DNA of 64,000 nt from an uncultured virus (IMG/VR IMGVR_UViG_3300032073_000001) (IMGVR_UViG_3300032073_000001), one strand, 5' to 3'. Counted from the first letter of the stretch, positions 1 to 64,000 are shown. A program made the numbers and translations. The notes: generated by a model from the letters alone, not told the origin.

Positions 1-940
1 CGTTAATTGAAACAGTATCTACTGAAAGAGATCCACCTGCCAATTGTCCTGTTGCAGTAATATCAACATCAGATCTTATATCTTTATTAAAATGAAATTC
101 ATCACCTGATGATAGATATTGCATTACCGCATTTGCACCATCGATAGTAATACCTGCACTATTTGCAGCCGAACTTGTCGCTGCTCCTTGTGCCAATACA
201 ATATTTAAATCGTCAATTGTGAGGGTAGTACTGTTAATTGTGGTCTGTGTGCCATTAACAGTTAAATTTCCGCCTATTGTTACATTACTACTAAATGAAG
301 CCGCGCTAGAAAAAGTTGTAGCACTAGAAAAAGTTGTAGCACCTGATATAGTACCTGCTACGTTTATGCCTGTTGAGGTTGTAGTAAGTTTAGTAACATT
401 ATTGTGCATAAGCTCAACAGCGCCATTTGCAACTGCTCTAAGCATTGTCTCTGCACCAGAAGTTTTAAACCTAATATCATCATTAGTTACATTTAAAATA
501 CCTGTATCGCATTGTATAGTACCGGTAGAACCATCATGCTTAATTCGCATATCAACATCTGCACCAAAGAACAGAGTAGCTCCGTCATGGCTCATGTTGA
601 TTGTTCCAGTTGATGTTATATTAGTAACATCTAAACCACCTATAATATTTACTCCTGCAGCATCTGTTTCTAATTTTTTAACGTTGTTATGATAAAGTTC
701 TACAGCACCATCTCCAAGAAACTTAGCATAATCTTCTGATCCACCAGGCTTTCTAAAAATATGATTATATGCCTCTAGTATCAAATATGTTGATGAACTA
801 TCAATTCTATCTTGGTTCGAACCATTATGATAAATCTGCAAATCATTACCAGCACCAAGTTTAATCTTAGTACTATCTGCAAGAGACACATCTGTAGTAA
901 GAGTATCGATTCCAGTTGATTTTATTTTTGTTAATGCCAT
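1..940 (-). CDS. Tail fibre-like virion protein (5' part; runs off window start)
   Basis: ATG at 940, 5 nt after TATAAATA. Reads MALTKIKSTGIDTLTTDVSLADSTKIKLGAGNDLQIYHNG, sharing the MALTK start and GxGNDLQIYH module with neighbouring fibres. Absent from the ORF track because it is truncated. Confidence 0.8.
   Translation of the reverse strand, partial: MALTKIKSTGIDTLTTDVSLADSTKIKLGAGNDLQIYHNGSNQDRIDSSSTYLILEAYNHIFRKPGGSEDYAKFLGDGAVELYHNNVKKLETDAAGVNIIGGLDVTNITSTGTINMSHDGATLFFGADVDMRIKHDGSTGTIQCDTGILNVTNDDIRFKTSGAETMLRAVANGAVELMHNNVTKLTTTSTGINVAGTISGATTFSSATTFSSAASFSSNVTIGGNLTVNGTQTTINSTTLTIDDLNIVLAQGAATSSAANSAGITIDGANAVMQYLSSGDEFHFNKDIRSDVDITATGQLAGGSLSVDTVSIN
306..341. repeat. Exact 18-bp tandem duplication (CTAGAAAAAGTTGTAGCA x2) inside fibre gene
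   Basis: Seen directly; encodes ATTFSS twice on the minus strand. Confidence 0.9.
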
Positions 941-945
941 AGTAC

Positions 946-953
946 TATTTATA
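946..953 (-). promoter_or_regulatory. T4-type late promoter TATAAATA
   Basis: Exact consensus, 5 nt upstream of ATG at 940. Confidence 0.85.
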
Positions 954-955
954 CC

Positions 956-1165
956 TTATTTTAAAACACATTTACCGTCTGTATCGATTTCATGAGTTGT
1001 GTTTATAGTATCAGATACTTCTTCGAATGTTTTTAAAGGATCTGTCCAATCAACTTTATTTGTAGAAATATTATGTGTATCATTTTCTACAAATCCTGTA
1101 TTATCTTCTGCCATAAATCCAATTATAGATTTATTTGATTTTTTATATATCATATATATTTTCAT
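956..1165 (-). CDS. Small hypothetical protein, possible fibre chaperone/accessory
   Basis: 69 aa; start overlaps the stop of the 964-aa fibre (TAATG coupling). Confidence 0.65.
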   Translation of the reverse strand: MKIYMIYKKSNKSIIGFMAEDNTGFVENDTHNISTNKVDWTDPLKTFEEVSDTINTTHEIDTDGKCVLK

Positions 1166-4059
1166 TATAATATACCTCTTCCATCGTGTACACTCAACGC
1201 GCTAACATTACTCGGTTGATGATTGTTTGTTGATTCTGTTCCTAAGAAATGCAATTTTTGTGGATAGTTCCTCGAAGCTCCTGTACCACCAATATATTTT
1301 GCATACATTGTAAATATTGGTTCGCGCGAAGCATGAACTACTTTCATAAAGATTGCTCCAGCAGCATAACCAAAACTACTAGAATTACCATAATAGAAAG
1401 AGGTACTTAATGAAGTAGTATAAGCTCCAACGTTTGCAGTATATGCATACCATCTAGATATTGAAGTGTTTTGCAATCCACCTGCAGTTGAGATAGAACC
1501 ATGTTCATTCGGTAAATTTAAAAAGAATTTTTCGACTGCACTACCAGCTGCATGCATACCACTTACTTGATTATGTATTTCTAAAAATCCAGGAGTACCT
1601 GTTCCTGACCAACCACCCGGTACATCAAATCGATACCATGAAGTCATAGCGGTTTGTGTTCCGCCTGATGGAGCAACAGCTTTCGTTGAATGAACCCATT
1701 CTTGAACAGATCCACCGTTTGCTCCTCGAAGCATTAATATTGGTTCTTCTGCTCCAGTTGCATCATCAGAATCTGTGGCATCTTCGGTTTCGTTAAATCC
1801 TCTTACTTCTAATTTTGCACCACCGGTTGCAGTAGTAGAAGGACCTACCATCACTTTGCCATTTTCGTGCCATGACATTGCCTTTGTTCCACCAGAAATA
1901 CCTACATCTAAATAATCGTCTGAACCACTTCCTGACCTTGCTCCCCAACTCCACGCTTCATTTCCGCTATGTGTGATGTGATGATAGTCACCTCCTCCCG
2001 ATGAAACAGTTTGGACAAGATCGATATCTGTATTTAATTTTAATTGAGCTCCTACAATTTGGACTTTAGTATTACCTGCAAGGCCAAAATAAATACCATT
2101 TGAGTTATAGGCCTGAATGGATAATGGTCTTGATGCATCTGCTTCGATCCTATGGTTTGAACCATCCCATTGACCCATATAAATTCCATCATTTCCGTTC
2201 TTAATAAATAAACGATTATAGAATTGTGAGTCTGTTGCACCTGCGGTAACTTTACCAGTTAATGTTAATCCTGTGCTGTTAAGAGTTGCTGCTAAAGAAT
2301 TATTTGGTTTAAATTCAAAATAATTAGCTCTAAGTTCCATTGGTTTCCATGAACTCCAATTGGTTCCTTGAGTTTGTATAATTCCTGATGTTGTACCGTT
2401 AGCAGATATATTCCACATTACATTTGTACCATCATCTAAATGAACATATTTTCCACTTACAGAATTACCAACATATAATTGTCCGTTTGTGTTTGGCGTA
2501 ACATTAACACCAATAGCAACTTTTCCATCATAACTAATTCTAAGTTTCTGAGAATTTACACCAGCTGTACTTGTATCAAACGCCATTCCGGAAGATATAT
2601 TAGTTCCTGAATTAACTTCAGCAACTGACCTTATACCACCAGTATTTTGATTAACTCCATTATTTCTTTCAGCTTGGAATCTAATTTCTCCACCAAAACC
2701 TACAGTAGTAGTTCCAGTAGATAAGTTTGTAATCATTAAACTATTAACTGCGCTATTAGTTGTGCTGTCATTAGTTTGAATATGTAATGCTGAACTTGGA
2801 GAAGCTGTTCCGATACCTACATTTTGCGTTTCCATTATAATATTTGCTGATGAACCAGATGCTAAAGTTAAATTTTGACCACTTGAAAAATAGCCAGACC
2901 TAATTTTTCTTGTTGCAACACCTTCATTATTATCTACTCTGACCGCTCCATCTACATGAAGTTTTATACCTGCAGCTGGAGAAGCTATTCCAATACCGAC
3001 GTTGCCCGAAGTATCAAAGTTTAATGCATTTACAAAACCCCCAGACCCAGCATTATATCCTAAGTAACCGTGATTTGTGTCAGCGTCTAATCCTAAAAAT
3101 GCATATCGAATGGCATTATTTGCTGTGTTTCTACCAATTATACGAATTGAAGGATCATCAATACTTGAATTATTATCTCCAAAAATCGCTTGAACATCTG
3201 TACTTGCTTTGGCCACCATTAACGGTGCAGTTGTTGCGCTTGCAATTGCAAGAGCTCCTATATTTACATTACCGGCATTATCTATTTTTATTCTTCTTGT
3301 ATCACCAGTTATTAACGATATTGCATGAGATGTTGTTGTACCGAATTCCATATCAGTAGTTGCATCAGCATAAATTATTTTTGCTGCTACTGCACCCCCG
3401 TCCCTTCTAAATTCTGCTAATGATTCATCTTGACCACCTGTATATGTACTTGAAAATACTGGTGAATCTAAAGGAGCTTTTCCTGCGATTAAATTATTAA
3501 CAGTACCAACATAGTTAGCATCATCATTAATAGATGCTGCGATTTCATTAAGTGTATCTAAAGTTGAAGGAGCACCACCAATAAGAGCAGTGATTGCAGC
3601 ATCTGTATAAGCTGTCGTTGCTATTGTGGTATTATTTGTTCCTGCAGATTGAGTAGTTCCCGTTACGGTACTTGCAAGTGCACCAGTGATTGTACCGGTG
3701 ACAGTTATTCCTGCCGATGTTGTTTCTAATTTTTTATTATTATCGTGATATAATTCTACTGATCCATTTTCATAAGCAGTAATCATTTGTTCGTTATACG
3801 CGGCATTTTTTATAGATAGAGCATTAGAAGCCAGAACAAGACCACCAGTGCCATTATCAATTATCCAAGAACCACCACCATCATGTGTTATTAATAAATC
3901 TGAACTATCCCCAAGTTTTATATAATCATTATCGCCCAGATTTAAATGGCCAGATAATGTTACATTTTCTGAACTGTCAATTGTAATAGCTGTAGCGTTG
4001 CCTCCATCGACAATACTTGGTGTGCTACTTAAATGTTTTACTACTTTTGTTAATGCCAT
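1165..4059 (-). CDS. Tail fibre / receptor-binding protein
   Basis: 964 aa, G/S/T/N-rich, repeated GNVGIG motifs, APSTLDTLNEIAA coiled segment typical of phage fibres. Confidence 0.8.
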   Translation of the reverse strand: MALTKVVKHLSSTPSIVDGGNATAITIDSSENVTLSGHLNLGDNDYIKLGDSSDLLITHDGGGSWIIDNGTGGLVLASNALSIKNAAYNEQMITAYENGSVELYHDNNKKLETTSAGITVTGTITGALASTVTGTTQSAGTNNTTIATTAYTDAAITALIGGAPSTLDTLNEIAASINDDANYVGTVNNLIAGKAPLDSPVFSSTYTGGQDESLAEFRRDGGAVAAKIIYADATTDMEFGTTTSHAISLITGDTRRIKIDNAGNVNIGALAIASATTAPLMVAKASTDVQAIFGDNNSSIDDPSIRIIGRNTANNAIRYAFLGLDADTNHGYLGYNAGSGGFVNALNFDTSGNVGIGIASPAAGIKLHVDGAVRVDNNEGVATRKIRSGYFSSGQNLTLASGSSANIIMETQNVGIGTASPSSALHIQTNDSTTNSAVNSLMITNLSTGTTTVGFGGEIRFQAERNNGVNQNTGGIRSVAEVNSGTNISSGMAFDTSTAGVNSQKLRISYDGKVAIGVNVTPNTNGQLYVGNSVSGKYVHLDDGTNVMWNISANGTTSGIIQTQGTNWSSWKPMELRANYFEFKPNNSLAATLNSTGLTLTGKVTAGATDSQFYNRLFIKNGNDGIYMGQWDGSNHRIEADASRPLSIQAYNSNGIYFGLAGNTKVQIVGAQLKLNTDIDLVQTVSSGGGDYHHITHSGNEAWSWGARSGSGSDDYLDVGISGGTKAMSWHENGKVMVGPSTTATGGAKLEVRGFNETEDATDSDDATGAEEPILMLRGANGGSVQEWVHSTKAVAPSGGTQTAMTSWYRFDVPGGWSGTGTPGFLEIHNQVSGMHAAGSAVEKFFLNLPNEHGSISTAGGLQNTSISRWYAYTANVGAYTTSLSTSFYYGNSSSFGYAAGAIFMKVVHASREPIFTMYAKYIGGTGASRNYPQKLHFLGTESTNNHQPSNVSALSVHDGRGIL

Positions 4060-4069
4060 TTTTTATATC

Positions 4070-4318
4070 CTATTCACTGGGTATTACCACAGTTGTATTA
4101 TCTGGATCATTCATCCTATCATACATGTCTTGTTGTGTTACTGTTGTTATCTTACCGTCTACAAGTTCATACGTAATTGTCGTATCTAAATGCTCAACAG
4201 TTGTATGGGTACTTCCAGTTGGATGTGCTCCTAACAACTCAGAACCATTATCTACTTCATTTACATAAATCGCCAAAACCTTATTTGCCTTTATTATTAT
4301 ATGTGCGTATTGTTTCAT
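4070..4318 (-). CDS. Small hypothetical protein, possible fibre chaperone/accessory
   Basis: 82 aa, AAGGA RBS, directly after the 1045-aa fibre. Confidence 0.65.
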   Translation of the reverse strand: MKQYAHIIIKANKVLAIYVNEVDNGSELLGAHPTGSTHTTVEHLDTTITYELVDGKITTVTQQDMYDRMNDPDNTTVVIPSE

Positions 4319-4327
4319 AATTATTCC

Positions 4328-7300
4328 TTAAGCTACCATTATTCCACGACCTTCGCCAACTGATATTGTTTTAAAGTGATACTTACCGCCATTAGTATAT
4401 CCATCAATAGCAGATGATGAAACTCCAGATGAATAATATCTATTAGCTCCGTAAGATATTTCTGTTACTACGTAATCTCTTTGATATGCACCGCCAGAAG
4501 TAAAAGTTAATTCACATTTATAAATGTTTTGGCCTGAGTGGTCTGTTCCAGTGTCGACTGAACTGCCTTTAGTAATCGAAGGAACATTTACGCCAAAACT
4601 AGAAGAAGTACCATTATATTGTACTTCTTGTAAAGACGTAGAACTTCCTGCCATTCTAAATAGATATTCTCTATATGTACCACTATAATACGTTGTATAT
4701 ACTCTAAACTTACACAGTGCATATTCTCCCCAATGTCCTGAACTATATACAGTTAAAAATTGTGTAGAAGCTGGGCCACTACTTGGAGAAGCCACTGAAG
4801 GTGTTCTAAATATTGCATGAGTACCAAATCCAGCACCGTTAGCACCAAGATAATTTCCTCCTATATCATATTGACCAGCTGATGATGCTCCGGGTGCATC
4901 ATGAGTTCTTACATATCTTGCTGTAACAACATTCTTATGATTGACTACGACACCATTATTACCACCATTACCAAGAGCAATTATGTTATCATCTTGATCA
5001 GAACCAGGACTTGCTGTTAATCCATGATATGATAATGTACCATTATTTGCTTTGGCTTTCAGCTGCAGTGCAATAACATCTCCATTAGTATTACCTTCGA
5101 GCATTAATGCCGGTTGAGAGCTCGTTGCTCCGTCAATATGTAATTTTGCAGCTGCTCCGCCATTGGGCCCGCCCATAGATATTCTATTATTACCACCATC
5201 AAGTCTCATTATTTCTGTATTATAAGACTTAAATACATGATCTCCTGCAGTACCATTAGCCGATGTTGTTGTATAAGCAATATCTCTTACTGCACTAATG
5301 TAAATATGTGCGTTAGCATCTTCTGTTTTTATTTCTAAAATTCCATCAGATACTAAAATTGCATTACTAGTACCATTAGCTCCGCAATTTCTAAATCTCA
5401 TTGTTCGTGATGTATTAGCACTACCATCTATTCTAAATACCTCACCATCTCCAAAAACAGATAACTTAGAATTAATAGCAGATGTCATTCCAATACCAAC
5501 ATTGCCACCATGAGGATTTAATACAATTTGTTTTGCTGTAGGAGTTCCCGCCATATTTGTTGCTTGAAGAGCCGAATAACTACCATTACCACCAAAATTT
5601 AAATACGAACCAGAACCTCTATTAAGTATTGATAATGCATAATGAGTATTAAACTCACCTAAGTTAGCTGCATTACTTCCTGATGTTCTATTTATGAAAG
5701 CAGTTTTAGCTTCAGATGATTCAACATGGAAAGGATGACTCGGAGAAACACTTGGACCTACACCAACTTTACCATTTTTTATGGCCATTGATGAACCAGT
5801 GCCTGAACCCGCTTGGAAGTCCATTCGATCACCATTATGAACGTATTGTATTCTACCAGCTACGGTACTACCTTGATCCTTAAATCTAATTACTGCATTT
5901 CTATTTGCTGCGGCACTATCAAAAATTAAAGTAGGATCACCGCCTGTAGTAGATTTTATATTTATAGTTGCATCACCACTACCAGTTTTTAGTATGTCTA
6001 ATAAGTGAGCTGGGGCCGTCTGGCCCATACCAATATCGCCATTATTTCTTATAAAAAAGCCACTATTACCTGGAGTGTATACACCAAGTGCATATCTAGT
6101 ATCTGTAGCACCACCTGCACCACTGTTATCAATTCTTAAACCGTAACCACCAGCACTTCTTACGTTCTTAAACTCTCCAACCCAAGTATCAGCATCTTCT
6201 TCTACATGTAACTTAAGGTTTGGTGAATCAGTTCCGATACCAACTTTGCCTACATCAGTGACAACCATCAGTCTTGTGTTATCAGTTACATTTCTGAACC
6301 ATAAATTATTGTTAGTTAAACCTGTTGCTCCACCACCAACAGAATATACTTTACTACCTTGTGTGTTCTCAAATAAAATATGAGATTGATCACCTGTTGC
6401 TGTACCACCTTTAATATGTAATTTACCATCAGGAGAAGTTTCTCCGATACCAACATTACCATTATTGTCTTGAGCCAATCCAACACTAAATGTATTGGCC
6501 GCATTTTTTGTAATAAATCGCATGGTTGTACCAGCACCATTACCTACGTTAGCTACAAAGTCTGCATAACGCATATATTCATTACCACTACCACTTACTG
6601 CATAATAATGATTTAAGATTAAACCGGCCGGATCACCGTTATGTGTATATGTTCTTACTGCAGGTGAAACTCCTTCAGTGTCTGCTACAGAAAATTGATT
6701 ACCAGCGTTATTATTGTCTCTTTCTATTTGTAGCCATGCATCTGGTGTTGCTGTTCCAACACCGAAGTTTCCTCCATTATCCATGACAATATTACCGGCC
6801 GCGGTAAATCTTAATTTATATGCACCGGTTTGGCCCATATATAATTCATCACCACTCGCGGTATAGATGGCCATCGCATCTGTTCCGGCATTACCTATCG
6901 TCAAACCTGAGTCTGAATCTGGATTAAATGTTACTAATCCAGTAAATGTTGGTGCTGATAATGGAGCCTTTAATGCAAGTGCGGAATTAATTGTACCGAC
7001 ATAGTTAGGATCATCGTTAACCGCTGCAGCGATTTCGTTAAGAGTGTTAAGAGTACCTGGAGCTCCGTCAATTAAATTGTTAACTGCTCTTGTAACAAAT
7101 TCTGTTGTAGCAAAGGCAGTATTATTACTAGATACTCCTTGAGTTACAGAATTACCTGTCCAAACACCAGTAAGAGCACCACCACTACTTGATGTTGCTA
7201 ATTTTACATTTGCATTATGGTATAATCTTGTTTCACCATCATGTATGACTACAAATCTTGCGTGGTCATTTGATGCGTCAGTAATATGAAAGTCGTTTGT

Positions 7301-7465
7301 TTGTACGTTGAAATTGCCTGTGCCGGCACGAAGTCTAAAATGAGAACCGTCATGATGAATTGTTCCATCATTCCCATCTCCCAATTGTATTTGTTTATTA
7401 TCAGGTAATGAAATATGATCTCCTACTTCGAGACCATTTTTTACTTTAAAATCTTTATCTGCCAC
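4328..7465 (-). CDS. Tail fibre / receptor-binding protein
   Basis: 1045 aa, GTG start with GGAGAG RBS, DFKVKNGL N-terminus, many GxVGIG repeats, APGTLNTLNEIAAA segment. Confidence 0.8.
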   Translation of the reverse strand: MADKDFKVKNGLEVGDHISLPDNKQIQLGDGNDGTIHHDGSHFRLRAGTGNFNVQTNDFHITDASNDHARFVVIHDGETRLYHNANVKLATSSSGGALTGVWTGNSVTQGVSSNNTAFATTEFVTRAVNNLIDGAPGTLNTLNEIAAAVNDDPNYVGTINSALALKAPLSAPTFTGLVTFNPDSDSGLTIGNAGTDAMAIYTASGDELYMGQTGAYKLRFTAAGNIVMDNGGNFGVGTATPDAWLQIERDNNNAGNQFSVADTEGVSPAVRTYTHNGDPAGLILNHYYAVSGSGNEYMRYADFVANVGNGAGTTMRFITKNAANTFSVGLAQDNNGNVGIGETSPDGKLHIKGGTATGDQSHILFENTQGSKVYSVGGGATGLTNNNLWFRNVTDNTRLMVVTDVGKVGIGTDSPNLKLHVEEDADTWVGEFKNVRSAGGYGLRIDNSGAGGATDTRYALGVYTPGNSGFFIRNNGDIGMGQTAPAHLLDILKTGSGDATINIKSTTGGDPTLIFDSAAANRNAVIRFKDQGSTVAGRIQYVHNGDRMDFQAGSGTGSSMAIKNGKVGVGPSVSPSHPFHVESSEAKTAFINRTSGSNAANLGEFNTHYALSILNRGSGSYLNFGGNGSYSALQATNMAGTPTAKQIVLNPHGGNVGIGMTSAINSKLSVFGDGEVFRIDGSANTSRTMRFRNCGANGTSNAILVSDGILEIKTEDANAHIYISAVRDIAYTTTSANGTAGDHVFKSYNTEIMRLDGGNNRISMGGPNGGAAAKLHIDGATSSQPALMLEGNTNGDVIALQLKAKANNGTLSYHGLTASPGSDQDDNIIALGNGGNNGVVVNHKNVVTARYVRTHDAPGASSAGQYDIGGNYLGANGAGFGTHAIFRTPSVASPSSGPASTQFLTVYSSGHWGEYALCKFRVYTTYYSGTYREYLFRMAGSSTSLQEVQYNGTSSSFGVNVPSITKGSSVDTGTDHSGQNIYKCELTFTSGGAYQRDYVVTEISYGANRYYSSGVSSSAIDGYTNGGKYHFKTISVGEGRGIMVA

Positions 7466-7504
7466 AGGACTTCACTCTCCATCCGTTTAATGTTTGTATA
7501 GTTC

Positions 7505-7512
7505 TATTTATA
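7505..7512 (-). promoter_or_regulatory. T4-type late promoter TATAAATA
   Basis: Exact consensus in intergenic gap upstream of 4328..7465. Confidence 0.8.
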
Positions 7513-7517
7513 CAAGT

Positions 7518-10500
7518 TTAAACTTTAAGTGCAGAGTATTTGGCTTTTATTGAAAGAGTATTTGTATTAGCAGAAGTGAATTGTAATATCATATTCCCGC
7601 CAGAATATGTAGAAGTAATCGTTCCGTTACTTGCAGATCCAGTATATATTTGACCATATACTGTAGAAGAAGTTGCAGATCCGTTATGTACCATACCAAC
7701 TTCGATGAATTCATAATCAGAACTAGTTGAATCAGAAATAGAAATCTCAACTTTTGCAGATCTGAATGTTGCAGCAGGAAGAGAAAGAATAGTAGTAGCT
7801 GATGTACTATTAATAGATGTTGTTACAGTATTTTGTACTGAATCTGATATTGTGACAGCACCGGCAGAATCCCATGAAGGACCACCAGTTGACATTGAAT
7901 TTGGAACAACAGATCCTTGAGTTGGTACATTTACTGCCGTAACTGTTGGTGTAATAATTTCAATATTTGTTCCTCTTGGTGGAATATTACTTCCACCAAA
8001 TGCGAGAGTTGTTCCGCTTACTGTATATTGACTTTTTTCTTGATACACACCGTCCCAGAATACAAAGCAATTATTTTCAGTTTGAGGATCAACTGTCAAT
8101 ACATATGAATGTGTTGAACCGTTACCTGTAAATATATCAATATTTTGGCCTGTTCCGTTAATACCATTCGTTACACTGTGAATAACAACTTCATCTCCAA
8201 CAACAAGACCAGAATCAAAAGTTAAAGTAGAACCAGAAATAGTATATGAATTTTTATTTTGATATACACCCTCGATAAATACCATTAATGCGTCTTCGCT
8301 TGCAGGTGTTTGACCTATTGAGAATGCCGTTTGGCCTGAAGTTGCAGTATGTAATTGTGTTCCTAATGGATTAGTTGCAGCCGCACCAGAAATCGTAATA
8401 GAATCTGAACCTGCGTCGGTCGTAATTGACATACCGTTACCGGCAACAAGAGTTAAGGTATCTGCAGTTGAATCTGCTACAACACTTGTTTGACCAGATA
8501 CAGCAATGGTTTTAAATGCATTATCTCCTGCAAGTCCCCAACTTAAGTTACCTGAACCATCAGTCTTAAGCGCATATCCTGCAGTTCCATCTGCTGTAGG
8601 TAATACCCATATTTGATTTGCCGATAGTGCAGGAGCTTCAAATCCTACATAATTAGATCCTTCATAGAATCTTAATTCTTTATTTGAACCATCTAATGAA
8701 AGATTATCATTAATAGTAACTGCACCATTAACATCTAATCCAGTTAATGATCCTACTGAAGTTATAGCCGTTTGAGCCGCAGTAGTTACTGTTCCTGCAG
8801 TTGCTGCATTACCAGAAGTATCTTGTGTACCGCTTGCGTTTACACCCGGTAAATTAATATTAGAAGTACCATCAAATGATACACCACCAATTGTTCTTGC
8901 GGTTGCAAGTGCCGTAGCTGTCGCGGCATTACCTGTTGTACTTCCGGAACTTCCAGATACATTACCTGTAACATTACCTACAAGATTTGCTGTAATAGGT
9001 TTATTCGCAAAAAATCTTTGATCAGAATGGCTCCATTCAAATCGAGGTGTTGTACCTGAAGACCATGCACCGAATGTTAATCCAGCTCCATTTGCGGCTG
9101 AACTCGACGTAGCATTTTTACCAACTGTGATATTTAAATCTGCAACTTCTAAAGTTGTACTATTAACACTTGTAGTTGTTCCACTTACTGTTAGATTACC
9201 ACCAACCGTAACATTACCCGTAGTTGTTAATGTGGCTGAATCAATATGGCCAGTGACATCGATACCGTCTGATGCTGTGGCTAGTTTTGCTGAGCCATCA
9301 TAATATAAAGTTACTGCACCATTTGGAGTTGCTACAATACTTTCTTCATCATTCTTAGCTCTTATTCTTATATCATCTGTTCCACCATAAATAAATAAAT
9401 CACCAGTAGAATTTTGTATAGAACTATTTGTGCCATCATGATAAATCTGTAAATCGTTACCGGCACCAAATTTGGCTATAATATTATCTGGGAATGTTGT
9501 ACCGTTTGCATCTAAATAAGATTCAACATCTGAATTACCATATTGAGCAGAACCTGCAACGGTTAAAGTTCCAGCAGCATCGTTATATGTTAAAGTAATT
9601 CCAGTTCCTGCGACTAATAAACCATCAACAATATCTTCGATTTCTTCTTGTGTTTTTCCGGATGAATTAATTGTATAAGTTCCGGCCGCATCATTATATG
9701 ACGTAGTAATATTTGTACCAGCAACTAAAAGAGCATTAACTCTATCATCAACTCTTTCGTTTGTAAAATATAAATTAGATCCTTCTGATAAAGAACCAGT
9801 ATTTGCAGATGCAAGTGAAGAATTAAATCGTGCATTAGTGTAATAAAGATTACTTGAGCCTTCACTCAAATCATCAGTATCTAGACCAGATAAACTTGAA
9901 ACTGTTCCTGCACTACCTGAGGTATTACCTGTTACGTTACCAGTTAAGTTGCCGGTAATAGTACCAGATGCAGAAATTGTATTTGTACTAAAGTTACCTG
10001 ATATTGAAAGGTTAGCAATATTTGTGGCAGTAAGATTGGACGAATGAGTAACAACTTCAACAACTGATCCGTTTGCTGGAGCATTTCCAGATCCAAAGTC
10101 TAATGTTGTTCCTGATACAGTATATGCTGCTTTATTTTGATATACACCATCGATGTATATTAAGGTTTGATTTTCATCTATAGGATTTGTGCTAAGAGTA
10201 AAACTTGTAGATGAACCATCACCTGAAATTTGTTGAACAGTATGATCGCCTGTTCCTATTGTTTTATGCCATGTAACAACTTGAAGTATATCGCTTGTCG
10301 TTGCACCTGCAGTTAAAACAACCGCAATACCATTAGTTGCAGTAAAGTCAGTAGAAGAATCTAAAAGAATACCGTTTAAATATACTTTTATTGCACCTAC
10401 AACATAGCTTAAAGATTGAGAATTAGAATCGTTACCAGAAAAGGATGTTTGGTTATTCGTTGCAACATATCGATATTCTTTTATAATATCTGAAGCTGCT

Positions 10501-10673
10501 GCACTCGAACCACCTACTTCAACTACTGAATCTGTCCCACCGACAGATTTTTTCATGTAAATCTTGCCGTCGTAGGTATTAAGCGCTAACTCACCTAAGT
10601 CTAAATTACTTGTAGTTGGAATGGCACCAGCTGTTGCTGAACGCCTTAATTTGATGTTCGATATACGTGCCAA
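7518..10673 (-). CDS. Tail fibre / virion structural protein
   Basis: 1051 aa, TTG start with AGGAG RBS; N-terminal IKLRRSATAGAIP...LGELALNTYDGKIY fibre-anchor motif; repeated (V/I)xxDGVYQ..Y.VSGTTL modules. Confidence 0.8.
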   Translation of the reverse strand: MARISNIKLRRSATAGAIPTTSNLDLGELALNTYDGKIYMKKSVGGTDSVVEVGGSSAAASDIIKEYRYVATNNQTSFSGNDSNSQSLSYVVGAIKVYLNGILLDSSTDFTATNGIAVVLTAGATTSDILQVVTWHKTIGTGDHTVQQISGDGSSTSFTLSTNPIDENQTLIYIDGVYQNKAAYTVSGTTLDFGSGNAPANGSVVEVVTHSSNLTATNIANLSISGNFSTNTISASGTITGNLTGNVTGNTSGSAGTVSSLSGLDTDDLSEGSSNLYYTNARFNSSLASANTGSLSEGSNLYFTNERVDDRVNALLVAGTNITTSYNDAAGTYTINSSGKTQEEIEDIVDGLLVAGTGITLTYNDAAGTLTVAGSAQYGNSDVESYLDANGTTFPDNIIAKFGAGNDLQIYHDGTNSSIQNSTGDLFIYGGTDDIRIRAKNDEESIVATPNGAVTLYYDGSAKLATASDGIDVTGHIDSATLTTTGNVTVGGNLTVSGTTTSVNSTTLEVADLNITVGKNATSSSAANGAGLTFGAWSSGTTPRFEWSHSDQRFFANKPITANLVGNVTGNVSGSSGSTTGNAATATALATARTIGGVSFDGTSNINLPGVNASGTQDTSGNAATAGTVTTAAQTAITSVGSLTGLDVNGAVTINDNLSLDGSNKELRFYEGSNYVGFEAPALSANQIWVLPTADGTAGYALKTDGSGNLSWGLAGDNAFKTIAVSGQTSVVADSTADTLTLVAGNGMSITTDAGSDSITISGAAATNPLGTQLHTATSGQTAFSIGQTPASEDALMVFIEGVYQNKNSYTISGSTLTFDSGLVVGDEVVIHSVTNGINGTGQNIDIFTGNGSTHSYVLTVDPQTENNCFVFWDGVYQEKSQYTVSGTTLAFGGSNIPPRGTNIEIITPTVTAVNVPTQGSVVPNSMSTGGPSWDSAGAVTISDSVQNTVTTSINSTSATTILSLPAATFRSAKVEISISDSTSSDYEFIEVGMVHNGSATSSTVYGQIYTGSASNGTITSTYSGGNMILQFTSANTNTLSIKAKYSALKV

Positions 10674-10747
10674 TTTTGGCTCCTAATTTCAATCTCTATA
10701 TAGAGTTAATTTAAAAAATGTTTCACCCGTTATATAACGGTTTAATA

Positions 10748-10755
10748 TATTTATA
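10748..10755 (-). promoter_or_regulatory. T4-type late promoter TATAAATA
   Basis: Exact consensus upstream of 7518..10673. Confidence 0.8.
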
Positions 10756-10763
10756 CTAAAAGT

Positions 10764-12272
10764 TTAGTAGGTTCCGCCATCGATTATATTTGACCATGCA
10801 ACTGTTCCGTTAGCTGCACCTTGTAATACATTACCTGCAGCTGAAGATACTCTTTCAGTTGGTGCACTTGTACCGGCACCGACGAGAACAGCATTTGTTG
10901 TAATAGATCTTTTGCCTGTACCACCTTCTTCAACTCTTAAACCACTTCCATGTGATAATTCAACTATACCGCTGACAGTTAATGCATCATCAATAGTGGT
11001 TGTTCCACCAGCAGAATCAATTGTTAAGTTACCCGATGTAGTATCAATTTCATTATCACCAGTGATACCAACTTGAACATTACCTAAATAAGCTCCTCCA
11101 AATTGTGCATCATGCCATGGTGAAGATGCGTTATCTCCTCCTGAGAGATCTTCATCATTAGTAAATACTAATCTTTGTGTTTGAATATCAAATCCAAAGA
11201 AACCTGTTTTAACAGCAGATCCATTATGCCATTTAAAAGCAATACCTCTATCAAGACCATCGGCCGAAGAAGTATTATCACCCAACATCATTGTTGGATC
11301 GTCTAACGTTACTTCTGTTGAATTGACTGAAGTAGTTGTACCGTTAACTGTTAAATTACCAGCTATAACTACTGTATCACTTGTAGCATTACCTAAGGTA
11401 ACGTTACCATTTACTGCTAAAGCATTTGTTACTGTTAAATTATTTGCGATTGTTACGTTACTTGGTAATCCAACTTGTAACGTTACATCTGTACCAGATT
11501 TAGAAGAGACAGTGTCAACTTCGTTTGCAGTACCTATAATTCTTAAATCGTCTGTTAATAGATCAACGTTACCTGTTCCAGAATCACCATCAACTGTTAA
11601 CGCGGTTGCAACTGCAACTACACCTGCGGCTGTTAAACGACCTTGTTGATCAACTGTAAAAGTAGGAATTTGTGTTTGTGAACCATAACTTCCCGGTGTT
11701 ACAGCAGTGTCATCTAAGTCGATGTTAACTGTGTTAGAACTAACAGAAGTTGTAATACCCGTTAGACCATTAAAGTCTAATACTTCGGAATCTAGATCAA
11801 TTGAATCTGAACCAGAATCACCGGTTATATCTAAATCTTGTGCAGTGACTTGAGCATCAATATACGTCTTAGCAGCAAGTGCTGTAACTAATTGAGTATT
11901 AGAAGCACCTGATAAAGTTGTGCTTGTAGATATACTTGTTACTGCTTGACCTGAACCACCACTCGAACCAAGCTGTATACTACCAATTGCAATATCTGAT
12001 ATGTGTTTATTCGCGTCTAATATTACCGCGCTAGATGCAGTTGCTGTACCATGTACATGGTCCAACATTGAGGTAAAATACTTACCACCAATAAGATCGA
12101 CTGCTGCAGAAACTCCACCAGTTTCTGTACCTGTACCGATATATAATCTATCACCGTTATTTGATTGTGTTCCTGCAACCCATGAATAGGCTAATTCACC
12201 TGTTGCGATATTACTTGGGGCAGCGGTGGTTGCTCCAGTATTTAATATCTTTATTCTTGTTAAATTTGCCAT
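10764..12272 (-). CDS. Tail fibre-like structural protein
   Basis: 502 aa; RIKI...P...GELAYS...RLYIG N-terminus, PGSYGS...IPTFTVDQQGRLTAA and GNLTVNGTTT fibre motifs, IDGGTY C-terminus. Confidence 0.75.
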   Translation of the reverse strand: MANLTRIKILNTGATTAAPSNIATGELAYSWVAGTQSNNGDRLYIGTGTETGGVSAAVDLIGGKYFTSMLDHVHGTATASSAVILDANKHISDIAIGSIQLGSSGGSGQAVTSISTSTTLSGASNTQLVTALAAKTYIDAQVTAQDLDITGDSGSDSIDLDSEVLDFNGLTGITTSVSSNTVNIDLDDTAVTPGSYGSQTQIPTFTVDQQGRLTAAGVVAVATALTVDGDSGTGNVDLLTDDLRIIGTANEVDTVSSKSGTDVTLQVGLPSNVTIANNLTVTNALAVNGNVTLGNATSDTVVIAGNLTVNGTTTSVNSTEVTLDDPTMMLGDNTSSADGLDRGIAFKWHNGSAVKTGFFGFDIQTQRLVFTNDEDLSGGDNASSPWHDAQFGGAYLGNVQVGITGDNEIDTTSGNLTIDSAGGTTTIDDALTVSGIVELSHGSGLRVEEGGTGKRSITTNAVLVGAGTSAPTERVSSAAGNVLQGAANGTVAWSNIIDGGTY

Positions 12273-12273
12273 A

Positions 12274-12522
12274 TTAATATGTTCCTGAATTTATATTGAG
12301 GTTTTGTCTCTCAAGATTTGTTGTAATCTCATACTTACCAGTGGTAGCATTAAACTGCATAACCGCACCATCGGTTTGTCCAGCCGTATCTACATTACTA
12401 AGTTCTCCTAAACTAATATCAAATTGTCCAACTTTGGCACTCTGAGCTACTATGGTTTGTTGCGCTTTGGCTTTACCTTTTGTTCTGCTCTGACTATTGA
12501 TCTTAGCTTTTAAATTTGCCAT
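12274..12522 (-). CDS. Small structural protein
   Basis: 82 aa, LSNVD...DGAVMQFNATTGKY motif and INSGTY end similar to the adjacent gene; coupled to neighbours. Confidence 0.65.
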   Translation of the reverse strand: MANLKAKINSQSRTKGKAKAQQTIVAQSAKVGQFDISLGELSNVDTAGQTDGAVMQFNATTGKYEITTNLERQNLNINSGTY

Positions 12523-12854
12523 TATCTTGTTACTCCTGGTGTAACTTCTAATTGTCCTTCTAACACTCTTGTAACTGATCCTCCGCCACTAGTAATTTCT
12601 ACGTCGTATACATACCTACCTGCCACAAGTGCATTTGTTTGAGTAGAAGTTAATGCTAAACTTATTTGTCCTAAAGATGCATTTGATACTGCACCACTAA
12701 AGGCCACAAAAGTAGAAGAATCATAATTCTTTCTTATTTGTCCAGCTACCGTATAACCAGTTAGAACAAGAACATTATCATCGGCATCAGTAATATCTAC
12801 TGTTACGTTAAATGTACTTCCTTGATCGACTGTCAAATTCGATAATATTGCCAT
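12522..12854 (-). CDS. Virion structural protein (BppU/Ig-like adaptor type)
   Basis: 110 aa, NLTVDQGSTF...LTGYTVAGQIRK...AGRYVYDVEIT...RVLEG pattern common in T4-like marine phages. Confidence 0.7.
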   Translation of the reverse strand: MAILSNLTVDQGSTFNVTVDITDADDNVLVLTGYTVAGQIRKNYDSSTFVAFSGAVSNASLGQISLALTSTQTNALVAGRYVYDVEITSGGGSVTRVLEGQLEVTPGVTR

Positions 12855-12868
12855 TAACTTTTACTTCC

Positions 12869-15800
12869 TTAACTATTTATATCTTTTAAATTCTCAACCA
12901 TAGTTCTTAGTTGATTATTTTCTTCTTTTAATTCTTTAATTGCTTCGATGAATAGAGCAGTCATTTGGTTATAATCTACAACCTTATGAGTATCTGTCTT
13001 CTCAATATTTTCTATTTCGGTTACAGCACTTGGTAAAACTTTTTCTACGTTTTGAGCTATAACACCAGCACCTTGTTTACCATCTTTCTTCCAATTAAAT
13101 GTAACACCATTTAATTGTGATACTAGTTCTAAAGCTCCATCTATTTTTTGTACATTATCTTTTAGTTTTAAATCAGAACTAAATGAAGATGTAAAGGCCG
13201 TAATATCACCTTTAACTTTAAAATTTCCACCTTCTTGAAGTTCCATAGCTTCAGTACCATCGACAATCCAATCTATATAGTCTGGTCCTGATGAACCATG
13301 ATCAAAGAAACAATATGTCTCAGCTGCGCCAACATAAACATCAGTATTGCTTCCCTTTCTTTGATCATTAGATAATCTAAAATCAGTTCCAGATAATGTT
13401 ATACCGCCACTTCCAGAGTATGTTGTATTATCATTAGCTGGTGTAGCAAATGATCCATCATTTCTTAAGAATGTGGTGGTTGATGAGCCAAAACCAGCTA
13501 AAGATGTAACAGTAAAGTCTCCAGAACTATATGTTGTATTGGCATCATCTCTCCAACCTGGGTTACCACTTCCATCTGTTTTCCAAACTTTATTTGCGAC
13601 TGCTCCTGGCGCAGATACATAACCTGCTACTGTTTTAGTATTAGCATTCCATGTATTAGGTGGTGTAGCAAATGATCCATCATTTCTTAAGTATGTGCTG
13701 GTTGATGAGCCAAAACCAGCTAAAGATGTAACAGTAAAGTCTCCAGAACTATATGTTGTATTGTCATCTGTTCTCCAGGCTGGAACTCCACTTCCGTTTG
13801 TTTTCCAAACTTTGTTATTGTTTCCAGTTCCTGCAGCTACATAACCCGCATTTGCTGAAGAATTAGCAACCCATGTATTAGTTGGTACAGCAAATGATCC
13901 ATCTTTTCTTAAAAAGTTGTTGCCATGTGTACTATCATATCCGGATAAACTTGTAACAGTAAAGTCTCCAGAACTATATGTTGTATTGGCATCTGTTCTC
14001 CAGCCTGGAACTCCAGATGCATTTGTTTTCCAAACTTTATCTGCGACATTGGTACCTGGTGCAGATACATAACCTGCTACTGTTGCAGTATTTGCTGAAT
14101 CATAGAATTTTACTTTCTTTTCTGCCGCATCAAAATCGACTGTTAATGTTCCGGCACCTTGAAACTCTAATCCATCACCATGACCGATAGAGAATTGATC
14201 TTCACTACCATCATTCTCAATTTGGAAAACTGTATTTTGATGAGTATTATCAGAGTCAGGAATTGTAATAGTCTTTGTTTCTATGTTAGTAACGTGACCT
14301 CTAGCATTTACCGTAATACCACCAATCGCTGTGAATGTTGAACCATAACCAGGAGTCGCAGTTGTTGTTGTAGCCGTTCTTGTTACATCTTTATGAGTAA
14401 ACTCTAGATCGTAAGGATCGGCATCACTACCGTTATCTGTATCAGTCCAATTAATATCAATTTCATGACCTTCAACAAATTTCCATTCTTTACCTTGAAT
14501 AATTGTAACTTCTGTACCATCACCGTCTTCAACTTGGAACGATCGTATATATCTACTATCAAAATCGTCTGAAGATGCGGCAGTAACATGACCCATATTA
14601 TCAACTGTAATTGATTTTACATATGTTCCATCGGCCGTACTGCTTTGGCCAGTAGTACCTGCACCTGGTCCGGCTAGATCATGATCAAACTCAGTACCAT
14701 TTAATGTAAGCTGACGACCTGCAGTATATGTTGTATTATCGTTTTGAGAAGTCCAAGTAAATGTTCCAGTAGGGCTTTCAGTAATTGTTACATAATTTCC
14801 TGCAGCAAGAGTAACTTGACCAGATCTATGATTATTAGCTTTTCCAACCGTTGTTCCTGCACCAATCGTTGTCCATGTGAAACCGCCTGTTGTTGAATTA
14901 TATGATAATACTTGACCATTTGTCGCACCATTTGAAGCTTTAAGATGTCTTTCGTATATTAACTCTGCCGCTAAATCTGCATGTAGTGTGTTTGCGTCAG
15001 GATTATAATAAATACTATTAGCATTATCAGTTGCTAATCCTGCATAACCTGTACCTGTAGTTTGAGTTTCTTTAAAGACTAATGGATAATTATTTGATGC
15101 AATAACATTGCTAAGCTTAATGTGATCTGCATTTGTGGCAGAAGAAGCATTACCAATAAAGCTTGTTGCTTCGATTGATTTGTTGGCTACGAGCTTAGTT
15201 CCACTATGTGAATAGTTAAATGTAGCAGCACCAGAATATTCACCGAATGTGATACCTGTACCATTATTTGCAGCAGTTGTTGTTGCACCTTTGCCTAATA
15301 GAATATTTTTATCTGTGATGGCAACATCTGCAGTAGTTGTTGTTGTAAATGTGCCTGCAACCGTAAGATCACCCGCAACACTTAAATCACCTGAAACAGC
15401 AGTATCATCATCAGTTGAATTACCTAAGTTAACATTTCCTTGTGTACTTAAAACGCCTTTAACTAAGACATTATTATCGAATGTTCCAACACCGGTAACA
15501 TCTAATGTTCCAGCAAGATCTACATTATCATTTAAGTTAGCTGTTATTCCATTCGTTTGTGTGGTTGTAGTAATGTTAGTTCCACCAGAAATTTCTAATA
15601 CTTCTGTTAGAAGATCAACCGCATTATCTCCAGAACCGTCTGAAGAGATTGTTAATGCTGTTGCAATATTTCTATTAACAGCAGAAGTTATTCTACCTTT
15701 TGCATCAATCGCTATTTCTGGTATTGCCGTAGTAGAACCATATGTGGCAGCGGTCACACCTGAATTATTTAGATGTAAATTAAATCCTTCTGAATCTGTC

Positions 15801-18541
15801 GTAGCTGTCCATGCTCCATAAACCTCTGTACTTCCTGTTGAAGCAGTTTGATTTTTAAGTAAATCTTTTGCATTGTAGAATGTTACAATGTCTGTTGTAT
15901 TTGCTACTGGAGTTGCAGCGTTACTGAATCCTTTTAATTGCCATGCTCTGTGAGATGCATTATTACCACCTGTTGCAACCTTAGTTTCTCTCCATTGAAG
16001 CTTAGCATCTTCGGTCGCAGAAATTGTTACACCTGTAATTGCAGATCTATCAACCTCTAAACCTTCTAAGTTAGCTGCTCCAGCAATTGTGATAAATGCT
16101 GTTTCATATGTAAGTGAACCACCACCTGCTCCACCAACTATTAGTGTTCCATCAATATCTAATGTCGCATTACTTCCGATCTTAACGGTCTTGGAACCAC
16201 CGAATGTAATATTACCTGCAGTTGTTTGTGTACCAGTATTATTTAGATCTAAGTATGTAGTCTGTAAATCTAAGATATCGGCATCATTACTATTAATATT
16301 AGTTTCTAATTCATTGATTGCATCAACAATCGAAGTTTTATCGGTTGTTGTTAATGATGCGAGTGTACGTTTAGTACCACCTTCTGCATTAAAGAGATCT
16401 GCTTCTAATTCGTTAATCGCATCTGATAATGTCGTTGCAGTTGTAGTGAGTGCTTGACCTACTTCAACTTTAGTTTGTAGTGCAACAACATCTGTACTTA
16501 AACTACTTAATACACCCGATACTGTCGTAGCACCATGAGTACCTACACTATTTAATATTGTATTTGTGACACCTATTTCTGCATTTAATGCAATGACCGC
16601 ATCAGTAATATTACTTGTACCAGTTGTTGCATGATTAGCTAATGGTGCAACTGCACTACCACCTAAACCAACTTCATCATGTAATTCGTTAAGGGCTAAT
16701 TTAACATTATTTCTATTTGTGAACTTTGTATTTAATTGACCAACATCAAGAATACCACCGATAGTAGTATTACCAGTTACGCCTAATGTACTTCGAAGAG
16801 TAGTTGCACCCAGTACATCAAGTGTTGAATCAATATCAGTAGCACCATCAATATTAACAGTACCAGTTAAGAGTGTATTAACGCTAACAGTTAAATCACC
16901 AGAAATAGTTGTATCATCGCCAGTACCATTACCTAAGAAGTTACTAGATCTTGTATTTAATTGTCCAATTAAAGTAGTTGCGCCGTCAACATTAAGAGTA
17001 GTATCTAAATCAGTTGCGCCAGTTACGTGCAGTGTGCCATCAACAGTAGATTCATCAAGAGTTGTAACACCATCAACGTTTAAATCTCCGTCAATTTGTG
17101 TATTACCGGTTCCAGCTGTAACATTAAACTTCGAAGCACCTACCTCAAAATTACCATCAACATCCAGTGTTCCAGCGAATGTAGCATTTGCTCCACTACC
17201 TGTTAGCATTGTAGAAGTGCCAGATCTAATGAGTAAATCACCGCCAGAATTAGTTAAAGAACCAAATGAAGAACCAGTGTCAGTATTTAAATTTATATCA
17301 CCACCAGCTGCATCTAATGTAATATCGCCAGATGAATTTATTGTAAAGTTTCCAGATGTAATATTAAATGCGTTTGATCCTGCACTAATCTCATGTGTTG
17401 ATGCATCGAATACGCCCTCAATTTCGTTAACTGCACCAATTAATCCGTGAGCAGTCTGTGCTGTTGTTAATGTATAGTTACTTAAACTACCTCGTACGGC
17501 AGTTTCTATTTCGTTAATAGACGAAACTAAATTATTCTTTGCGGTTGTATCTAGTGTTGTGATATCTCCAATATCACCTTGAATTTCTGTAATACCCGTG
17601 ACAACTGATGTTGCGCTATAACCAGCTGCATCATTGATAGCAGTAACATCACCAATATCTACCTGTAACTCGTTAATTGCATCTACTGTATTACTCGCAT
17701 CAATTTTAATTACATTACCTGCAGCGGCCGGTGTATATAATTCAATTAGATGGCCATAAGAATAATCAACTGGAGTACCTGCAGTTATTTTATTTGCAGC
17801 AATTTGATTTGATGTTCCAGTATTACCATCAACTTTTAATATTTCACCTGCATTAAATGAACCAACATTACTTTTTAATCTGATTGTTGTAGATGTAATA
17901 TCATACATCGTACCTTGCCATGTAGCGTTTGCTAAATCTGCACCTTGATATAGTGTAGCACCTTCGTTAAATGTGGCAGGAAGAGCAGGAGATCCCGTTA
18001 ATGTAATTGTAAAATGCCAATTAACAACATGGAAACCTTGAGCTGTAATACTTTGTGATTGCTCTGTTCCATTCTTATAAACTTTCATAACAGCAATAGG
18101 ATATGATTCACTTACGACTCTCGAAACATTCGCCGCTGTGATATCATCTGAGCCTACTGTTATTTTTTGTGAAGCATTAAATGTTCCGCTTGCGTTTTTA
18201 ACTGCAATCTTTTTCGTACCTAATACACCGACAATCGTTGCAGTAAATCCACCAGTTTGAGATACAGTTGCATTAACTACATATGATGCAGGAACTGTAG
18301 GATTATTTTTAAGTATGATATATCCATTTGGATTATCTAATACATTTTCATTTGATAATTCAAATCTTGTTCCGGCAAATACATAATCTCCTGCGCTTGC
18401 AGTAGTAGAATATTCTTTATCAGCAATCAGCGAATTAAAATCGTGTACATCGCCGACACGTAAAGATATTTCATTATCTTTTTGCCTCCACTGTTCGAAG
18501 GTATTTGTTTTAAGTATTCTTGTTTCGTTTTTAATTGCCAT
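12869..18541 (-). CDS. Long tail fibre with C-terminal peptidase S74 intramolecular chaperone
   Basis: 1890 aa; [12 protein letters not shown]-terminus, repeated AINEL coiled segments, C-terminal SDLKLKDNV...LNGVTFNWK...[12 protein letters not shown]...VDY...EAIKEL. Confidence 0.88.
12874..12881 (-). promoter_or_regulatory. T4-type late promoter TATAAATA
   Basis: Exact consensus in the last codons of the long fibre, upstream of 12522..12854. Confidence 0.75.
13441..14085. repeat. Three tandem ~222-225 bp repeats (74-75 aa) in long fibre
   Basis: GTAACAGTAAAGTCTCCAGAACTATATGTTGTATTG recurs at 13506, 13728 and 13953; CAAATGATCC at 13447, 13669 and 13891. Confidence 0.92.
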
Positions 18542-18759
18542 TATTTACTCGCCATTTTTTTTAGTAGACTCTTAATTTCTGCCATATCCTTTTTAAGAAC
18601 TTCTATATCTGCCGTTTGCTGTTCGTCTAATTTAGCTTTTTCTATTCTTGCTAATCTAGCTTCGTAAGCATTCTTATTAGTATTTATAATCGCTCCTGAT
18701 GCAACATCTCTAACTAAATCGATATTATCTTCAACTTGAATTGTTTTCTTCTTTGTCAT
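18541..18759 (-). CDS. Conserved small T4-like phage protein
   Basis: 72 aa, LVRD..SGAIIN motif plus coiled-coil tail; coupled to the long fibre. Confidence 0.7.
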
Positions 18760-18767
18760 AATTTATC

Positions 18768-21700
18768 CTATGTAGTTGCAATTGCTCTTAAGTCTGTGCA
18801 TGTCGGAACGTTCGAACTGTTTGTTGATCTTAAAACAATCTTAAATGCGAATCTTGTAAACTTACCAATCGGAGGATTGATTGCGTAATGTGCTTCTGAA
18901 TATCTACCGTTATCATTAATAGGTATTGCAACTTCAGGAGCATCTAATACCCATGGAAGTGTATCAAAACTAACATCATTACCAGATTCTTGTACTTTAT
19001 AATATACATCTATATTTGTTCCAGCTGGTCTATTTACTCCTAAATATAAGTCAATTAAATCTGCTTCATTCGCAAGCTCAACTGTTCGAGTAATATAATT
19101 TGCAATTGAAGATGTACCATTAGCCACAGTCTCTGCAACAAGTGCACCTTGTTTTACATTTGTATAATTACTAGCGTTTGCAATAGGATCATTAATTAAA
19201 TTTTCTACACATATTAATGATGCTCTATTTAAATCTATCACAGGTGATATTCTATCGTTTGCACCATTTTCTAATTCTATTCTAATAATAGCACCTTTAC
19301 CGGTTGAAAGATCTGATTCAATAGTTGAACTAGGAATAGCTCCAGGTACATTAGGTATAAAGTTTTTATTTAAAAGAATTTCTTCTTCTGCTACACTATT
19401 AAATGCTGTTTGTGATCCGTCAACTGTACAACCAGTTTTTGAAGTAATATATGCCTTTAAGCTTGTACCAGGTACTTGAAGATTTTCTACGTACGGTCTT
19501 AGTACATTATAAACTTGATTTTCTGTAGCCGTTAATGGGGCATCGCCAGCTTTTGTACCACCTACAATTCCAGTTGTTGTACATGCAACTCCTGTTATTG
19601 TGATGATATATGAATTCAATGCCTTTGAATCAGTTTTAATTGTATGAGTAGTATTTAAATGTGCAGCAGTTAAACCGTTTTCTGCGGCAAATCCGGCAAG
19701 CGTAACTTTACTTGTTCCAGATCCATACATACCATGATTCTTATGGTGTACTCTTATTTCCGTATTAGTCGAATTTGTTAAATACTCTAAAGGTGTAACT
19801 CCTAAATCATGAGGAGGTATCACATCGTTATTTAAAATAATCTCTGCCTTATCTCCAGTAAATACACATCTATTTAAAATAAACTTAAGATCTTTTGTTT
19901 GTTCAGGCGTCCATGTTGAGGCATTAGCAGAAGTAAAGAATACACCATTATATGGTTGTTTAGTAACTCTAAATGTTGTATCAGTTAAATCAAATCCTCC
20001 AACTTCAGATACATAAACTTTATAAACATCCGAATTAGCAATAAGTACTACACAATATTCTGTATCTCTTTCTAAATAAACCGGATAATCAAAAGGAATT
20101 GTTGTAACAGTAGATGCATCTGCAGATATATTAACATCTCCAGGATAAACGACTACATCAGAACCTGGAACTATGTTTTGTGTAGGAACTCCGTTCTCTA
20201 CAGATCTAATTGAAACTTGAACTGGAATAGCTGCATCTTTAGCATTAAAATATAATCCAATACTTTTCGCAAATATACCTGTTTCTGCAGGAGGACTTCC
20301 TTCTGTATAAGTTGTATTAGTCTTTCCATCTACAACAAACGTTTGTGCAAGAGGATCATACCATTTAACTAGTTCATTAGTTGTAGATGTAGTTGTTTTT
20401 TCTACTACACCACCGTTTTCTGATATCTCTCTTGTTACAAGTCTAGGAACTTTAGTCGCAATGATTGTTCTTTGATGTATTTCAAGTAAACCTTGTGCAT
20501 GGAAAGATGCACTCGCATGTGTTTCTGCATCTGGTCCATTGATCGATGAATCTGTAATTTTAAATGTTTTAACGCCTGTTCTAAATTTTAATATATCATT
20601 TCTAGGTATAATAAATTGGCCAACGCATCTTCCTGCTGGATCAGTAATTAGTGAACCACCTTCTGTGGCAAACGTACTCGAATTAACGAACGTTGTTTGA
20701 TTTTCAAAAGTAATTACTGATGTCTCATCTGAAAATTCTTTAAAGTCTGCATCAACATGAGCAGATCCAGAAGAATATGCAGATTGTTTACAATACGCAG
20801 TAATATCAACTCCGCCAAAGAATGCATACATTCTTGTTTCTGGTTTTAATAGTTCGGCATCAAACGAAATCTTACGTGATCTCATAAAAGGTATAAAGTT
20901 AGTTTCAACTACATAGTTACCAACTTCTTTCTTAACTAGATCTGACGTAATTGATGTTGTTAATCCTGATCTTGATTGATTTCCTGTTAATGTGGTTGCA
21001 GTAGTAGTTGTTTTAATCTGAGCTCTTCTACCATTTCCGTTTAAAAATCCCATAGCTTGAGCTTCTTCATTTCTTACATTTGTATTGACTGATGATGACG
21101 TTACATCTTTACCTGTCCAATTGGTTTCCCATTCATTCCATACAGTACCTAATATTCCTTGTGCTTCTGCCATGGCAACAAACTGATCATATATACTATT
21201 ATCATCGTGTATAATATCTGGTCTTACATCAACTTCTTTCCATTCATCAGATTCTGGAGAAAGTTTCATAGAACCTTCCCACACAAACACATTATATGGA
21301 TTAATAAATTCAGCATACGTAGAGTATGGTTGAGTAATATGTGGGGTTGTAGTGTGAGGCATTGTTACAATACCTCCTTTTGTAGATTTAATTGCCTTAG
21401 CATCTACACCATTTGCTGCACCTGCACTTGAGACACTATTTGTTTGATCACTCGTGGCTCGCACAAGATTAATAGCTCTCTCATCAAACTTAGGTCTTAA
21501 TGTGCCGGTTTCTTTATCAATGGAAACCAAATAATCAGGAAGTGAACTGTTACCCATGTTATGTCCATAAAAACCATCTACAATAAATCCATTTTTAAAT
21601 CTACTTGTACCTGAACCATCGTTTGCAATAAAATCAATTTGTGATGCAGATTTTTCTAACATAGAAAGAGATGTGTAATATTCTAGGTTCTTAACTCTTT

Positions 21701-24419
21701 TTTCTAATGCACCAATATCTCTCATTGTATATCGTTTATTGTCTGTAGGTATTGCAGTAACATCTGTTGGTTCGAATACATATGGTTGACCAATAAGAGT
21801 ATATAACGTCATCGAATTCGCAATATCCTCAGGAGCTTCAGGACGCATCGATGAATTTCCTTTTACATATTTGAATTGGCCTTCTTCTGTTAAGAATATT
21901 TTATCTATTCTTGGCATATAGGCAGTAATGTCATTTGTAATGATACTACCAGGCGAAGGAGCAAGAGCAGAGAATGCATTTGTACCTGAAGTAAATTCAA
22001 ATCCAGTAGTTGCACCAGTTGTGGCCTTTGACGGTCTAAAGTCTAGACAATCTCTTAGATCTACTAAACCACTTACTGCACTATTAAACGTAGGAATATC
22101 TTCATACTTAGTTACCTCAGCTGAAGCACTTGATGATGCATCATAATATGAATCAACACAGAAGTAATCTCCTGATGAATGTGTATAGAAATCAAATACT
22201 ACTGTTAAGTTTCCATTAGGAACACTTTGGCCACCTTTAAGAATTATCTTTCCTTCTTCATAAAAGTTTTCTGTTTGTCCGTTGTCTAAAGTAAATTTAT
22301 CTTTAACAGGTGCATTTGTAGAATCCGTAATACTTACTATTCGAATAATATCGTTTTTGCCTAAACCGTATTCTGCAGATCCGTTAGCAGTTATTGTTAG
22401 TGATTGTCCTGCGGTTCTTGTTTTTGTTTTTCTTGTAGAACCAGCATTATTTAATCTACGAATAGTTGCAATTACTTGAACCTTTTCGTTAGTAGTTAAA
22501 CTCATTCCGCTAAGTCCGGCCGAATTTAATCTAAACTGAGAAGCTCCAACACCGCTTACGACAGCGTTAGCTTCTACAACATTATTTGTATCAACGGCAA
22601 CTTGAATATCATCGTCATTTGCCAAAACACCACCTGCTGGGCATGTGACATCAATGTTACCATTTGAATCTACTGTTCCAGTCATATATGCTCTTACTTG
22701 ATAATCAGTGTCGACAGTATTTTGAACTGTACCATTTGCTGCAACTGTTTTTAATGTTTTGACTGCACGAACAGGCAATGGATAAATTAAACTTGATTGA
22801 CCGGCTTCAAATCTTTGTCCTTGAACTTCGAGTGTGGCCACAAATGTTTGTTGACCAGCATTTGTTTGTGATACGTTTGTTACATTTCCAAATACACCTG
22901 AAGACATTACAATATCAAAGATGTACATGTAATATGTATTCGTATCAAACTTTTCGAAACCTCTTACTCTTGCAGTACCAACTGCAGTAGGAGATGCTAT
23001 TGTTCCAGTATTTAATGAGATAGTATGCATTGTTGTAATGTCAGGCATTCCCTTCAAACCAGTCGTAGTTAACTTAACATAACCGCCAAGAGGTAATGTA
23101 GATACTGCAGCATTTGCTGTGGCTACATCGGTGGCCGATCTTGGTTTTTCATATACAATAGGGAACGAATCTTTTGTTTGAATTCTCTTACCTTTTACAT
23201 ATGCAACAGATGTTTCAATTTCTAAATGTAATCTACTTTTTCCAAAATTCTCTGCTTGTGAGGTATTCGTTACTGAAGATTCGGCCGCAATAATTTGAGC
23301 CGCATTTTTAAATCCAAAATTAGTATTGTCATTAAAGTAATTACCAATTGAAATAGGGAAATTACCAACAGCATAACTACCAGATTCTTCGAATGTTCTA
23401 TCTGCAAGTTTTTTATTTAACTCTGCCTTTGAACTATCATCTACAGATGCAAAGTTAGCAATACCGTTTTTAACTTCAAGTAAGAATATATAATTTGCTT
23501 TTGTTCTAGCAGCCAATGTAATTGGTTCTGCAATAAGTGATGTTGTAATTTGATATCTGTTTGCACCAGGTGCTGCAGTATTTGGAACACCTTGAGCATT
23601 ATCTACTAATGAACTATCTTCTTCCGAACTGATAATGTTTTCACTAATATTTAAACCGATAACAAACGAAGGAGTGTTTATATATTTTTTAAGAATAAGT
23701 GTTTGAGAAGGTACATATGTAAAACAACCTGAAATAAAGTAAACACCTTCTTCCATGTGTATGGCAGAACCTTTACCTGTTTGAGTTCCATTTGTAAGTG
23801 TCGAGTTAGTAGATGCCACTGATCCAACATATTCTGATGAACTTGCCGCAGTTTCACCCATAACTTTACCAACTCTAACTGTACCTGTTGTTGTTTTAAA
23901 TACTTCACCGGCACCAAAGGTTTTTACTGTTCTGTTCGTTGCACTTGATCCACCTGATTTTGTATATTTAATATACAAAGTTATAGGATCTGAACCATTC
24001 GATTCATGGGCTGGACCGGTACCTGCAGCTTGTGCTGCCAATACTTTTGCTTCTACTTGAAAGTTTCCAGTGTTATCTGTACCAATAATTGTTTTGCCAA
24101 CAAACTCATTTAAGTATGCACTTGTATCGTATGCTGCACCAGAACTAGTTGCAACCGTAGAATAAAATTCATCTTCAATTTTAATATAACAATATTCTAC
24201 ATCTAAAGTTGGTTTACCTGAAACAACTCTTGCACCATCTACAAATGCAAATTGACCAAATCTATCTAGCTGTGATTGAAAAGATGTTTGTAACTGTGTA
24301 AGCTCTCTCGCTTGTACAGCATATCCTGGTCTAAATAAGACTCTATGATAATTTTTACTTTCATCGTAATCATCATAGTACGGTGCACTTGTATATTTTT
24401 TTACTTTAGTTATTGCCAT
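18768..24419 (-). CDS. Large virion structural protein (DUF4815/VrlC-like)
   Basis: 1883 aa; PYYDDY...VLFRPGYAVQARELTQLQ start, RYTMRDIG.LEKRV.NLEYYTSL, DPLAQTF, DLKF motifs. Confidence 0.88.
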   Translation of the reverse strand: MAITKVKKYTSAPYYDDYDESKNYHRVLFRPGYAVQARELTQLQTSFQSQLDRFGQFAFVDGARVVSGKPTLDVEYCYIKIEDEFYSTVATSSGAAYDTSAYLNEFVGKTIIGTDNTGNFQVEAKVLAAQAAGTGPAHESNGSDPITLYIKYTKSGGSSATNRTVKTFGAGEVFKTTTGTVRVGKVMGETAASSSEYVGSVASTNSTLTNGTQTGKGSAIHMEEGVYFISGCFTYVPSQTLILKKYINTPSFVIGLNISENIISSEEDSSLVDNAQGVPNTAAPGANRYQITTSLIAEPITLAARTKANYIFLLEVKNGIANFASVDDSSKAELNKKLADRTFEESGSYAVGNFPISIGNYFNDNTNFGFKNAAQIIAAESSVTNTSQAENFGKSRLHLEIETSVAYVKGKRIQTKDSFPIVYEKPRSATDVATANAAVSTLPLGGYVKLTTTGLKGMPDITTMHTISLNTGTIASPTAVGTARVRGFEKFDTNTYYMYIFDIVMSSGVFGNVTNVSQTNAGQQTFVATLEVQGQRFEAGQSSLIYPLPVRAVKTLKTVAANGTVQNTVDTDYQVRAYMTGTVDSNGNIDVTCPAGGVLANDDDIQVAVDTNNVVEANAVVSGVGASQFRLNSAGLSGMSLTTNEKVQVIATIRRLNNAGSTRKTKTRTAGQSLTITANGSAEYGLGKNDIIRIVSITDSTNAPVKDKFTLDNGQTENFYEEGKIILKGGQSVPNGNLTVVFDFYTHSSGDYFCVDSYYDASSSASAEVTKYEDIPTFNSAVSGLVDLRDCLDFRPSKATTGATTGFEFTSGTNAFSALAPSPGSIITNDITAYMPRIDKIFLTEEGQFKYVKGNSSMRPEAPEDIANSMTLYTLIGQPYVFEPTDVTAIPTDNKRYTMRDIGALEKRVKNLEYYTSLSMLEKSASQIDFIANDGSGTSRFKNGFIVDGFYGHNMGNSSLPDYLVSIDKETGTLRPKFDERAINLVRATSDQTNSVSSAGAANGVDAKAIKSTKGGIVTMPHTTTPHITQPYSTYAEFINPYNVFVWEGSMKLSPESDEWKEVDVRPDIIHDDNSIYDQFVAMAEAQGILGTVWNEWETNWTGKDVTSSSVNTNVRNEEAQAMGFLNGNGRRAQIKTTTTATTLTGNQSRSGLTTSITSDLVKKEVGNYVVETNFIPFMRSRKISFDAELLKPETRMYAFFGGVDITAYCKQSAYSSGSAHVDADFKEFSDETSVITFENQTTFVNSSTFATEGGSLITDPAGRCVGQFIIPRNDILKFRTGVKTFKITDSSINGPDAETHASASFHAQGLLEIHQRTIIATKVPRLVTREISENGGVVEKTTTSTTNELVKWYDPLAQTFVVDGKTNTTYTEGSPPAETGIFAKSIGLYFNAKDAAIPVQVSIRSVENGVPTQNIVPGSDVVVYPGDVNISADASTVTTIPFDYPVYLERDTEYCVVLIANSDVYKVYVSEVGGFDLTDTTFRVTKQPYNGVFFTSANASTWTPEQTKDLKFILNRCVFTGDKAEIILNNDVIPPHDLGVTPLEYLTNSTNTEIRVHHKNHGMYGSGTSKVTLAGFAAENGLTAAHLNTTHTIKTDSKALNSYIITITGVACTTTGIVGGTKAGDAPLTATENQVYNVLRPYVENLQVPGTSLKAYITSKTGCTVDGSQTAFNSVAEEEILLNKNFIPNVPGAIPSSTIESDLSTGKGAIIRIELENGANDRISPVIDLNRASLICVENLINDPIANASNYTNVKQGALVAETVANGTSSIANYITRTVELANEADLIDLYLGVNRPAGTNIDVYYKVQESGNDVSFDTLPWVLDAPEVAIPINDNGRYSEAHYAINPPIGKFTRFAFKIVLRSTNSSNVPTCTDLRAIATT

Positions 24420-24450
24420 ATTGTTCTCTCTACTTTATATACTATGTATA

Positions 24451-25872
24451 TTAGAATTCAATTATTACTTTAATATCTTCTGTTTGGTTTGATGCTCTAT
24501 TAATAGGAGATCTATTCTCTAAGAATATCATTTGACCACTATCACCTAAAACTTCAGGACCTACAACCGCGGGATTATCAAGAGTAGCACTACCGCCACC
24601 TGCACCTGTTACTGTTTCACCATTTACAAATGCCTTATATCCGGTTTTAGAATTTTGGTGATAGTACAATCTTCCGTTCGTTGCATCAATTTCTGTAATA
24701 AAGGCCTTAGCACCACCAGCGCCGGTTACAATCGCGTCAAGTACAAATCCATTTGTTGGGTTTGAACCAGATAAATCTAGATAATATAATGCCTTTAATG
24801 TCGTTGCAGTAGCTACTGCTTGAGGAGCTGCAAAGTTTTGTGGCTTTTTAATTAATGAAACCTGTCTAAAATCTTGACCTACAACCAAATCTCCTGATTC
24901 TGTACCAGTTAAGAGTGTATTTATTCCTACATAGAATGCTCCTAATTCGTGGACTGGATCAACTCCATGACCAAGAGGTGGAGATATAACTACACGTGCA
25001 GTGGCTAGTGAACCACCGCCACCGGTTATTGATACTTGAGCTACAGTATAGTTTGTACCTTTTCTAGCTTGTGCCATTGTTATCGCAGTAATTTTATTGG
25101 CATCAGATCCAGTAGTAGGTCTTGTTATATCGGCCGTAACTACTGTAGCACCAGTTCCGTCTCCTGTAATAGTAACTGTAGGAGCAGATGAATAACCAGA
25201 ACCGGTATTTGTTATTTCTATTCTTTCAATACCTGCAGCTTGAGCATGATCTCTTGATGCCTTTTGGTTTAGGTATTGCGCATAGTCTGCTTCTGATAAA
25301 TCATTTTCTGCAGCAGCATTATTAACATATTCTGCATTGGTGTCAGCATCAATAAACGAAATAGTTTTAACGGGCATATAACTAGTCGTAAGGAATTTTT
25401 CTGCATCACCAACGGAAATAGTATACATATATTTCCAAATATAACCATCTGATTCTGCAGTAGGTGCAGGATTTGTTTGAGTAGGTTGTTGATTAGAAGC
25501 TCCTCCAGGTGCAAAGATACATTTGTATACTTTAAATTCTGAAGTTACAATATAAAAAGGATTATCATATATATTAGCATCGTCTGAATCATATGCATGA
25601 TACGAATTTCCTGCGGCCCATGTATGACGAGGAACCACATGTGATATATCACCTGCTCCAAGTTTCTTGAGACCTAACATGTTTTTCCATGCTTCTGCTA
25701 TATTCTCTTTGTTATCATAAGGCGTAAAGGCAGTTGTATCAGTGGTGTCTGCTGTGGTCAAAGACCATACATCAGATTTACCAATTCCAAGATACATACC
25801 TCCAGCGGCCACGTCTGCTTTAAAGTTCTCTGCGTTTAGAACTCTAAATGGTGTTGTTACTATTGCTGTCAT
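24451..25872 (-). CDS. gp8: Baseplate wedge subunit gp8
   Basis: VYKC, DGYIWKYMYTI, ENRSPINR...QTEDIKVIIEF C-terminus; synteny after gp6-gp7. Confidence 0.9.
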   Translation of the reverse strand: MTAIVTTPFRVLNAENFKADVAAGGMYLGIGKSDVWSLTTADTTDTTAFTPYDNKENIAEAWKNMLGLKKLGAGDISHVVPRHTWAAGNSYHAYDSDDANIYDNPFYIVTSEFKVYKCIFAPGGASNQQPTQTNPAPTAESDGYIWKYMYTISVGDAEKFLTTSYMPVKTISFIDADTNAEYVNNAAAENDLSEADYAQYLNQKASRDHAQAAGIERIEITNTGSGYSSAPTVTITGDGTGATVVTADITRPTTGSDANKITAITMAQARKGTNYTVAQVSITGGGGSLATARVVISPPLGHGVDPVHELGAFYVGINTLLTGTESGDLVVGQDFRQVSLIKKPQNFAAPQAVATATTLKALYYLDLSGSNPTNGFVLDAIVTGAGGAKAFITEIDATNGRLYYHQNSKTGYKAFVNGETVTGAGGGSATLDNPAVVGPEVLGDSGQMIFLENRSPINRASNQTEDIKVIIEF

Positions 25873-25884
25873 TTTCGTTTCCCG

Positions 25885-28053
25885 TTATGTTTGTAGTTCA
25901 ATATTACTCAATGAGCTATATCTATTTATACTAGTTCCCATGCCGTTTTGTATAGTTTTATCGAGGTATTCCTCAATCGGCACATTGTCCCTAAATTTTG
26001 TTACAAGGTCATAATCTTGTCTTCTATTATAATGATTGTTTCCTTGAATTGTTCTTGATCTATCTTCTAAGTGATTGAGTAATAATATTAATATTGGTTC
26101 AATATCTCTTGGTCTTATCTCTGAAGAAACTGCAGAACCAATTTTGATATGAGGATCTACCACATATCCGTTTCCGGCATTATTAATTGTTACACTGGTT
26201 ATTTCACCTTCAGCATCAATATTTAAAGTTGCTGTTGCTTGTACGTTAGTTGATAATAGATTACCTTCAACATCTGTCGAAGTAGGTGCATCAATAATAA
26301 GTGTTGGTGCTGTTCTATATCTTTTATCACCTAAGTTACTTAGATTTATTTCTTGTAATTTTCCTACATGAGGATTTGCCGCGACATGTGCACTCGCTGT
26401 TGTATATCCGGATCCACCTGCGGTGACTGTAATTGTATCTACTTGGCCAAATTCGTCAAGAGTACATACTGCCGTGGCTCCACTTCCATCACCAGAAACT
26501 GTTACTGTTGGTACGGCCGAAGGAGCTAATGGATAACCATAACCCCTGTTTACTGGTGTTATTGTTGCAACTGCTCCATTATTTAATGTCATTGTTGTAC
26601 TTGCAGTTGTATTTATTTTTGCTTCAATGTTTGGTGTAAAGAAAGAAACAAACGCTTGTACAAGTATCGGTAGATCTTCTATGCCAATTGCACCTGGTTG
26701 AAGTGTTGGCATTGAAGATAATGTTTTTCGATTTGTTCTACCATATATATCTTTATATGCATACTGTATATTTGTTTTTCCTGGTACTTGTGTTATACCT
26801 TCACCTGTAACTTCAAGAGATACTCTGCTACTATCGCCTAATACGTCTCTTGTTAATTGTGTTAAGAGTAAAATTTCTCCAAAGAATTTAAATCCGGCCG
26901 GATGTACCAGTTTTGAGAATGCATTTTTCCAATCAGAAACGTTTTTACCTGTTCTTATAAGATAACTAAACTTCTGATAAAAATCTGAATCTTGAATTTT
27001 TGTAGTACTACTTAATTGTCCTGCTCTATCAGAGTATGTACCATTCTGTGTAATTGTTAATACAGTGTTAGCGGCTATCGTTGCAGATTGAGACAAAGTA
27101 ATTGTAGGAGGTGAGGCCTGATTATCAAATGATGATATTGTAGTAGAAGCGGGTATACCTGTTCCTGTTACCTTTGCACCTAAACGAATAGATGTATTTG
27201 CCGCGGTTAAACCATGTGTAACACTCGTGGCAGTTGAAGCAATAGTAACTGTTGCAACCTCTCCTTCTACCCAATTACCAGAAGATGGTATTAATGTTTT
27301 ATCCCATGGTTCTTGAACTTCAACATCTTCATTAAATAATAGTCGAAAGAATATTTCAATTGAATCAGTAGAACCTCTTACTTTATAGAAATCAACAATG
27401 GTTTTATATAGTGTTCTCTTATCAACCTGTAGATCTCTTGGAATTGCTGCTGCAATTTCTCTTTGCATTAGCTCAAGATAATCTTCTGTATTCTCATCAA
27501 TATTAAGTGCTTCTTCAATGGCATTTAAAACATATGATGGACCTGGTCCTACCCAATATGTAACCTTCGTTGTTAATTTAATCGTTGCCGTATTGATTGC
27601 AGCAAGATTAGATATTGTAAAGGTTTTTCCTAATTTAGTTGTACTCTTTGCCAACGAACCGGGTAAATCATTACCATTTGATATCGTAATATTTGTTGTG
27701 CTTAACGGAATAACTTGTGTTGTTCCATCTATGAGAGTTGCAATCGCCGTTGAATTGGCACCTGAGGCATCATTAAAGAAATGATCATTTGAATTTTCAG
27801 GATCTTTAACACGAAAGACTGCTCTACCATTTAGGATAACATCACTATATGTTTCGGTTTCTGTATAGATAAACTCTTCCATATTATTAAACTTATAATA
27901 TGCTTGTAAGAGATTCTTAATACCACCAGCATTATCTAAAATATCCGATGGAATTAATTGCTCCAATCGTATATCTTCTTTGGTCTTTCTCTTTGTAGAG
28001 GCGACCGACTCGATATATCCAGGAGTCTGACTATGTGAACCGTATTGGGGCAT
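25885..28053 (-). CDS. gp7: Baseplate wedge initiator gp7-like
   Basis: FYKVRGSTDSIEIFFRLLF, IQDSDFYQKFSY, LVHPAGFKFFGE motifs; between gp6 and gp8. Confidence 0.8.
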   Translation of the reverse strand: MPQYGSHSQTPGYIESVASTKRKTKEDIRLEQLIPSDILDNAGGIKNLLQAYYKFNNMEEFIYTETETYSDVILNGRAVFRVKDPENSNDHFFNDASGANSTAIATLIDGTTQVIPLSTTNITISNGNDLPGSLAKSTTKLGKTFTISNLAAINTATIKLTTKVTYWVGPGPSYVLNAIEEALNIDENTEDYLELMQREIAAAIPRDLQVDKRTLYKTIVDFYKVRGSTDSIEIFFRLLFNEDVEVQEPWDKTLIPSSGNWVEGEVATVTIASTATSVTHGLTAANTSIRLGAKVTGTGIPASTTISSFDNQASPPTITLSQSATIAANTVLTITQNGTYSDRAGQLSSTTKIQDSDFYQKFSYLIRTGKNVSDWKNAFSKLVHPAGFKFFGEILLLTQLTRDVLGDSSRVSLEVTGEGITQVPGKTNIQYAYKDIYGRTNRKTLSSMPTLQPGAIGIEDLPILVQAFVSFFTPNIEAKINTTASTTMTLNNGAVATITPVNRGYGYPLAPSAVPTVTVSGDGSGATAVCTLDEFGQVDTITVTAGGSGYTTASAHVAANPHVGKLQEINLSNLGDKRYRTAPTLIIDAPTSTDVEGNLLSTNVQATATLNIDAEGEITSVTINNAGNGYVVDPHIKIGSAVSSEIRPRDIEPILILLLNHLEDRSRTIQGNNHYNRRQDYDLVTKFRDNVPIEEYLDKTIQNGMGTSINRYSSLSNIELQT
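25923..25930 (-). promoter_or_regulatory. T4-type late promoter TATAAATA
   Basis: Exact consensus ~50 nt upstream of gp8. Confidence 0.7.
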
Positions 28054-29918
28054 TATGATCTAAACCTTGATGTTGTTGTATAATCAATTGAACCAGTTGA
28101 ACCAGATACTGCGATCGTATCAATTTCAGGATATATCAGAACACCTGCTGCAGAGATATTTAAGAGCTGATCTCTTTTTGGTGCAATGTCTAATGAATCT
28201 GGTTTGATTGTAATTTTAATATCAGTATTCGAGAATGTACCATTGGCATTCGTTGGTACAAAGTTATTTAATACCACTTGACCAGTTGCCGTGGTGACCG
28301 TACCACAATCAGAGATGGCCTTAACTTCGACACCATTCACGAGTTTATAAACGTATACTCGACGAGCAGTCTGACCTTCTACCTCTTCGTCTCCGAAATA
28401 ATGATCGGCACCATTTATCTTAAAGGCACTCGACGATATCACGCTATCCTTTGTTGATCCACTCACATAGAAAGCACCCGTAAAGTTTAGCGTATGATTA
28501 TTCAAGGCGGTCGTGGCCAGAGGCGTGATCGTCTTATGCATAAATGGACGAACGGTCGAGTTCTGAATGGAAGGGTCGGCCGAATCAATTGCCTTCAGTA
28601 ATTGTGAATGACGAAATACACCATCGAATTTGTTTAGATTATTAAAGTTATAATCATCGATTGTATCTCTTACCACCGACTCGAGTTCTACACTCGAACG
28701 ATCGGTCAGGTTATTATTATATTTAAAGAAGACATCAAGATCGAGGTATGTATAATTAGGATCGACAAGTGTCGGTGTAATACTGACCACGTTCTTACCC
28801 TTTAGAATTGTATTCTTAATCTCTGACTTCTGATCGTCGGTTAATTTATCGGCGAGGACGGGCTTGACACACACATAGATCGCACCATAATCAGGTGGAT
28901 TATTATCTTCACCACCCCATGTAGAGAGGGCATCGATGTCAGAGAACTCTCTCTGAATGATCGCACGATAATCATCGGAGGTAACGGCCCGATTTTGAGA
29001 CGTAAATGTAAGAGGAGCATTATAACGAATGGACTCCATTGTTTCCTGATCGGCACCACCGGTGGCATTCGTCACGGTCGTTAATGTAATGTTAGAGTAA
29101 CCACCGATGTTATCCACCTTTGAGAAGGCAGACGCACCATTGGCATCCTTACCATTCGTGTAAACATAATCGACGGTCACGATATTATTGTTGGTCGGTT
29201 TAAAGCCGGTAATACCATCGCCGAAATATATCTCGTAGTATTCATTTGAATTCTCTTGAAGATGATAGATCTTTGATGTAGAGATCACATTGAGCAGCGT
29301 GGTAAACTTTGAATAGATGTCATAGGCCGTTGATTCCTGATTGGCCTGAACACGTACACGAAGTGTAGAGGTATCGACATCTTTATCGGATATCTGAAAC
29401 TTTTGTGTATCGAGATCATTATCCACTCTAAACTTCAGGGTCTTATATATGCCCTCGGCAATTGGCACATTTGTAAACGTATAGATTGAATTCACCTTCG
29501 AAGCGGTCTGAGTTTCTGTTGCAACAAAGTTATATTCTGATCCGTCTACAATTGAAGTAAACTTTGTACCACGAGGAAGAGATAATGTCTGAGGTGTATC
29601 TGCAATACCTGTTACATTCACTGTTACATTAATGGTTGCTCTCGAGGCCAGTTTAGAACGAGGTGTATAACCCAATAGATTGGCACGAGAAACAACATTA
29701 CCTCTTATCTGAGCAGAATCAAGAAAGGCCTCGTTCAATGCAAAATGAGCGGCCATTGCATTGTAATGAGTATTATAAGATAATACATCTAGAAGAACGG
29801 ATAGACCGGATCCTTCAAAATCATAATCATTAAATGTAGACTGAGTCTTCAAATAATTCTTGAGATTCAATTTAATCTGATCAAAATCAAGTTCTGTTAC
29901 TTTTAAGTTTGTTGCCAT
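28053..29918 (-). CDS. gp6: Baseplate wedge subunit gp6
   Basis: LDFDQIK.NLK.YL, DYDFEGSGLSVLLDVLSYNTHY, QNRAVT..DY, WGGEDN.PP.YG motifs. Confidence 0.95.
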   Translation of the reverse strand: MATNLKVTELDFDQIKLNLKNYLKTQSTFNDYDFEGSGLSVLLDVLSYNTHYNAMAAHFALNEAFLDSAQIRGNVVSRANLLGYTPRSKLASRATINVTVNVTGIADTPQTLSLPRGTKFTSIVDGSEYNFVATETQTASKVNSIYTFTNVPIAEGIYKTLKFRVDNDLDTQKFQISDKDVDTSTLRVRVQANQESTAYDIYSKFTTLLNVISTSKIYHLQENSNEYYEIYFGDGITGFKPTNNNIVTVDYVYTNGKDANGASAFSKVDNIGGYSNITLTTVTNATGGADQETMESIRYNAPLTFTSQNRAVTSDDYRAIIQREFSDIDALSTWGGEDNNPPDYGAIYVCVKPVLADKLTDDQKSEIKNTILKGKNVVSITPTLVDPNYTYLDLDVFFKYNNNLTDRSSVELESVVRDTIDDYNFNNLNKFDGVFRHSQLLKAIDSADPSIQNSTVRPFMHKTITPLATTALNNHTLNFTGAFYVSGSTKDSVISSSAFKINGADHYFGDEEVEGQTARRVYVYKLVNGVEVKAISDCGTVTTATGQVVLNNFVPTNANGTFSNTDIKITIKPDSLDIAPKRDQLLNISAAGVLIYPEIDTIAVSGSTGSIDYTTTSRFRS

Positions 29919-29976
29919 GTTATTCTCTCTTTATGTAATCAACCCTGGGTGTGTTCCGGCCCGGGGAAAAAAATTT

Positions 29977-30402
29977 TTATCTGAGCCTCCTTAAAACAAT
30001 TTCTACGTTCTGGTCTGTATTAAATTCTTTTATCCGGAATAAAACAGTAATCCTAAACGCTGTCCCTTGGGAGGCTTCTTCGACGTATATGGCCTGCAAG
30101 CTAATTCGCGGTTCGTTCTTAATTAATACTTCGCGTATGTTCTCTCTTAATGCTATACGTGTTATAACGTCGTTCGGTTCAAATAGTAATCCCCTTAGAT
30201 TGGCCCCTAATGTGGACTGAAAAGGCCTCTCATAGAAATTGGTTTGTAATAGATTCTTAACGGCGTTCTTAATGGCCTTCTCATCTCTTAAAGGTATTAT
30301 GTCTCCGTTACGAGGATGCGGGGTTAGTTTAAGATCAAGGTCTGCCCAACCTTTCTTTCTCGATACTAATGATTGTCCTGCGCTATCTGATAATCTACTC
30401 AT
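29977..30402 (-). CDS. gp25: Baseplate wedge subunit gp25
   Basis: AIKNAVKNLLQT...ERPF...G..L..LLFEP...EPRI pattern. Confidence 0.92.
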   Translation of the reverse strand: MSRLSDSAGQSLVSRKKGWADLDLKLTPHPRNGDIIPLRDEKAIKNAVKNLLQTNFYERPFQSTLGANLRGLLFEPNDVITRIALRENIREVLIKNEPRISLQAIYVEEASQGTAFRITVLFRIKEFNTDQNVEIVLRRLR

Positions 30403-30407
30403 AGATC

Positions 30408-30415
30408 TATTTATA
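30408..30415 (-). promoter_or_regulatory. T4-type late promoter TATAAATA
   Basis: Exact consensus, 5 nt upstream of gp25 ATG. Confidence 0.85.
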
Positions 30416-30425
30416 TCCTTTACTA

Positions 30426-30454
30426 TGTACTTTTTCTATTATATGTGTTATAAT
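30426..30454 (+). promoter_or_regulatory. Candidate early (sigma70-type) promoter antisense to gp5
   Basis: TGTACT-N17-TATAAT, same -35/-10 geometry as the seven minus-strand early promoters but without their AAGCA prefix. Confidence 0.55.
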
Positions 30455-30457
30455 ATA

Positions 30458-31255
30458 CTAGGTTATTGTCTTCTCACCGGTCTCTTCATCGTATGTTACT
30501 GTACTGCCACCGCCGTATGGTTTTGATGTCATGGTTGTGGCCGGTGTAGGACTGCTCGCTCCACCCGTACCCGGTACTTCTTCATGAACATGTGTGGCCA
30601 GTGTAGGTGCATTACCGGCGTCTGTTGAAACATCTCCAACCGAATGAGTTGTTTCTGAGACCCGTAGAGTCCCTGTCACACTCGTATTTCCTACTATATT
30701 TACAGTATTATTACTTGAATTAATCTCGACCGTGCCATCTGGGTGCAGCCTGAAGTATGTTCCGGTGTGATGTGTTACAATGATATCTTCTGCACCATCT
30801 GTATCGTTTATCTCTATGATGTTATTGGCCGGCGAAACGTAGACATGTTTGTTATGCGCTTCGTTCCGGGCCGGACTGGGCATATCTAATCCGATCTGAG
30901 TAGGATAAGACCCGGTAAAACCAGCCTGGGTGTCCCTGAGTTTCTCTGTTTGAGATGCTATAGAGCCTAATATAAGAGGATCCTGCGCAGAGGGTCCGTC
31001 TCTAAAGAAGCCCACCACCCATGAACCACTCATTAAACGATGGTTGGACCCTATACCCTGTACGCCGGCCGAGGTGGTAGGTCCCATAACTGTGGCCCAT
31101 GGTAGATTATCTGTTGATAGTATACCTTTATCCTCTGTATGAAAGCCAAAGCATCGTACCTTTACTCGACCGAGGTTCTCTGAATCAACGATATCTTCTA
31201 CTACACCAGTGAACCATACGAACTCACCGCCTATAAACTCATCATACTGTCTCAT
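30458..31255 (-). CDS. gp5: Baseplate central spike gp5-like (OB fold + beta-helix, no lysozyme domain)
   Basis: WFTGVVED..D...LGRVKVRCFGFH...LPWA...WVVGFFRDG..AQDP; only 265 aa; C-terminal HVH. Confidence 0.88.
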   Translation of the reverse strand: MRQYDEFIGGEFVWFTGVVEDIVDSENLGRVKVRCFGFHTEDKGILSTDNLPWATVMGPTTSAGVQGIGSNHRLMSGSWVVGFFRDGPSAQDPLILGSIASQTEKLRDTQAGFTGSYPTQIGLDMPSPARNEAHNKHVYVSPANNIIEINDTDGAEDIIVTHHTGTYFRLHPDGTVEINSSNNTVNIVGNTSVTGTLRVSETTHSVGDVSTDAGNAPTLATHVHEEVPGTGGASSPTPATTMTSKPYGGGSTVTYDEETGEKTIT

Positions 31256-31437
31256 TCTTTTATATGTCCTCTTTTGGTCTCAGGTTTGCTTCTCCTTCGC
31301 GGATCAGCCGAGGCCTTAGTTTTGATCAGTCTCTTCCCTACTACCCTATACTGATTTACGCTCAATTTTTTTTCATATGTCCAAATAAAAAGAAATGCAT
31401 TTATATATTTTGAAAAAAAATCCCAAACCCTTCCCAT
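31252..31437 (-). CDS. Possible small hypothetical protein
   Basis: Fills the gap between hub and gp5, with an ATGA overlap onto the gp5 start; weak RBS, low complexity. Confidence 0.3.
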   Translation of the reverse strand: MGRVWDFFSKYINAFLFIWTYEKKLSVNQYRVVGKRLIKTKASADPRRRSKPETKRGHIKE

Positions 31438-31460
31438 TATTTCTTTCGTTTTTTTAAAAA

Positions 31461-32771
31461 TCACATTGGTTCTCCGTCTAGATCTATATTGGTACTGTCC
31501 TTGATACAATCGATCTGCATATTATACTCATCTCGAAAGGTATGATGTATTCGATGTACAATATAATCACCCGTTAGATACATATCCTTTAATCCTGTTG
31601 CATCGATACCTAATGATTTCGGTATATTGATCGTTATTTTTTTACCCGGTGTCATTGTATAGTCTCCGGCCACTGTAATTGTTTGTGCCATCTGTGTGAG
31701 ATTCTCTTTGACCGCTTCACTGATCAATAATGTAGGCGTTGCGGTGCTATGATAGTTATCCAGTTCGTAGGATTTTTTGTTCAATGAAATAAAATAGTGT
31801 TTAGAATCTCTTGTCTGAGAATATTTTATCCCGTCTATATCTGCATTCTCACTAAATGGTTTATTTTTATTTAATTTACACGGATTCTGATTATTATAAT
31901 CATAGAAGAACGTATTATATTCTTTATTACTGTAATCCAACGTATGCATTGTCGATCCATATGCTCCATTATTTACATTGACCAACGGAGAACTGTTCAT
32001 ATCTGATGATAATCTTGTAATCTGCTCCGAAACTTCTTGATAATGTTCGTCCGTACCGATTTTTGTGGTAAGAAATGGTCGCTGAAAATAAATTTTATGG
32101 ACTTCTTCTTCACACATACTCTTATAACTGTCAAATTTTATTCCTTCTGCGGCCGTATCGTAAAAATAAAATGGTGTCTGTCCGTCGAAACTGTTTCTTT
32201 TTAACCATTGTATCGCATCAATCGGAGATATTCGTGGAAAGATACCCTTTAAAATCCCTTTGGTTTCCGTATTTAACTTTCCGATCTTCTTTACCTTCAT
32301 ATCTTTCTTACATATGTCGGCAATCAGAGAACCCAATGATCCTTCGAATGGTCTTACTAATTTTTTTATCGCATCATTGTACATATGCTCTTTAAAACAG
32401 AGTACTCGATAGATTTGTAGACCAGGTTTTGGTCGTACTAATCCGGTTACTTCAGTAATTTTTAAATCAAGATCAAATTTTTTCTTCGTTTTATTATTTT
32501 TTTCTAATGTGGTGTGCTGAATACTTAAAAAAATCTTTTCGTTACCAGTTATCAGTGCGTTCTCTAAAAATTGGATTGCATCTCTTATACCCAATGTGAC
32601 CAAAATAGATTCTGCCTCTAATTCTTCTACAATATCGATCTCTGCGACCAATCCTTTGATATCATATTCTTTACCGGAATTAGAGGTCAAAATACATTGA
32701 TTGACAGTATAGGCCGTTGGTAATATAGCAGAAGAACCTCCTCCCGCTATCATTGATGAATGTTTAGGCAT
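31461..32771 (-). CDS. Baseplate hub protein (gp27-like)
   Basis: 436 aa between gp53 and gp5; FYFYDT..G..F.S and TGDYIVHRIHHTF hub-like motifs. Confidence 0.7.
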   Translation of the reverse strand: MPKHSSMIAGGGSSAILPTAYTVNQCILTSNSGKEYDIKGLVAEIDIVEELEAESILVTLGIRDAIQFLENALITGNEKIFLSIQHTTLEKNNKTKKKFDLDLKITEVTGLVRPKPGLQIYRVLCFKEHMYNDAIKKLVRPFEGSLGSLIADICKKDMKVKKIGKLNTETKGILKGIFPRISPIDAIQWLKRNSFDGQTPFYFYDTAAEGIKFDSYKSMCEEEVHKIYFQRPFLTTKIGTDEHYQEVSEQITRLSSDMNSSPLVNVNNGAYGSTMHTLDYSNKEYNTFFYDYNNQNPCKLNKNKPFSENADIDGIKYSQTRDSKHYFISLNKKSYELDNYHSTATPTLLISEAVKENLTQMAQTITVAGDYTMTPGKKITINIPKSLGIDATGLKDMYLTGDYIVHRIHHTFRDEYNMQIDCIKDSTNIDLDGEPM

Positions 32772-33684
32772 TGATGAGTCTCTCGAATTCTTCTACGAAT
32801 TGTTCAATATATTTTGGTGATATGATTTTTATTTGTGATCGATCAAAATTTAATCCTTCGATATATGCCTGATTCGTTATATAATCTACATTATTCATTG
32901 ATTCTGTTCCCGGAATATTCTCTGATATTTGAATTGGCCTATTTTTTGGATCTATTCCATCATATAATGTATTACCATAAGAATCTGTATTGGATTCTGA
33001 TAAACTATAATAATGATGTGGTGCCATTCGATATTTCCACGATCTATGTGATGAAACACTATCATTCGTCGTTCCACCTATCAATAATTCTGTACTATTT
33101 GAAGCCTGATCAGGATCTCCTAAAAAACCACCCCCAATAATAGAGGAATCATTGTTTCCTGTTATCGGATTTATACCAGCTGTTCCATTTGTTACATTTT
33201 GAATGACAAGTTGACCCATATCTAAATCTTTTTTAACTAATGTTCCTTGTGCACCTGATATAGAACCTGTAATTGTTTCGCCTAATACAAATCTACCCGA
33301 TAACGAGTTAGGATATCCTGTTATTGCATTATCAGTATTTCTATCGAGTGGTACAAATGTTTTAGTATTTAAAGCATATCCTTCAAATTCTATGGCCATA
33401 TATTCTTGGAGATCTTCTTGGGACATAGGCCAAACACCTAAACCGTCATGAAGAAACTCATTGATTACAAAAAATGTCCAATAATAATCAGTTGTACCAT
33501 ATAATCTTTCTGACATTCTATCTGGTCGTTCACCATTTTGTACGGTTTCTAATTTATATACGGTTGTATTGTCAACTTTATAACCTTCAGGCCTTACAGA
33601 TCTATAGATATCAATAACGTTTTGTAGCACCCCATCGCGATTAAAATCATATTGTTGTGTTGGAAATAATTTAAAAAATGCCAT
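32764..33684 (-). CDS. gp53: Baseplate wedge subunit gp53
   Basis: FFKLFP...Y start, GERPD.MSERLYG...YYWTFFVIN LysM-like motif, WPMS, IKIISP.YI..FVEEF end. Confidence 0.88.
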   Translation of the reverse strand: MAFFKLFPTQQYDFNRDGVLQNVIDIYRSVRPEGYKVDNTTVYKLETVQNGERPDRMSERLYGTTDYYWTFFVINEFLHDGLGVWPMSQEDLQEYMAIEFEGYALNTKTFVPLDRNTDNAITGYPNSLSGRFVLGETITGSISGAQGTLVKKDLDMGQLVIQNVTNGTAGINPITGNNDSSIIGGGFLGDPDQASNSTELLIGGTTNDSVSSHRSWKYRMAPHHYYSLSESNTDSYGNTLYDGIDPKNRPIQISENIPGTESMNNVDYITNQAYIEGLNFDRSQIKIISPKYIEQFVEEFERLINA

Positions 33685-34562
33685 TATGGAGTCCCCGGAG
33701 TCGTATTATTTTTATCTTTTTCTTCTTGTTTTTTCTTATCTGTATCTTGTTTTATTCCTTCATTCACATCTGATTCAGTATCAGTAGCGTCGGATTGCAT
33801 ACCATCTCTACCCTTTCTATAATATTTAAGACCAGTACCATATAAATCATTACGTGTAAGAGTTTTACTTTCTGATATACTAAGAGAAAGATTTGTTTCT
33901 ACCGGTGCACCATCATCGTGGTACATTTGATTACTATCATTATATGTCACAGATAAACCTGTAATAAAAGAATCCATAATCATTGGTAAAAATTCTGATT
34001 CACTTTCTCCGTCCCAGAATTGTGTACGCAACATTGGTGGATATTTTAAAGAAAATACCCCTGCTGTTTCTGCATACATATTTTTTCTGAACCAATTTTC
34101 TATCCATTTAATTGTTTCTGCTTCTTCTTTTGATTCTGAGACAAATTGAAATTCGAATTGAAATGTTCTTGGGGACATACCTTCAAATGCTAAATTTGTA
34201 AATGGATTAAGTGCAACCCCTCTATTCATTCCTAATTCTGTAGCTGCAGCTTCTAGTGTTCCACCAATATTTCCAGCTAATTCAATTGATTTTGCTGCTA
34301 CATCTGATTCACTTAATTGAGTTCCACTTCCAGGTGGTCCATCAGATTTTAAAGATCTTAGTGCTTTAACACTACCTAAATCCACACCAGTATATGATGC
34401 TCCATCACTGACTGAAAGTGCTTTTGGAAGATATAAAAATACCATTTGACCCATATTATTAGGATTATTATCGTGTTTCAGCTGAAAACTCATATACGGT
34501 TGTGAAGCGGTATTTGCTGCTTCTCGCAAAGATTCAGGATATGAATATATTGGTTTTGCCAT
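33684..34562 (-). CDS. gp48: Baseplate tail-tube cap gp48
   Basis: LYLP, NP...LAFEG..PRTFQFEF, E...I..I..WFRK.M, YPP, DGAPVE..LSLS..E motifs. Confidence 0.85.
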   Translation of the reverse strand: MAKPIYSYPESLREAANTASQPYMSFQLKHDNNPNNMGQMVFLYLPKALSVSDGASYTGVDLGSVKALRSLKSDGPPGSGTQLSESDVAAKSIELAGNIGGTLEAAATELGMNRGVALNPFTNLAFEGMSPRTFQFEFQFVSESKEEAETIKWIENWFRKNMYAETAGVFSLKYPPMLRTQFWDGESESEFLPMIMDSFITGLSVTYNDSNQMYHDDGAPVETNLSLSISESKTLTRNDLYGTGLKYYRKGRDGMQSDATDTESDVNEGIKQDTDKKKQEEKDKNNTTPGTP

Positions 34563-34573
34563 ATTTTTACCTA

Positions 34574-34581
34574 TATAAATA
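34574..34581 (+). promoter_or_regulatory. T4-type late promoter TATAAATA (for gp4)
   Basis: Exact consensus upstream of gp4. Confidence 0.8.
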
Positions 34582-34605
34582 GAATTATATTATTAACTAT
34601 GGTAC

Positions 34606-34613
34606 TATTTATA
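34606..34613 (-). promoter_or_regulatory. T4-type late promoter TATAAATA (for gp48 operon)
   Basis: Exact consensus on minus strand, touching the gp4 start codon. Confidence 0.8.
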
Positions 34614-35059
34614 TGAGTTACAAAGGCAAATACACAATAAAATATCCGGATAAGTACATTGGAGATCCTAAATCGATTGTATATCGATCATTATGGGAAC
34701 GACAATGTTTTAAATGGTGTGAAAGTAATCCGCGAGTAAGAGGTTGGAATTCAGAAGAGATCGTTATTCCATATATGTCAGATGTAGATGGACGTTTACA
34801 TCGATATTATGTCGATTTATTGATTGTAATGGAGAATGATGAAGTCTTTTTAGTTGAAATAAAACCTAAAAAACAAACTCAACCACCTAAAAAACCTAAA
34901 AGAAAGACAAAGAAATATGCTCAAGAAGTGGCAACCTATATTACAAATACAAATAAATGGGGTGCTGCACAAAAGTTTGCTGAACAAAAGGAATGGAAAT
35001 TTCAGATATGGACAGAAGAAACTTTAAAGAATTTAGGTATCAAACTACTAAAGGGATGA
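34613..35059 (+). CDS. gp4: Head completion nuclease gp4
   Basis: YKGKY...P.KY.GD...IVYRSLWE, W.SEE..IPY, HRYYVD, LVEIKP, NKW.AA motifs. Confidence 0.95.
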   Translation: MSYKGKYTIKYPDKYIGDPKSIVYRSLWERQCFKWCESNPRVRGWNSEEIVIPYMSDVDGRLHRYYVDLLIVMENDEVFLVEIKPKKQTQPPKKPKRKTKKYAQEVATYITNTNKWGAAQKFAEQKEWKFQIWTEETLKNLGIKLLKG

Positions 35060-35067
35060 TATAAATA
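35060..35067 (+). promoter_or_regulatory. T4-type late promoter TATAAATA
   Basis: Exact consensus, 5 nt upstream of gp2 ATG. Confidence 0.85.
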
Positions 35068-35072
35068 GATCT

Positions 35073-35681
35073 ATGGCAAGTTTATTCGATCAATTACAAG
35101 CGGGAGCATCACGTAGTCAAATCAGATTAAATTCTGGTGAGGCTAAAAAATGGTTCCAAAAGAAAGTTAGAGCTCTCGGTAAAGTATCTCCACAAAGAGT
35201 ACTGAAAGATGAGGCTATGGAAGATGCGTCAGTTGCAGAATTAAACAAAACTGGTGCAATTGGTAGTATGTACATGTATTTCTATGATCCAAAACATAAG
35301 AAAACATTACCGTATTACGATAGATTTCCACTTACAATCGTAGTTGGACCTGCACCTGGTGGTTTTTATGGACTTAATTTACATTACTTATCACCTGTTG
35401 TCCGAGCTAGATTTTTAGATCAGCTTATGTCGTTATCTCCGGCAAAAATGACAAACAAATCAAGATTGAATAAATTACGTTATAATTTGTTACAAAGTAC
35501 AAAGAAATATAAAGAATTCGAACCATGCTATAGACATTATTTAATGCCTAAAGTTAAAACTAATCTCGTGAGAGTTCCAATGACTGATTGGGAAATAGCA
35601 ATATTCTTACCAACTGAACAGTTTGCTAAAGTTTCCAAAGAAACAGTTTGGAGATATTCACGTAAAGCATACGCAGGATAA
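35073..35681 (+). CDS. gp2: DNA end protector gp2
   Basis: YDPKHKKTLPYYDRFPL, FYGLNLHYL, W..AIFLP...F motifs. Confidence 0.95.
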   Translation: MASLFDQLQAGASRSQIRLNSGEAKKWFQKKVRALGKVSPQRVLKDEAMEDASVAELNKTGAIGSMYMYFYDPKHKKTLPYYDRFPLTIVVGPAPGGFYGLNLHYLSPVVRARFLDQLMSLSPAKMTNKSRLNKLRYNLLQSTKKYKEFEPCYRHYLMPKVKTNLVRVPMTDWEIAIFLPTEQFAKVSKETVWRYSRKAYAG

Positions 35682-35683
35682 AA

Positions 35684-36343
35684 ATGAACATAGATACAAT
35701 GAAAGCAATGATATCCAAAAAGGGTGGATTAGCTCAAACTAATAGATTTTTAGTTATGATGACCGCTCCTAAGGTTTCGCTTCTTAATACAGATCCTTCA
35801 GTATTATTAGGAACTCTTGCTTCAGGTGGAGGAATTGGAAATTTATTCAATGATCCACGTGATATATCAATGTTAGCTAAATCAGTACAAATACCTGGTA
35901 GAAATTTATCAACTCTCGATAAAAGAATAGGTAAACAATCAATGAAAATACCTTATGATTATATTGATGCTGATGTTGCTATGACGTTTTATTTAACAAA
36001 CGATATGTATGCTCGAAGATATTTCGCAGATTGGTTAGGTTGCATCGTTGATCCTGATAGATATAGAATGGGTTATAAAAAAGATTATGCAACAGATATA
36101 CAAATTATACAACTCAATCAAAAGAATTTCCCGATATTTGGATGCACATTAGAAAATGCATATCCTATGGATATATCGGCAATAGATTTGGATGCTTCTA
36201 CTGACAGTGGCATTCAAGATATGACAGTTAATTTCGCGTATGATAAATACAAAGAATTAGACGCGTCACTTGACAGCTTAACTTCCGTTGTTGATACTGT
36301 TTTGCCACAGATTCAAAACACTTTAAGCTTAATTTCATCATAA
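35684..36343 (+). CDS. gp54: Baseplate tail-tube initiator gp54 (tail tube family)
   Basis: GGLA..NRF.V, V.IPGR, F..W...I, L.NAYP, V.FAY motifs; synteny before gp26. Confidence 0.8.
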   Translation: MNIDTMKAMISKKGGLAQTNRFLVMMTAPKVSLLNTDPSVLLGTLASGGGIGNLFNDPRDISMLAKSVQIPGRNLSTLDKRIGKQSMKIPYDYIDADVAMTFYLTNDMYARRYFADWLGCIVDPDRYRMGYKKDYATDIQIIQLNQKNFPIFGCTLENAYPMDISAIDLDASTDSGIQDMTVNFAYDKYKELDASLDSLTSVVDTVLPQIQNTLSLISS

Positions 36344-36358
36344 TAGGAGAATAATATT

Positions 36359-37069
36359 ATGGCATTACCAAAACTGAATACCTCTAAGTTTCTAACGACA
36401 ATTCCGTCGACAGGACAAGAGGTTGAATATAGACCGTACCTTGTAAAGGAAGAAAAGGTACTAATGATGGCACTTGAAACGAAAGATCAGTCCCAAATAG
36501 TAAGAGCAACTGCTCAAGTTATTAAAGACTGTATTACACAAAACATTGATTCGGATAAACTGACAATGTTTGACGTAGAGTACTTATTTTTACAATTAAG
36601 AGCTAAATCATCAGGCGAGATTATTGATTTAAAATTACCATGTGAAGTTGAATCATGTAAACATGTAAATAATTTCTCTGTTGATATTAGTAAGGTAGAA
36701 CCACCTGTTATAACGGACATCGAACCAATTGATTTAACACCTTCTATCGGTGTTCAAATGAGATGGCCCGGTGTACTTGATCTTCAAGGTGTATCTAATG
36801 AAGAATTAGTTACTGTTGAAGGAGCTACAAAGCTATTTCAAAAGTTAATTGTAAATATTTATGAAGAAGATGATATGCACGATGCAGCTGATGAATCAGA
36901 AGAAGATTTAACAGCATTTGTAGAGAGTCTTAATACTCAACAATTTACAAAGCTAACTGCATTTTTAAACGAAGTACCTACACTCGAATATAACACCGGT
37001 TTTAGTTGCGCAAAATGCCAACATGAAACTAAAGTAGAATTAAGGGGATTACAAAGTTTTTTTACATAA
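36359..37069 (+). CDS. gp26: Baseplate hub assembly protein gp26
   Basis: MALPKL...IPSTG..V.YRPYLVKEEK.L.MA.E, FD.EYLFLQLRAKS.GE, two Cys pairs, GLQSFF end. Confidence 0.9.
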   Translation: MALPKLNTSKFLTTIPSTGQEVEYRPYLVKEEKVLMMALETKDQSQIVRATAQVIKDCITQNIDSDKLTMFDVEYLFLQLRAKSSGEIIDLKLPCEVESCKHVNNFSVDISKVEPPVITDIEPIDLTPSIGVQMRWPGVLDLQGVSNEELVTVEGATKLFQKLIVNIYEEDDMHDAADESEEDLTAFVESLNTQQFTKLTAFLNEVPTLEYNTGFSCAKCQHETKVELRGLQSFFT

Positions 37070-37116
37070 GCCTCTCTCACGATAATCTTGTAAACCATTA
37101 TAAGACTAATTTCGCG

Positions 37117-37257
37117 ATGATGCAGCATCACCAATACAGTTTAACTGAATTGGACAATATGCTACCATGGGAACGTGAGGTTTATATAACTCTTTTACAG
37201 AATTGGATTAAGGAAGAAAACGAAAGAATCGCCAAAGAAAATGCAAAGAGGAAATAA
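37117..37257 (+). CDS. gp51: Baseplate hub assembly catalyst gp51 (probably expressed as a -1 frameshift fusion to gp26)
   Basis: MMQHHQYSLTELDNMLPWEREVYITLL; the frame stays open upstream to the T7 run at 37057-37063; missed by the ORF track (<60 aa). Confidence 0.85.
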   Translation: MMQHHQYSLTELDNMLPWEREVYITLLQNWIKEENERIAKENAKRK

Positions 37258-37259
37258 TA

Positions 37260-37640
37260 ATGGCTAAAGAAGACCAATTTTCGGGAGATATGTCCCGTAA
37301 TGAAGTTGAAATAGATCTGAAAAAATTTATGGCTATGGTCACCGAAATAGGTGAATTGAAACAAGAAATATTTGAATTAACACATGACGATAAAAAGAAT
37401 CCATGGCAAAAATGGATTTTCGCTGCTAAAACATTAGATGCATGGAGACTTATACCAAGAGCGTTCTTAGGTATATACATGTATTTGCTGTATTACGCAA
37501 CATTCTGGTTTATGGAATTACCAGAACCAACGCTCGAACAATCGGGTTTGATATCAATATTAGTAGGTGCTGGAGCTGCATGGTTTGGACTATATGTTAA
37601 TAGTGCTGCGAAAGAACACGGCGATAATAACCCTAACTAG
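37260..37640 (+). CDS. Two-TM membrane protein, holin-like
   Basis: 126 aa; hydrophobic LIPRAFLGIYMYLLYYATFWFM and SGLISILVGAGAAWFGLYV segments. Confidence 0.6.
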   Translation: MAKEDQFSGDMSRNEVEIDLKKFMAMVTEIGELKQEIFELTHDDKKNPWQKWIFAAKTLDAWRLIPRAFLGIYMYLLYYATFWFMELPEPTLEQSGLISILVGAGAAWFGLYVNSAAKEHGDNNPN

Positions 37641-37650
37641 GAAATAACTC

Positions 37651-39552
37651 ATGGCAGACGATCCAAAAAAGATAGCAGCTGAAAAACAAAAAATAGCTGC
37701 TCAAAAGGCAAAAATTAAGGCAGAAAAACTCCATCAAAAACGAATGGAGAATGATGCCAAGTATCGTCATGACTATGAGATTGAATCTAAAAAACAGTGG
37801 CGAGAAACACGTAGAGAAAATTCCGCGAAAGAACAGGAAATATTAGACCAAAAGTCGGTAAATGAACGCAATTGGACTGATATGCGTGCAAAAGATTTAC
37901 ATGAAGCTACTAAGAAACGTAAAGAGGCCGAAGATGCATATAGAGCAGATCTTAATGAATCTAAGGCCGAACGTTCTAAAGCAGGTGAATTAGCCGAAAA
38001 ATTACAACAAGAAAAAGAATCTGTCGGTAAAAGCGCAGATGCTGTAGCTCTTGAAAAACAATTAGATAAACTTGGTGGTGTATTAGGATCAAATTCTACA
38101 GAACAATCTAATGCGCTTATATCTGAATTTAAATCTATTAAAGGTCAATTAGATAATCCAGATTTAAATCCGTTAGAACGCGAAGTTCTAACTGCAGAAC
38201 TTGATCAAATAGCTAAAGGCGCAGACGCAGAAGAAGAGCGCAGAGAAAAACAAAAAGAAGTTGATGACTCACAATCAGTATTATTGCGTATAGCCAATGG
38301 TACGAATAAAATGGCAGCTGGATTTGATAGTTTCAGAGATGGTTTGCTTAAGGGTGGAGGAATCATAGCAGCATTAGGAGCAATAGCTCTTATATTCTTT
38401 GATCCAGAAACCTTAATGAAGGGTGTTACAATAGCACTCGAAAAGATCAATGAAATCGTTGCGGCCGTAGGTAAAATAATTGACGGTGATTGGAAAGGTG
38501 GACTTAATGATTTATTAGGTTTTGCTGGTGATAATAAACTAATAATTGCAGGAGTTGCATTATTATTTGGTGGTAGTATTCTACGTGGACTTGGATCTAT
38601 GTTTACTACAGCAAAAAGTTTAAGTGGATTTATTGGTAAAGTTAGCAAAGTAATTAAAACAGTATCTCTTGCGCTAAGAGCCGCAGCTCTTGCAAGTGCA
38701 ACTGCTATGGGTAGTATGTTAACTGGAATGATCGCGTTCTTAGCACCATTTGCAATTCCTATCGCTATCGCTGCAGGTATTGCATTAATAGTTGCCGGTA
38801 TAGGTTATGCTTTAACTAAACTAAGAGACGCATTAGGATTTACTTCTGTATTTGATGTAATTATGTTAGGTGTAGCATATCTAAAAGATGGCTTTGCTCA
38901 CGTTGGTAATGTCGTGATTGATATTTACAATAAAATAATGGATATCATAGGTGGATTTGCATCATGGCTAGGTTTTGATTTACCTGATCTAAAAATGAAG
39001 CGCCTAAGTACCGATAATGCAGAGAGGAAAAAGACAGAATTAGAAGAAAAGGCTCGAGCTGAAGCCGCAGAAAAAGCTAAAGCAAAAGAAATTGAGGAAC
39101 ACGAAGTTCAAAATGAACTTATGGGTGCAAATTTTAATAAATTAAACGATGGTGTTCCAAGCGGTGTTAATATTGGCCCGATGTCAGAAGATGAATTAAA
39201 TCAAATAGAAATACTTAATTCTCAATCTGCTATAGAAGAAGCTTCAGGAGCTCAAGCACAAGATAAGATGTTAAACGATCTTGGTGTTATTAATGTTGAT
39301 CCTGCTCCGTTAAATAGATTACAAGCAGTCCAAAATAAGAAAATATTAAACGCCGAAAAACTGATGAATGACGAAGCTGATCTTGCAACTGCAAGAGAAA
39401 AAGCTGGTGTAGCAGCTGCTACTGCTATTGTTACTACAAACCAGAATCAGTCCAGTGTTGATAATAGTAGTAGAGTAAACGTAATTAATAACTTTGCAAA
39501 TCCAGGAGCTAGTACAAAACTTACTGGCGGTGCACGCGTACCGCGGAGATAA
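37651..39552 (+). CDS. gp29: Tape measure protein (gp29-like)
   Basis: 633 aa; charged coiled-coil N-half, central Ala/Gly-rich hydrophobic helices; follows gp26/gp51. Confidence 0.75.
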   Translation: MADDPKKIAAEKQKIAAQKAKIKAEKLHQKRMENDAKYRHDYEIESKKQWRETRRENSAKEQEILDQKSVNERNWTDMRAKDLHEATKKRKEAEDAYRADLNESKAERSKAGELAEKLQQEKESVGKSADAVALEKQLDKLGGVLGSNSTEQSNALISEFKSIKGQLDNPDLNPLEREVLTAELDQIAKGADAEEERREKQKEVDDSQSVLLRIANGTNKMAAGFDSFRDGLLKGGGIIAALGAIALIFFDPETLMKGVTIALEKINEIVAAVGKIIDGDWKGGLNDLLGFAGDNKLIIAGVALLFGGSILRGLGSMFTTAKSLSGFIGKVSKVIKTVSLALRAAALASATAMGSMLTGMIAFLAPFAIPIAIAAGIALIVAGIGYALTKLRDALGFTSVFDVIMLGVAYLKDGFAHVGNVVIDIYNKIMDIIGGFASWLGFDLPDLKMKRLSTDNAERKKTELEEKARAEAAEKAKAKEIEEHEVQNELMGANFNKLNDGVPSGVNIGPMSEDELNQIEILNSQSAIEEASGAQAQDKMLNDLGVINVDPAPLNRLQAVQNKKILNAEKLMNDEADLATAREKAGVAAATAIVTTNQNQSSVDNSSRVNVINNFANPGASTKLTGGARVPRR

Positions 39553-39576
39553 AAAAAAGGCCTCATTCGAGGCCTT
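39551..39576 (-). terminator. Rho-independent terminator between convergent gp32 and tape measure genes
   Basis: Stem AAGGCCTC/GAGGCCTT with 4-nt loop, followed by a U-tract on the minus strand. Confidence 0.85.
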
Positions 39577-39633
39577 GAAAAAACATATTCTATTTTATTC
39601 TATAAGGATGTGTCCTACTTAAAGGATCTCTCC

Positions 39634-40521
39634 CTAACTATCTTGTGCGAGTTTCGCGAAATAGCTCATTGTATCATCAGCACTTTCTGCAGATTCAGGT
39701 TCCGGAGCTTCAACAAAATTTGTTGTAACTGCAGGCGCTGAAGGCATTTCAGTTGCTTCCATACTAACTCCAGCGGTAACACCAAGAACTCTATTCAATT
39801 TAGCTTTAAGCTCATCGTAGCTCTTATAGTTACTAGGATTAGTGAACTCATTAAGTGAATGGAGTTTACCATACAACTCTTCGAGTTTCGCATCATCTCC
39901 GCCATGGACGGCAGATGGTGTAGCAAAATCAGACTTATCGTAATTAGTCCAACCTTCTACTTTACGAATTTTAATCCTAAAGTCAGCACCTTCCCAAAAA
40001 TCAAATGGATTGATAGGATCTTCGTCAGCGAATTGAGGTTGCATAATATCCATCACTTTATCAAAGATTTTCTTACCAAATTTATAAAGGAAAACTTTTC
40101 CTTCATTTTCTGGATTAGCAGAATCTGAGACAACCATAATGTTAGACACGTGGTGTAACCTTCTTTTTCTCTCACGAGCAAGTTGCTTATCTTCGTCTCT
40201 ACCAGTATTCCATAATTCTGAATTCATTTCTGAAACAGGATCAGGTTGGTTGATTGAAGTCAAGCTATTTTCGATATACCATAGACCATTCGGGCCTTTA
40301 AAGCCATGATCCCAATATCGTACCCAAGGTAAATCTTCACCTTCTTTCGCAGGTAAAAATCTAATAACGGCGTAACCATTACCAGCTTTATCTTGAGTTG
40401 GTTTCCAAAACCTATCATCTACATAAGATTTAGTTTCGGCTTTAGTGGAAACAGCTTCCGCTGCCTGTACGAGTTTGTCGATAGACGAGCCTCGCGAGCT
40501 CTTTAAGTTTGCAAAAGACAT
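39634..40521 (-). CDS. gp32: Single-stranded DNA-binding protein gp32
   Basis: DDRFWKP..DKAGNGYAVIRFLP, WYIENSLT, GKVFLYKFGKKIFDK, FD.WEGADF, NYDKS, acidic tail ending YFAKLA. Confidence 0.97.
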   Translation of the reverse strand: MSFANLKSSRGSSIDKLVQAAEAVSTKAETKSYVDDRFWKPTQDKAGNGYAVIRFLPAKEGEDLPWVRYWDHGFKGPNGLWYIENSLTSINQPDPVSEMNSELWNTGRDEDKQLARERKRRLHHVSNIMVVSDSANPENEGKVFLYKFGKKIFDKVMDIMQPQFADEDPINPFDFWEGADFRIKIRKVEGWTNYDKSDFATPSAVHGGDDAKLEELYGKLHSLNEFTNPSNYKSYDELKAKLNRVLGVTAGVSMEATEMPSAPAVTTNFVEAPEPESAESADDTMSYFAKLAQDS

Positions 40522-40570
40522 ATTATTCTCCGTTGTATTGCGTTATATTTACAGTGTATTTCACTCATAT

Positions 40571-41167
40571 TCATAATATAATATTCTTCACTATTTCCTT
40601 ACAGCTAACTGCTTGGAACTTAATGAATGGTTCATATTTCGTAACTTTCCGTTTTATACTTGGCCACATAATGGTTTCAGTAATATTCTTCGATTCACGA
40701 TCTATAAACCCTAAGATTGCATTCAGAATTACGATTGTTTCCAATTGTATTTCATCCTGCAACCAAAGTTTGATAACTATAGGATGTTGTCCATCTTTAC
40801 TTTCTAGTATAGTGTCAAAGTTGTATGCGTTAACATCTATATAGTTACCTAATGTATTTATATCTTTTTCAAAGCTATAGTGTAAAGATTCATGAAACTT
40901 TTTCATTTTCATAAAGTTCTTTTCACCATCTTCATTTATCATATCACCGACGTAAGATACGTCATTTATAAAATTAGATACAAAATACATTTTTAATTCT
41001 TTGCCATGATGTTTCGCCAACTTAGCAAAGAAAAACTTGTCCTTCCTTTTAAAGAATGATTTAGATGATACATTTGATTTAAAATTGTATTTAACTGCAT
41101 CATATGAATCACTCTCAAAGTGAAGCTTTAAAGCATTGTATAATTTGTATGATTCAAAAGGATCCAT
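40571..41167 (-). CDS. gp59: Helicase loader gp59
   Basis: YKLY.ALKLHF...YD..KY, F.KRKDKFFF.KL, HP, I.LET..IL; ATG at 41167 coupled to the upstream small ORF. Confidence 0.9.
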   Translation of the reverse strand: MDPFESYKLYNALKLHFESDSYDAVKYNFKSNVSSKSFFKRKDKFFFAKLAKHHGKELKMYFVSNFINDVSYVGDMINEDGEKNFMKMKKFHESLHYSFEKDINTLGNYIDVNAYNFDTILESKDGQHPIVIKLWLQDEIQLETIVILNAILGFIDRESKNITETIMWPSIKRKVTKYEPFIKFQAVSCKEIVKNIIL

Positions 41168-41328
41168 TACCAACCTTTAACAATATTAGCCATAATCAAC
41201 ATGGCACACATTAGATTAACTAATAGTACTACTGTTCGAATGATAGTAATTTGGTCCTCTACAGGTTTGGTATCTTCATCATTAAAAGATCCAAGTGCAT
41301 ATTTCCAAATTTGCCAGAATCGTTTCAT
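41167..41328 (-). CDS. Small membrane protein
   Basis: 53 aa MKRFWQIWKYALGSFNDED...IIRTVVLLVNLMCAMLIMANIVKGW; coupled to gp33 (ATGA) and gp59 (TAATG); not in ORF track. Confidence 0.7.
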   Translation of the reverse strand: MKRFWQIWKYALGSFNDEDTKPVEDQITIIRTVVLLVNLMCAMLIMANIVKGW

Positions 41329-41567
41329 ACAGGTAATTTATTTCCTTTTTTTGCTTTAATTAAATTGTTATTAGTAGCTTCCGCTTCTATTTTTTGTTTC
41401 AATGATGGAGATAGCAACTTTTTAATGTTTGCATAATCCATCCCTCGTGTCTCTATAATATGAGACATGGCATCTAAATAAGACATATTATCTTTAGCGA
41501 CTAAAGATTCAACAGCGATATTGAATCTTTTCTTAGTCATTATTTTATGTTCTAAAGGATCAGTCAT
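41325..41567 (-). CDS. gp33: Late transcription coactivator gp33
   Basis: F...VE.LV....MSYLDA, KLLS.SLK.KIEAEA...NL, LPV end; upstream of gp59. Confidence 0.88.
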   Translation of the reverse strand: MTDPLEHKIMTKKRFNIAVESLVAKDNMSYLDAMSHIIETRGMDYANIKKLLSPSLKQKIEAEATNNNLIKAKKGNKLPV

Positions 41568-42036
41568 TATTTAAACTTTCTAACACATTTTCTGGTGTAG
41601 AAATTTTATATGGATCTTGATCATGATTATCTGTTTGTCCTTCTTCAGCAAACATTTCCGACGTGATTCCGTCTTTGATAATCGCTGCATATCTCCATGA
41701 TCTTTGACCAAAGCCCATATTAAATTTAGATACGTACATTCCCATCCATGATGCAAATTCTCCGTTTCCATCAGAAAGATATTTTACGTTTTTTATATCT
41801 TGGCTTTCAAACCAAGCTTTCATTACAAATCCATCGTTTACCGATGTGCAATATACTTCATCTATTCCTGCTTCGATGAATTGATCATACATTTCATCAT
41901 ATGTTGGAAGTTGTTTTGTACTACACGTAGGCGTAAATGCACCTGGCAAGCCAAATACAAGTACCGTTTTTCCACCGAAGACTTCCTCTCCAGTTAACAT
42001 TCCTTCCGGAACATTATTAAAGTTGATATGTTTCAT
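41560..42036 (-). CDS. Peroxiredoxin (Prx5/redoxin family)
   Basis: LPGAFTPTCS active site, SVNDGFVMKAW, DGNGEF, RSWRYA. Confidence 0.95.
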   Translation of the reverse strand: MKHINFNNVPEGMLTGEEVFGGKTVLVFGLPGAFTPTCSTKQLPTYDEMYDQFIEAGIDEVYCTSVNDGFVMKAWFESQDIKNVKYLSDGNGEFASWMGMYVSKFNMGFGQRSWRYAAIIKDGITSEMFAEEGQTDNHDQDPYKISTPENVLESLNND

Positions 42037-43199
42037 TTATCAGATACCCTTACCAAGATACAATCTTTATTAATTCTTCCATTGGGTACACCGATCTTGG
42101 TTGTAAAAGTGTCCCATAGGTTGTCGATTTGACGTTCGGTTTTACTCAATATTTGAGGTAAAATTTCTTGAGGTTTTCTAAGAGTTGTAATTTTAGAATG
42201 ATCCTCATTCCAATTGTATAGCGTTGATCCTCTCACTTCAAATCCTTTAGCTGCATCTGATATATACATTGTTAATTTTCGTGTTTTAACGTTATATACA
42301 AACAACCTATTATTTGTTGGAATCATTACTGGATTAATTGAAACTAGTTTTGCGTCTACATCTTCTTGTAAATAATTTAGATTTACGATTTGTTTATCTG
42401 ACGCTTTGACCTTTTTCTTACGAGGTAATCTTGATGCTTTTGCAGCCATTTGCACTCGTTCGAGATCTGAAAATACTCCTTCCATAAGTTTAAGCATTTT
42501 CTTTTGATTTGTTTTTGATATATGCTGATATGCTTCTACAGCTTGATCACATTTATTATTGACAGAGTCTGATACAACTTCGTATTCGCCTCTTACAAAA
42601 TCACCAAATATTGTTACTGCTTGACCTTTTAATTGATATCTATTAAATAATTCATATACATCAATTGATCTTTTAAAATCACCTTCTATCCAACCATCAA
42701 TAATCCAATCCCAATCTTCATAAATTGTATCATATACTTTATTCTTAATTCTTGTTTGAATTGAGATGGGTGGTGGTGCAGCTTTCTTTGCTGCTTTTGC
42801 TTCTTCTACAACTGTTTTAGCTAATTCAATCTTAGTAGCTATTTCTTCTTTTGCACGTATTATGTACTTTTCTGGTTGAGGCAATCCTCTAAAATGTAAT
42901 TTACATATCATTTTTACACCATCGTTCAATTGCCAATCAGATAACTTTTTAAGTGATGATACTTCTTTTTTAGAATATCCTAATACTTCTTCAGCATATT
43001 TTAATATATCAGATTGATAATCTTTTGGTGCATAGAAATAATTATACCAATTTGCTGCTCTTGCCCACGTAGATCCGTACATATCTTCAGATACTTCTTG
43101 ACCACGAAAATCTGGTTCTGGTCCCATATGAATATCTTCGATACTCCTACGGTTACCACGCATTTTAATTCTTTTCTTTTCTGTTGCTGTTTTAGCCAT
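42033..43199 (-). CDS. Conserved hypothetical T4-like phage protein
   Basis: 388 aa with early promoter and AGGA RBS; GPEP, NWYNYFY, TLRKP, NGRIN motifs. Confidence 0.8.
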   Translation of the reverse strand: MAKTATEKKRIKMRGNRRSIEDIHMGPEPDFRGQEVSEDMYGSTWARAANWYNYFYAPKDYQSDILKYAEEVLGYSKKEVSSLKKLSDWQLNDGVKMICKLHFRGLPQPEKYIIRAKEEIATKIELAKTVVEEAKAAKKAAPPPISIQTRIKNKVYDTIYEDWDWIIDGWIEGDFKRSIDVYELFNRYQLKGQAVTIFGDFVRGEYEVVSDSVNNKCDQAVEAYQHISKTNQKKMLKLMEGVFSDLERVQMAAKASRLPRKKKVKASDKQIVNLNYLQEDVDAKLVSINPVMIPTNNRLFVYNVKTRKLTMYISDAAKGFEVRGSTLYNWNEDHSKITTLRKPQEILPQILSKTERQIDNLWDTFTTKIGVPNGRINKDCILVRVSDK

Positions 43200-43227
43200 A
43201 ATTAATCCTTATCATTATATAGGGTAT

Positions 43228-43262
43228 ATTATACCACATTTTGATCGTTAAGTACATGCTTA
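43228..43262 (-). promoter_or_regulatory. Early promoter AAGCA-TGTACT-N17-TATAAT
   Basis: Member of a seven-copy motif. Confidence 0.8.
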
Positions 43263-43672
43263 TTATAATCAAATTTAACATAATCGATTTTTTTATTAAC
43301 AAAATCTCTTGATACAACATCAATTAATTCAAAATCGATAGTATTTCCTTCTTCAAATGTACCAAATTTTTTAGTCCAATTCCAAAATATATAACTATCA
43401 AATTGCTGTCTTTGTGTATATAATCCGATGTGTACTAATCCTGATTTTGGTAAGTATTTAAATTCACATTTACCATAATTAGGATGCGTTGTATCATATG
43501 AATAACCATAGAACCTTTCATGTAACGATTCTTCTGGAATAACTTTTCCTAAATACCATTCGGGCCATTCGAAATCTGCTCTAAATGTGGTATTTTCTCC
43601 ACTTAGATCTGAAGCTAGCTTATCTCTATGCTTTATAAAATCGGATGTTATTTTGGTATTTTTATACTTCAT
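43229..43672 (-). CDS. Hypothetical protein (possible PD-(D/E)xK-like D...ExK motif)
   Basis: 147 aa open frame; YDTTHPNYGKCEFK. Confidence 0.6.
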   Translation of the reverse strand: MKYKNTKITSDFIKHRDKLASDLSGENTTFRADFEWPEWYLGKVIPEESLHERFYGYSYDTTHPNYGKCEFKYLPKSGLVHIGLYTQRQQFDSYIFWNWTKKFGTFEEGNTIDFELIDVVSRDFVNKKIDYVKFDYNKHVLNDQNVV

Positions 43673-43681
43673 AATGAAAGA

Positions 43682-43745
43682 TGACCGATACGATGCGGCG
43701 ATAAGGAGTGTCTCTCGTTGCGAGAAAATTGCATCGTATCGGTCA
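43682..43745. repeat. Perfect 15-bp inverted repeat enclosing a 34-nt structured loop
   Basis: TGACCGATACGATGC (43682-43696) / GCATCGTATCGGTCA (43731-43745); inner TCTCG-TTG-CGAGA hairpin. Confidence 0.9.
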
Positions 43746-43748
43746 AAA

Positions 43749-44075
43749 CTATTTACCTATATGTTCCAAATCGGATTGAGGTATGACTTGATATGCACCT
43801 TTATTGTACGCTGGTGCAACTGTAAATTTCTTACTCTCTTCGAGTTTCCAAGAATCGTCATGACGCGTAATGTCAGTTTTTCTATCTGGGACGTAACTTG
43901 GGTACTTCTTATTGAAGTTTAATCGCGCCTGGTGTGAATCTAATTCGCGTTGCGTTGGTGTATATACGCTAAAAGAATCAGGGGTGCGCTTCTTTGTTTT
44001 ATAAGCATTTGTTTTTCGCTTTCTGCCACACGGTGAGTATCTCATACCACCACTATAAAAATTTGTCATACCCAT
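43749..44075 (-). CDS. Conserved hypothetical phage protein
   Basis: 108 aa; G.MRY..CGRKRK start, TVAPAYNKGAYQVI...IGK end. Confidence 0.75.
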   Translation of the reverse strand: MGMTNFYSGGMRYSPCGRKRKTNAYKTKKRTPDSFSVYTPTQRELDSHQARLNFNKKYPSYVPDRKTDITRHDDSWKLEESKKFTVAPAYNKGAYQVIPQSDLEHIGK

Positions 44076-44335
44076 TATGATCTCCTTCTAAATTCATCAA
44101 CCAAAGCTTCACCTTTTAGTCTTTTACCGAACCAAACAACTTCTCCAGTTGATCTTATTTCACGTTTAATAACGCCACTATTATAACCAATGTCCATGAC
44201 AGATCCATCGTTTCTACCTTCTGCATAATGCATTGAGGTTAATGAATGCGCATGCACAAATGAAACTTGTTTTGCCCAATCTTCTGCTGCAAATAACATT
44301 TTTTGATACTCTACTCTATCAGTGTATTGTGTCAT
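44075..44335 (-). CDS. Hypothetical protein
   Basis: Likely start MTQYTDRV at 44335 (AAGGA RBS) rather than the TTG at 44464 in the track. Confidence 0.65.
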   Translation of the reverse strand: MTQYTDRVEYQKMLFAAEDWAKQVSFVHAHSLTSMHYAEGRNDGSVMDIGYNSGVIKREIRSTGEVVWFGKRLKGEALVDEFRRRS

Positions 44336-44489
44336 ATCCTTTCTCGGTTGCTCGTGCTTTTTCTTGCGCGATAAGCTTATCAAGCATATTATTCCACAGA
44401 TCTTTAAAGTCTGGGTTTTGAGCTCGATCAGCTGCTCTTTGCAGTGATCTTGCTCGTCTAACAAACAATTCTTTATTCGTGAATGACAT
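44319..44489 (-). CDS. Small hypothetical protein
   Basis: 56 aa MSFTNKELFVRRARSLQRAADRAQNPDFKDLWNNML...; TAATG-coupled to upstream gene; not in track. Confidence 0.65.
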   Translation of the reverse strand: MSFTNKELFVRRARSLQRAADRAQNPDFKDLWNNMLDKLIAQEKARATEKGYDTIH

Positions 44490-44770
44490 TACCATTCTCC
44501 GTCACTGAATTTTGTAGCTCTATACGTATCCATGTAAGAAGAACCATCTAAAAACTCTTGATTCTGCTTATCAGTATAATACATATTTTCGCTTGAAAAA
44601 CAATCTAAGCTTGAAGGTGCTTGTCTACCTGCTGCTTTTACAGTCTTTGTCAACTTTTGAGTTGCTTTAATAGCAGCTTTCCGCTCATCTAGTTTTGCAA
44701 TGCTTTCTTGGAATTGCTTTTCTTCGCGCTGCTTTTCTGCTATTTTTTTGATTAATGCTAATCTATCCAT
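44489..44770 (-). CDS. Early hypothetical protein
   Basis: TAAGGAGTG RBS before ATG at 44770; first gene after an early promoter. Confidence 0.75.
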   Translation of the reverse strand: MDRLALIKKIAEKQREEKQFQESIAKLDERKAAIKATQKLTKTVKAAGRQAPSSLDCFSSENMYYTDKQNQEFLDGSSYMDTYRATKFSDGEW

Positions 44771-44808
44771 AATCACTCCTTACATGATTTGTTTAATTTA
44801 TAGGGGAT

Positions 44809-44860
44809 ATTATACCCTATTTTAAAGCATTTGTACATGCTTTTTTTCACTTTTTTTCGA
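44809..44860 (-). promoter_or_regulatory. Early promoter AAGCA-TGTACA-N17-TATAAT with A-tract UP element
   Basis: -10 at 44809-44814, -35 at 44832-44837, upstream AAAAAAAAGTGAAAAAAAGC. Confidence 0.85.
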
Positions 44861-44875
44861 ACTGTAACATTTTAG

Positions 44876-45133
44876 TCACAGTTCAGAAATCTCTTTTAAG
44901 ATCTCTTGTAATTTAGTATCTGTTAAATGACCTATAACGTCTTGAGTTATCGGTGTGTGATAACAAATATCTCCTTTTTCGTCGAGAACTGCAAGTTCCC
45001 ATAAACCTTTTTTATTACCATAACTACCACTGTGCATAACAACAGAAGCACCATAACCATTTTCGAATTTATAAAGTCTTTGAATTCCATTTGGGAATTC
45101 TCCGAATATCGTGGTTTTGGTTGGTTCAAACAT
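44876..45133 (-). CDS. Conserved phage protein (F.NGYGASV family)
   Basis: YKFENGYGASVV.H.GSYG.K.GLWELAVL...TPIT.DVIG.L; likely ATG at 45133 coupled to upstream stop. Confidence 0.75.
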   Translation of the reverse strand: MFEPTKTTIFGEFPNGIQRLYKFENGYGASVVMHSGSYGNKKGLWELAVLDEKGDICYHTPITQDVIGHLTDTKLQEILKEISEL

Positions 45134-45387
45134 TATTTCCTGTAGACATATACGTCTAATCTTTCTGCATGACGAATAGGTAACCACATATCATAAGCAT
45201 GTCGTGGTAAACCATCAGCAATTGCGTGTACTCTTCGAGGTCCTCTCGCTTTTACTTCTACCCTTAGTCTTGCTTTAGGCATTTCGCTATTAGCAATACT
45301 AATACTTTTCCTAATGCTTTTGAGTTCTTCCATTCCGAACATGCAATGAGGATCTAAAGTTGTTATAAAATTTTCTGAACTACGCAT
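45133..45387 (-). CDS. Hypothetical protein
   Basis: Likely start MRSSENF after GGAG RBS; R..VKARGPR...A.RLDVYVY. Confidence 0.65.
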   Translation of the reverse strand: MRSSENFITTLDPHCMFGMEELKSIRKSISIANSEMPKARLRVEVKARGPRRVHAIADGLPRHAYDMWLPIRHAERLDVYVYRK

Positions 45388-45709
45388 TTTTCTTCTCCAA
45401 TAAAGCGTCAACTGCAAGGACATCGTTAAACGTATGTCCACCAATATTCCATTGAATTACTTCGTAATCATTACCAAAGTTTCGTGCGTAATGCCAATCG
45501 TATAAAGCAAATGTTCCAGTATCTTCGTTTGAATTATCTGTCCATTTTACTACAAATTCAGTAGTGATTTTATCACCTTTTCCTTCGAAAGCTGGTTCTC
45601 CTAAAAGATCTCTTAGATCTGCAAATGATGCCCAAATTTCACCCCTTTTAGAACCTCCTACAGAGTATTCGGTTCTATCTAAATTTTCGAATGAAAATTT
45701 ATTTGACAT
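45380..45709 (-). CDS. Hypothetical protein
   Basis: 109 aa; GEP...DK.T.E, LYDW, WNIGG pattern. Confidence 0.7.
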   Translation of the reverse strand: MSNKFSFENLDRTEYSVGGSKRGEIWASFADLRDLLGEPAFEGKGDKITTEFVVKWTDNSNEDTGTFALYDWHYARNFGNDYEVIQWNIGGHTFNDVLAVDALLEKKNA

Positions 45710-45887
45710 GATCTACACCATCAATAAAATAATCTAACTCGAAATCAATTCCGAGTTTAGATTCTATAGAGCTACAAAGTAGCTCATATCCACTTTTAAA
45801 AACTTTGAAGTTTAAGTAGTCGAAAAGTGATATTTCGACTTGTGCGGGATAGCCAGTTGCTATGTGTGTAAGTCTAGCTACGTACAT
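45699..45887 (-). CDS. Hypothetical protein
   Basis: Likely start MYVARL at 45887 (GGAGG RBS, TAATG coupling). Confidence 0.6.
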   Translation of the reverse strand: MYVARLTHIATGYPAQVEISLFDYLNFKVFKSGYELLCSSIESKLGIDFELDYFIDGVDHVK

Positions 45888-46171
45888 TATACAACCTCCA
45901 ACATTGATAGTGGACAGTTCCAAATTCTTCCGTCAATTTTGACTTCAGCTTTAGTTCTGTTAATTTTAACAACTACACCGTTTTCGGTGATTTTTCTGCT
46001 GTTAACTTTCACTTTATCACCAACAGACAAAGTAGCTTTTACAAGCATATTTGCTGTAGCTCTAATGTTTTTTTGTTGATCTTTAACAAGATTAATAACA
46101 GTACTTAAAGTTTCGTTATTATCGATTTTAGCTATCAAAGTTGCTAATTTTACTATTTCACTTTTTTTCAT
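45887..46171 (-). CDS. Early hypothetical protein with SH3/KOW-like C-terminus
   Basis: TAAGGAGTG RBS; LSVGDKVKV...GVVVKINRTKA.V. Confidence 0.7.
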   Translation of the reverse strand: MKKSEIVKLATLIAKIDNNETLSTVINLVKDQQKNIRATANMLVKATLSVGDKVKVNSRKITENGVVVKINRTKAEVKIDGRIWNCPLSMLEVV

Positions 46172-46210
46172 ATGCACTCCTTACAGTGTTTTATTATTTA
46201 ATATAGGGAT

Positions 46211-46269
46211 ATTATACCATATCCTTTCGCAAATGTACATGCTTTTTTTCACTTTTTTTCACTTTTTTT
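46211..46269 (-). promoter_or_regulatory. Early promoter AAGCA-TGTACA-N17-TATAAT with repeated A-tract/GTG UP element
   Basis: -10 at 46211-46216, -35 at 46234-46239. Confidence 0.85.
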
Positions 46270-46353
46270 AAACATTTTATTTGCTTGTCGCTGCAGAGAT
46301 TTTTCAAGTTGTGTATCAAACCATTCTCTGAACCATTGTCTAAACTTTCCCAC

Positions 46354-46806
46354 TTAAAAATCTCCTTCAGCTACTTGAACACACACAAGTCCGTTTCGTC
46401 TCCACATGTCGACAACTTTATTTCTGTCGTCAAACACAAGATCTGGTTTCCAATCTTGAGCGATAAGAGCATCAAGAACATCTTGCTTGAATACTTCATC
46501 AGGTCTAAAATCATCGTCACCTCTAAGAAAACAATGCATAAAATCTACACCACAATCTCTGATTTGAGATTCAGTGATATCTCTATGTCTTTCGTTTCTT
46601 GCAGAACAAATTACAATCTCATGACCTACATCGGACATTTCTCTTGCGATTTGCATAATTGGAAAGTTTGGAGTATCATGCTCCATTGCATTGTTAAATG
46701 CTTCCCAATCGTTATTACCATTTTGAAGATGTACTCTCCTATGTTCTATATCCATAAGAGTTCCATCAACATCAAATATTACTTTCATTATTAGTCTTCT
46801 CCCCAC
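46354..46806 (-). CDS. HAD-family polynucleotide 3'-phosphatase (PNK/PseT C-terminal domain type)
   Basis: IFDVDGTL, SAR, R...D.RPD...K, FDDR..VV.MWR..GL.C.QVA.GDF; start may be the internal MKVIF. Confidence 0.88.
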   Translation of the reverse strand: MGRRLIMKVIFDVDGTLMDIEHRRVHLQNGNNDWEAFNNAMEHDTPNFPIMQIAREMSDVGHEIVICSARNERHRDITESQIRDCGVDFMHCFLRGDDDFRPDEVFKQDVLDALIAQDWKPDLVFDDRNKVVDMWRRNGLVCVQVAEGDF

Positions 46807-46855
46807 ACTATCATAAGTGTGAAATAAAATGTTAAAATTATTGTTTTAACTATCA

Positions 46856-47377
46856 TTATGCCACCTTCAATGCAGCAGTTAATTCTTCCTTCATATACGT
46901 ATAAGGAAGACCGAAGGTATATTGGACAAATCCAACATCATACTCATCTTTGAGACCTTCAGCATCAAGCATCCAACGAAGAGCGTCTTCGCGAGATGCA
47001 CCCATATTTTCAAGATCAGAGATCTGATTCTCGAATTTAGCAATGCTAGCTCTTTCTTGAGCTTCCATTCTTTCCATTTCTTCAGCAATTGCAGAGCTGA
47101 TTGAATCAGCTTCAGCTTTAAGCTGCTCAAGAGACATTGCGTCAAAGTCGTAATGACGACCTTTCGTGCCATAAGCATCCTTATGACCTTCGTAAATGTG
47201 AGTGATTAACTCATCTCTTTCGAGCTGAGCAAGTGTAAAGATACCACGATCTTCCCAATGCCTTACGTCAGTAGGATAAAGTCCTGCCCAACGATTCTTA
47301 GGATCTTCAGCAACCCAAGCCTTAGTTTTAAGGTTAGCTGCCTCGATGTGGTTTAATAATTCTTTTGATACTTTCAT
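46856..47377 (-). CDS. Early hypothetical protein
   Basis: TAAGGAGTG RBS, strong codon bias, HKDAYG.K.R motif. Confidence 0.78.
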   Translation of the reverse strand: MKVSKELLNHIEAANLKTKAWVAEDPKNRWAGLYPTDVRHWEDRGIFTLAQLERDELITHIYEGHKDAYGTKGRHYDFDAMSLEQLKAEADSISSAIAEEMERMEAQERASIAKFENQISDLENMGASREDALRWMLDAEGLKDEYDVGFVQYTFGLPYTYMKEELTAALKVA

Positions 47378-47414
47378 AAACACTCCTTACTTTGTTTAAT
47401 TATTTAATAGGGCT

Positions 47415-47450
47415 ATTATACCATATAAAACCGGAAATGTACATGCTTTT
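47415..47450 (-). promoter_or_regulatory. Early promoter AAGCA-TGTACA-N17-TATAAT
   Basis: -10 at 47415-47420, -35 at 47438-47443. Confidence 0.85.
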
Positions 47451-47486
47451 TGTGATTTATTTTCACTTTTTTTCATATTGTGACAT

Positions 47487-47849
47487 TTATGTCACTAATT
47501 TCCACGGAAAACACTTTGCATATAGCTCGAATTCGAGTTTCTTAGCTTCGCGCTCGCTTGGATATTCTTTTCTTATGAATTGCTTTACATGTACCATTTC
47601 GTGAGCTATGGTTTGCATTTGTTCGAAGAACGTTAAAGGTTCTCCTTCGCAAGTTCTTGAGATCTCTACCTCAATTTCTTCAGCATCGTCCCAACACAAA
47701 CCTAAAGCATCAGTATCACATTTTGTTACAAATCTGATACTAAATTCTGCTTTTTTGAGATGCGCTATTTTAAGCTCACGACATAGATTTTGTACATATT
47801 CCTCAACCGCAGCTGAGTTCTTATGTCTACCTTTTATACTAAAGATCAA
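47487..47849 (-). CDS. HExxH zinc metallopeptidase-like protein
   Basis: TIAHEMVHVKQ...E.EA motif. Confidence 0.75.
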   Translation of the reverse strand: MIFSIKGRHKNSAAVEEYVQNLCRELKIAHLKKAEFSIRFVTKCDTDALGLCWDDAEEIEVEISRTCEGEPLTFFEQMQTIAHEMVHVKQFIRKEYPSEREAKKLEFELYAKCFPWKLVT

Positions 47850-48088
47850 TGTAATGGTCTCGTTTTACCTTCAACAGTAATTGTCTCTAAATCATAATTA
47901 TCCATTATAATTAGACCTAGCCTTTCTTTAAGCATATCGAGTAATAATGCCCATGAATCAAGCACAGTCTTAGAATTATCCAATGCGAGTTGCATTTCTT
48001 TGTAATTAAGAGCAATTTCTAGAACTTCTTTTGTAGCTCTATCGGTAATTGTTATTCCGTTAACTAAACGTTTATGCTTAAAAATCAT
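47846..48088 (-). CDS. Hypothetical protein
   Basis: 80 aa, GGAGG RBS, coupled to neighbours. Confidence 0.7.
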   Translation of the reverse strand: MIFKHKRLVNGITITDRATKEVLEIALNYKEMQLALDNSKTVLDSWALLLDMLKERLGLIIMDNYDLETITVEGKTRPLH

Positions 48089-48174
48089 TTTTCCACCTCC
48101 GCGTCATACTCTTCCTGTGTTAGGAAGGTAACGACTTCGCCGTCTAGCTCCATGGTCCAGTTATCATCATTCAT
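48085..48174 (-). CDS. Acidic microprotein (29 aa)
   Basis: MNDDNWTMELDGEVVTFLTQEEYDAEVEK; first ATG after early promoter, TAAGG RBS, ATGA overlap with next gene. Confidence 0.55.
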   Translation of the reverse strand: MNDDNWTMELDGEVVTFLTQEEYDAEVEK

Positions 48175-48208
48175 AATATTATGCCTTATTCAATTATTTA
48201 ATAGGGCT

Positions 48209-48243
48209 ATTATACCACACTGGCCAGGAATGTACATGCTTTT
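48209..48243 (-). promoter_or_regulatory. Early promoter AAGCA-TGTACA-N16-TATAAT
   Basis: -10 at 48209-48214, -35 at 48231-48236. Confidence 0.8.
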
Positions 48244-48264
48244 CTTAGATTATTTTGTTATATA

Positions 48265-50124
48265 CTACTTACGGTATATTCCAGGGGAGAATATAGAGAT
48301 GGTTTCTTCTTTACCCTTTACTTTGATATCACCAATCTTCTCACAGAAATATCCTTCTGGGAGTTGTTTCATTGTAAAGCTTGAGATGATAGTTTTGTAA
48401 TCTATATATTCATGACGGGCAGCAGTTGCCTCGAGTCGAGCAGCAAGGTTGACTGCATCTCCAATAACCGAATAGTCAAATCTGGATTCACTACCCATGT
48501 TACCAACAATACAATCCCCGGTGTTAATGCCAGTCCCAACATTGATATCAGGAAGACCACGTTCTTTATAGATTTCTTTGAGTTCATTTACTTTTATTTC
48601 AATTTCCATTGCTGATTTAACTGCCATTTCAGCGTGATTTTTACAAGGTAATGGTGCATTCCAAAATGCCATTATGCAGTCACCCATATATTTGTCAATT
48701 GTTCCTCCATTTTTGAGAATGATTTTTGTCATTGCATCGAGGAATTCATTGACTAATTCTACTAATCCTTCGGGATCATCTTTATTCTTATAATATTCCG
48801 ATATTGGGGTAAATCCACATATATCCATGAATAAAAATGTCATTTCCTTTCTATCACCCCCAAGCTTCATTAAACTTGGATCTTTAATCAACATATTCAC
48901 CATATCAGGTGAAAGATATGTACCAAACTGACCTTTAATTTGTTGTCTTAATTTAAATTGGATCCAAAAGTTATTAAAACTTGCATGCGCGAAGACTATT
49001 ATATATAATACTATAGCGAATGTCCAATCAAGGAGATATAGTGAATTCGTCCAAAAATAGCTGGAGAAATAGAAGCTTACAGCACCAACAACGCCAAAGG
49101 CGCCTAATCCGATTATCGCAGGAAAGAAATAAACACATGAAAGAATCAACAGAGACCCAATTAGAATTAGACCTATTTCCGCCAAATCAGCCCAATAAGG
49201 ACGGATTATTGAATCCTCTGAAAGGATCGAAGATAGAGCCGATGCTTGAATCTCATGGGGAAACTTTAACCCTAACGGAGTCAGAATCTCAGGCACAATC
49301 CCAAGAGCCGAAACACCAATCAGAACTGTTTTCCCACGAAGATCTGGAAGAGTGTCAACTCCCGCTTCATAACGATCGTGCGTTATTGAATAGTTAATAT
49401 AAGCTGTTCCATCCGAATTTGTTTTTGAATGTAATTTTGGTGGTATAAAAAGATCTACTATTCCAAGATCTGGATCAGTATTAATTGTATAACCCTTTGT
49501 CTGATTCTCAGCTCTAATAATTTCTACCGATAATGATGGATATCTTTGACCATTAACTTGTACAACTAAAGGAAACTTACGTACTATTCCATCAACTTCT
49601 GGAGCTACATTAGATATTCCTGCTCCCCAAGCATGTCTTTCAACTATTTCTACATTTGTTAGAATTTTTTCGTATTCTTGAAGAAATTGCATAGGATCGC
49701 CTTCGCCTTTCATGGCAGTTCCAACATATGGAGCTACGTCTGATCTTCCACGAGGATCGGCTTTTTGTGATAGAACCACTCCAGAGTCTTTAATCCACGA
49801 TTCAAATGCTGGATCTCCTCCAAACCTGTCGGCCTCTGGGAACATAATCGTAAAAGCCTTAATTTCGGCATTTGCATTTATTAAGTCAGATATCATTTGG
49901 GCATAGTATTGACGAGGTAATGGAAATTGACCCCATTTTTCTAATGTACCTTCTCCAATTTCATAAAGAATTACATCTTCGTCTTTTTGTTTGGGTAGTG
50001 ATTGAATTTTTGCGTCAAATCCCATAAGCTGGATTTGTTCAATTTGAGGAACATTGGATATTTTAAGAAACAATCCAAATGCAATAACAGCTATAACTGT
50101 CCAAATGCTTGTTAAATATTTCAT
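48265..50124 (-). CDS. CHASE2-domain class III adenylate/guanylate cyclase
   Basis: N-terminal TM, G.FP.PR and DGIVR CHASE2 motifs, three TM helices, FMDICGFT, DKYMGDCIMAFW, GINTG, DYSVIGDAVNLAARLE (K/D specificity residues indicate ATP). Confidence 0.95.
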   Translation of the reverse strand: MKYLTSIWTVIAVIAFGLFLKISNVPQIEQIQLMGFDAKIQSLPKQKDEDVILYEIGEGTLEKWGQFPLPRQYYAQMISDLINANAEIKAFTIMFPEADRFGGDPAFESWIKDSGVVLSQKADPRGRSDVAPYVGTAMKGEGDPMQFLQEYEKILTNVEIVERHAWGAGISNVAPEVDGIVRKFPLVVQVNGQRYPSLSVEIIRAENQTKGYTINTDPDLGIVDLFIPPKLHSKTNSDGTAYINYSITHDRYEAGVDTLPDLRGKTVLIGVSALGIVPEILTPLGLKFPHEIQASALSSILSEDSIIRPYWADLAEIGLILIGSLLILSCVYFFPAIIGLGAFGVVGAVSFYFSSYFWTNSLYLLDWTFAIVLYIIVFAHASFNNFWIQFKLRQQIKGQFGTYLSPDMVNMLIKDPSLMKLGGDRKEMTFLFMDICGFTPISEYYKNKDDPEGLVELVNEFLDAMTKIILKNGGTIDKYMGDCIMAFWNAPLPCKNHAEMAVKSAMEIEIKVNELKEIYKERGLPDINVGTGINTGDCIVGNMGSESRFDYSVIGDAVNLAARLEATAARHEYIDYKTIISSFTMKQLPEGYFCEKIGDIKVKGKEETISIFSPGIYRK

Positions 50125-50198
50125 ACGTATATGTCTAGAATAGACCCTTTCTTCGATTGTGGAAATCCATATTTAAAATATAAAAATCTTCTTCTCAT
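50121..50198 (-). CDS. Microprotein (25 aa)
   Basis: MRRRFLYFKYGFPQSKKGSILDIYV; TAATG overlap upstream and ATGA overlap with the cyclase. Confidence 0.5.
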   Translation of the reverse strand: MRRRFLYFKYGFPQSKKGSILDIYV

Positions 50199-50362
50199 TA
50201 ATTTATCCAACAAACTGGATAAACACACCAATATGGATTTGCAAAACCTAACATCCACAATATAAGAATCCATAATGGGATTTGAACCCACGTTTTTCCT
50301 TTAGACCATTCTCTAAATCTTATAGCATACGGGGCGAGTTTATTAAAAATCCAATTTGACAT
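50198..50362 (-). CDS. Trp-rich small membrane protein (54 aa)
   Basis: MSNWIFNKLAPYAIRFREWSKGKTWVQIPLWILILWMLGFANPYWCVYPVCWIN; TAATG overlap with curlin-like gene. Confidence 0.65.
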   Translation of the reverse strand: MSNWIFNKLAPYAIRFREWSKGKTWVQIPLWILILWMLGFANPYWCVYPVCWIN

Positions 50363-51192
50363 TAGTTTTGTGTAACACTAACCGAACATCCACCTGATGT
50401 TTGGCAATTTTGAGTTAATGAATATGATTGAGCTGTATTACTAGTTTGAGTTAAATTAAATGTAGTGGGATTTGTACCAGTCAAAGTTACTGTAGCATTA
50501 TGAGCTCCATTACCAGATTGTGTGATTGTACCTGTATTTCCGTCATTGTATGTTATCAATGAAAGTGTCTTAGCACCATCTGTTTCTTGTTTAACAAAAA
50601 ATTCATTGTTATCTGAATAATAATAAATTGTAGCTGTGTGTCCGTTATAATTATTTAAACTACCATTTCTTTGATAACCTACTAGTTTGTTATCTTCTCC
50701 ATGAATATCTAAATTTAATCTATGGCCACCACCTTCATCTCCATCGTTTGAAAAAGTTGTATCATTTATATCTGTCAATATTGTACCTTGACCCCAACGA
50801 ACTACGTTGTTTGGATGATTAATATGAAATCCTATAACTGATTGAGAACAATTACCGGCTCCTCTTGTACACTTTTGTTCAAAATGTAAATTATTACCAG
50901 AACCGTCTAAATCACCACCATAAGCTAATCCTGATCCCCAATAGTCAACCCAAGATATTTTGTTATTATTACCTTCTTGTTTAAAGAGTAGTGTGTTATT
51001 ATCGTGAGCAATAGAAAGATTGACTTTATTATTATAACCTATCTGTTCAATATTCAAATTCAAGTTATCTGTTGATACACCTGATACTTGACTTATGATA
51101 ACTGAGTTTGTATTATCCGCTTTGACGTATGATGATAACGACAGACTGACCATCGCCAACACTGATAAGATTTTTCTTACCTTCATTTTCAC
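50362..51192 (-). CDS. Secreted curlin-repeat (CsgA/CsgB-like) protein
   Basis: Signal peptide ending VKA; QxGxxN repeats (IEQIGYNNKV, FKQEGNNNKI, ITQSGNGAHN); N/Q/G-rich. Confidence 0.8.
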   Translation of the reverse strand: MKMKVRKILSVLAMVSLSLSSYVKADNTNSVIISQVSGVSTDNLNLNIEQIGYNNKVNLSIAHDNNTLLFKQEGNNNKISWVDYWGSGLAYGGDLDGSGNNLHFEQKCTRGAGNCSQSVIGFHINHPNNVVRWGQGTILTDINDTTFSNDGDEGGGHRLNLDIHGEDNKLVGYQRNGSLNNYNGHTATIYYYSDNNEFFVKQETDGAKTLSLITYNDGNTGTITQSGNGAHNATVTLTGTNPTTFNLTQTSNTAQSYSLTQNCQTSGGCSVSVTQN

Positions 51193-52270
51193 TCTCCACT
51201 GTTGTATTTGAATCTATCGGAATTCTTACCGATATAACTCCATTTACTTCTCTATAAAACCAAATTTGACCAGCACCTTGATCTATTATTGTATTATATT
51301 GTGTATTTTTATCAAATCCTAAAGCAGTACCAACTATATTTCCGGAACCACCTGCAGATGATAAAATTTGTTTATTTTTTAAAATATTTATTTCTTCTAA
51401 AGCAACCAATATGTCTTGTAAAAAGTCGACATCAAGTAAATCCATATCGAGTTCATTGAATTCTAAATCATCTTCTGCTAAAAAATCATCGGCCAGATAA
51501 TCAGTATCGAGCTCAGTGAAATCAAGTAGGCCATTAGAATTGACCGCAGTATTAGCTTGAGTTTCCTCTTGTTGATCCTGTATTTCTTTTGGTGGATTAA
51601 CAATAAACATATTGTCAATCATATTTAAATTTATATTTTGAAGCGTAACTGGTTGTGCTGGTGCTGTATCATAACTTGACACCATTGTGGCTTGATATGC
51701 TTCTGTAAGGACTACTACACCGCCCTCATTTGTTACCGTAATTTCTCCTGACGGTGAACAATCACCATCTATAGTACATTCAGTTTCCGGAAGGAGAATT
51801 ACTAAACTTCTTCCCAATTCATCAACTGAAGTCGTAAAATCCGTCCCACGTACGCCCACTGTGGCGGTTGGAGTATCAATTACTATATTTTCTTTAGGTA
51901 ATAAACCTAATCTGCCAGTAGAAAATCTTGCAGTACCACTGACCATTTTCATTCCAATTCCACCATCTTTGGTTTTAGAATTGTAATAATATTCGTATAA
52001 TGTAACTTCCGTATGTTCAGTTAATCTAAGTACAGAAGAATCAATAAAATCTAATTTTAATCGACCATTAACTGTTTCAATATGATCCATTGCAATAACG
52101 CCTAAACCAAGATCAGTGGCAAATGACTCACCTTCACGAGTAATTCCACCACTGCCCTTGTGTTCAGTTATATTGCCAACATCATTGGCAAAAGCTGTTG
52201 AACTAATCAGTAATAGACTAGTCGCCAGTATCTTTTTGTTTAATGTCAACAATGCCATTCTCTGTGTCAA
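51113..52270 (-). CDS. Secreted FecR-domain protein
   Basis: Signal peptide ending AFA; D.IET..G...L.F.D.S...L...T, TPTATVGVRGTDF FecR motif; acidic D/L-rich linker. Confidence 0.85.
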   Translation of the reverse strand: MTQRMALLTLNKKILATSLLLISSTAFANDVGNITEHKGSGGITREGESFATDLGLGVIAMDHIETVNGRLKLDFIDSSVLRLTEHTEVTLYEYYYNSKTKDGGIGMKMVSGTARFSTGRLGLLPKENIVIDTPTATVGVRGTDFTTSVDELGRSLVILLPETECTIDGDCSPSGEITVTNEGGVVVLTEAYQATMVSSYDTAPAQPVTLQNINLNMIDNMFIVNPPKEIQDQQEETQANTAVNSNGLLDFTELDTDYLADDFLAEDDLEFNELDMDLLDVDFLQDILVALEEINILKNKQILSSAGGSGNIVGTALGFDKNTQYNTIIDQGAGQIWFYREVNGVISVRIPIDSNTTVESENEGKKNLISVGDGQSVVIIIRQSG

Positions 52271-52946
52271 AATCCGCGTTTATTATTCCATAACATCCAC
52301 TCACGCCAGTTGGGCATGTACCAGATGATTGAATAATATCGATATCTCCATTTGAACCTATGTATTCCATTGTTAATGAATTATCTGCACCATCGGATTG
52401 TGCTGTTAAGAAGTTATTTGAACTTCCTACAACATCCACATTCCAAGTTACATCATCAGCATTAATATCAATGTTCCATACGTTTGATCCACCGGTTATA
52501 TCTAAATCAAAATCCAATCTTTCAGCTGAAGCTGTATAACCCCAATCTATATCGAAAGTATTTGAAGAACCGGTTATGTCAACATCCATTACAGATGAAT
52601 CAGCACTTCCACCATAACCTACGTTCCAATCCCATATGTTACTATTTCCAGTTAACTTTAAGTCAACATCAGTAGAATCAAATAGTGTTGGACCAAAGAT
52701 TTGGTTCAAGTTACCTATCATATCTATATCCATTGTGACAGTGTTACCAGTCAAAACCCAATCAGTAGCACAATCTGCACTTGAGATAGTTCCACAAAGC
52801 TTATTACCATAACCGATTTGGTCTACGTATAGCCTTAGTGTATCTCCAGATTGATCTAAAAGAATTTTGTTATCATTGGCTCCAGCGAACACAACTACGG
52901 GGCATAATAAAAGAGCGAATGCGATATATCTTTTAAAAATATTCAT
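52218..52946 (-). CDS. Secreted acidic curlin-like beta-solenoid protein
   Basis: Signal peptide ending VFA; repeats DQIGYGN, DMIGNLN, KLTGNSN, DITGSSN, DITGGSN, DVVGSSN at about 23-26 aa spacing. Confidence 0.72.
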   Translation of the reverse strand: MNIFKRYIAFALLLCPVVVFAGANDNKILLDQSGDTLRLYVDQIGYGNKLCGTISSADCATDWVLTGNTVTMDIDMIGNLNQIFGPTLFDSTDVDLKLTGNSNIWDWNVGYGGSADSSVMDVDITGSSNTFDIDWGYTASAERLDFDLDITGGSNVWNIDINADDVTWNVDVVGSSNNFLTAQSDGADNSLTMEYIGSNGDIDIIQSSGTCPTGVSGCYGIINADFDTENGIVDIKQKDTGD

Positions 52947-53923
52947 CCTCTTATTTCCTCTATTGTTTCAGGGGTAATAACTTCTTCCGGAATGTTTTCT
53001 GGATCTTCTATTGGCTTAGTATATATAATTTCAGCTTCGTCTATAATCTGTTCGACTTTATTTTCAATGATTTGTTTCATTGGCCAATTTATTTTCCAAA
53101 AATCTAATTCTTCCCCCTGGTATATCATTTCTAACACAGCTGCTTCAATTGTTGAGCGAAGCGACCGTGTCACCGATTCGTTTTCTGTCATCCCATCTTC
53201 TATTTCTACAAGTTGAGTGTCCATATCAACGAATTTAAATACGTCATAGCCATCAGCGATCGACAAAATGGTTTTTGACGTTTGCACATTTAGTAAAATC
53301 TCACCTGTCAATGTGCTGACAGCTCTTAATGAAACAGTTACTATGTCTCTTCGGTATTGTTGTGAATAACCAATACCAAGAGTTCGAGCTCCCATTCCCC
53401 CAGTCTCGATATTAGTATCGAATCCAATGATACCTCCTTCAAGAATGATCCCTGCGAAAAGAAGCGGGGCTAACCCAGTTTCATCCTTTTCACCATATTG
53501 TTCTCTTGTAGTACGAACGATTTGACGTTCTCTTGTAAGATGATCTATTCCTACGCGTTCTACTACTCTAAACCATTGTCCTTTTCCTGCATTTTTTAAT
53601 GCGTCAATAAGCATTGTATCACCGCCTTGTGATACTGCTGTACTGAACATTGCAGCATTTCCTTTTTGTTTTCTTTGTCCTGTTTTATCAGGAAATCCGT
53701 ATACTGCTACGACTATTTGTTTTTCTGCTGGTGGTAAATTTCTTAATTCTTCATGTGTAGGTAACTCAACAACTTCTGGTGATTCTACACACGCTAAATT
53801 TAATGCAGGATTACAATTTGTTGCTGATAATCCTCCTGGCGGGACAATAGAAGCACATCCTTGCATAAGAAGGACTCCTATTAATAATATAAGCTTCTTA
53901 TCCACCAGTCGATCCAGCGCCAA
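52943..53923 (-). CDS. csgG: Curli secretion channel CsgG
   Basis: Lipobox MQGC; LPP....VVAVY.F.D.TGQRK, STAVSQG...MLI.AL, WF.VVER.G...L..ERQIVR, ILEGGIIGFDTN. Confidence 0.95.
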   Translation of the reverse strand: MALDRLVDKKLILLIGVLLMQGCASIVPPGGLSATNCNPALNLACVESPEVVELPTHEELRNLPPAEKQIVVAVYGFPDKTGQRKQKGNAAMFSTAVSQGGDTMLIDALKNAGKGQWFRVVERVGIDHLTRERQIVRTTREQYGEKDETGLAPLLFAGIILEGGIIGFDTNIETGGMGARTLGIGYSQQYRRDIVTVSLRAVSTLTGEILLNVQTSKTILSIADGYDVFKFVDMDTQLVEIEDGMTENESVTRSLRSTIEAAVLEMIYQGEELDFWKINWPMKQIIENKVEQIIDEAEIIYTKPIEDPENIPEEVITPETIEEIRG

Positions 53924-54458
53924 TTGGAATTACTATTTGTGTTTCTGTTCCATCTTCAGCAACAATAGTCATAACAATAACTTGTTCACCCTGAGTACAA
54001 GCCCATAGACTTTCATCACATATCGTTTTTTGATATGTAATTGTATTTCCTTCTAGGACAAAACTACCAAATGTTGTTTCTGTACATGTTCCTGCAGCTA
54101 TTGCTTCAGCTGTACATGATTGAAATAATGATTCTACAAGCTGTTTAGATAATTGAGCATAAATTCTCGATTCGAGATTACGCATAAATTTTGCTAATGT
54201 TGTATTTTCTGCATCTCTTTGTGCTGCTTGTAATGCACTCTCTATTTTTTCAGCTATTGCTTGTCTTCTACTAAATTCCTGATTCTCAATTGTAAGATAA
54301 TGAGATGAGGTTCCTACTCCGCTGAACGAAGGATTTTTAAATTCATGTACTAATTCATCGCCATATATATCTTCAGCGGATCCAAGTAAAAAAATAACTA
54401 TAAAAGCCCATATGGCTATTTTAGAATTACGACTTATTAGTGGTTTTATTTCTTCCAT
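53898..54458 (-). CDS. csgF: Curli assembly factor CsgF
   Basis: Signal peptide then ELVHEFKNPSFSG...L.IEN (CsgF F.F.NP.FGG motif), F.RNLESRIYAQLS; adjacent to csgG; start likely 54458. Confidence 0.88.
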   Translation of the reverse strand: MEEIKPLISRNSKIAIWAFIVIFLLGSAEDIYGDELVHEFKNPSFSGVGTSSHYLTIENQEFSRRQAIAEKIESALQAAQRDAENTTLAKFMRNLESRIYAQLSKQLVESLFQSCTAEAIAAGTCTETTFGSFVLEGNTITYQKTICDESLWACTQGEQVIVMTIVAEDGTETQIVIPIGAGSTGG

Positions 54459-54756
54459 TTTTTTTCTCCATAAGAGCTTCTTTTTCTTCGAGATCTTCGA
54501 TGAATTTTTGTCGCTCTCTGTATTCAAGTACAACATTTACTTTTTGTTGTAATCTAATCATATCTTGATCAAGCATTCGTATTTGATCAATTAATCGAAT
54601 TAATGCAAAATGCATTTCTTCTATTTTAGGTTCCAATTCATCTGAAATAAATTTCCACACATAATATATGAAATATCCCATACCCACAGCCAAAACGACT
54701 GGGAACCCATAATCATTTATTAACGCTACAATTGTAGGATCTTGGCTTACTTCCAT
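54427..54756 (-). CDS. Single-TM coiled-coil membrane protein
   Basis: INDYGFPVVLAVGMGYFIYYVW helix followed by a heptad pattern. Confidence 0.75.
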   Translation of the reverse strand: MEVSQDPTIVALINDYGFPVVLAVGMGYFIYYVWKFISDELEPKIEEMHFALIRLIDQIRMLDQDMIRLQQKVNVVLEYRERQKFIEDLEEKEALMEKKNGRNKTTNKS

Positions 54757-55049
54757 TAATCCCTCCTAGCATCAATTTTACCGTCTTCAACAAAGTTTGA
54801 CGCTCTTGCTACTCTGTCTACTGGCGGTGTTAATTCTAAAGCACTACTTACCAATAAGTCTATTTTTACAATCTCATTATTCATTGTAGTAACTCTTGTT
54901 TCTAAGCTTTTTGTAAACATAGTAAGAGTACTAATTGAGTCAACGAGACCTCCTAGTATCTGTTTTAATATCAAAAATATAAAATAGCCCATAACTAATG
55001 AGCCGGCGATAGGAGTACCTACCTCCATTATAAGTTCGAATATTTCCAT
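54756..55049 (-). CDS. Single-TM coiled-coil membrane protein (paralogue of next gene)
   Basis: IMEVGTPIAGSLVMGYFIFLIL; ATG at 55049 is 5 nt after TATAAATA. Confidence 0.75.
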   Translation of the reverse strand: MEIFELIMEVGTPIAGSLVMGYFIFLILKQILGGLVDSISTLTMFTKSLETRVTTMNNEIVKIDLLVSSALELTPPVDRVARASNFVEDGKIDARRD

Positions 55050-55054
55050 AGTAC

Positions 55055-55062
55055 TATTTATA
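55055..55062 (-). promoter_or_regulatory. T4-type late promoter TATAAATA heading the curli operon
   Basis: Exact consensus. Confidence 0.85.
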
Positions 55063-55082
55063 CTATGCACGATTCTAGATTA

Positions 55083-55412
55083 CTAAAAGGCTACTGATTC
55101 TCCACAACCACAGGACGCAGTTGCATTAGGATTTATGAATTTGAATTCTGAATTGAGTCCCTCAGTAATGTAATCTAAGGTTAATCCAGTAAAATTGTGA
55201 AGTTGGCCAGTTTCTACTACTATAAGAAACTTTCCGTAGTCTATGATATGATCATCGCCAGTGACTGTATCAGCAAAAGCGATAACATATTTAAAACCGT
55301 TGCAACCGCCAGGATAATAACCAATTCTGACAGTATCATTCCCCTCATTTTGGGTTTGTTTGAGTAATTGTTGAATTGCTTCATTAGTCAACTCGATCAT
55401 TAGGTTCTCCAT
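55083..55412 (-). CDS. iscA: A-type Fe-S carrier IscA/SufA
   Basis: GGCNGFKY, LDY..EGL...F.F.NPNA...CGCGES. Confidence 0.93.
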   Translation of the reverse strand: MENLMIELTNEAIQQLLKQTQNEGNDTVRIGYYPGGCNGFKYVIAFADTVTGDDHIIDYGKFLIVVETGQLHNFTGLTLDYITEGLNSEFKFINPNATASCGCGESVAF

Positions 55413-55821
55413 TGTGCTGTCTATGGGCTTTTTTATCTTCCCAATTTCTTATTGCCTGACGAATCGAATCTTCAGCTAATACAGAACAATGAAGTTTGAT
55501 AGCCGGAAGTTCTAATATTTCGGCAATATCTTTGTCTTTAACAAGTTTTGCCTCTTCTATGGTTTTACCCATTAGCATATCAACGAATAATGAAGAAGAT
55601 GCGATAGCGGATCCGCATCCATAAGTTTTAAATTTAACATCAACGATTTCTTCGTTGTCATTCAATTTCAGTTGTAGCTTCATGACATCACCACACGCGG
55701 GTGCGCCTGTCATTCCGGTTGCTACATTGGATTCTTTTGGATCGAATCGGCCTACAGAGAATTTCTCTGGAGAATTTAATACATTATTAAATCTGTCTAT
55801 TACCTTCTGCGAATAGGCCAT
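55384..55821 (-). CDS. iscU: Fe-S scaffold IscU
   Basis: MAYS.KVID, GAPACGDVMKLQ, FKTYGCGSAIASSS, LPAIKLHCSVLAED. Confidence 0.96.
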   Translation of the reverse strand: MAYSQKVIDRFNNVLNSPEKFSVGRFDPKESNVATGMTGAPACGDVMKLQLKLNDNEEIVDVKFKTYGCGSAIASSSLFVDMLMGKTIEEAKLVKDKDIAEILELPAIKLHCSVLAEDSIRQAIRNWEDKKAHRQHNGEPNDRVD

Positions 55822-55830
55822 GATTCATTT

Positions 55831-56082
55831 TTAGTTAGCGAATGCTACTGAAACAGCTAAAGAAGTAGCTACTCCGGTAAGTGTATCAGATGGAGCTTTA
55901 GCGATTAAAACTGATTCTCCTGCGGCTAATGTCACAGTTGCTAGTGTAGTACCACCTGCAGCTTTTTGTGTAATAACTTGCACTGAAGTTTTATTGTTTA
56001 AAACCCTTACTAATTTAGCAAACCCAACATTAGATGCTGAAGCTAAACCTGCTTCTGATCCTAATAGTCTTAATACTGCCAT
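55831..56082 (-). CDS. Small late hypothetical protein (possible virion protein)
   Basis: 83 aa, Ala/Val/Thr-rich, GAGG RBS, late promoter upstream. Confidence 0.7.
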   Translation of the reverse strand: MAVLRLLGSEAGLASASNVGFAKLVRVLNNKTSVQVITQKAAGGTTLATVTLAAGESVLIAKAPSDTLTGVATSLAVSVAFAN

Positions 56083-56103
56083 TTTGTTTTCCTCTTAAAT
56101 AAC

Positions 56104-56111
56104 TATTTATA
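56104..56111 (-). promoter_or_regulatory. T4-type late promoter TATAAATA
   Basis: Exact consensus overlapping the lysozyme stop. Confidence 0.75.
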
Positions 56112-56562
56112 TATTTTCAAGTCTCACCATGAGCCTTTCTGCTCTATTTGTGACTTGTTTATGCCATCTTGAATCTCTTCCTTCGACAGCTGCTGTTTTC
56201 CAATCACCGCACTGAAGCGCTGTATTGTGTTTTTTAAATTTAGAAAGTCGAGTATAACCCATGTTAAACATCATATTTGCAATGATCTGTTTTGCTTCCT
56301 CGGGATATCCATCCCAACCTTCATGCAATTTTTTACAATCGGCAATTACCGTTTGTACATCCTTCTCAAAAACTTCATAAACGCGTTGTTCGGTAACTGG
56401 TGTGCCCAATGGTTGACCCTTTTCTTGATCACCATCAATAACCAAATGACCGATACCAAAAGTAGCATAGCCAAGATGATCGTTATAAATTTCATTGACC
56501 TGTCCTTCGTCTATTTTTAGTTGCTCTCTTAATTTATTAATATCCATTTGTGGTATCCTCAT
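56107..56562 (-). CDS. e: T4-type lysozyme (GH24) endolysin
   Basis: L..DEG....IY.D.LGY.T.GIGHL catalytic E-D-T motif, NM.FNMG, S.W..Q..NRA.R; start may be the internal MDINKL. Confidence 0.92.
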   Translation of the reverse strand: MRIPQMDINKLREQLKIDEGQVNEIYNDHLGYATFGIGHLVIDGDQEKGQPLGTPVTEQRVYEVFEKDVQTVIADCKKLHEGWDGYPEEAKQIIANMMFNMGYTRLSKFKKHNTALQCGDWKTAAVEGRDSRWHKQVTNRAERLMVRLENI

Positions 56563-56828
56563 TTTATGATGTTAGCAATAACATCTTCAAATTGTTCAAT
56601 TTTCTCTGTCCTATTTGGCCAAAGTATGTATTCCTTTTCAGGATTTTTCTTCAAGTTACTGAGCAATGGTAATATTGCATTATATAACTTACCTAGTTTT
56701 GCTTCAGCTGCAGCTAATTCTGATGCTGCAGTGTCAGCGGTTTTACTTACGGTTTGTACAGCTTCGAGTTCATGTTCATCAACTGCTGTAAAACCAAAGT
56801 CAAAATCTAAATTGTCTAAATCTGCCAT
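56559..56828 (-). CDS. Conserved hypothetical protein
   Basis: 89 aa, FDFGFTAVDE..L, PLL.NLKKNPEK.YI.WP.R; late promoter and GAGG RBS. Confidence 0.75.
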   Translation of the reverse strand: MADLDNLDFDFGFTAVDEHELEAVQTVSKTADTAASELAAAEAKLGKLYNAILPLLSNLKKNPEKEYILWPNRTEKIEQFEDVIANIIK

Positions 56829-56829
56829 T

Positions 56830-56961
56830 TTATACCTCGTATGTATTTATATCTTTATACTTAGCTTTTCTCGGCAAAGTTTTAGTTTTATCTTTTTCCA
56901 CGCGAGTAACAGTATGAGATGGTGTTACCTTTCTCACTTTGATTTCATGCCTCGGTGGCAT
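56830..56961 (-). CDS. Small basic protein (43 aa)
   Basis: MPPRHEIKVRKVTPSHTVTRVEKDKTKTLPRKAKYKDINTYEV exactly fills the gap; not in track. Confidence 0.5.
   Translation of the reverse strand: MPPRHEIKVRKVTPSHTVTRVEKDKTKTLPRKAKYKDINTYEV
56844..56851 (-). promoter_or_regulatory. T4-type late promoter TATAAATA
   Basis: Exact consensus upstream of 56559..56828 and lysozyme. Confidence 0.75.
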
Positions 56962-56968
56962 TTTAATT

Positions 56969-58387
56969 TTAAACGTCGTAGTTGTCATTTCTTGCCGTGT
57001 ATGGTGTTAAAGCAAATCGTTTAGATGGATTTACAGATACACCAAAAAGTGTTATTAAATCTCTATTACACAACATCTCTGATGCTGTATTTTTAAGCGA
57101 TAATCCTAAATGTATTAGATAGGATCTATTATTAAATGTTATTGTATGTTCAATAACTGGTCTTTCATCGACCGTTTCCATATGTCTTGCTTTAGATAAA
57201 CCAATAAGATCAGATTCAAATTTCTTACCATTCTTTTTCCAAAATACTTTTTTATCTTTTACCTTAAGATCATCAACCATTAACATTGATGCATTTGTTC
57301 CATTGCCGGTATCAAGTTTAGCTCGTATTGGATCATCTTCCATACCTTCAAGGATAATTGTTTCAATAAAACCTGCTTCAAGTCTAAAGAATTTAGTTCT
57401 ATTATTTTCTTCTAACAAATATTTTAAAAATATATCAAATAATTTATTGTCTGATTTTTTACCTACAGATTTTTGTGTATCTAAATCATATGCGTTATAA
57501 TGTGACTTTACACCAGGAGATCCATTTACCTCTAAAATATAAATCTCTCCATCAACTATACAATGATCTACACCAACATAATATCCTCCACTTACTCGTG
57601 AAGCTGCAAGAATTATTTCAATTTCCCTTTCCTTTAATATATAAGGAACCGTATCTGCGCCTTGATGAACATTTGATCTAAATTCAGAACCTTTAGCCGT
57701 GATTCTTTTTGCTGCACCTAATATTTTACCATCAACTACAAGAGTTCTGATATCATATTCCATTTCTAAGAATTCTTGCATCAACAGCTGTGCATCAAAC
57801 TTCCATAAAGATTGACATACAGACCTTAAAGAACTCATCGAATCAACTTTTGTTACACCTACACCTTGCGTTCCGGTCAAAGTTTTAACAATTACAGGAA
57901 ATTTACTACCAATTTGTTTATGAGCAAATTCGATACTTTCATCGTTGTTCAATATAACTGTGCGCGGTGTTTTAACATTTGATCTATTCATAGCAATTGT
58001 AGTTGCCATTTTATTATCACATAACATCATGGATTCAAGATCATTAACCATAAAGAATCCCGCGGTTTGTAATGTAGATACTAAAGCTTGTCCTACCTGA
58101 GTCGCAATTGCTCCACCTCTTGTAAATACGATTGTTGAATCTATATTACATGTAACCTTTTTACCTTCTCCATCGATATTACGAATATCAACTTTTCTCA
58201 GTTCAATATCGGCATCACCTAAATATGCTTTATCAATATCAATTAAATTGCATTCTATATCATTAAACGAACATACATCAGCCATAACTTTTGCTGCTGT
58301 TCCATCGTCCAGTGAATTAGCCAATATAATTACAGACATTTTCATGTTCTTTTCTTTGGCTTCTGTGATATAGTTATAATCGTACAT
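56969..58387 (-). CDS. rimK: RimK-like ATP-grasp ligase fused to a retropepsin-like (RimB-type) protease
   Basis: FPVIVK.L.GTQG.GV, MQEF, DIR.LV, FRSN.HQG, GVD, LEVN.SPG; C-terminal RAKLDTGN...ERPV..L..R. Confidence 0.9.
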   Translation of the reverse strand: MYDYNYITEAKEKNMKMSVIILANSLDDGTAAKVMADVCSFNDIECNLIDIDKAYLGDADIELRKVDIRNIDGEGKKVTCNIDSTIVFTRGGAIATQVGQALVSTLQTAGFFMVNDLESMMLCDNKMATTIAMNRSNVKTPRTVILNNDESIEFAHKQIGSKFPVIVKTLTGTQGVGVTKVDSMSSLRSVCQSLWKFDAQLLMQEFLEMEYDIRTLVVDGKILGAAKRITAKGSEFRSNVHQGADTVPYILKEREIEIILAASRVSGGYYVGVDHCIVDGEIYILEVNGSPGVKSHYNAYDLDTQKSVGKKSDNKLFDIFLKYLLEENNRTKFFRLEAGFIETIILEGMEDDPIRAKLDTGNGTNASMLMVDDLKVKDKKVFWKKNGKKFESDLIGLSKARHMETVDERPVIEHTITFNNRSYLIHLGLSLKNTASEMLCNRDLITLFGVSVNPSKRFALTPYTARNDNYDV

Positions 58388-58392
58388 GGTTC

Positions 58393-58400
58393 TATTTATA
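58393..58400 (-). promoter_or_regulatory. T4-type late promoter TATAAATA
   Basis: Exact consensus, 5 nt upstream of rimK ATG. Confidence 0.85.
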
Positions 58401-58401
58401 C

Positions 58402-58668
58402 CTATTCGGATCTTATATATGCTTTTACGAATTCATCTTTAATTAAAACAGCTGCTTTTCCATCTACGTTGATAGGCATAGATTCTGACCATTGCACATA
58501 TACTCTATCTCCTGTAAATAGTCCTTCAACATGTGGACCGTATGCTAATACAACTCCAGGTTTTGCTGCTTTATCTATTTGAGCATCAGCGGATAGAATA
58601 ATTCCACCTGCTGTTTTCTCTTCTTTTTGTGCTTCCGCTACTAATACATAATCATGTCTTATTTTCAT
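58402..58668 (-). CDS. groES: Co-chaperonin GroES (Cpn10)
   Basis: D.VLV....EEKTAGGIIL mobile loop, GVVLA.GP, GDRV. Confidence 0.88.
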   Translation of the reverse strand: MKIRHDYVLVAEAQKEEKTAGGIILSADAQIDKAAKPGVVLAYGPHVEGLFTGDRVYVQWSESMPINVDGKAAVLIKDEFVKAYIRSE

Positions 58669-58936
58669 TTTCCCATTCCTCTAGTTTTTTAAGTTCTCGA
58701 TCTACAATTTTTTCTAGATCTTCTACATCGGGTAACATATCCCAATCTTCTTCGGTGGTGGAGCTGACAGGGGTCGAACCTGCGACCTCATCCGTGCAAG
58801 GGACGCGCTCTCCCAACTGAGCTACAGCCCCACGTTTTTTCTTTCCAAATATTCTATCCCAATTATCTGCATATTTGTTTTCATCAGATTTTCTTCGTTT
58901 AGAACCTTTTCCTCCATGCCATTGATCAGTCATCAT
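58652..58936 (-). CDS. Small conserved protein (WHGGKGS motif) whose frame reads through tRNA-Ala
   Basis: 94-aa open frame coupled to the SET gene and groES; the middle ~25 codons are the tRNA. Confidence 0.55.
   Translation of the reverse strand: MMTDQWHGGKGSKRRKSDENKYADNWDRIFGKKKRGAVAQLGERVPCTDEVAGSTPVSSTTEEDWDMLPDVEDLEKIVDRELKKLEEWENENKT
58756..58831 (-). tRNA. trnA: tRNA-Ala (anticodon UGC)
   Basis: 76 nt GGGGCTGTAGCTCAGTTGGGAGAGCG...CTTGCAC...GGTTCGACCC...CAGCTCCACCA; G3:U70 alanine identity pair, encoded CCA. Confidence 0.96.
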
Positions 58937-59246
58937 ATTCTGGTAGTTGATAATAAACTACGACTTCTTCCTCAGCTTTGATATTTCTAATAGCGAACAT
59001 TTCTCTTTGCCATCCAAGATCATGATCTTGATTCCAATAGATCCATGCATTTGGTGTTTCTGAGTGATTTACAAAACCTCCTAATGGTGTTCTTATCCAT
59101 TCAGATCGTTGTATTTCCCATACGTGAGATATACCTAAAAAAGTTCCTGCAGGAATAGTTTCGGTTGCAACTAATCCTAAACCATGACTTGCTGGTTGTA
59201 TTGTAAGATCATGCCTTAAAGGCGTATAAGTACCTTCGAAATTCAT
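58926..59246 (-). CDS. SET-domain protein (putative lysine methyltransferase)
   Basis: HGLGLVA...I..G, GFVNHS..PN, A.RNI...EE....Y SET motifs. Confidence 0.85.
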   Translation of the reverse strand: MNFEGTYTPLRHDLTIQPASHGLGLVATETIPAGTFLGISHVWEIQRSEWIRTPLGGFVNHSETPNAWIYWNQDHDLGWQREMFAIRNIKAEEEVVVYYQLPEYDD

Positions 59247-59365
59247 AATTTAACTCCTGCTCTTCGAGCATCAATAATTCTGCCTTTCTCACGGATCTCT
59301 TTAGATCTATCAGAAATGGGTTTTAGCATCCAAGCGTATTCTTTAGGCTTCTTCTTTTGTGACAT
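59243..59365 (-). CDS. Small basic protein (40 aa)
   Basis: MSQKKKPKEYAWMLKP...; ATGA overlap with the SET gene; not in track. Confidence 0.45.
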   Translation of the reverse strand: MSQKKKPKEYAWMLKPISDRSKEIREKGRIIDARRAGVKL

Positions 59366-59558
59366 AAACAATATTAACTCCTCTCCTCACAAGTTCATTC
59401 CGTATCTTTTGCTTTCTTTTTGGAGTAGTATTGTTTGCATTGAGAGCATCGAATAATTCATTTTGTGAAATATTCTTTATATAATAATTAGTAGTTGTAG
59501 CTTTCGCTTCTCCTCTTAATCTTTGTGTAACTGATGGTTTAAATTTTATAGGGGGCAT
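59343..59558 (-). CDS. Conserved hypothetical protein
   Basis: 71 aa, MPPIKFKPS...PK.KQK.RNELVRRG. Confidence 0.7.
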   Translation of the reverse strand: MPPIKFKPSVTQRLRGEAKATTTNYYIKNISQNELFDALNANNTTPKRKQKIRNELVRRGVNIVYVTKEEA

Positions 59559-59559
59559 A

Positions 59560-60171
59560 TCACTTCACCGTTGAAATGCTGCCACTTTTGTTTACTCTAT
59601 ATGCTTCAAATGTTATATGTGGATATTCATCCTTAAGTGATGTTAAAGCTAATAGATTTTCCATGGCATCATCGAATAATCTTATTCTTGTATATAATCC
59701 AGTATCTAGATATTTTCTAAATACCACTTCTTTGTTTTTTGCAGAACTATCTAATCCGATATTTCCTGCCCTTTCGACATAAACATTGCTCATGTCGATT
59801 CCTTGTGCTTCAAAAGTTTTTATGAATAGATCTCTGTCATCCATATCTCCTCTTGCGGTAACAACGATTACTTTGGAACCTTTCTTCGTTGCATTTTTTA
59901 TAATGATTTTTGCTTTTGCAATCATCTTACCAATTGGTGTAGATGTCTTATAAAAAATCTCAGCAGACTTAAATTGACCAAAGTCAAATGTTTCGCCTTT
60001 TTGCAATTTATATGTATTAAATTGTACGTTATTTAACTGTTTAATTATCTTACCGTTACGTAATACACCTATTTTTGCTTTAGTATGAAAGAGAGTTTCA
60101 TCAATATCAAAAATAGTAAGCCCCTTTCCAGCGGCTGCCTCGATGATATATTCTATGAGTTCTCTTTTCAT
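59560..60171 (-). CDS. HAD-superfamily hydrolase (late gene)
   Basis: IFDIDETL, VTAR, K, LFDD...NL motifs I-IV. Confidence 0.85.
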   Translation of the reverse strand: MKRELIEYIIEAAAGKGLTIFDIDETLFHTKAKIGVLRNGKIIKQLNNVQFNTYKLQKGETFDFGQFKSAEIFYKTSTPIGKMIAKAKIIIKNATKKGSKVIVVTARGDMDDRDLFIKTFEAQGIDMSNVYVERAGNIGLDSSAKNKEVVFRKYLDTGLYTRIRLFDDAMENLLALTSLKDEYPHITFEAYRVNKSGSISTVK

Positions 60172-60176
60172 AGATC

Positions 60177-60184
60177 TATTTATA
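60177..60184 (-). promoter_or_regulatory. T4-type late promoter TATAAATA
   Basis: Exact consensus, 5 nt upstream of ATG at 60171. Confidence 0.85.
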
Positions 60185-60398
60185 TACGTAAATCTTTTAG
60201 AACGAAATAACTCTCAAGCGTATGTAATTTATCTTCTGCTTCAGCAATTTTAGTAATCTCTAGATCAATAGTTTCAATAACATTTGGATGTTCTCCAACT
60301 CCTACTGAGTTTTGTAAATAGATTTCTACATTTGCTTGAGAAGTTTTAATAATACCTTTGTAATGTGCTTTTAGTGCATCAATTAATATATTTCTCAT
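60180..60398 (-). CDS. Conserved small T4-like phage protein
   Basis: AL..HY.G.I....ANVE.YL.N.VGVGEHP..IE; likely start MRNIL after GGAG RBS. Confidence 0.75.
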   Translation of the reverse strand: MRNILIDALKAHYKGIIKTSQANVEIYLQNSVGVGEHPNVIETIDLEITKIAEAEDKLHTLESYFVLKDLRI

Positions 60399-60399
60399 T

Positions 60400-61062
60400 T
60401 TATCTCCCAAATAATTTTCTTCGTTTAAATTCGTTAATCACTTTGATTAACCCGCGTGTCCAATTATCACGATGTTCAATAAACACCTGAGGTCCTGTAT
60501 CACCCGCAATACAAATAACTAATTGCGTAATTGGTTGTCCAGTTCTTTCTTCCCACATAATAGCATATGCTGCTGCTTGCATAAAGTAAGAGTGAATCCA
60601 TTCTTTTTTCTTAAACTTTTTAGATGTTTTCCAATCTATAATAGAAGTTTTACCTTCCCATTCACCAACACAATCTACTGTACCAGCTACTCCTAAATGT
60701 GATGAAAACATTCGTTTTTCTGTTGCATAAACCTTTGATAATTTATCTTCAATAATAGGTTTAATTTCTTTAAAATTTTGTAATGCTAAAAGATTCTTTG
60801 TTTCTTTAATTTCTCCTAAAACAAAAGCTTCAATCATATCATGAACTTCTGTACCTTTGCCTGAAGCTTGACGTGATATTCTATTAGCTTCTTCTTCTCC
60901 AACTCGAGCTCTCCATTTCTGAATACTTTCTTCGCTTAATATAGATAATACGTTTGTAATACTATAATAACGATTAGTTTCTGGATCTTCATACCATCTA
61001 CCTGATTCGTGGTTAACTTGTTTTAAACCATAATCTTCGGTATTTAGTGCTAATTCAATCAT
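60400..61062 (-). CDS. PD-(D/E)xK exonuclease (Cas4/RecB-like)
   Basis: GR.Y..P....Y.SIT.VL, W..RVG.EEA, GT..H, AG.VDC, IIDWKTS, Q..AYA. Confidence 0.88.
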   Translation of the reverse strand: MIELALNTEDYGLKQVNHESGRWYEDPETNRYYSITNVLSILSEESIQKWRARVGEEEANRISRQASGKGTEVHDMIEAFVLGEIKETKNLLALQNFKEIKPIIEDKLSKVYATEKRMFSSHLGVAGTVDCVGEWEGKTSIIDWKTSKKFKKKEWIHSYFMQAAAYAIMWEERTGQPITQLVICIAGDTGPQVFIEHRDNWTRGLIKVINEFKRRKLFGR

Positions 61063-61304
61063 TTTGTTTTTATATTTCCTTTTAATCGTGGAGGTAAACC
61101 ACTCTTAATTCTATCTTGGACTTCTTTCCATCCACTTCCAGCTTGTCTGAGAGTTGCACCTTCAGTACCAGTAATGTGATTTGGAACTCCTATTTGTTGT
61201 TGCAAATTAGGATTTTCTTCTTTAAATTTATCAAGATCTTTGTAACTCATAGTATACTCAGTTACTTCACCTGTTTCTAAATCTTTAAAATCATATCGAG
61301 GCAT
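61059..61304 (-). CDS. FmdB-like small protein
   Basis: MP.YDF....TGE..E..M........NP pattern. Confidence 0.65.
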   Translation of the reverse strand: MPRYDFKDLETGEVTEYTMSYKDLDKFKEENPNLQQQIGVPNHITGTEGATLRQAGSGWKEVQDRIKSGLPPRLKGNIKTK

Positions 61305-61842
61305 TAAACCACTCCGGTTGTGGGCGTTTTGTCCACGCCATTTTAAATCGTTCTTGTTTTGTCATATAAAAATTTCTATATGATTCTACTGCATCTTCAG
61401 TTATACATTGTGGAAATGAAGCCATTGCTAATTTGAATGGAGTCATTTTTTTAACAGGTATATTGTGAGGCAATTTCGATAAAGCTTTTCTAAGCTTACT
61501 ATCTGTGCTATGCACTTTACCATATCTATACGTATATTCGTCGCATAGAGCAGCAAAATGTACGTAATGCCACCTGTAATTATGCATAGATTCTCGTGTC
61601 CATACTGTAGAAGGATGGTTGAAATGACATGCTTTGTATAGCAAATCTTCTCTTTCATCTTCTAAGTAAAAGTATTGTAACATAGAACCAGACTTTGAAG
61701 GTCTACGTTCCATTGTGCCATCAACCATACGATGCACAGTTGAAAGCATTTGTGCTGATTCGACTACCATTTTGACAACATGTTTATCACATTGCATTTG
61801 GGCTGCTATCACGGGATCATTATCTAAAATAAATATATTCAT
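61291..61842 (-). CDS. denV: Pyrimidine-dimer DNA glycosylase (DenV-like family)
   Basis: MNIFILD.DP..AAQ..CDKHVVKM..ESAQMLST, HPS..W, L..EY..RYGK.H, YR.FY. Confidence 0.8.
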   Translation of the reverse strand: MNIFILDNDPVIAAQMQCDKHVVKMVVESAQMLSTVHRMVDGTMERRPSKSGSMLQYFYLEDEREDLLYKACHFNHPSTVWTRESMHNYRWHYVHFAALCDEYTYRYGKVHSTDSKLRKALSKLPHNIPVKKMTPFKLAMASFPQCITEDAVESYRNFYMTKQERFKMAWTKRPQPEWFNASI

Positions 61843-61849
61843 AGGGCCT

Positions 61850-61883
61850 ATTATACCACACTTTCATAATAAAGTACATGCTT
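61850..61883 (-). promoter_or_regulatory. Early promoter AAGCA-TGTACT-N17-TATAAT
   Basis: -10 at 61850-61855, -35 at 61873-61878; ATG follows 7 nt after the -10. Confidence 0.82.
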
Positions 61884-61898
61884 ATCTCTAAAAGATTA

Positions 61899-61920
61899 TC
61901 CCAGATCTGCAGATCTGGGA
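61899..61920 (-). terminator. Perfect 22-bp palindrome, probable terminator hairpin
   Basis: TCCCAGATCTGCAGATCTGGGA followed on the minus strand by TAATCTTTT. Confidence 0.6.
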
Positions 61921-62011
61921 CAACCAAAGTTTTTTGTTAGTAATCCTCCTTCTATAAAATAAGTTAAAAAACAAATCATATATTATTGGTGATCACCTCC
62001 TTAGAGATATT

Positions 62012-62494
62012 TTATTTTTCTACAGCTGCCTGTTCTTTCACTTCAGGTGCTGTAACCGTTTTGATAAGATCTGGAAATGTATCTTGTACTAACTTAAGCG
62101 TTACTCCTTTATATCTTCCAGTAAGTTTCTTATCTTTCATTGCCAATACTAGTTCCGCTTCATTTTTATGAAGAGATTCTAATACTTCAATGAACATACT
62201 TTCACGTTTGACAGAAGTAAGCTTATCGCCTCTTCCGCCTTTCATGAAATATTTGCCAAACCTAGGTTGTAATTTATACAAATTGTTTGGTTCAAATCCT
62301 TTTGGAGCGTCATCTTGCTTGTATGGTGGTTCACCTTTAGGTAAATTCCACTGTACAGAATCATCAAATCCGCCCTTTAAAATTGTGATTAGTGCAACCG
62401 AATAGTTGTCTTTTAGATATTCTCTTCTAGCTTCTTGAGAATCGAGCTTAGCTGCTCCCTCAAGAATTTCTGAGATCATTTTCTTTTTAGCCAT
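62012..62494 (-). CDS. Conserved T4-like phage protein
   Basis: FD.SV.W.LP.G.PPY, KRE.MFI..LE.LH..EA.L....KDK; likely start MAKKK after GGAGG. Confidence 0.8.
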   Translation of the reverse strand: MAKKKMISEILEGAAKLDSQEARREYLKDNYSVALITILKGGFDDSVQWNLPKGEPPYKQDDAPKGFEPNNLYKLQPRFGKYFMKGGRGDKLTSVKRESMFIEVLESLHKNEAELVLAMKDKKLTGRYKGVTLKLVQDTFPDLIKTVTAPEVKEQAAVEK

Positions 62495-63350
62495 TGTAAA
62501 ATTCCTCCACTGATTCAATCAAATTATTACATCTGTTTTTAACTAAATAATTTAAAACCTTCATACGCATTGCTGGTTTTTGGTTGTTATAATTATCTAT
62601 AATACTTTGAAACCTATCTGAAGGAATATCGTGCAAATCTATCAAAGTTTTATTTCTTTGAAAGTTTCTAAATTCTTCTGTGGTCATTACTTCGTCTAAT
62701 TTATCGGCATTGTGTGCAAAATGTTCAATCTTCTTTGCTGTCATAGGAGATTGCCTAATTTCGTCCACAAAGGTATTATCACCAGATAATATATTAGGTA
62801 TACCATCACCTTTATCTCCTTTTAATATATGTTCAAAGAGATATTTGCGTGGGTTTGGATCGGAAACCGCTTTCTTTTGTATTGGAGAAAACTGTTTTAC
62901 GTTCGAATATCTTTGTAATTGTATAAAATCTTTATCAGAAGATATAATCATGATTGGTTCATTTTTACCAAACTCTTGTGAGTCTATTGTAAGTGCACCT
63001 ATAACATCATCTGCTTCACAACCTTCCATATGTACTACTTTATATGGAAAATGATTTGCTAAATCTTCTCTGATTTGATTTAATACTCTAAATATTTCAT
63101 TCCAATCTAAGTTGGATTCTGTTCTGTTTTTCTTTCGTGCAGCTTTATATTGTGGGAAATATTCTTTTCTCCACGTATTAAAACCATCTGTGCATATAAC
63201 CATTTGGCCATATTCATCACGATATTTTTTATTATACATACGAATACTGTTTAGTATCATATGTCGTATTAGCTCTTCGCTATCTACTTTTTGCACTATT
63301 ATATTACTTAGTGCTATTTGGCTATAATCAAGCAAAATCATTTGGATCAT
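62487..63350 (-). CDS. rnh: T4-type RNase H / 5'-3' exonuclease
   Basis: LLDYSQ, WRK..FP.YK..R, EADDVI, SSDKDF.QL, GD.GDGIPNILS. Confidence 0.95.
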   Translation of the reverse strand: MIQMILLDYSQIALSNIIVQKVDSEELIRHMILNSIRMYNKKYRDEYGQMVICTDGFNTWRKEYFPQYKAARKKNRTESNLDWNEIFRVLNQIREDLANHFPYKVVHMEGCEADDVIGALTIDSQEFGKNEPIMIISSDKDFIQLQRYSNVKQFSPIQKKAVSDPNPRKYLFEHILKGDKGDGIPNILSGDNTFVDEIRQSPMTAKKIEHFAHNADKLDEVMTTEEFRNFQRNKTLIDLHDIPSDRFQSIIDNYNNQKPAMRMKVLNYLVKNRCNNLIESVEEFYNG

Positions 63351-63726
63351 CCTCAGGTTCGTTAAATATGTCAGAAAGATCTATATTTTTTTGATCAGCA
63401 TATTCGAGTACTTTTAATTTACCATACACCGTTGCCAAATCATCTTGTAATACATGATCAATCTCTGCAGATCTCATAAACGTTGCAACTAACATATTTA
63501 GTATAACATATAAGTCTTTATAAGTATCACTATCAGGATTTTGTATATCCATGTTATCTGATAAAGGACTCCAATCTTGTTGTTCGATTGTTTCTTGTAT
63601 AATATGCATTGCAAATCTAGCTAACTCAATTGAGTCTTCTTGTAGATTTTTTCGTTCCAATACTCGTTCTGTCATATTTTCAGACATACGATCTGGGAAT
63701 TGAATTATGTTACTTTTTTTCTGCAT
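63328..63726 (-). CDS. Hypothetical protein
   Basis: 132 aa with SNIIQFP start motif; early promoter immediately upstream. Confidence 0.75.
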   Translation of the reverse strand: MQKKSNIIQFPDRMSENMTERVLERKNLQEDSIELARFAMHIIQETIEQQDWSPLSDNMDIQNPDSDTYKDLYVILNMLVATFMRSAEIDHVLQDDLATVYGKLKVLEYADQKNIDLSDIFNEPEDDPNDFA

Positions 63727-63733
63727 TTGGTAT

Positions 63734-63768
63734 ATTATACCATACTTTCTAATGTTTGTACATGCTTT
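63734..63768 (-). promoter_or_regulatory. Early promoter AAGCA-TGTACA-N17-TATAAT
   Basis: -10 at 63734-63739, -35 at 63757-63762; ATG follows 7 nt after the -10. Confidence 0.82.
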
Positions 63769-64000
63769 ATTTAATTAAATGCTTAACAGAATTAGACCCA
63801 ATACGACAATTGACAATACCATTATAATAATCATCTGATAATAATACGTCGTGTTCGAATTGAAGTTTTGTTTCCATGTATGCACACTCGCCCTTAGTCT
63901 TACAGAATACCAAAATTTCGCGATAGAAATTCTCAATACCCATTTTTTCCACGTCTTCCGTAAGGTGTCTACTAGACCCATAATAATCTCTCCAGTCAGA
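63767..64000 (-). CDS. GIY-YIG/Seg-like conserved protein (3' part; runs off window end)
   Basis: SDWRDYYGSS..L..D....G..NF.REIL......GE..Y.E...Q....VL....YYN. Confidence 0.7.
   Translation of the reverse strand, partial: SDWRDYYGSSRHLTEDVEKMGIENFYREILVFCKTKGECAYMETKLQFEHDVLLSDDYYNGIVNCRIGSNSVKHLIK

Follow-up and report, generated by a model that had tools for sequence, protein, structure and literature searches.

The block and its genes

On the minus strand of the window (i.e., the whole stretch of 64,000 nucleotides analysed here, from the uncultured virus IMGVR_UViG_3300032073_000001), positions 48265-55062 carry another copy of the T8SS (curli)-FecR-adenylate cyclase block of marine phages, and the source of this copy is an uncultured marine T4-like phage, or myovirus. 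The block is already known: it matches the region reported by Wittmers et al. (2022; PMC9599517) and is annotated in phages HTVC008M and Melnitz, and the coupling of curli, FecR and cyclase genes, which the initial annotation had treated as new, has been in print in that paper since 2022. The window block has the set order CsgF, CsgG, CsgA/B-like, FecR and adenylate cyclase, co-oriented and with small genes in front, and its FecR gene is placed between two curlin genes:

55055-55062, minus: TATAAATA, T4-type late-promoter motif, 5 nt upstream of ATG 55049
54756-55049, minus: small single-pass membrane protein 1 (TM1), phrog_18771; listed ORF extends to GTG 55070
54427-54756, minus: small single-pass membrane protein 2 (TM2), paralogue of TM1, phrog_18771
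53898-54458, minus: CsgF-like protein with signal peptide, PF10614; longest ORF extends to 54536
52943-53923, minus: CsgG outer-membrane lipoprotein pore, PF03783 (E 8.2e-49)
52218-52946, minus: acidic curlin-like protein, pI 4.05, with signal peptide, modelled as a beta-helix
51113-52258, minus: exported FecR-fold protein, 385 aa, PF04773 (E 3.9e-11); longest ORF extends to 52270
50362-51192, minus: second curlin-like protein, with QxGxxN repeats and a C-terminal Cys pair conserved in the family alignment
50198-50362, minus: 54-aa small protein in a variable slot, 93-94% protein identity in contigs L006 and L008
50121-50291, minus: 56-aa ORF, probably not a gene, in another frame and overlapping the 54-aa gene
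48265-50124, minus: inner-membrane CHASE2 class III adenylate cyclase, CHASE2 (PF05226) and Guanylate_cyc (PF00211)

ORF calling located all ten minus-strand ORFs at the positions first given for them. Full-length PHROGs families were found for seven of the ten (named for TM1, TM2, CsgF, CsgG, FecR and the cyclase), and Pfam matched neither the repeat proteins nor the TM proteins nor the micro-ORFs of the block (two of each). The end-to-start overlap previously described for these ORFs is in part an artefact of over-long start calls, since the CsgF and FecR ORFs overlap their neighbours so far only if each is extended to its longest form; their likely starts are 54458 and 52258. The promoter proposed in front of the operon is present, with TATAAATA at 55062-55055 in the form of the established T4 late-promoter consensus, but it falls within the first ORF when this is started at GTG; translation of this gene probably begins at ATG 55049. 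Over the whole window, TATAAATA shows no enrichment (17 sites vs. 11.2 expected, with 17 reached in 8 of 100 shuffles). Across 47 distinct related loci, NATAAATA lies directly upstream of the first gene in 40, and this copy is usually the sole TATAAATA of the block, i.e., the position of the late-promoter motif is conserved. Elsewhere in the window, a late-transcription coactivator gene (PF16805) is found at 41325-41567, and gp32, at most 56% identical to that of any cultured phage, lies ~8 kb from the block, which adjoins IscU and IscA genes directly upstream and a phage lysozyme gene (56107-56562) 1 kb upstream.

TM1 has one hydrophobic segment, a conserved helix and no Pfam family, and forms one PHROGs family with TM2, for which tblastn matched only 6 of 50,697 phage records, all of them HTVC008M or Melnitz, both carriers of the block. 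The histidine kinase label given to these two small genes by Wittmers et al. (2022) is not supported: the proteins are ~100 aa long, their family alignment has no invariant His, and 0 of 69 family members match a kinase domain. As for the two microproteins of the initial annotation, whose parts list otherwise stood (two TM proteins, CsgF, CsgG, the acidic curlin-like protein, FecR, the second curlin-like protein, one small protein and the cyclase), the 54-aa ORF is conserved, its protein identity in the two other contigs being kept despite many synonymous third-position changes, which points to a real but lineage-specific gene. Its product has a Trp/Leu-rich middle (by eye) and no TM-like segment at the threshold of our hydropathy scan, and in other phages at least four unrelated small-protein families occupy the same slot. 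The 56-aa ORF is unsupported, because it overlaps the 54-aa ORF in another frame, its tblastn matches (52-61% identity, in L006, L007, L008 and L014) are all weak or partial, and it has no relative among the small gap ORFs of related loci.

Curli proteins, cyclase and FecR-fold protein

By homology, the block comprises a curli-type outer-membrane pore (CsgG with CsgF), a pair of divergent curlin-like subunits exported by Sec, a FecR-fold protein that is likewise exported, a CHASE2 cyclase of the inner membrane and two block-specific small membrane proteins. CsgF was recognized by Pfam (E 9.4e-9, 36 bits vs. a cut-off of 25.8) and PHROGs (phrog_35372, 2.8e-36), with no sequence match among the solved CsgF structures in the PDB. 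Its sequence includes, after the signal peptide, an FxNPxF motif that we take to be functional in CsgF. CsgG matches E. coli CsgG (3x2r, 6.5e-44) with the lipobox Cys aligned, and is 43-50% identical to alphaproteobacterial CsgG.

Both repeat proteins can probably be assigned by their families to the curlins, as putative fibre subunits and in line with what was first proposed: 18 of 48 members of the acidic family and 4 of 32 of the second family match Curlin_rpt, with the window copies among the non-matching members. The AF2 model of the acidic protein (pLDDT 83.7) is all beta and beta-helix-like, with Z 16.3 to the SufD beta-helix and Z 11.3 (rmsd 8.9) to the CsgA fibril 8enq in the VIA comparison, and profiles built from the phage families find the bacterial curlins beside csgFG. 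Curlin-like genes bearing signal peptides occur in every locus (two in 29 of 46 and one in 17 of 46), the second one being missing from one phage subclade. The absence of a recognizable CsgE noted earlier was borne out, with no Pfam match to CsgE, CsgC or CsgD among the block ORFs or 64 other window ORFs; alphaproteobacterial curli systems are likewise described as being without all three (PMC9599517).

The cyclase has four hydrophobic segments in a hydropathy scan, with CHASE2 (E 1e-31) between membrane segments and followed by the cyclase domain (Guanylate_cyc, E 8.4e-20). Its best solved relatives are adenylate cyclases (6fht, 5.5e-33; CyaB 3r5g, 3.3e-32), and 11 diverse phage copies share without change D434, K478, D482, D550, N559 and R563, presumably the residues for metal, substrate and transition state, so that the protein is predicted, as initially annotated, to be an adenylate cyclase with its catalytic residues intact. 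The catalytic domain is nearly invariant and CHASE2 variable (mean p-distance 0.27 vs. 0.57), and the window cyclase is 40% identical to that of HTVC008M and 31% to that of Melnitz.

FecR (PF04773), detected in 42 of 42 family members, is the sole Pfam domain of the phage FecR protein, which has a Sec-type N-terminus. In the AF2 model, the signal peptide is followed by a beta-sandwich head (28-220), an acidic linker (224-310; 22 D/E vs. 3 K/R) and a small C-terminal beta domain (311-385); this last domain aligns weakly with the curlin families in hhalign (P 0.016 and 0.0035, probability 3-9%), and Curlin_rpt matches 0 of 42 members of the FecR family. In VIA, the head has the FecR (CCSSD-like) periplasmic fold (PupR 6ovk, Z 15.3, rmsd 2.7, 135 residues aligned), and the modelled head also matches the periplasmic plug of retained RTX adhesins, i.e., RIN of the MpIBP adhesin (5ix9; Z 10.8, 73 of 76 residues aligned, rmsd 2.3, 19% identity), whose role in such adhesins has been described (PMC5550230; bioRxiv 10.1101/198937).

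We searched 80 loci of related bacterial cyclases by profile, and found a FecR-family ORF within 10 kb of the cyclase in 21 and none in the other 59. Among nine of these ORFs scanned, six bear RTX repeats behind an N-terminal FecR domain, three of the six also with cadherin/Ig domains. A neighbour scan of five bacterial cyclase loci revealed a LapG-family protease (Peptidase_C93) in two (L126, L150), HlyD with an ABC transporter in L101, HlyD in L105, and neither kind of gene in L088; in addition, the L098 operon encodes a cNMP_binding::HlyD fusion and two small cNMP-binding proteins.

One alternative, which has the FecR name and a suggestion in print (PMC9599517) in its favour, is that the block takes up and senses iron or a cofactor, with FecR as an iron-citrate-type regulator and CsgG as an open import pore. 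The IscU and IscA genes directly upstream, and an IscU-like gene inside the block in two related loci (L032 and L034), would fit such a device. The phage FecR protein is, however, not an iron anti-sigma factor: regulators of the FecR/PupR type have an N-terminal cytoplasmic anti-sigma domain and a membrane anchor, and here the FecR domain directly follows the signal peptide, with no TM-like segment in a hydropathy scan. No ECF sigma factor or TonB-dependent transducer was found among the 64 window ORFs scanned, and six of the nine FecR-family ORFs scanned near related bacterial cyclases are of the RTX type, with secretion or LapG-type genes present in four of the five loci scanned. We regard the iron device as highly improbable.

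Linkage of the two halves and a possible fibre-to-cAMP relay

In each of the 46 cyclase-anchored viral loci with at least 5.6 kb upstream, the CsgF, CsgG, FecR and cyclase genes run in one constant order on one strand, and each of the 33 CsgG-anchored viral loci with 5.2 kb or more downstream has both FecR and the cyclase; this holds for cyclases down to 44% identity. The synteny check proposed in the initial annotation thus found FecR and cyclase co-conserved with csgFG, and the failure of co-conservation named there as an argument against its reading does not apply. Wittmers et al. describe viral curli regions, especially of podoviruses, from which FecR and cyclase are sometimes missing (PMC9599517). 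In bacteria, the two halves were found only apart, with neither CsgG nor CsgF near any of the 80 related cyclases, and neither FecR nor cyclase near any of 7 alphaproteobacterial csgFG loci. Partial correlations between distance matrices, computed for 41 loci, were highest for TM1-TM2 (0.78), CHASE2-FecR head (0.57) and FecR head-CsgG (0.56), values that concern related, linked genes and carry no significance test.

With a rough probability of 0.5, we infer that the block combines curli export, a FecR relay and a cAMP sensor. Late in infection, the phage would install a curli-type export and fibre system on a host without one, the FecR head in the periplasm would inform the CHASE2 domain of pore or fibre state, and the cyclase would respond with cAMP acting on host cNMP receptors. 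The cAMP target is placed in the host because no cNMP-binding domain was found in the five phage records searched, two complete genomes included. The FecR-headed RTX adhesin neighbourhoods of bacteria and the plug-like head suggest a sensor tethered to the pore, with cAMP as its report on the fibre or on export. Weighing against this reading are the lack of Curlin_rpt in the FecR family and the weak hhalign scores of its C-terminal domain, the linked genes behind the partial correlations, the negative cNMP-binding search, the 59 bacterial cyclase loci in which our profile gave no FecR-family ORF, and the viral curli regions of Wittmers et al. that sometimes lack FecR and cyclase.

The separation of the halves in bacteria (0 of 80 and 0 of 7 loci) could instead mean that one late operon serves two separate functions, with curli fibres for aggregation ("sibling capture") or as a superinfection shield, FecR and cyclase as an unrelated environmental sensor, and no signalling between them. 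Fibre-based roles are those proposed in the published accounts (PMC7029224 / PMC9004378, PMC9599517), and the viral curli regions without cyclase in Wittmers et al. (PMC9599517) point the same way. However, the strict gene order in all 46 and all 33 loci at such cyclase divergence, the FecR gene interleaved between curlin genes and, as softer evidence, the co-variation of FecR head and CsgG all argue against independent halves, and cultures of Melnitz are reported to have been free of clumping (PMC7029224 / PMC9004378); we consider this explanation unlikely.

The conserved late-promoter motif and the lysozyme gene 1 kb upstream would also suit a lysis-timing device, in which the CsgGF pore acts as a gated secretin or pinholin, as argued by the Melnitz authors (PMC7029224 / PMC9004378), the cyclase sets the timing and the fibres are irrelevant. 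That argument, as published, assumed the fibre genes to be missing, whereas every locus retains signal-peptide-bearing genes of the curlin family. Moreover, an outer-membrane pore alone cannot depolarise the inner membrane, and lysis timing seems to us quite improbable as the role of the block.

Returning to the curli-FecR-cAMP relay, we propose specifically a tethered form, in which the FecR protein would be built like a retained adhesin: its head would be a periplasmic plug, the acidic linker would thread the CsgG pore, and the small C-terminal domain would lie on the outside, at the fibre, so that the protein would physically connect the cyclase with the cell surface. A positive charge is predicted for the CsgGF lumen in the Melnitz paper (PMC7029224 / PMC9004378), and we counted the strong acidity of the FecR linker beside it in favour of the tether. 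Counted against it were the Sec signal of the FecR protein, unlike type I secreted adhesins, and the behaviour of curli systems, in which no substrate is known to remain within CsgG. A pore-lodged tether of this kind, its head lying against the CHASE2 domain, might directly turn fibre pull or assembly state into cAMP, and the same logic might operate in Alphaproteobacteria as one circuit of FecR-headed RTX adhesins, LapG-type proteases, cNMP-gated type I secretion parts and CHASE2 cyclases; we hold this extended proposal to be doubtful. The literature searched contained no paper linking CHASE2 with LapG, or CHASE2 with type I secretion, adenylate cyclase and adhesin.

Ocean phages carry the block in abundance, and through it hosts such as SAR11 and OM43 gain an envelope system that they lack. 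More than 600 IMG/VR stretches encode the cyclase, the FecR family comprises 239 clusters at E <= 1e-30, and according to Wittmers et al. all 65 GOV2.0 stations contain viral curli proteins and FecR (PMC9599517). If the FecR-CHASE2 pair reads a surface fibre or secretion pore, it would be a new viral way to sense the outside of the host cell, and the same readout would also explain a widespread adhesin-cAMP circuit in bacteria. Beyond the published module, our analysis adds that FecR is not an iron anti-sigma factor, that its head is plug-like in the model, and that related bacterial cyclases lie, in some loci, beside FecR-headed RTX adhesins, LapG-type proteases, type I secretion genes and cNMP-binding proteins.

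Comparison with known systems

The closest counterpart is the pelagiphage T8SS region of Wittmers et al. (2022; PMC9599517), from which, as published, nothing structural distinguishes the window block: it is described with one or two small genes, CsgF, CsgG, CsgA/B-like, FecR, a second CsgA/B-like gene and adenylate cyclase, with alphaproteobacterial affinity and without CsgE, CsgC or CsgD. The labels differ, the small genes being called histidine kinases and FecR an iron regulator there, neither of which was supported by our kinase-domain search or FecR fold comparison. The curli operons of HTVC008M (KC465899) and Melnitz (MZ577097) are likewise fully syntenic with the window block, but they lack a small gene between the second curlin and the cyclase, their second curlin is longer, and they lie between gp32 and tail genes; the main texts of the corresponding papers (PMC7029224, PMC9004378) mention FecR or cyclase 0 times.

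Alphaproteobacterial csgF-csgG-curlin loci resemble the phage block in that CsgF is adjacent to CsgG and curlin-repeat proteins are adjacent in 7 of 7 loci. They differ in that FecR, cyclase and small TM genes are missing from the surrounding 10 kb of all seven, and in their curlins, from which the window copies have diverged so far that the Pfam model misses them. With the Lap-type retained RTX adhesins (LapA/LapG/LapD; MpIBP RIN, 5ix9), the phage FecR protein shares a head that superposes on RIN and a layout of plug, flexible linker and distal domain, but it is Sec-exported, has no RTX repeats or type I secretion signal, and is encoded in a block whose sole pore is CsgG.

Two bacterial signalling systems recall the FecR-cyclase half. 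The CyaD1/CyaD2/CyaK cyclases of Sinorhizobium meliloti (with Clr) share CHASE2, a class III cyclase and alphaproteobacterial kinship with the phage cyclase (PMC5498481), and are accompanied by the outer-membrane-associated NsrA upstream of the cyclase and by the FecR-domain protein SMc02177 in the regulon (PMC5498481; PMC7529298). As described, that system has a plant signal, no curli pore or fibres, and a Crp-type regulator as output, whereas no cNMP receptor was found in the five phage records searched. Finally, the Burkholderia BiofilmReg operon (PMC5192318), whose output is a histidine kinase and response regulator, and which is described with a LysM domain and no secretion pore, likewise sets an exported FecR-domain (LysM-FecR) protein beside a CHASE2 membrane sensor, in a biofilm-linked context.

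Gene content and transcription of the block

The block of curli, FecR and cyclase genes in the window is real, intact, strongly conserved and already described. Wittmers et al. (2022; PMC9599517) report it from SAR11 podo- and myoviruses with a gene list of CsgF, CsgG, CsgA/B, FecR, a second CsgA/B and an adenylate cyclase, an alphaproteobacterial affinity, an occurrence across GOV2.0 stations and transcripts in metatranscriptomes. GenBank annotations of two cultured carriers, Pelagibacter phage HTVC008M and Methylophilales phage Melnitz, also name block genes, and PHROGs covers seven of the ten ORFs with full-length families, hence the block was present earlier in sequenced phages. The window itself is part of a T4-like myovirus (gp32, gp59, a late-transcription coactivator, baseplate gp5, 6, 8 and 25, RNase H, lysozyme, IscU and IscA), whose gp32 shares no more than 56% identity with those of cultured phages, Melnitz and cyanophages being nearest. 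The block recurs at 98–100% identity in an IMG/VR contig (L003), and the nearest record (G001, 49 kb) has an identical CsgG. Features flanking the block are as follows:

55083-55821, minus strand: IscA and IscU genes, directly upstream of the block
56969-58387, minus strand: RimK-like ATP-grasp protein (472 aa), upstream of the block
58926-59246, minus strand: small SET-domain protein, upstream of the block
48209-48236, minus strand: sigma-70-like promoter (TGTACA, 16 nt, TG-TATAAT), right after the cyclase stop

As auxiliary genes, those for the RimK-like and SET-domain proteins are unusual in a T4-like phage. An IscU-like gene also lies inside the block of two related loci, between the second curlin gene and the cyclase (L032:8131-8646, L034:7987-8502), making Fe-S genes a recurrent neighbour.

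The ten ORFs listed by the initial annotation (55070 to 48265, minus strand) were recovered, and Pfam confirmed the CsgF, CsgG, FecR and CHASE2 plus class III cyclase domains (against PDB sequences, CsgF gave chance-level rows alone, E 0.5–1); some start calls and a 56-aa ORF did not stand. For the first gene, ATG 55049 is the likelier start, 5 nt past the TATAAATA motif, which at 55062-55055 falls within that ORF as called from a GTG start. CsgF probably starts at 54458, yielding a signal peptide, and FecR probably at 52258, as in its ESM Atlas record. One of the two proposed microproteins, of 54 aa, is a real gene product (93–94% identical in related loci L006 and L008 despite numerous synonymous substitutions). 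The other (50121-50291) overlaps it in a different frame, matched four loci only weakly or in part and has no relative among small gap ORFs. Across phages (window 50124-50362 and L004-L077), this slot ahead of the cyclase gene is a hot spot: small proteins of at least four unrelated families occupy it, and several of them have a hydrophobic stretch at the C terminus.

The proposed TATAAATA promoter was upheld by position and not by frequency: the motif occurs 17 times in the window vs. 11.2 expected, a count reached in 8 of 100 shuffles and thus not an enrichment, whereas in 40 of 47 distinct related loci NATAAATA lies immediately 5' of the first gene, and TATAAATA is usually single within the 5.5–7 kb block. 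Together with the gp33-type coactivator encoded in the window, this conserved position makes late transcription as a single unit a fair inference. Sigma-70-like sites are no more frequent within the block than chance would give (40 vs. 33.1 ± 5.2), and no convincing terminator candidate was found after the cyclase. The sigma-70-like promoter at 48209-48236, with a 29-aa ORF downstream (48085-48174), may mark the point at which the late unit ends.

In the gene list of Wittmers et al. (2022), one or two "histidine kinases" precede CsgF. For the small membrane proteins TM1 and TM2 (54427-55049) this label fails, as they are ~100 aa long, none of the 69 family members has a kinase domain and the family alignment shows no invariant His. 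Instead, each has one membrane segment and a conserved helix. The two are paralogous, with closely tracking distance matrices (partial r 0.78, 41 loci), and such genes occur in 6 of 50,697 phage records, all block carriers.

Conservation and origin of the curli and cyclase modules

To evaluate the linkage proposed between csgFG and the FecR and cyclase genes, we compared loci from the closest relatives of the window. A cyclase search returned at least 600 viral stretches, and 46 of the best 80 extend 5.6 kb or more upstream. Every one of these 46 loci had CsgF, CsgG, FecR and cyclase in fixed order and strand, with at least two small TM genes in 44 and either two (29 loci) or one (17 loci) curlin genes. 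Likewise, FecR and cyclase were present in 33 of 33 CsgG-anchored loci with at least 5.2 kb downstream, a sample again drawn from the window's closest relatives, so that co-conservation was borne out from both ends. Podovirus copies often come without the cyclase, according to Wittmers et al. (PMC9599517).

Bacterial counterparts of the two halves were found only separately. The 80 nearest bacterial cyclases, mostly alphaproteobacterial (29–42% identity), have a FecR-family ORF within 10 kb in 21 cases, and no CsgG, CsgF, curlin or TM gene within that distance. Conversely, CsgG at 43–50% identity was found in 7 of 401 alphaproteobacterial genomes, adjoined by CsgF and curlins in all seven, with no FecR, cyclase or TM gene within 10 kb. 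Since the halves were found only apart in bacteria, the block is a fusion, carried by phages, that joins two modules of alphaproteobacterial type and adds two phage-specific genes.

The two repeat-protein families, called curlin-like in the initial annotation, match Pfam Curlin_rpt in 18 of 48 and 4 of 32 members, and neither window copy does. Phage-family profiles nonetheless retrieve repeat proteins adjoining csgFG in Alphaproteobacteria, 13 of 13 of which are Curlin_rpt proteins. The acidic protein, the one whose fold was modelled, is predicted to be all beta (AF2, pLDDT 83.7, pTM 0.80); VIA matched the model to beta-helix proteins (Z 16.3 for SufD) and to the CsgA fibril (Z 11.3, rmsd 8.9), matches that come from VIA alone, Foldseek against the PDB giving nothing at E ≤ 0.001. 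Family sequence relationships thus place the repeat proteins in curlin families, and the Melnitz paper's view that the block lacks fibre genes does not hold; Wittmers et al. (2022; PMC9599517) had already reported them as present, contrary to that paper.

The catalytic domain of the cyclase is almost invariant in 11 phage copies (44–62% identity to the window cyclase, alignment A1), and its motifs are intact as first annotated: D434, K478, D482, D550, N559 and R563, which we take to be the metal, substrate and transition-state positions, are kept in all 11. The best solved relatives are adenylate cyclases. CHASE2 is far more variable than the catalytic domain (mean p-distance 0.57 vs. 0.27).

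The FecR protein and a retained-adhesin reading

The FecR protein consists of a signal peptide, a FecR fold, an 87-residue acidic linker (22 D/E vs. 3 K/R, with conserved Leu) and a small beta domain. A Fec-type iron regulator was rejected, as the protein lacks an anti-sigma domain and the window ORFs scanned include neither a sigma factor nor a TonB-dependent transducer. Its N-terminal head matches PupR (Z 15.3), and residues 28-122 align with PDB 5ix9 over 73 of 76 residues (Z 10.8, rmsd 2.3). This structure is RIN of the MpIBP adhesin, a periplasmic plug that holds a type I secreted adhesin in its outer-membrane pore (PMC5550230; bioRxiv 10.1101/198937). A word-based search found the head in none of 1449 candidate long proteins (E ≤ 1e-5), and the best 150 full-profile matches, all phage-type or fragmentary (125–622 aa), are uninformative on adhesin-type relatives. 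The C-terminal domain as a curlin repeat was a hint at most (hhalign P 0.016 and 0.0035, probability 3–9%); Curlin_rpt was found in none of 42 family members, and the ESM Atlas gave no usable match to this domain.

Bacterial FecR-family ORFs near cyclases fit the retained-adhesin picture: RTX repeats follow an N-terminal FecR domain in six of nine scanned, three of the six with cadherin or Ig domains. Among five loci scanned for cyclase neighbours, L126 and L150 have a LapG-family protease, L101 HlyD and an ABC transporter, L105 HlyD, and L088 neither. L126:2699-12136 and L150:4036-12208 encode, in this order, the protease (Peptidase_C93), a 1500–1900-aa FecR-headed cadherin/Ig/RTX protein and a CHASE2 adenylate cyclase, predicting a Lap-like adhesin system with the cyclase in LapD's expected place. 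In a marine alphaproteobacterial single-cell genome (L098, ~1.3 Mb; 575-15642), an operon of a C39-like ABC transporter, a cNMP_binding::HlyD fusion, a CHASE2 cyclase, two small cNMP-binding proteins, DUF1538 and P-II faces HlyD, ABC transporter and FecR-RTX genes on the opposite strand, and resembles a type I secretion system whose gating would depend on cAMP from the sensor cyclase it encodes itself. No paper in the searched literature joined CHASE2 with LapG, or CHASE2 with type I secretion, adenylate cyclase and adhesin.

With the parts and linkage of the block established, the inferred mechanism is that a curli-type system for export and fibres would be assembled by the phage at a late stage of infection, that the FecR head would relay its state to CHASE2, and that the cyclase would supply cAMP for host receptors. 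The lack of cNMP-binding domains in all five phage records searched counts against this mechanism or leaves it open, and when CHASE2 (26-314) and the FecR head (28-236) were modelled as a complex the score was 0.00, which weighs neither for nor against. In our specific version, FecR may sit in the CsgG pore as a small-scale retained adhesin would. Soft support comes from its acidic linker, given the positively charged CsgGF lumen predicted in the Melnitz paper, and from the partial correlations of distance matrices, highest for TM1-TM2, CHASE2-FecR head (0.57) and FecR head-CsgG (0.56) over the 41 loci, all related and linked genes compared without a significance test. The absence of a curlin signature in the FecR tail and its Sec export count against the lodged FecR or leave it open.

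Beyond the published block, these analyses refute the histidine-kinase label, separate FecR from Fec-type regulators and add its RIN-like head and the bacterial circuits. The interest of the block lies solely in its putative function and in reading FecR as a possible retention module.
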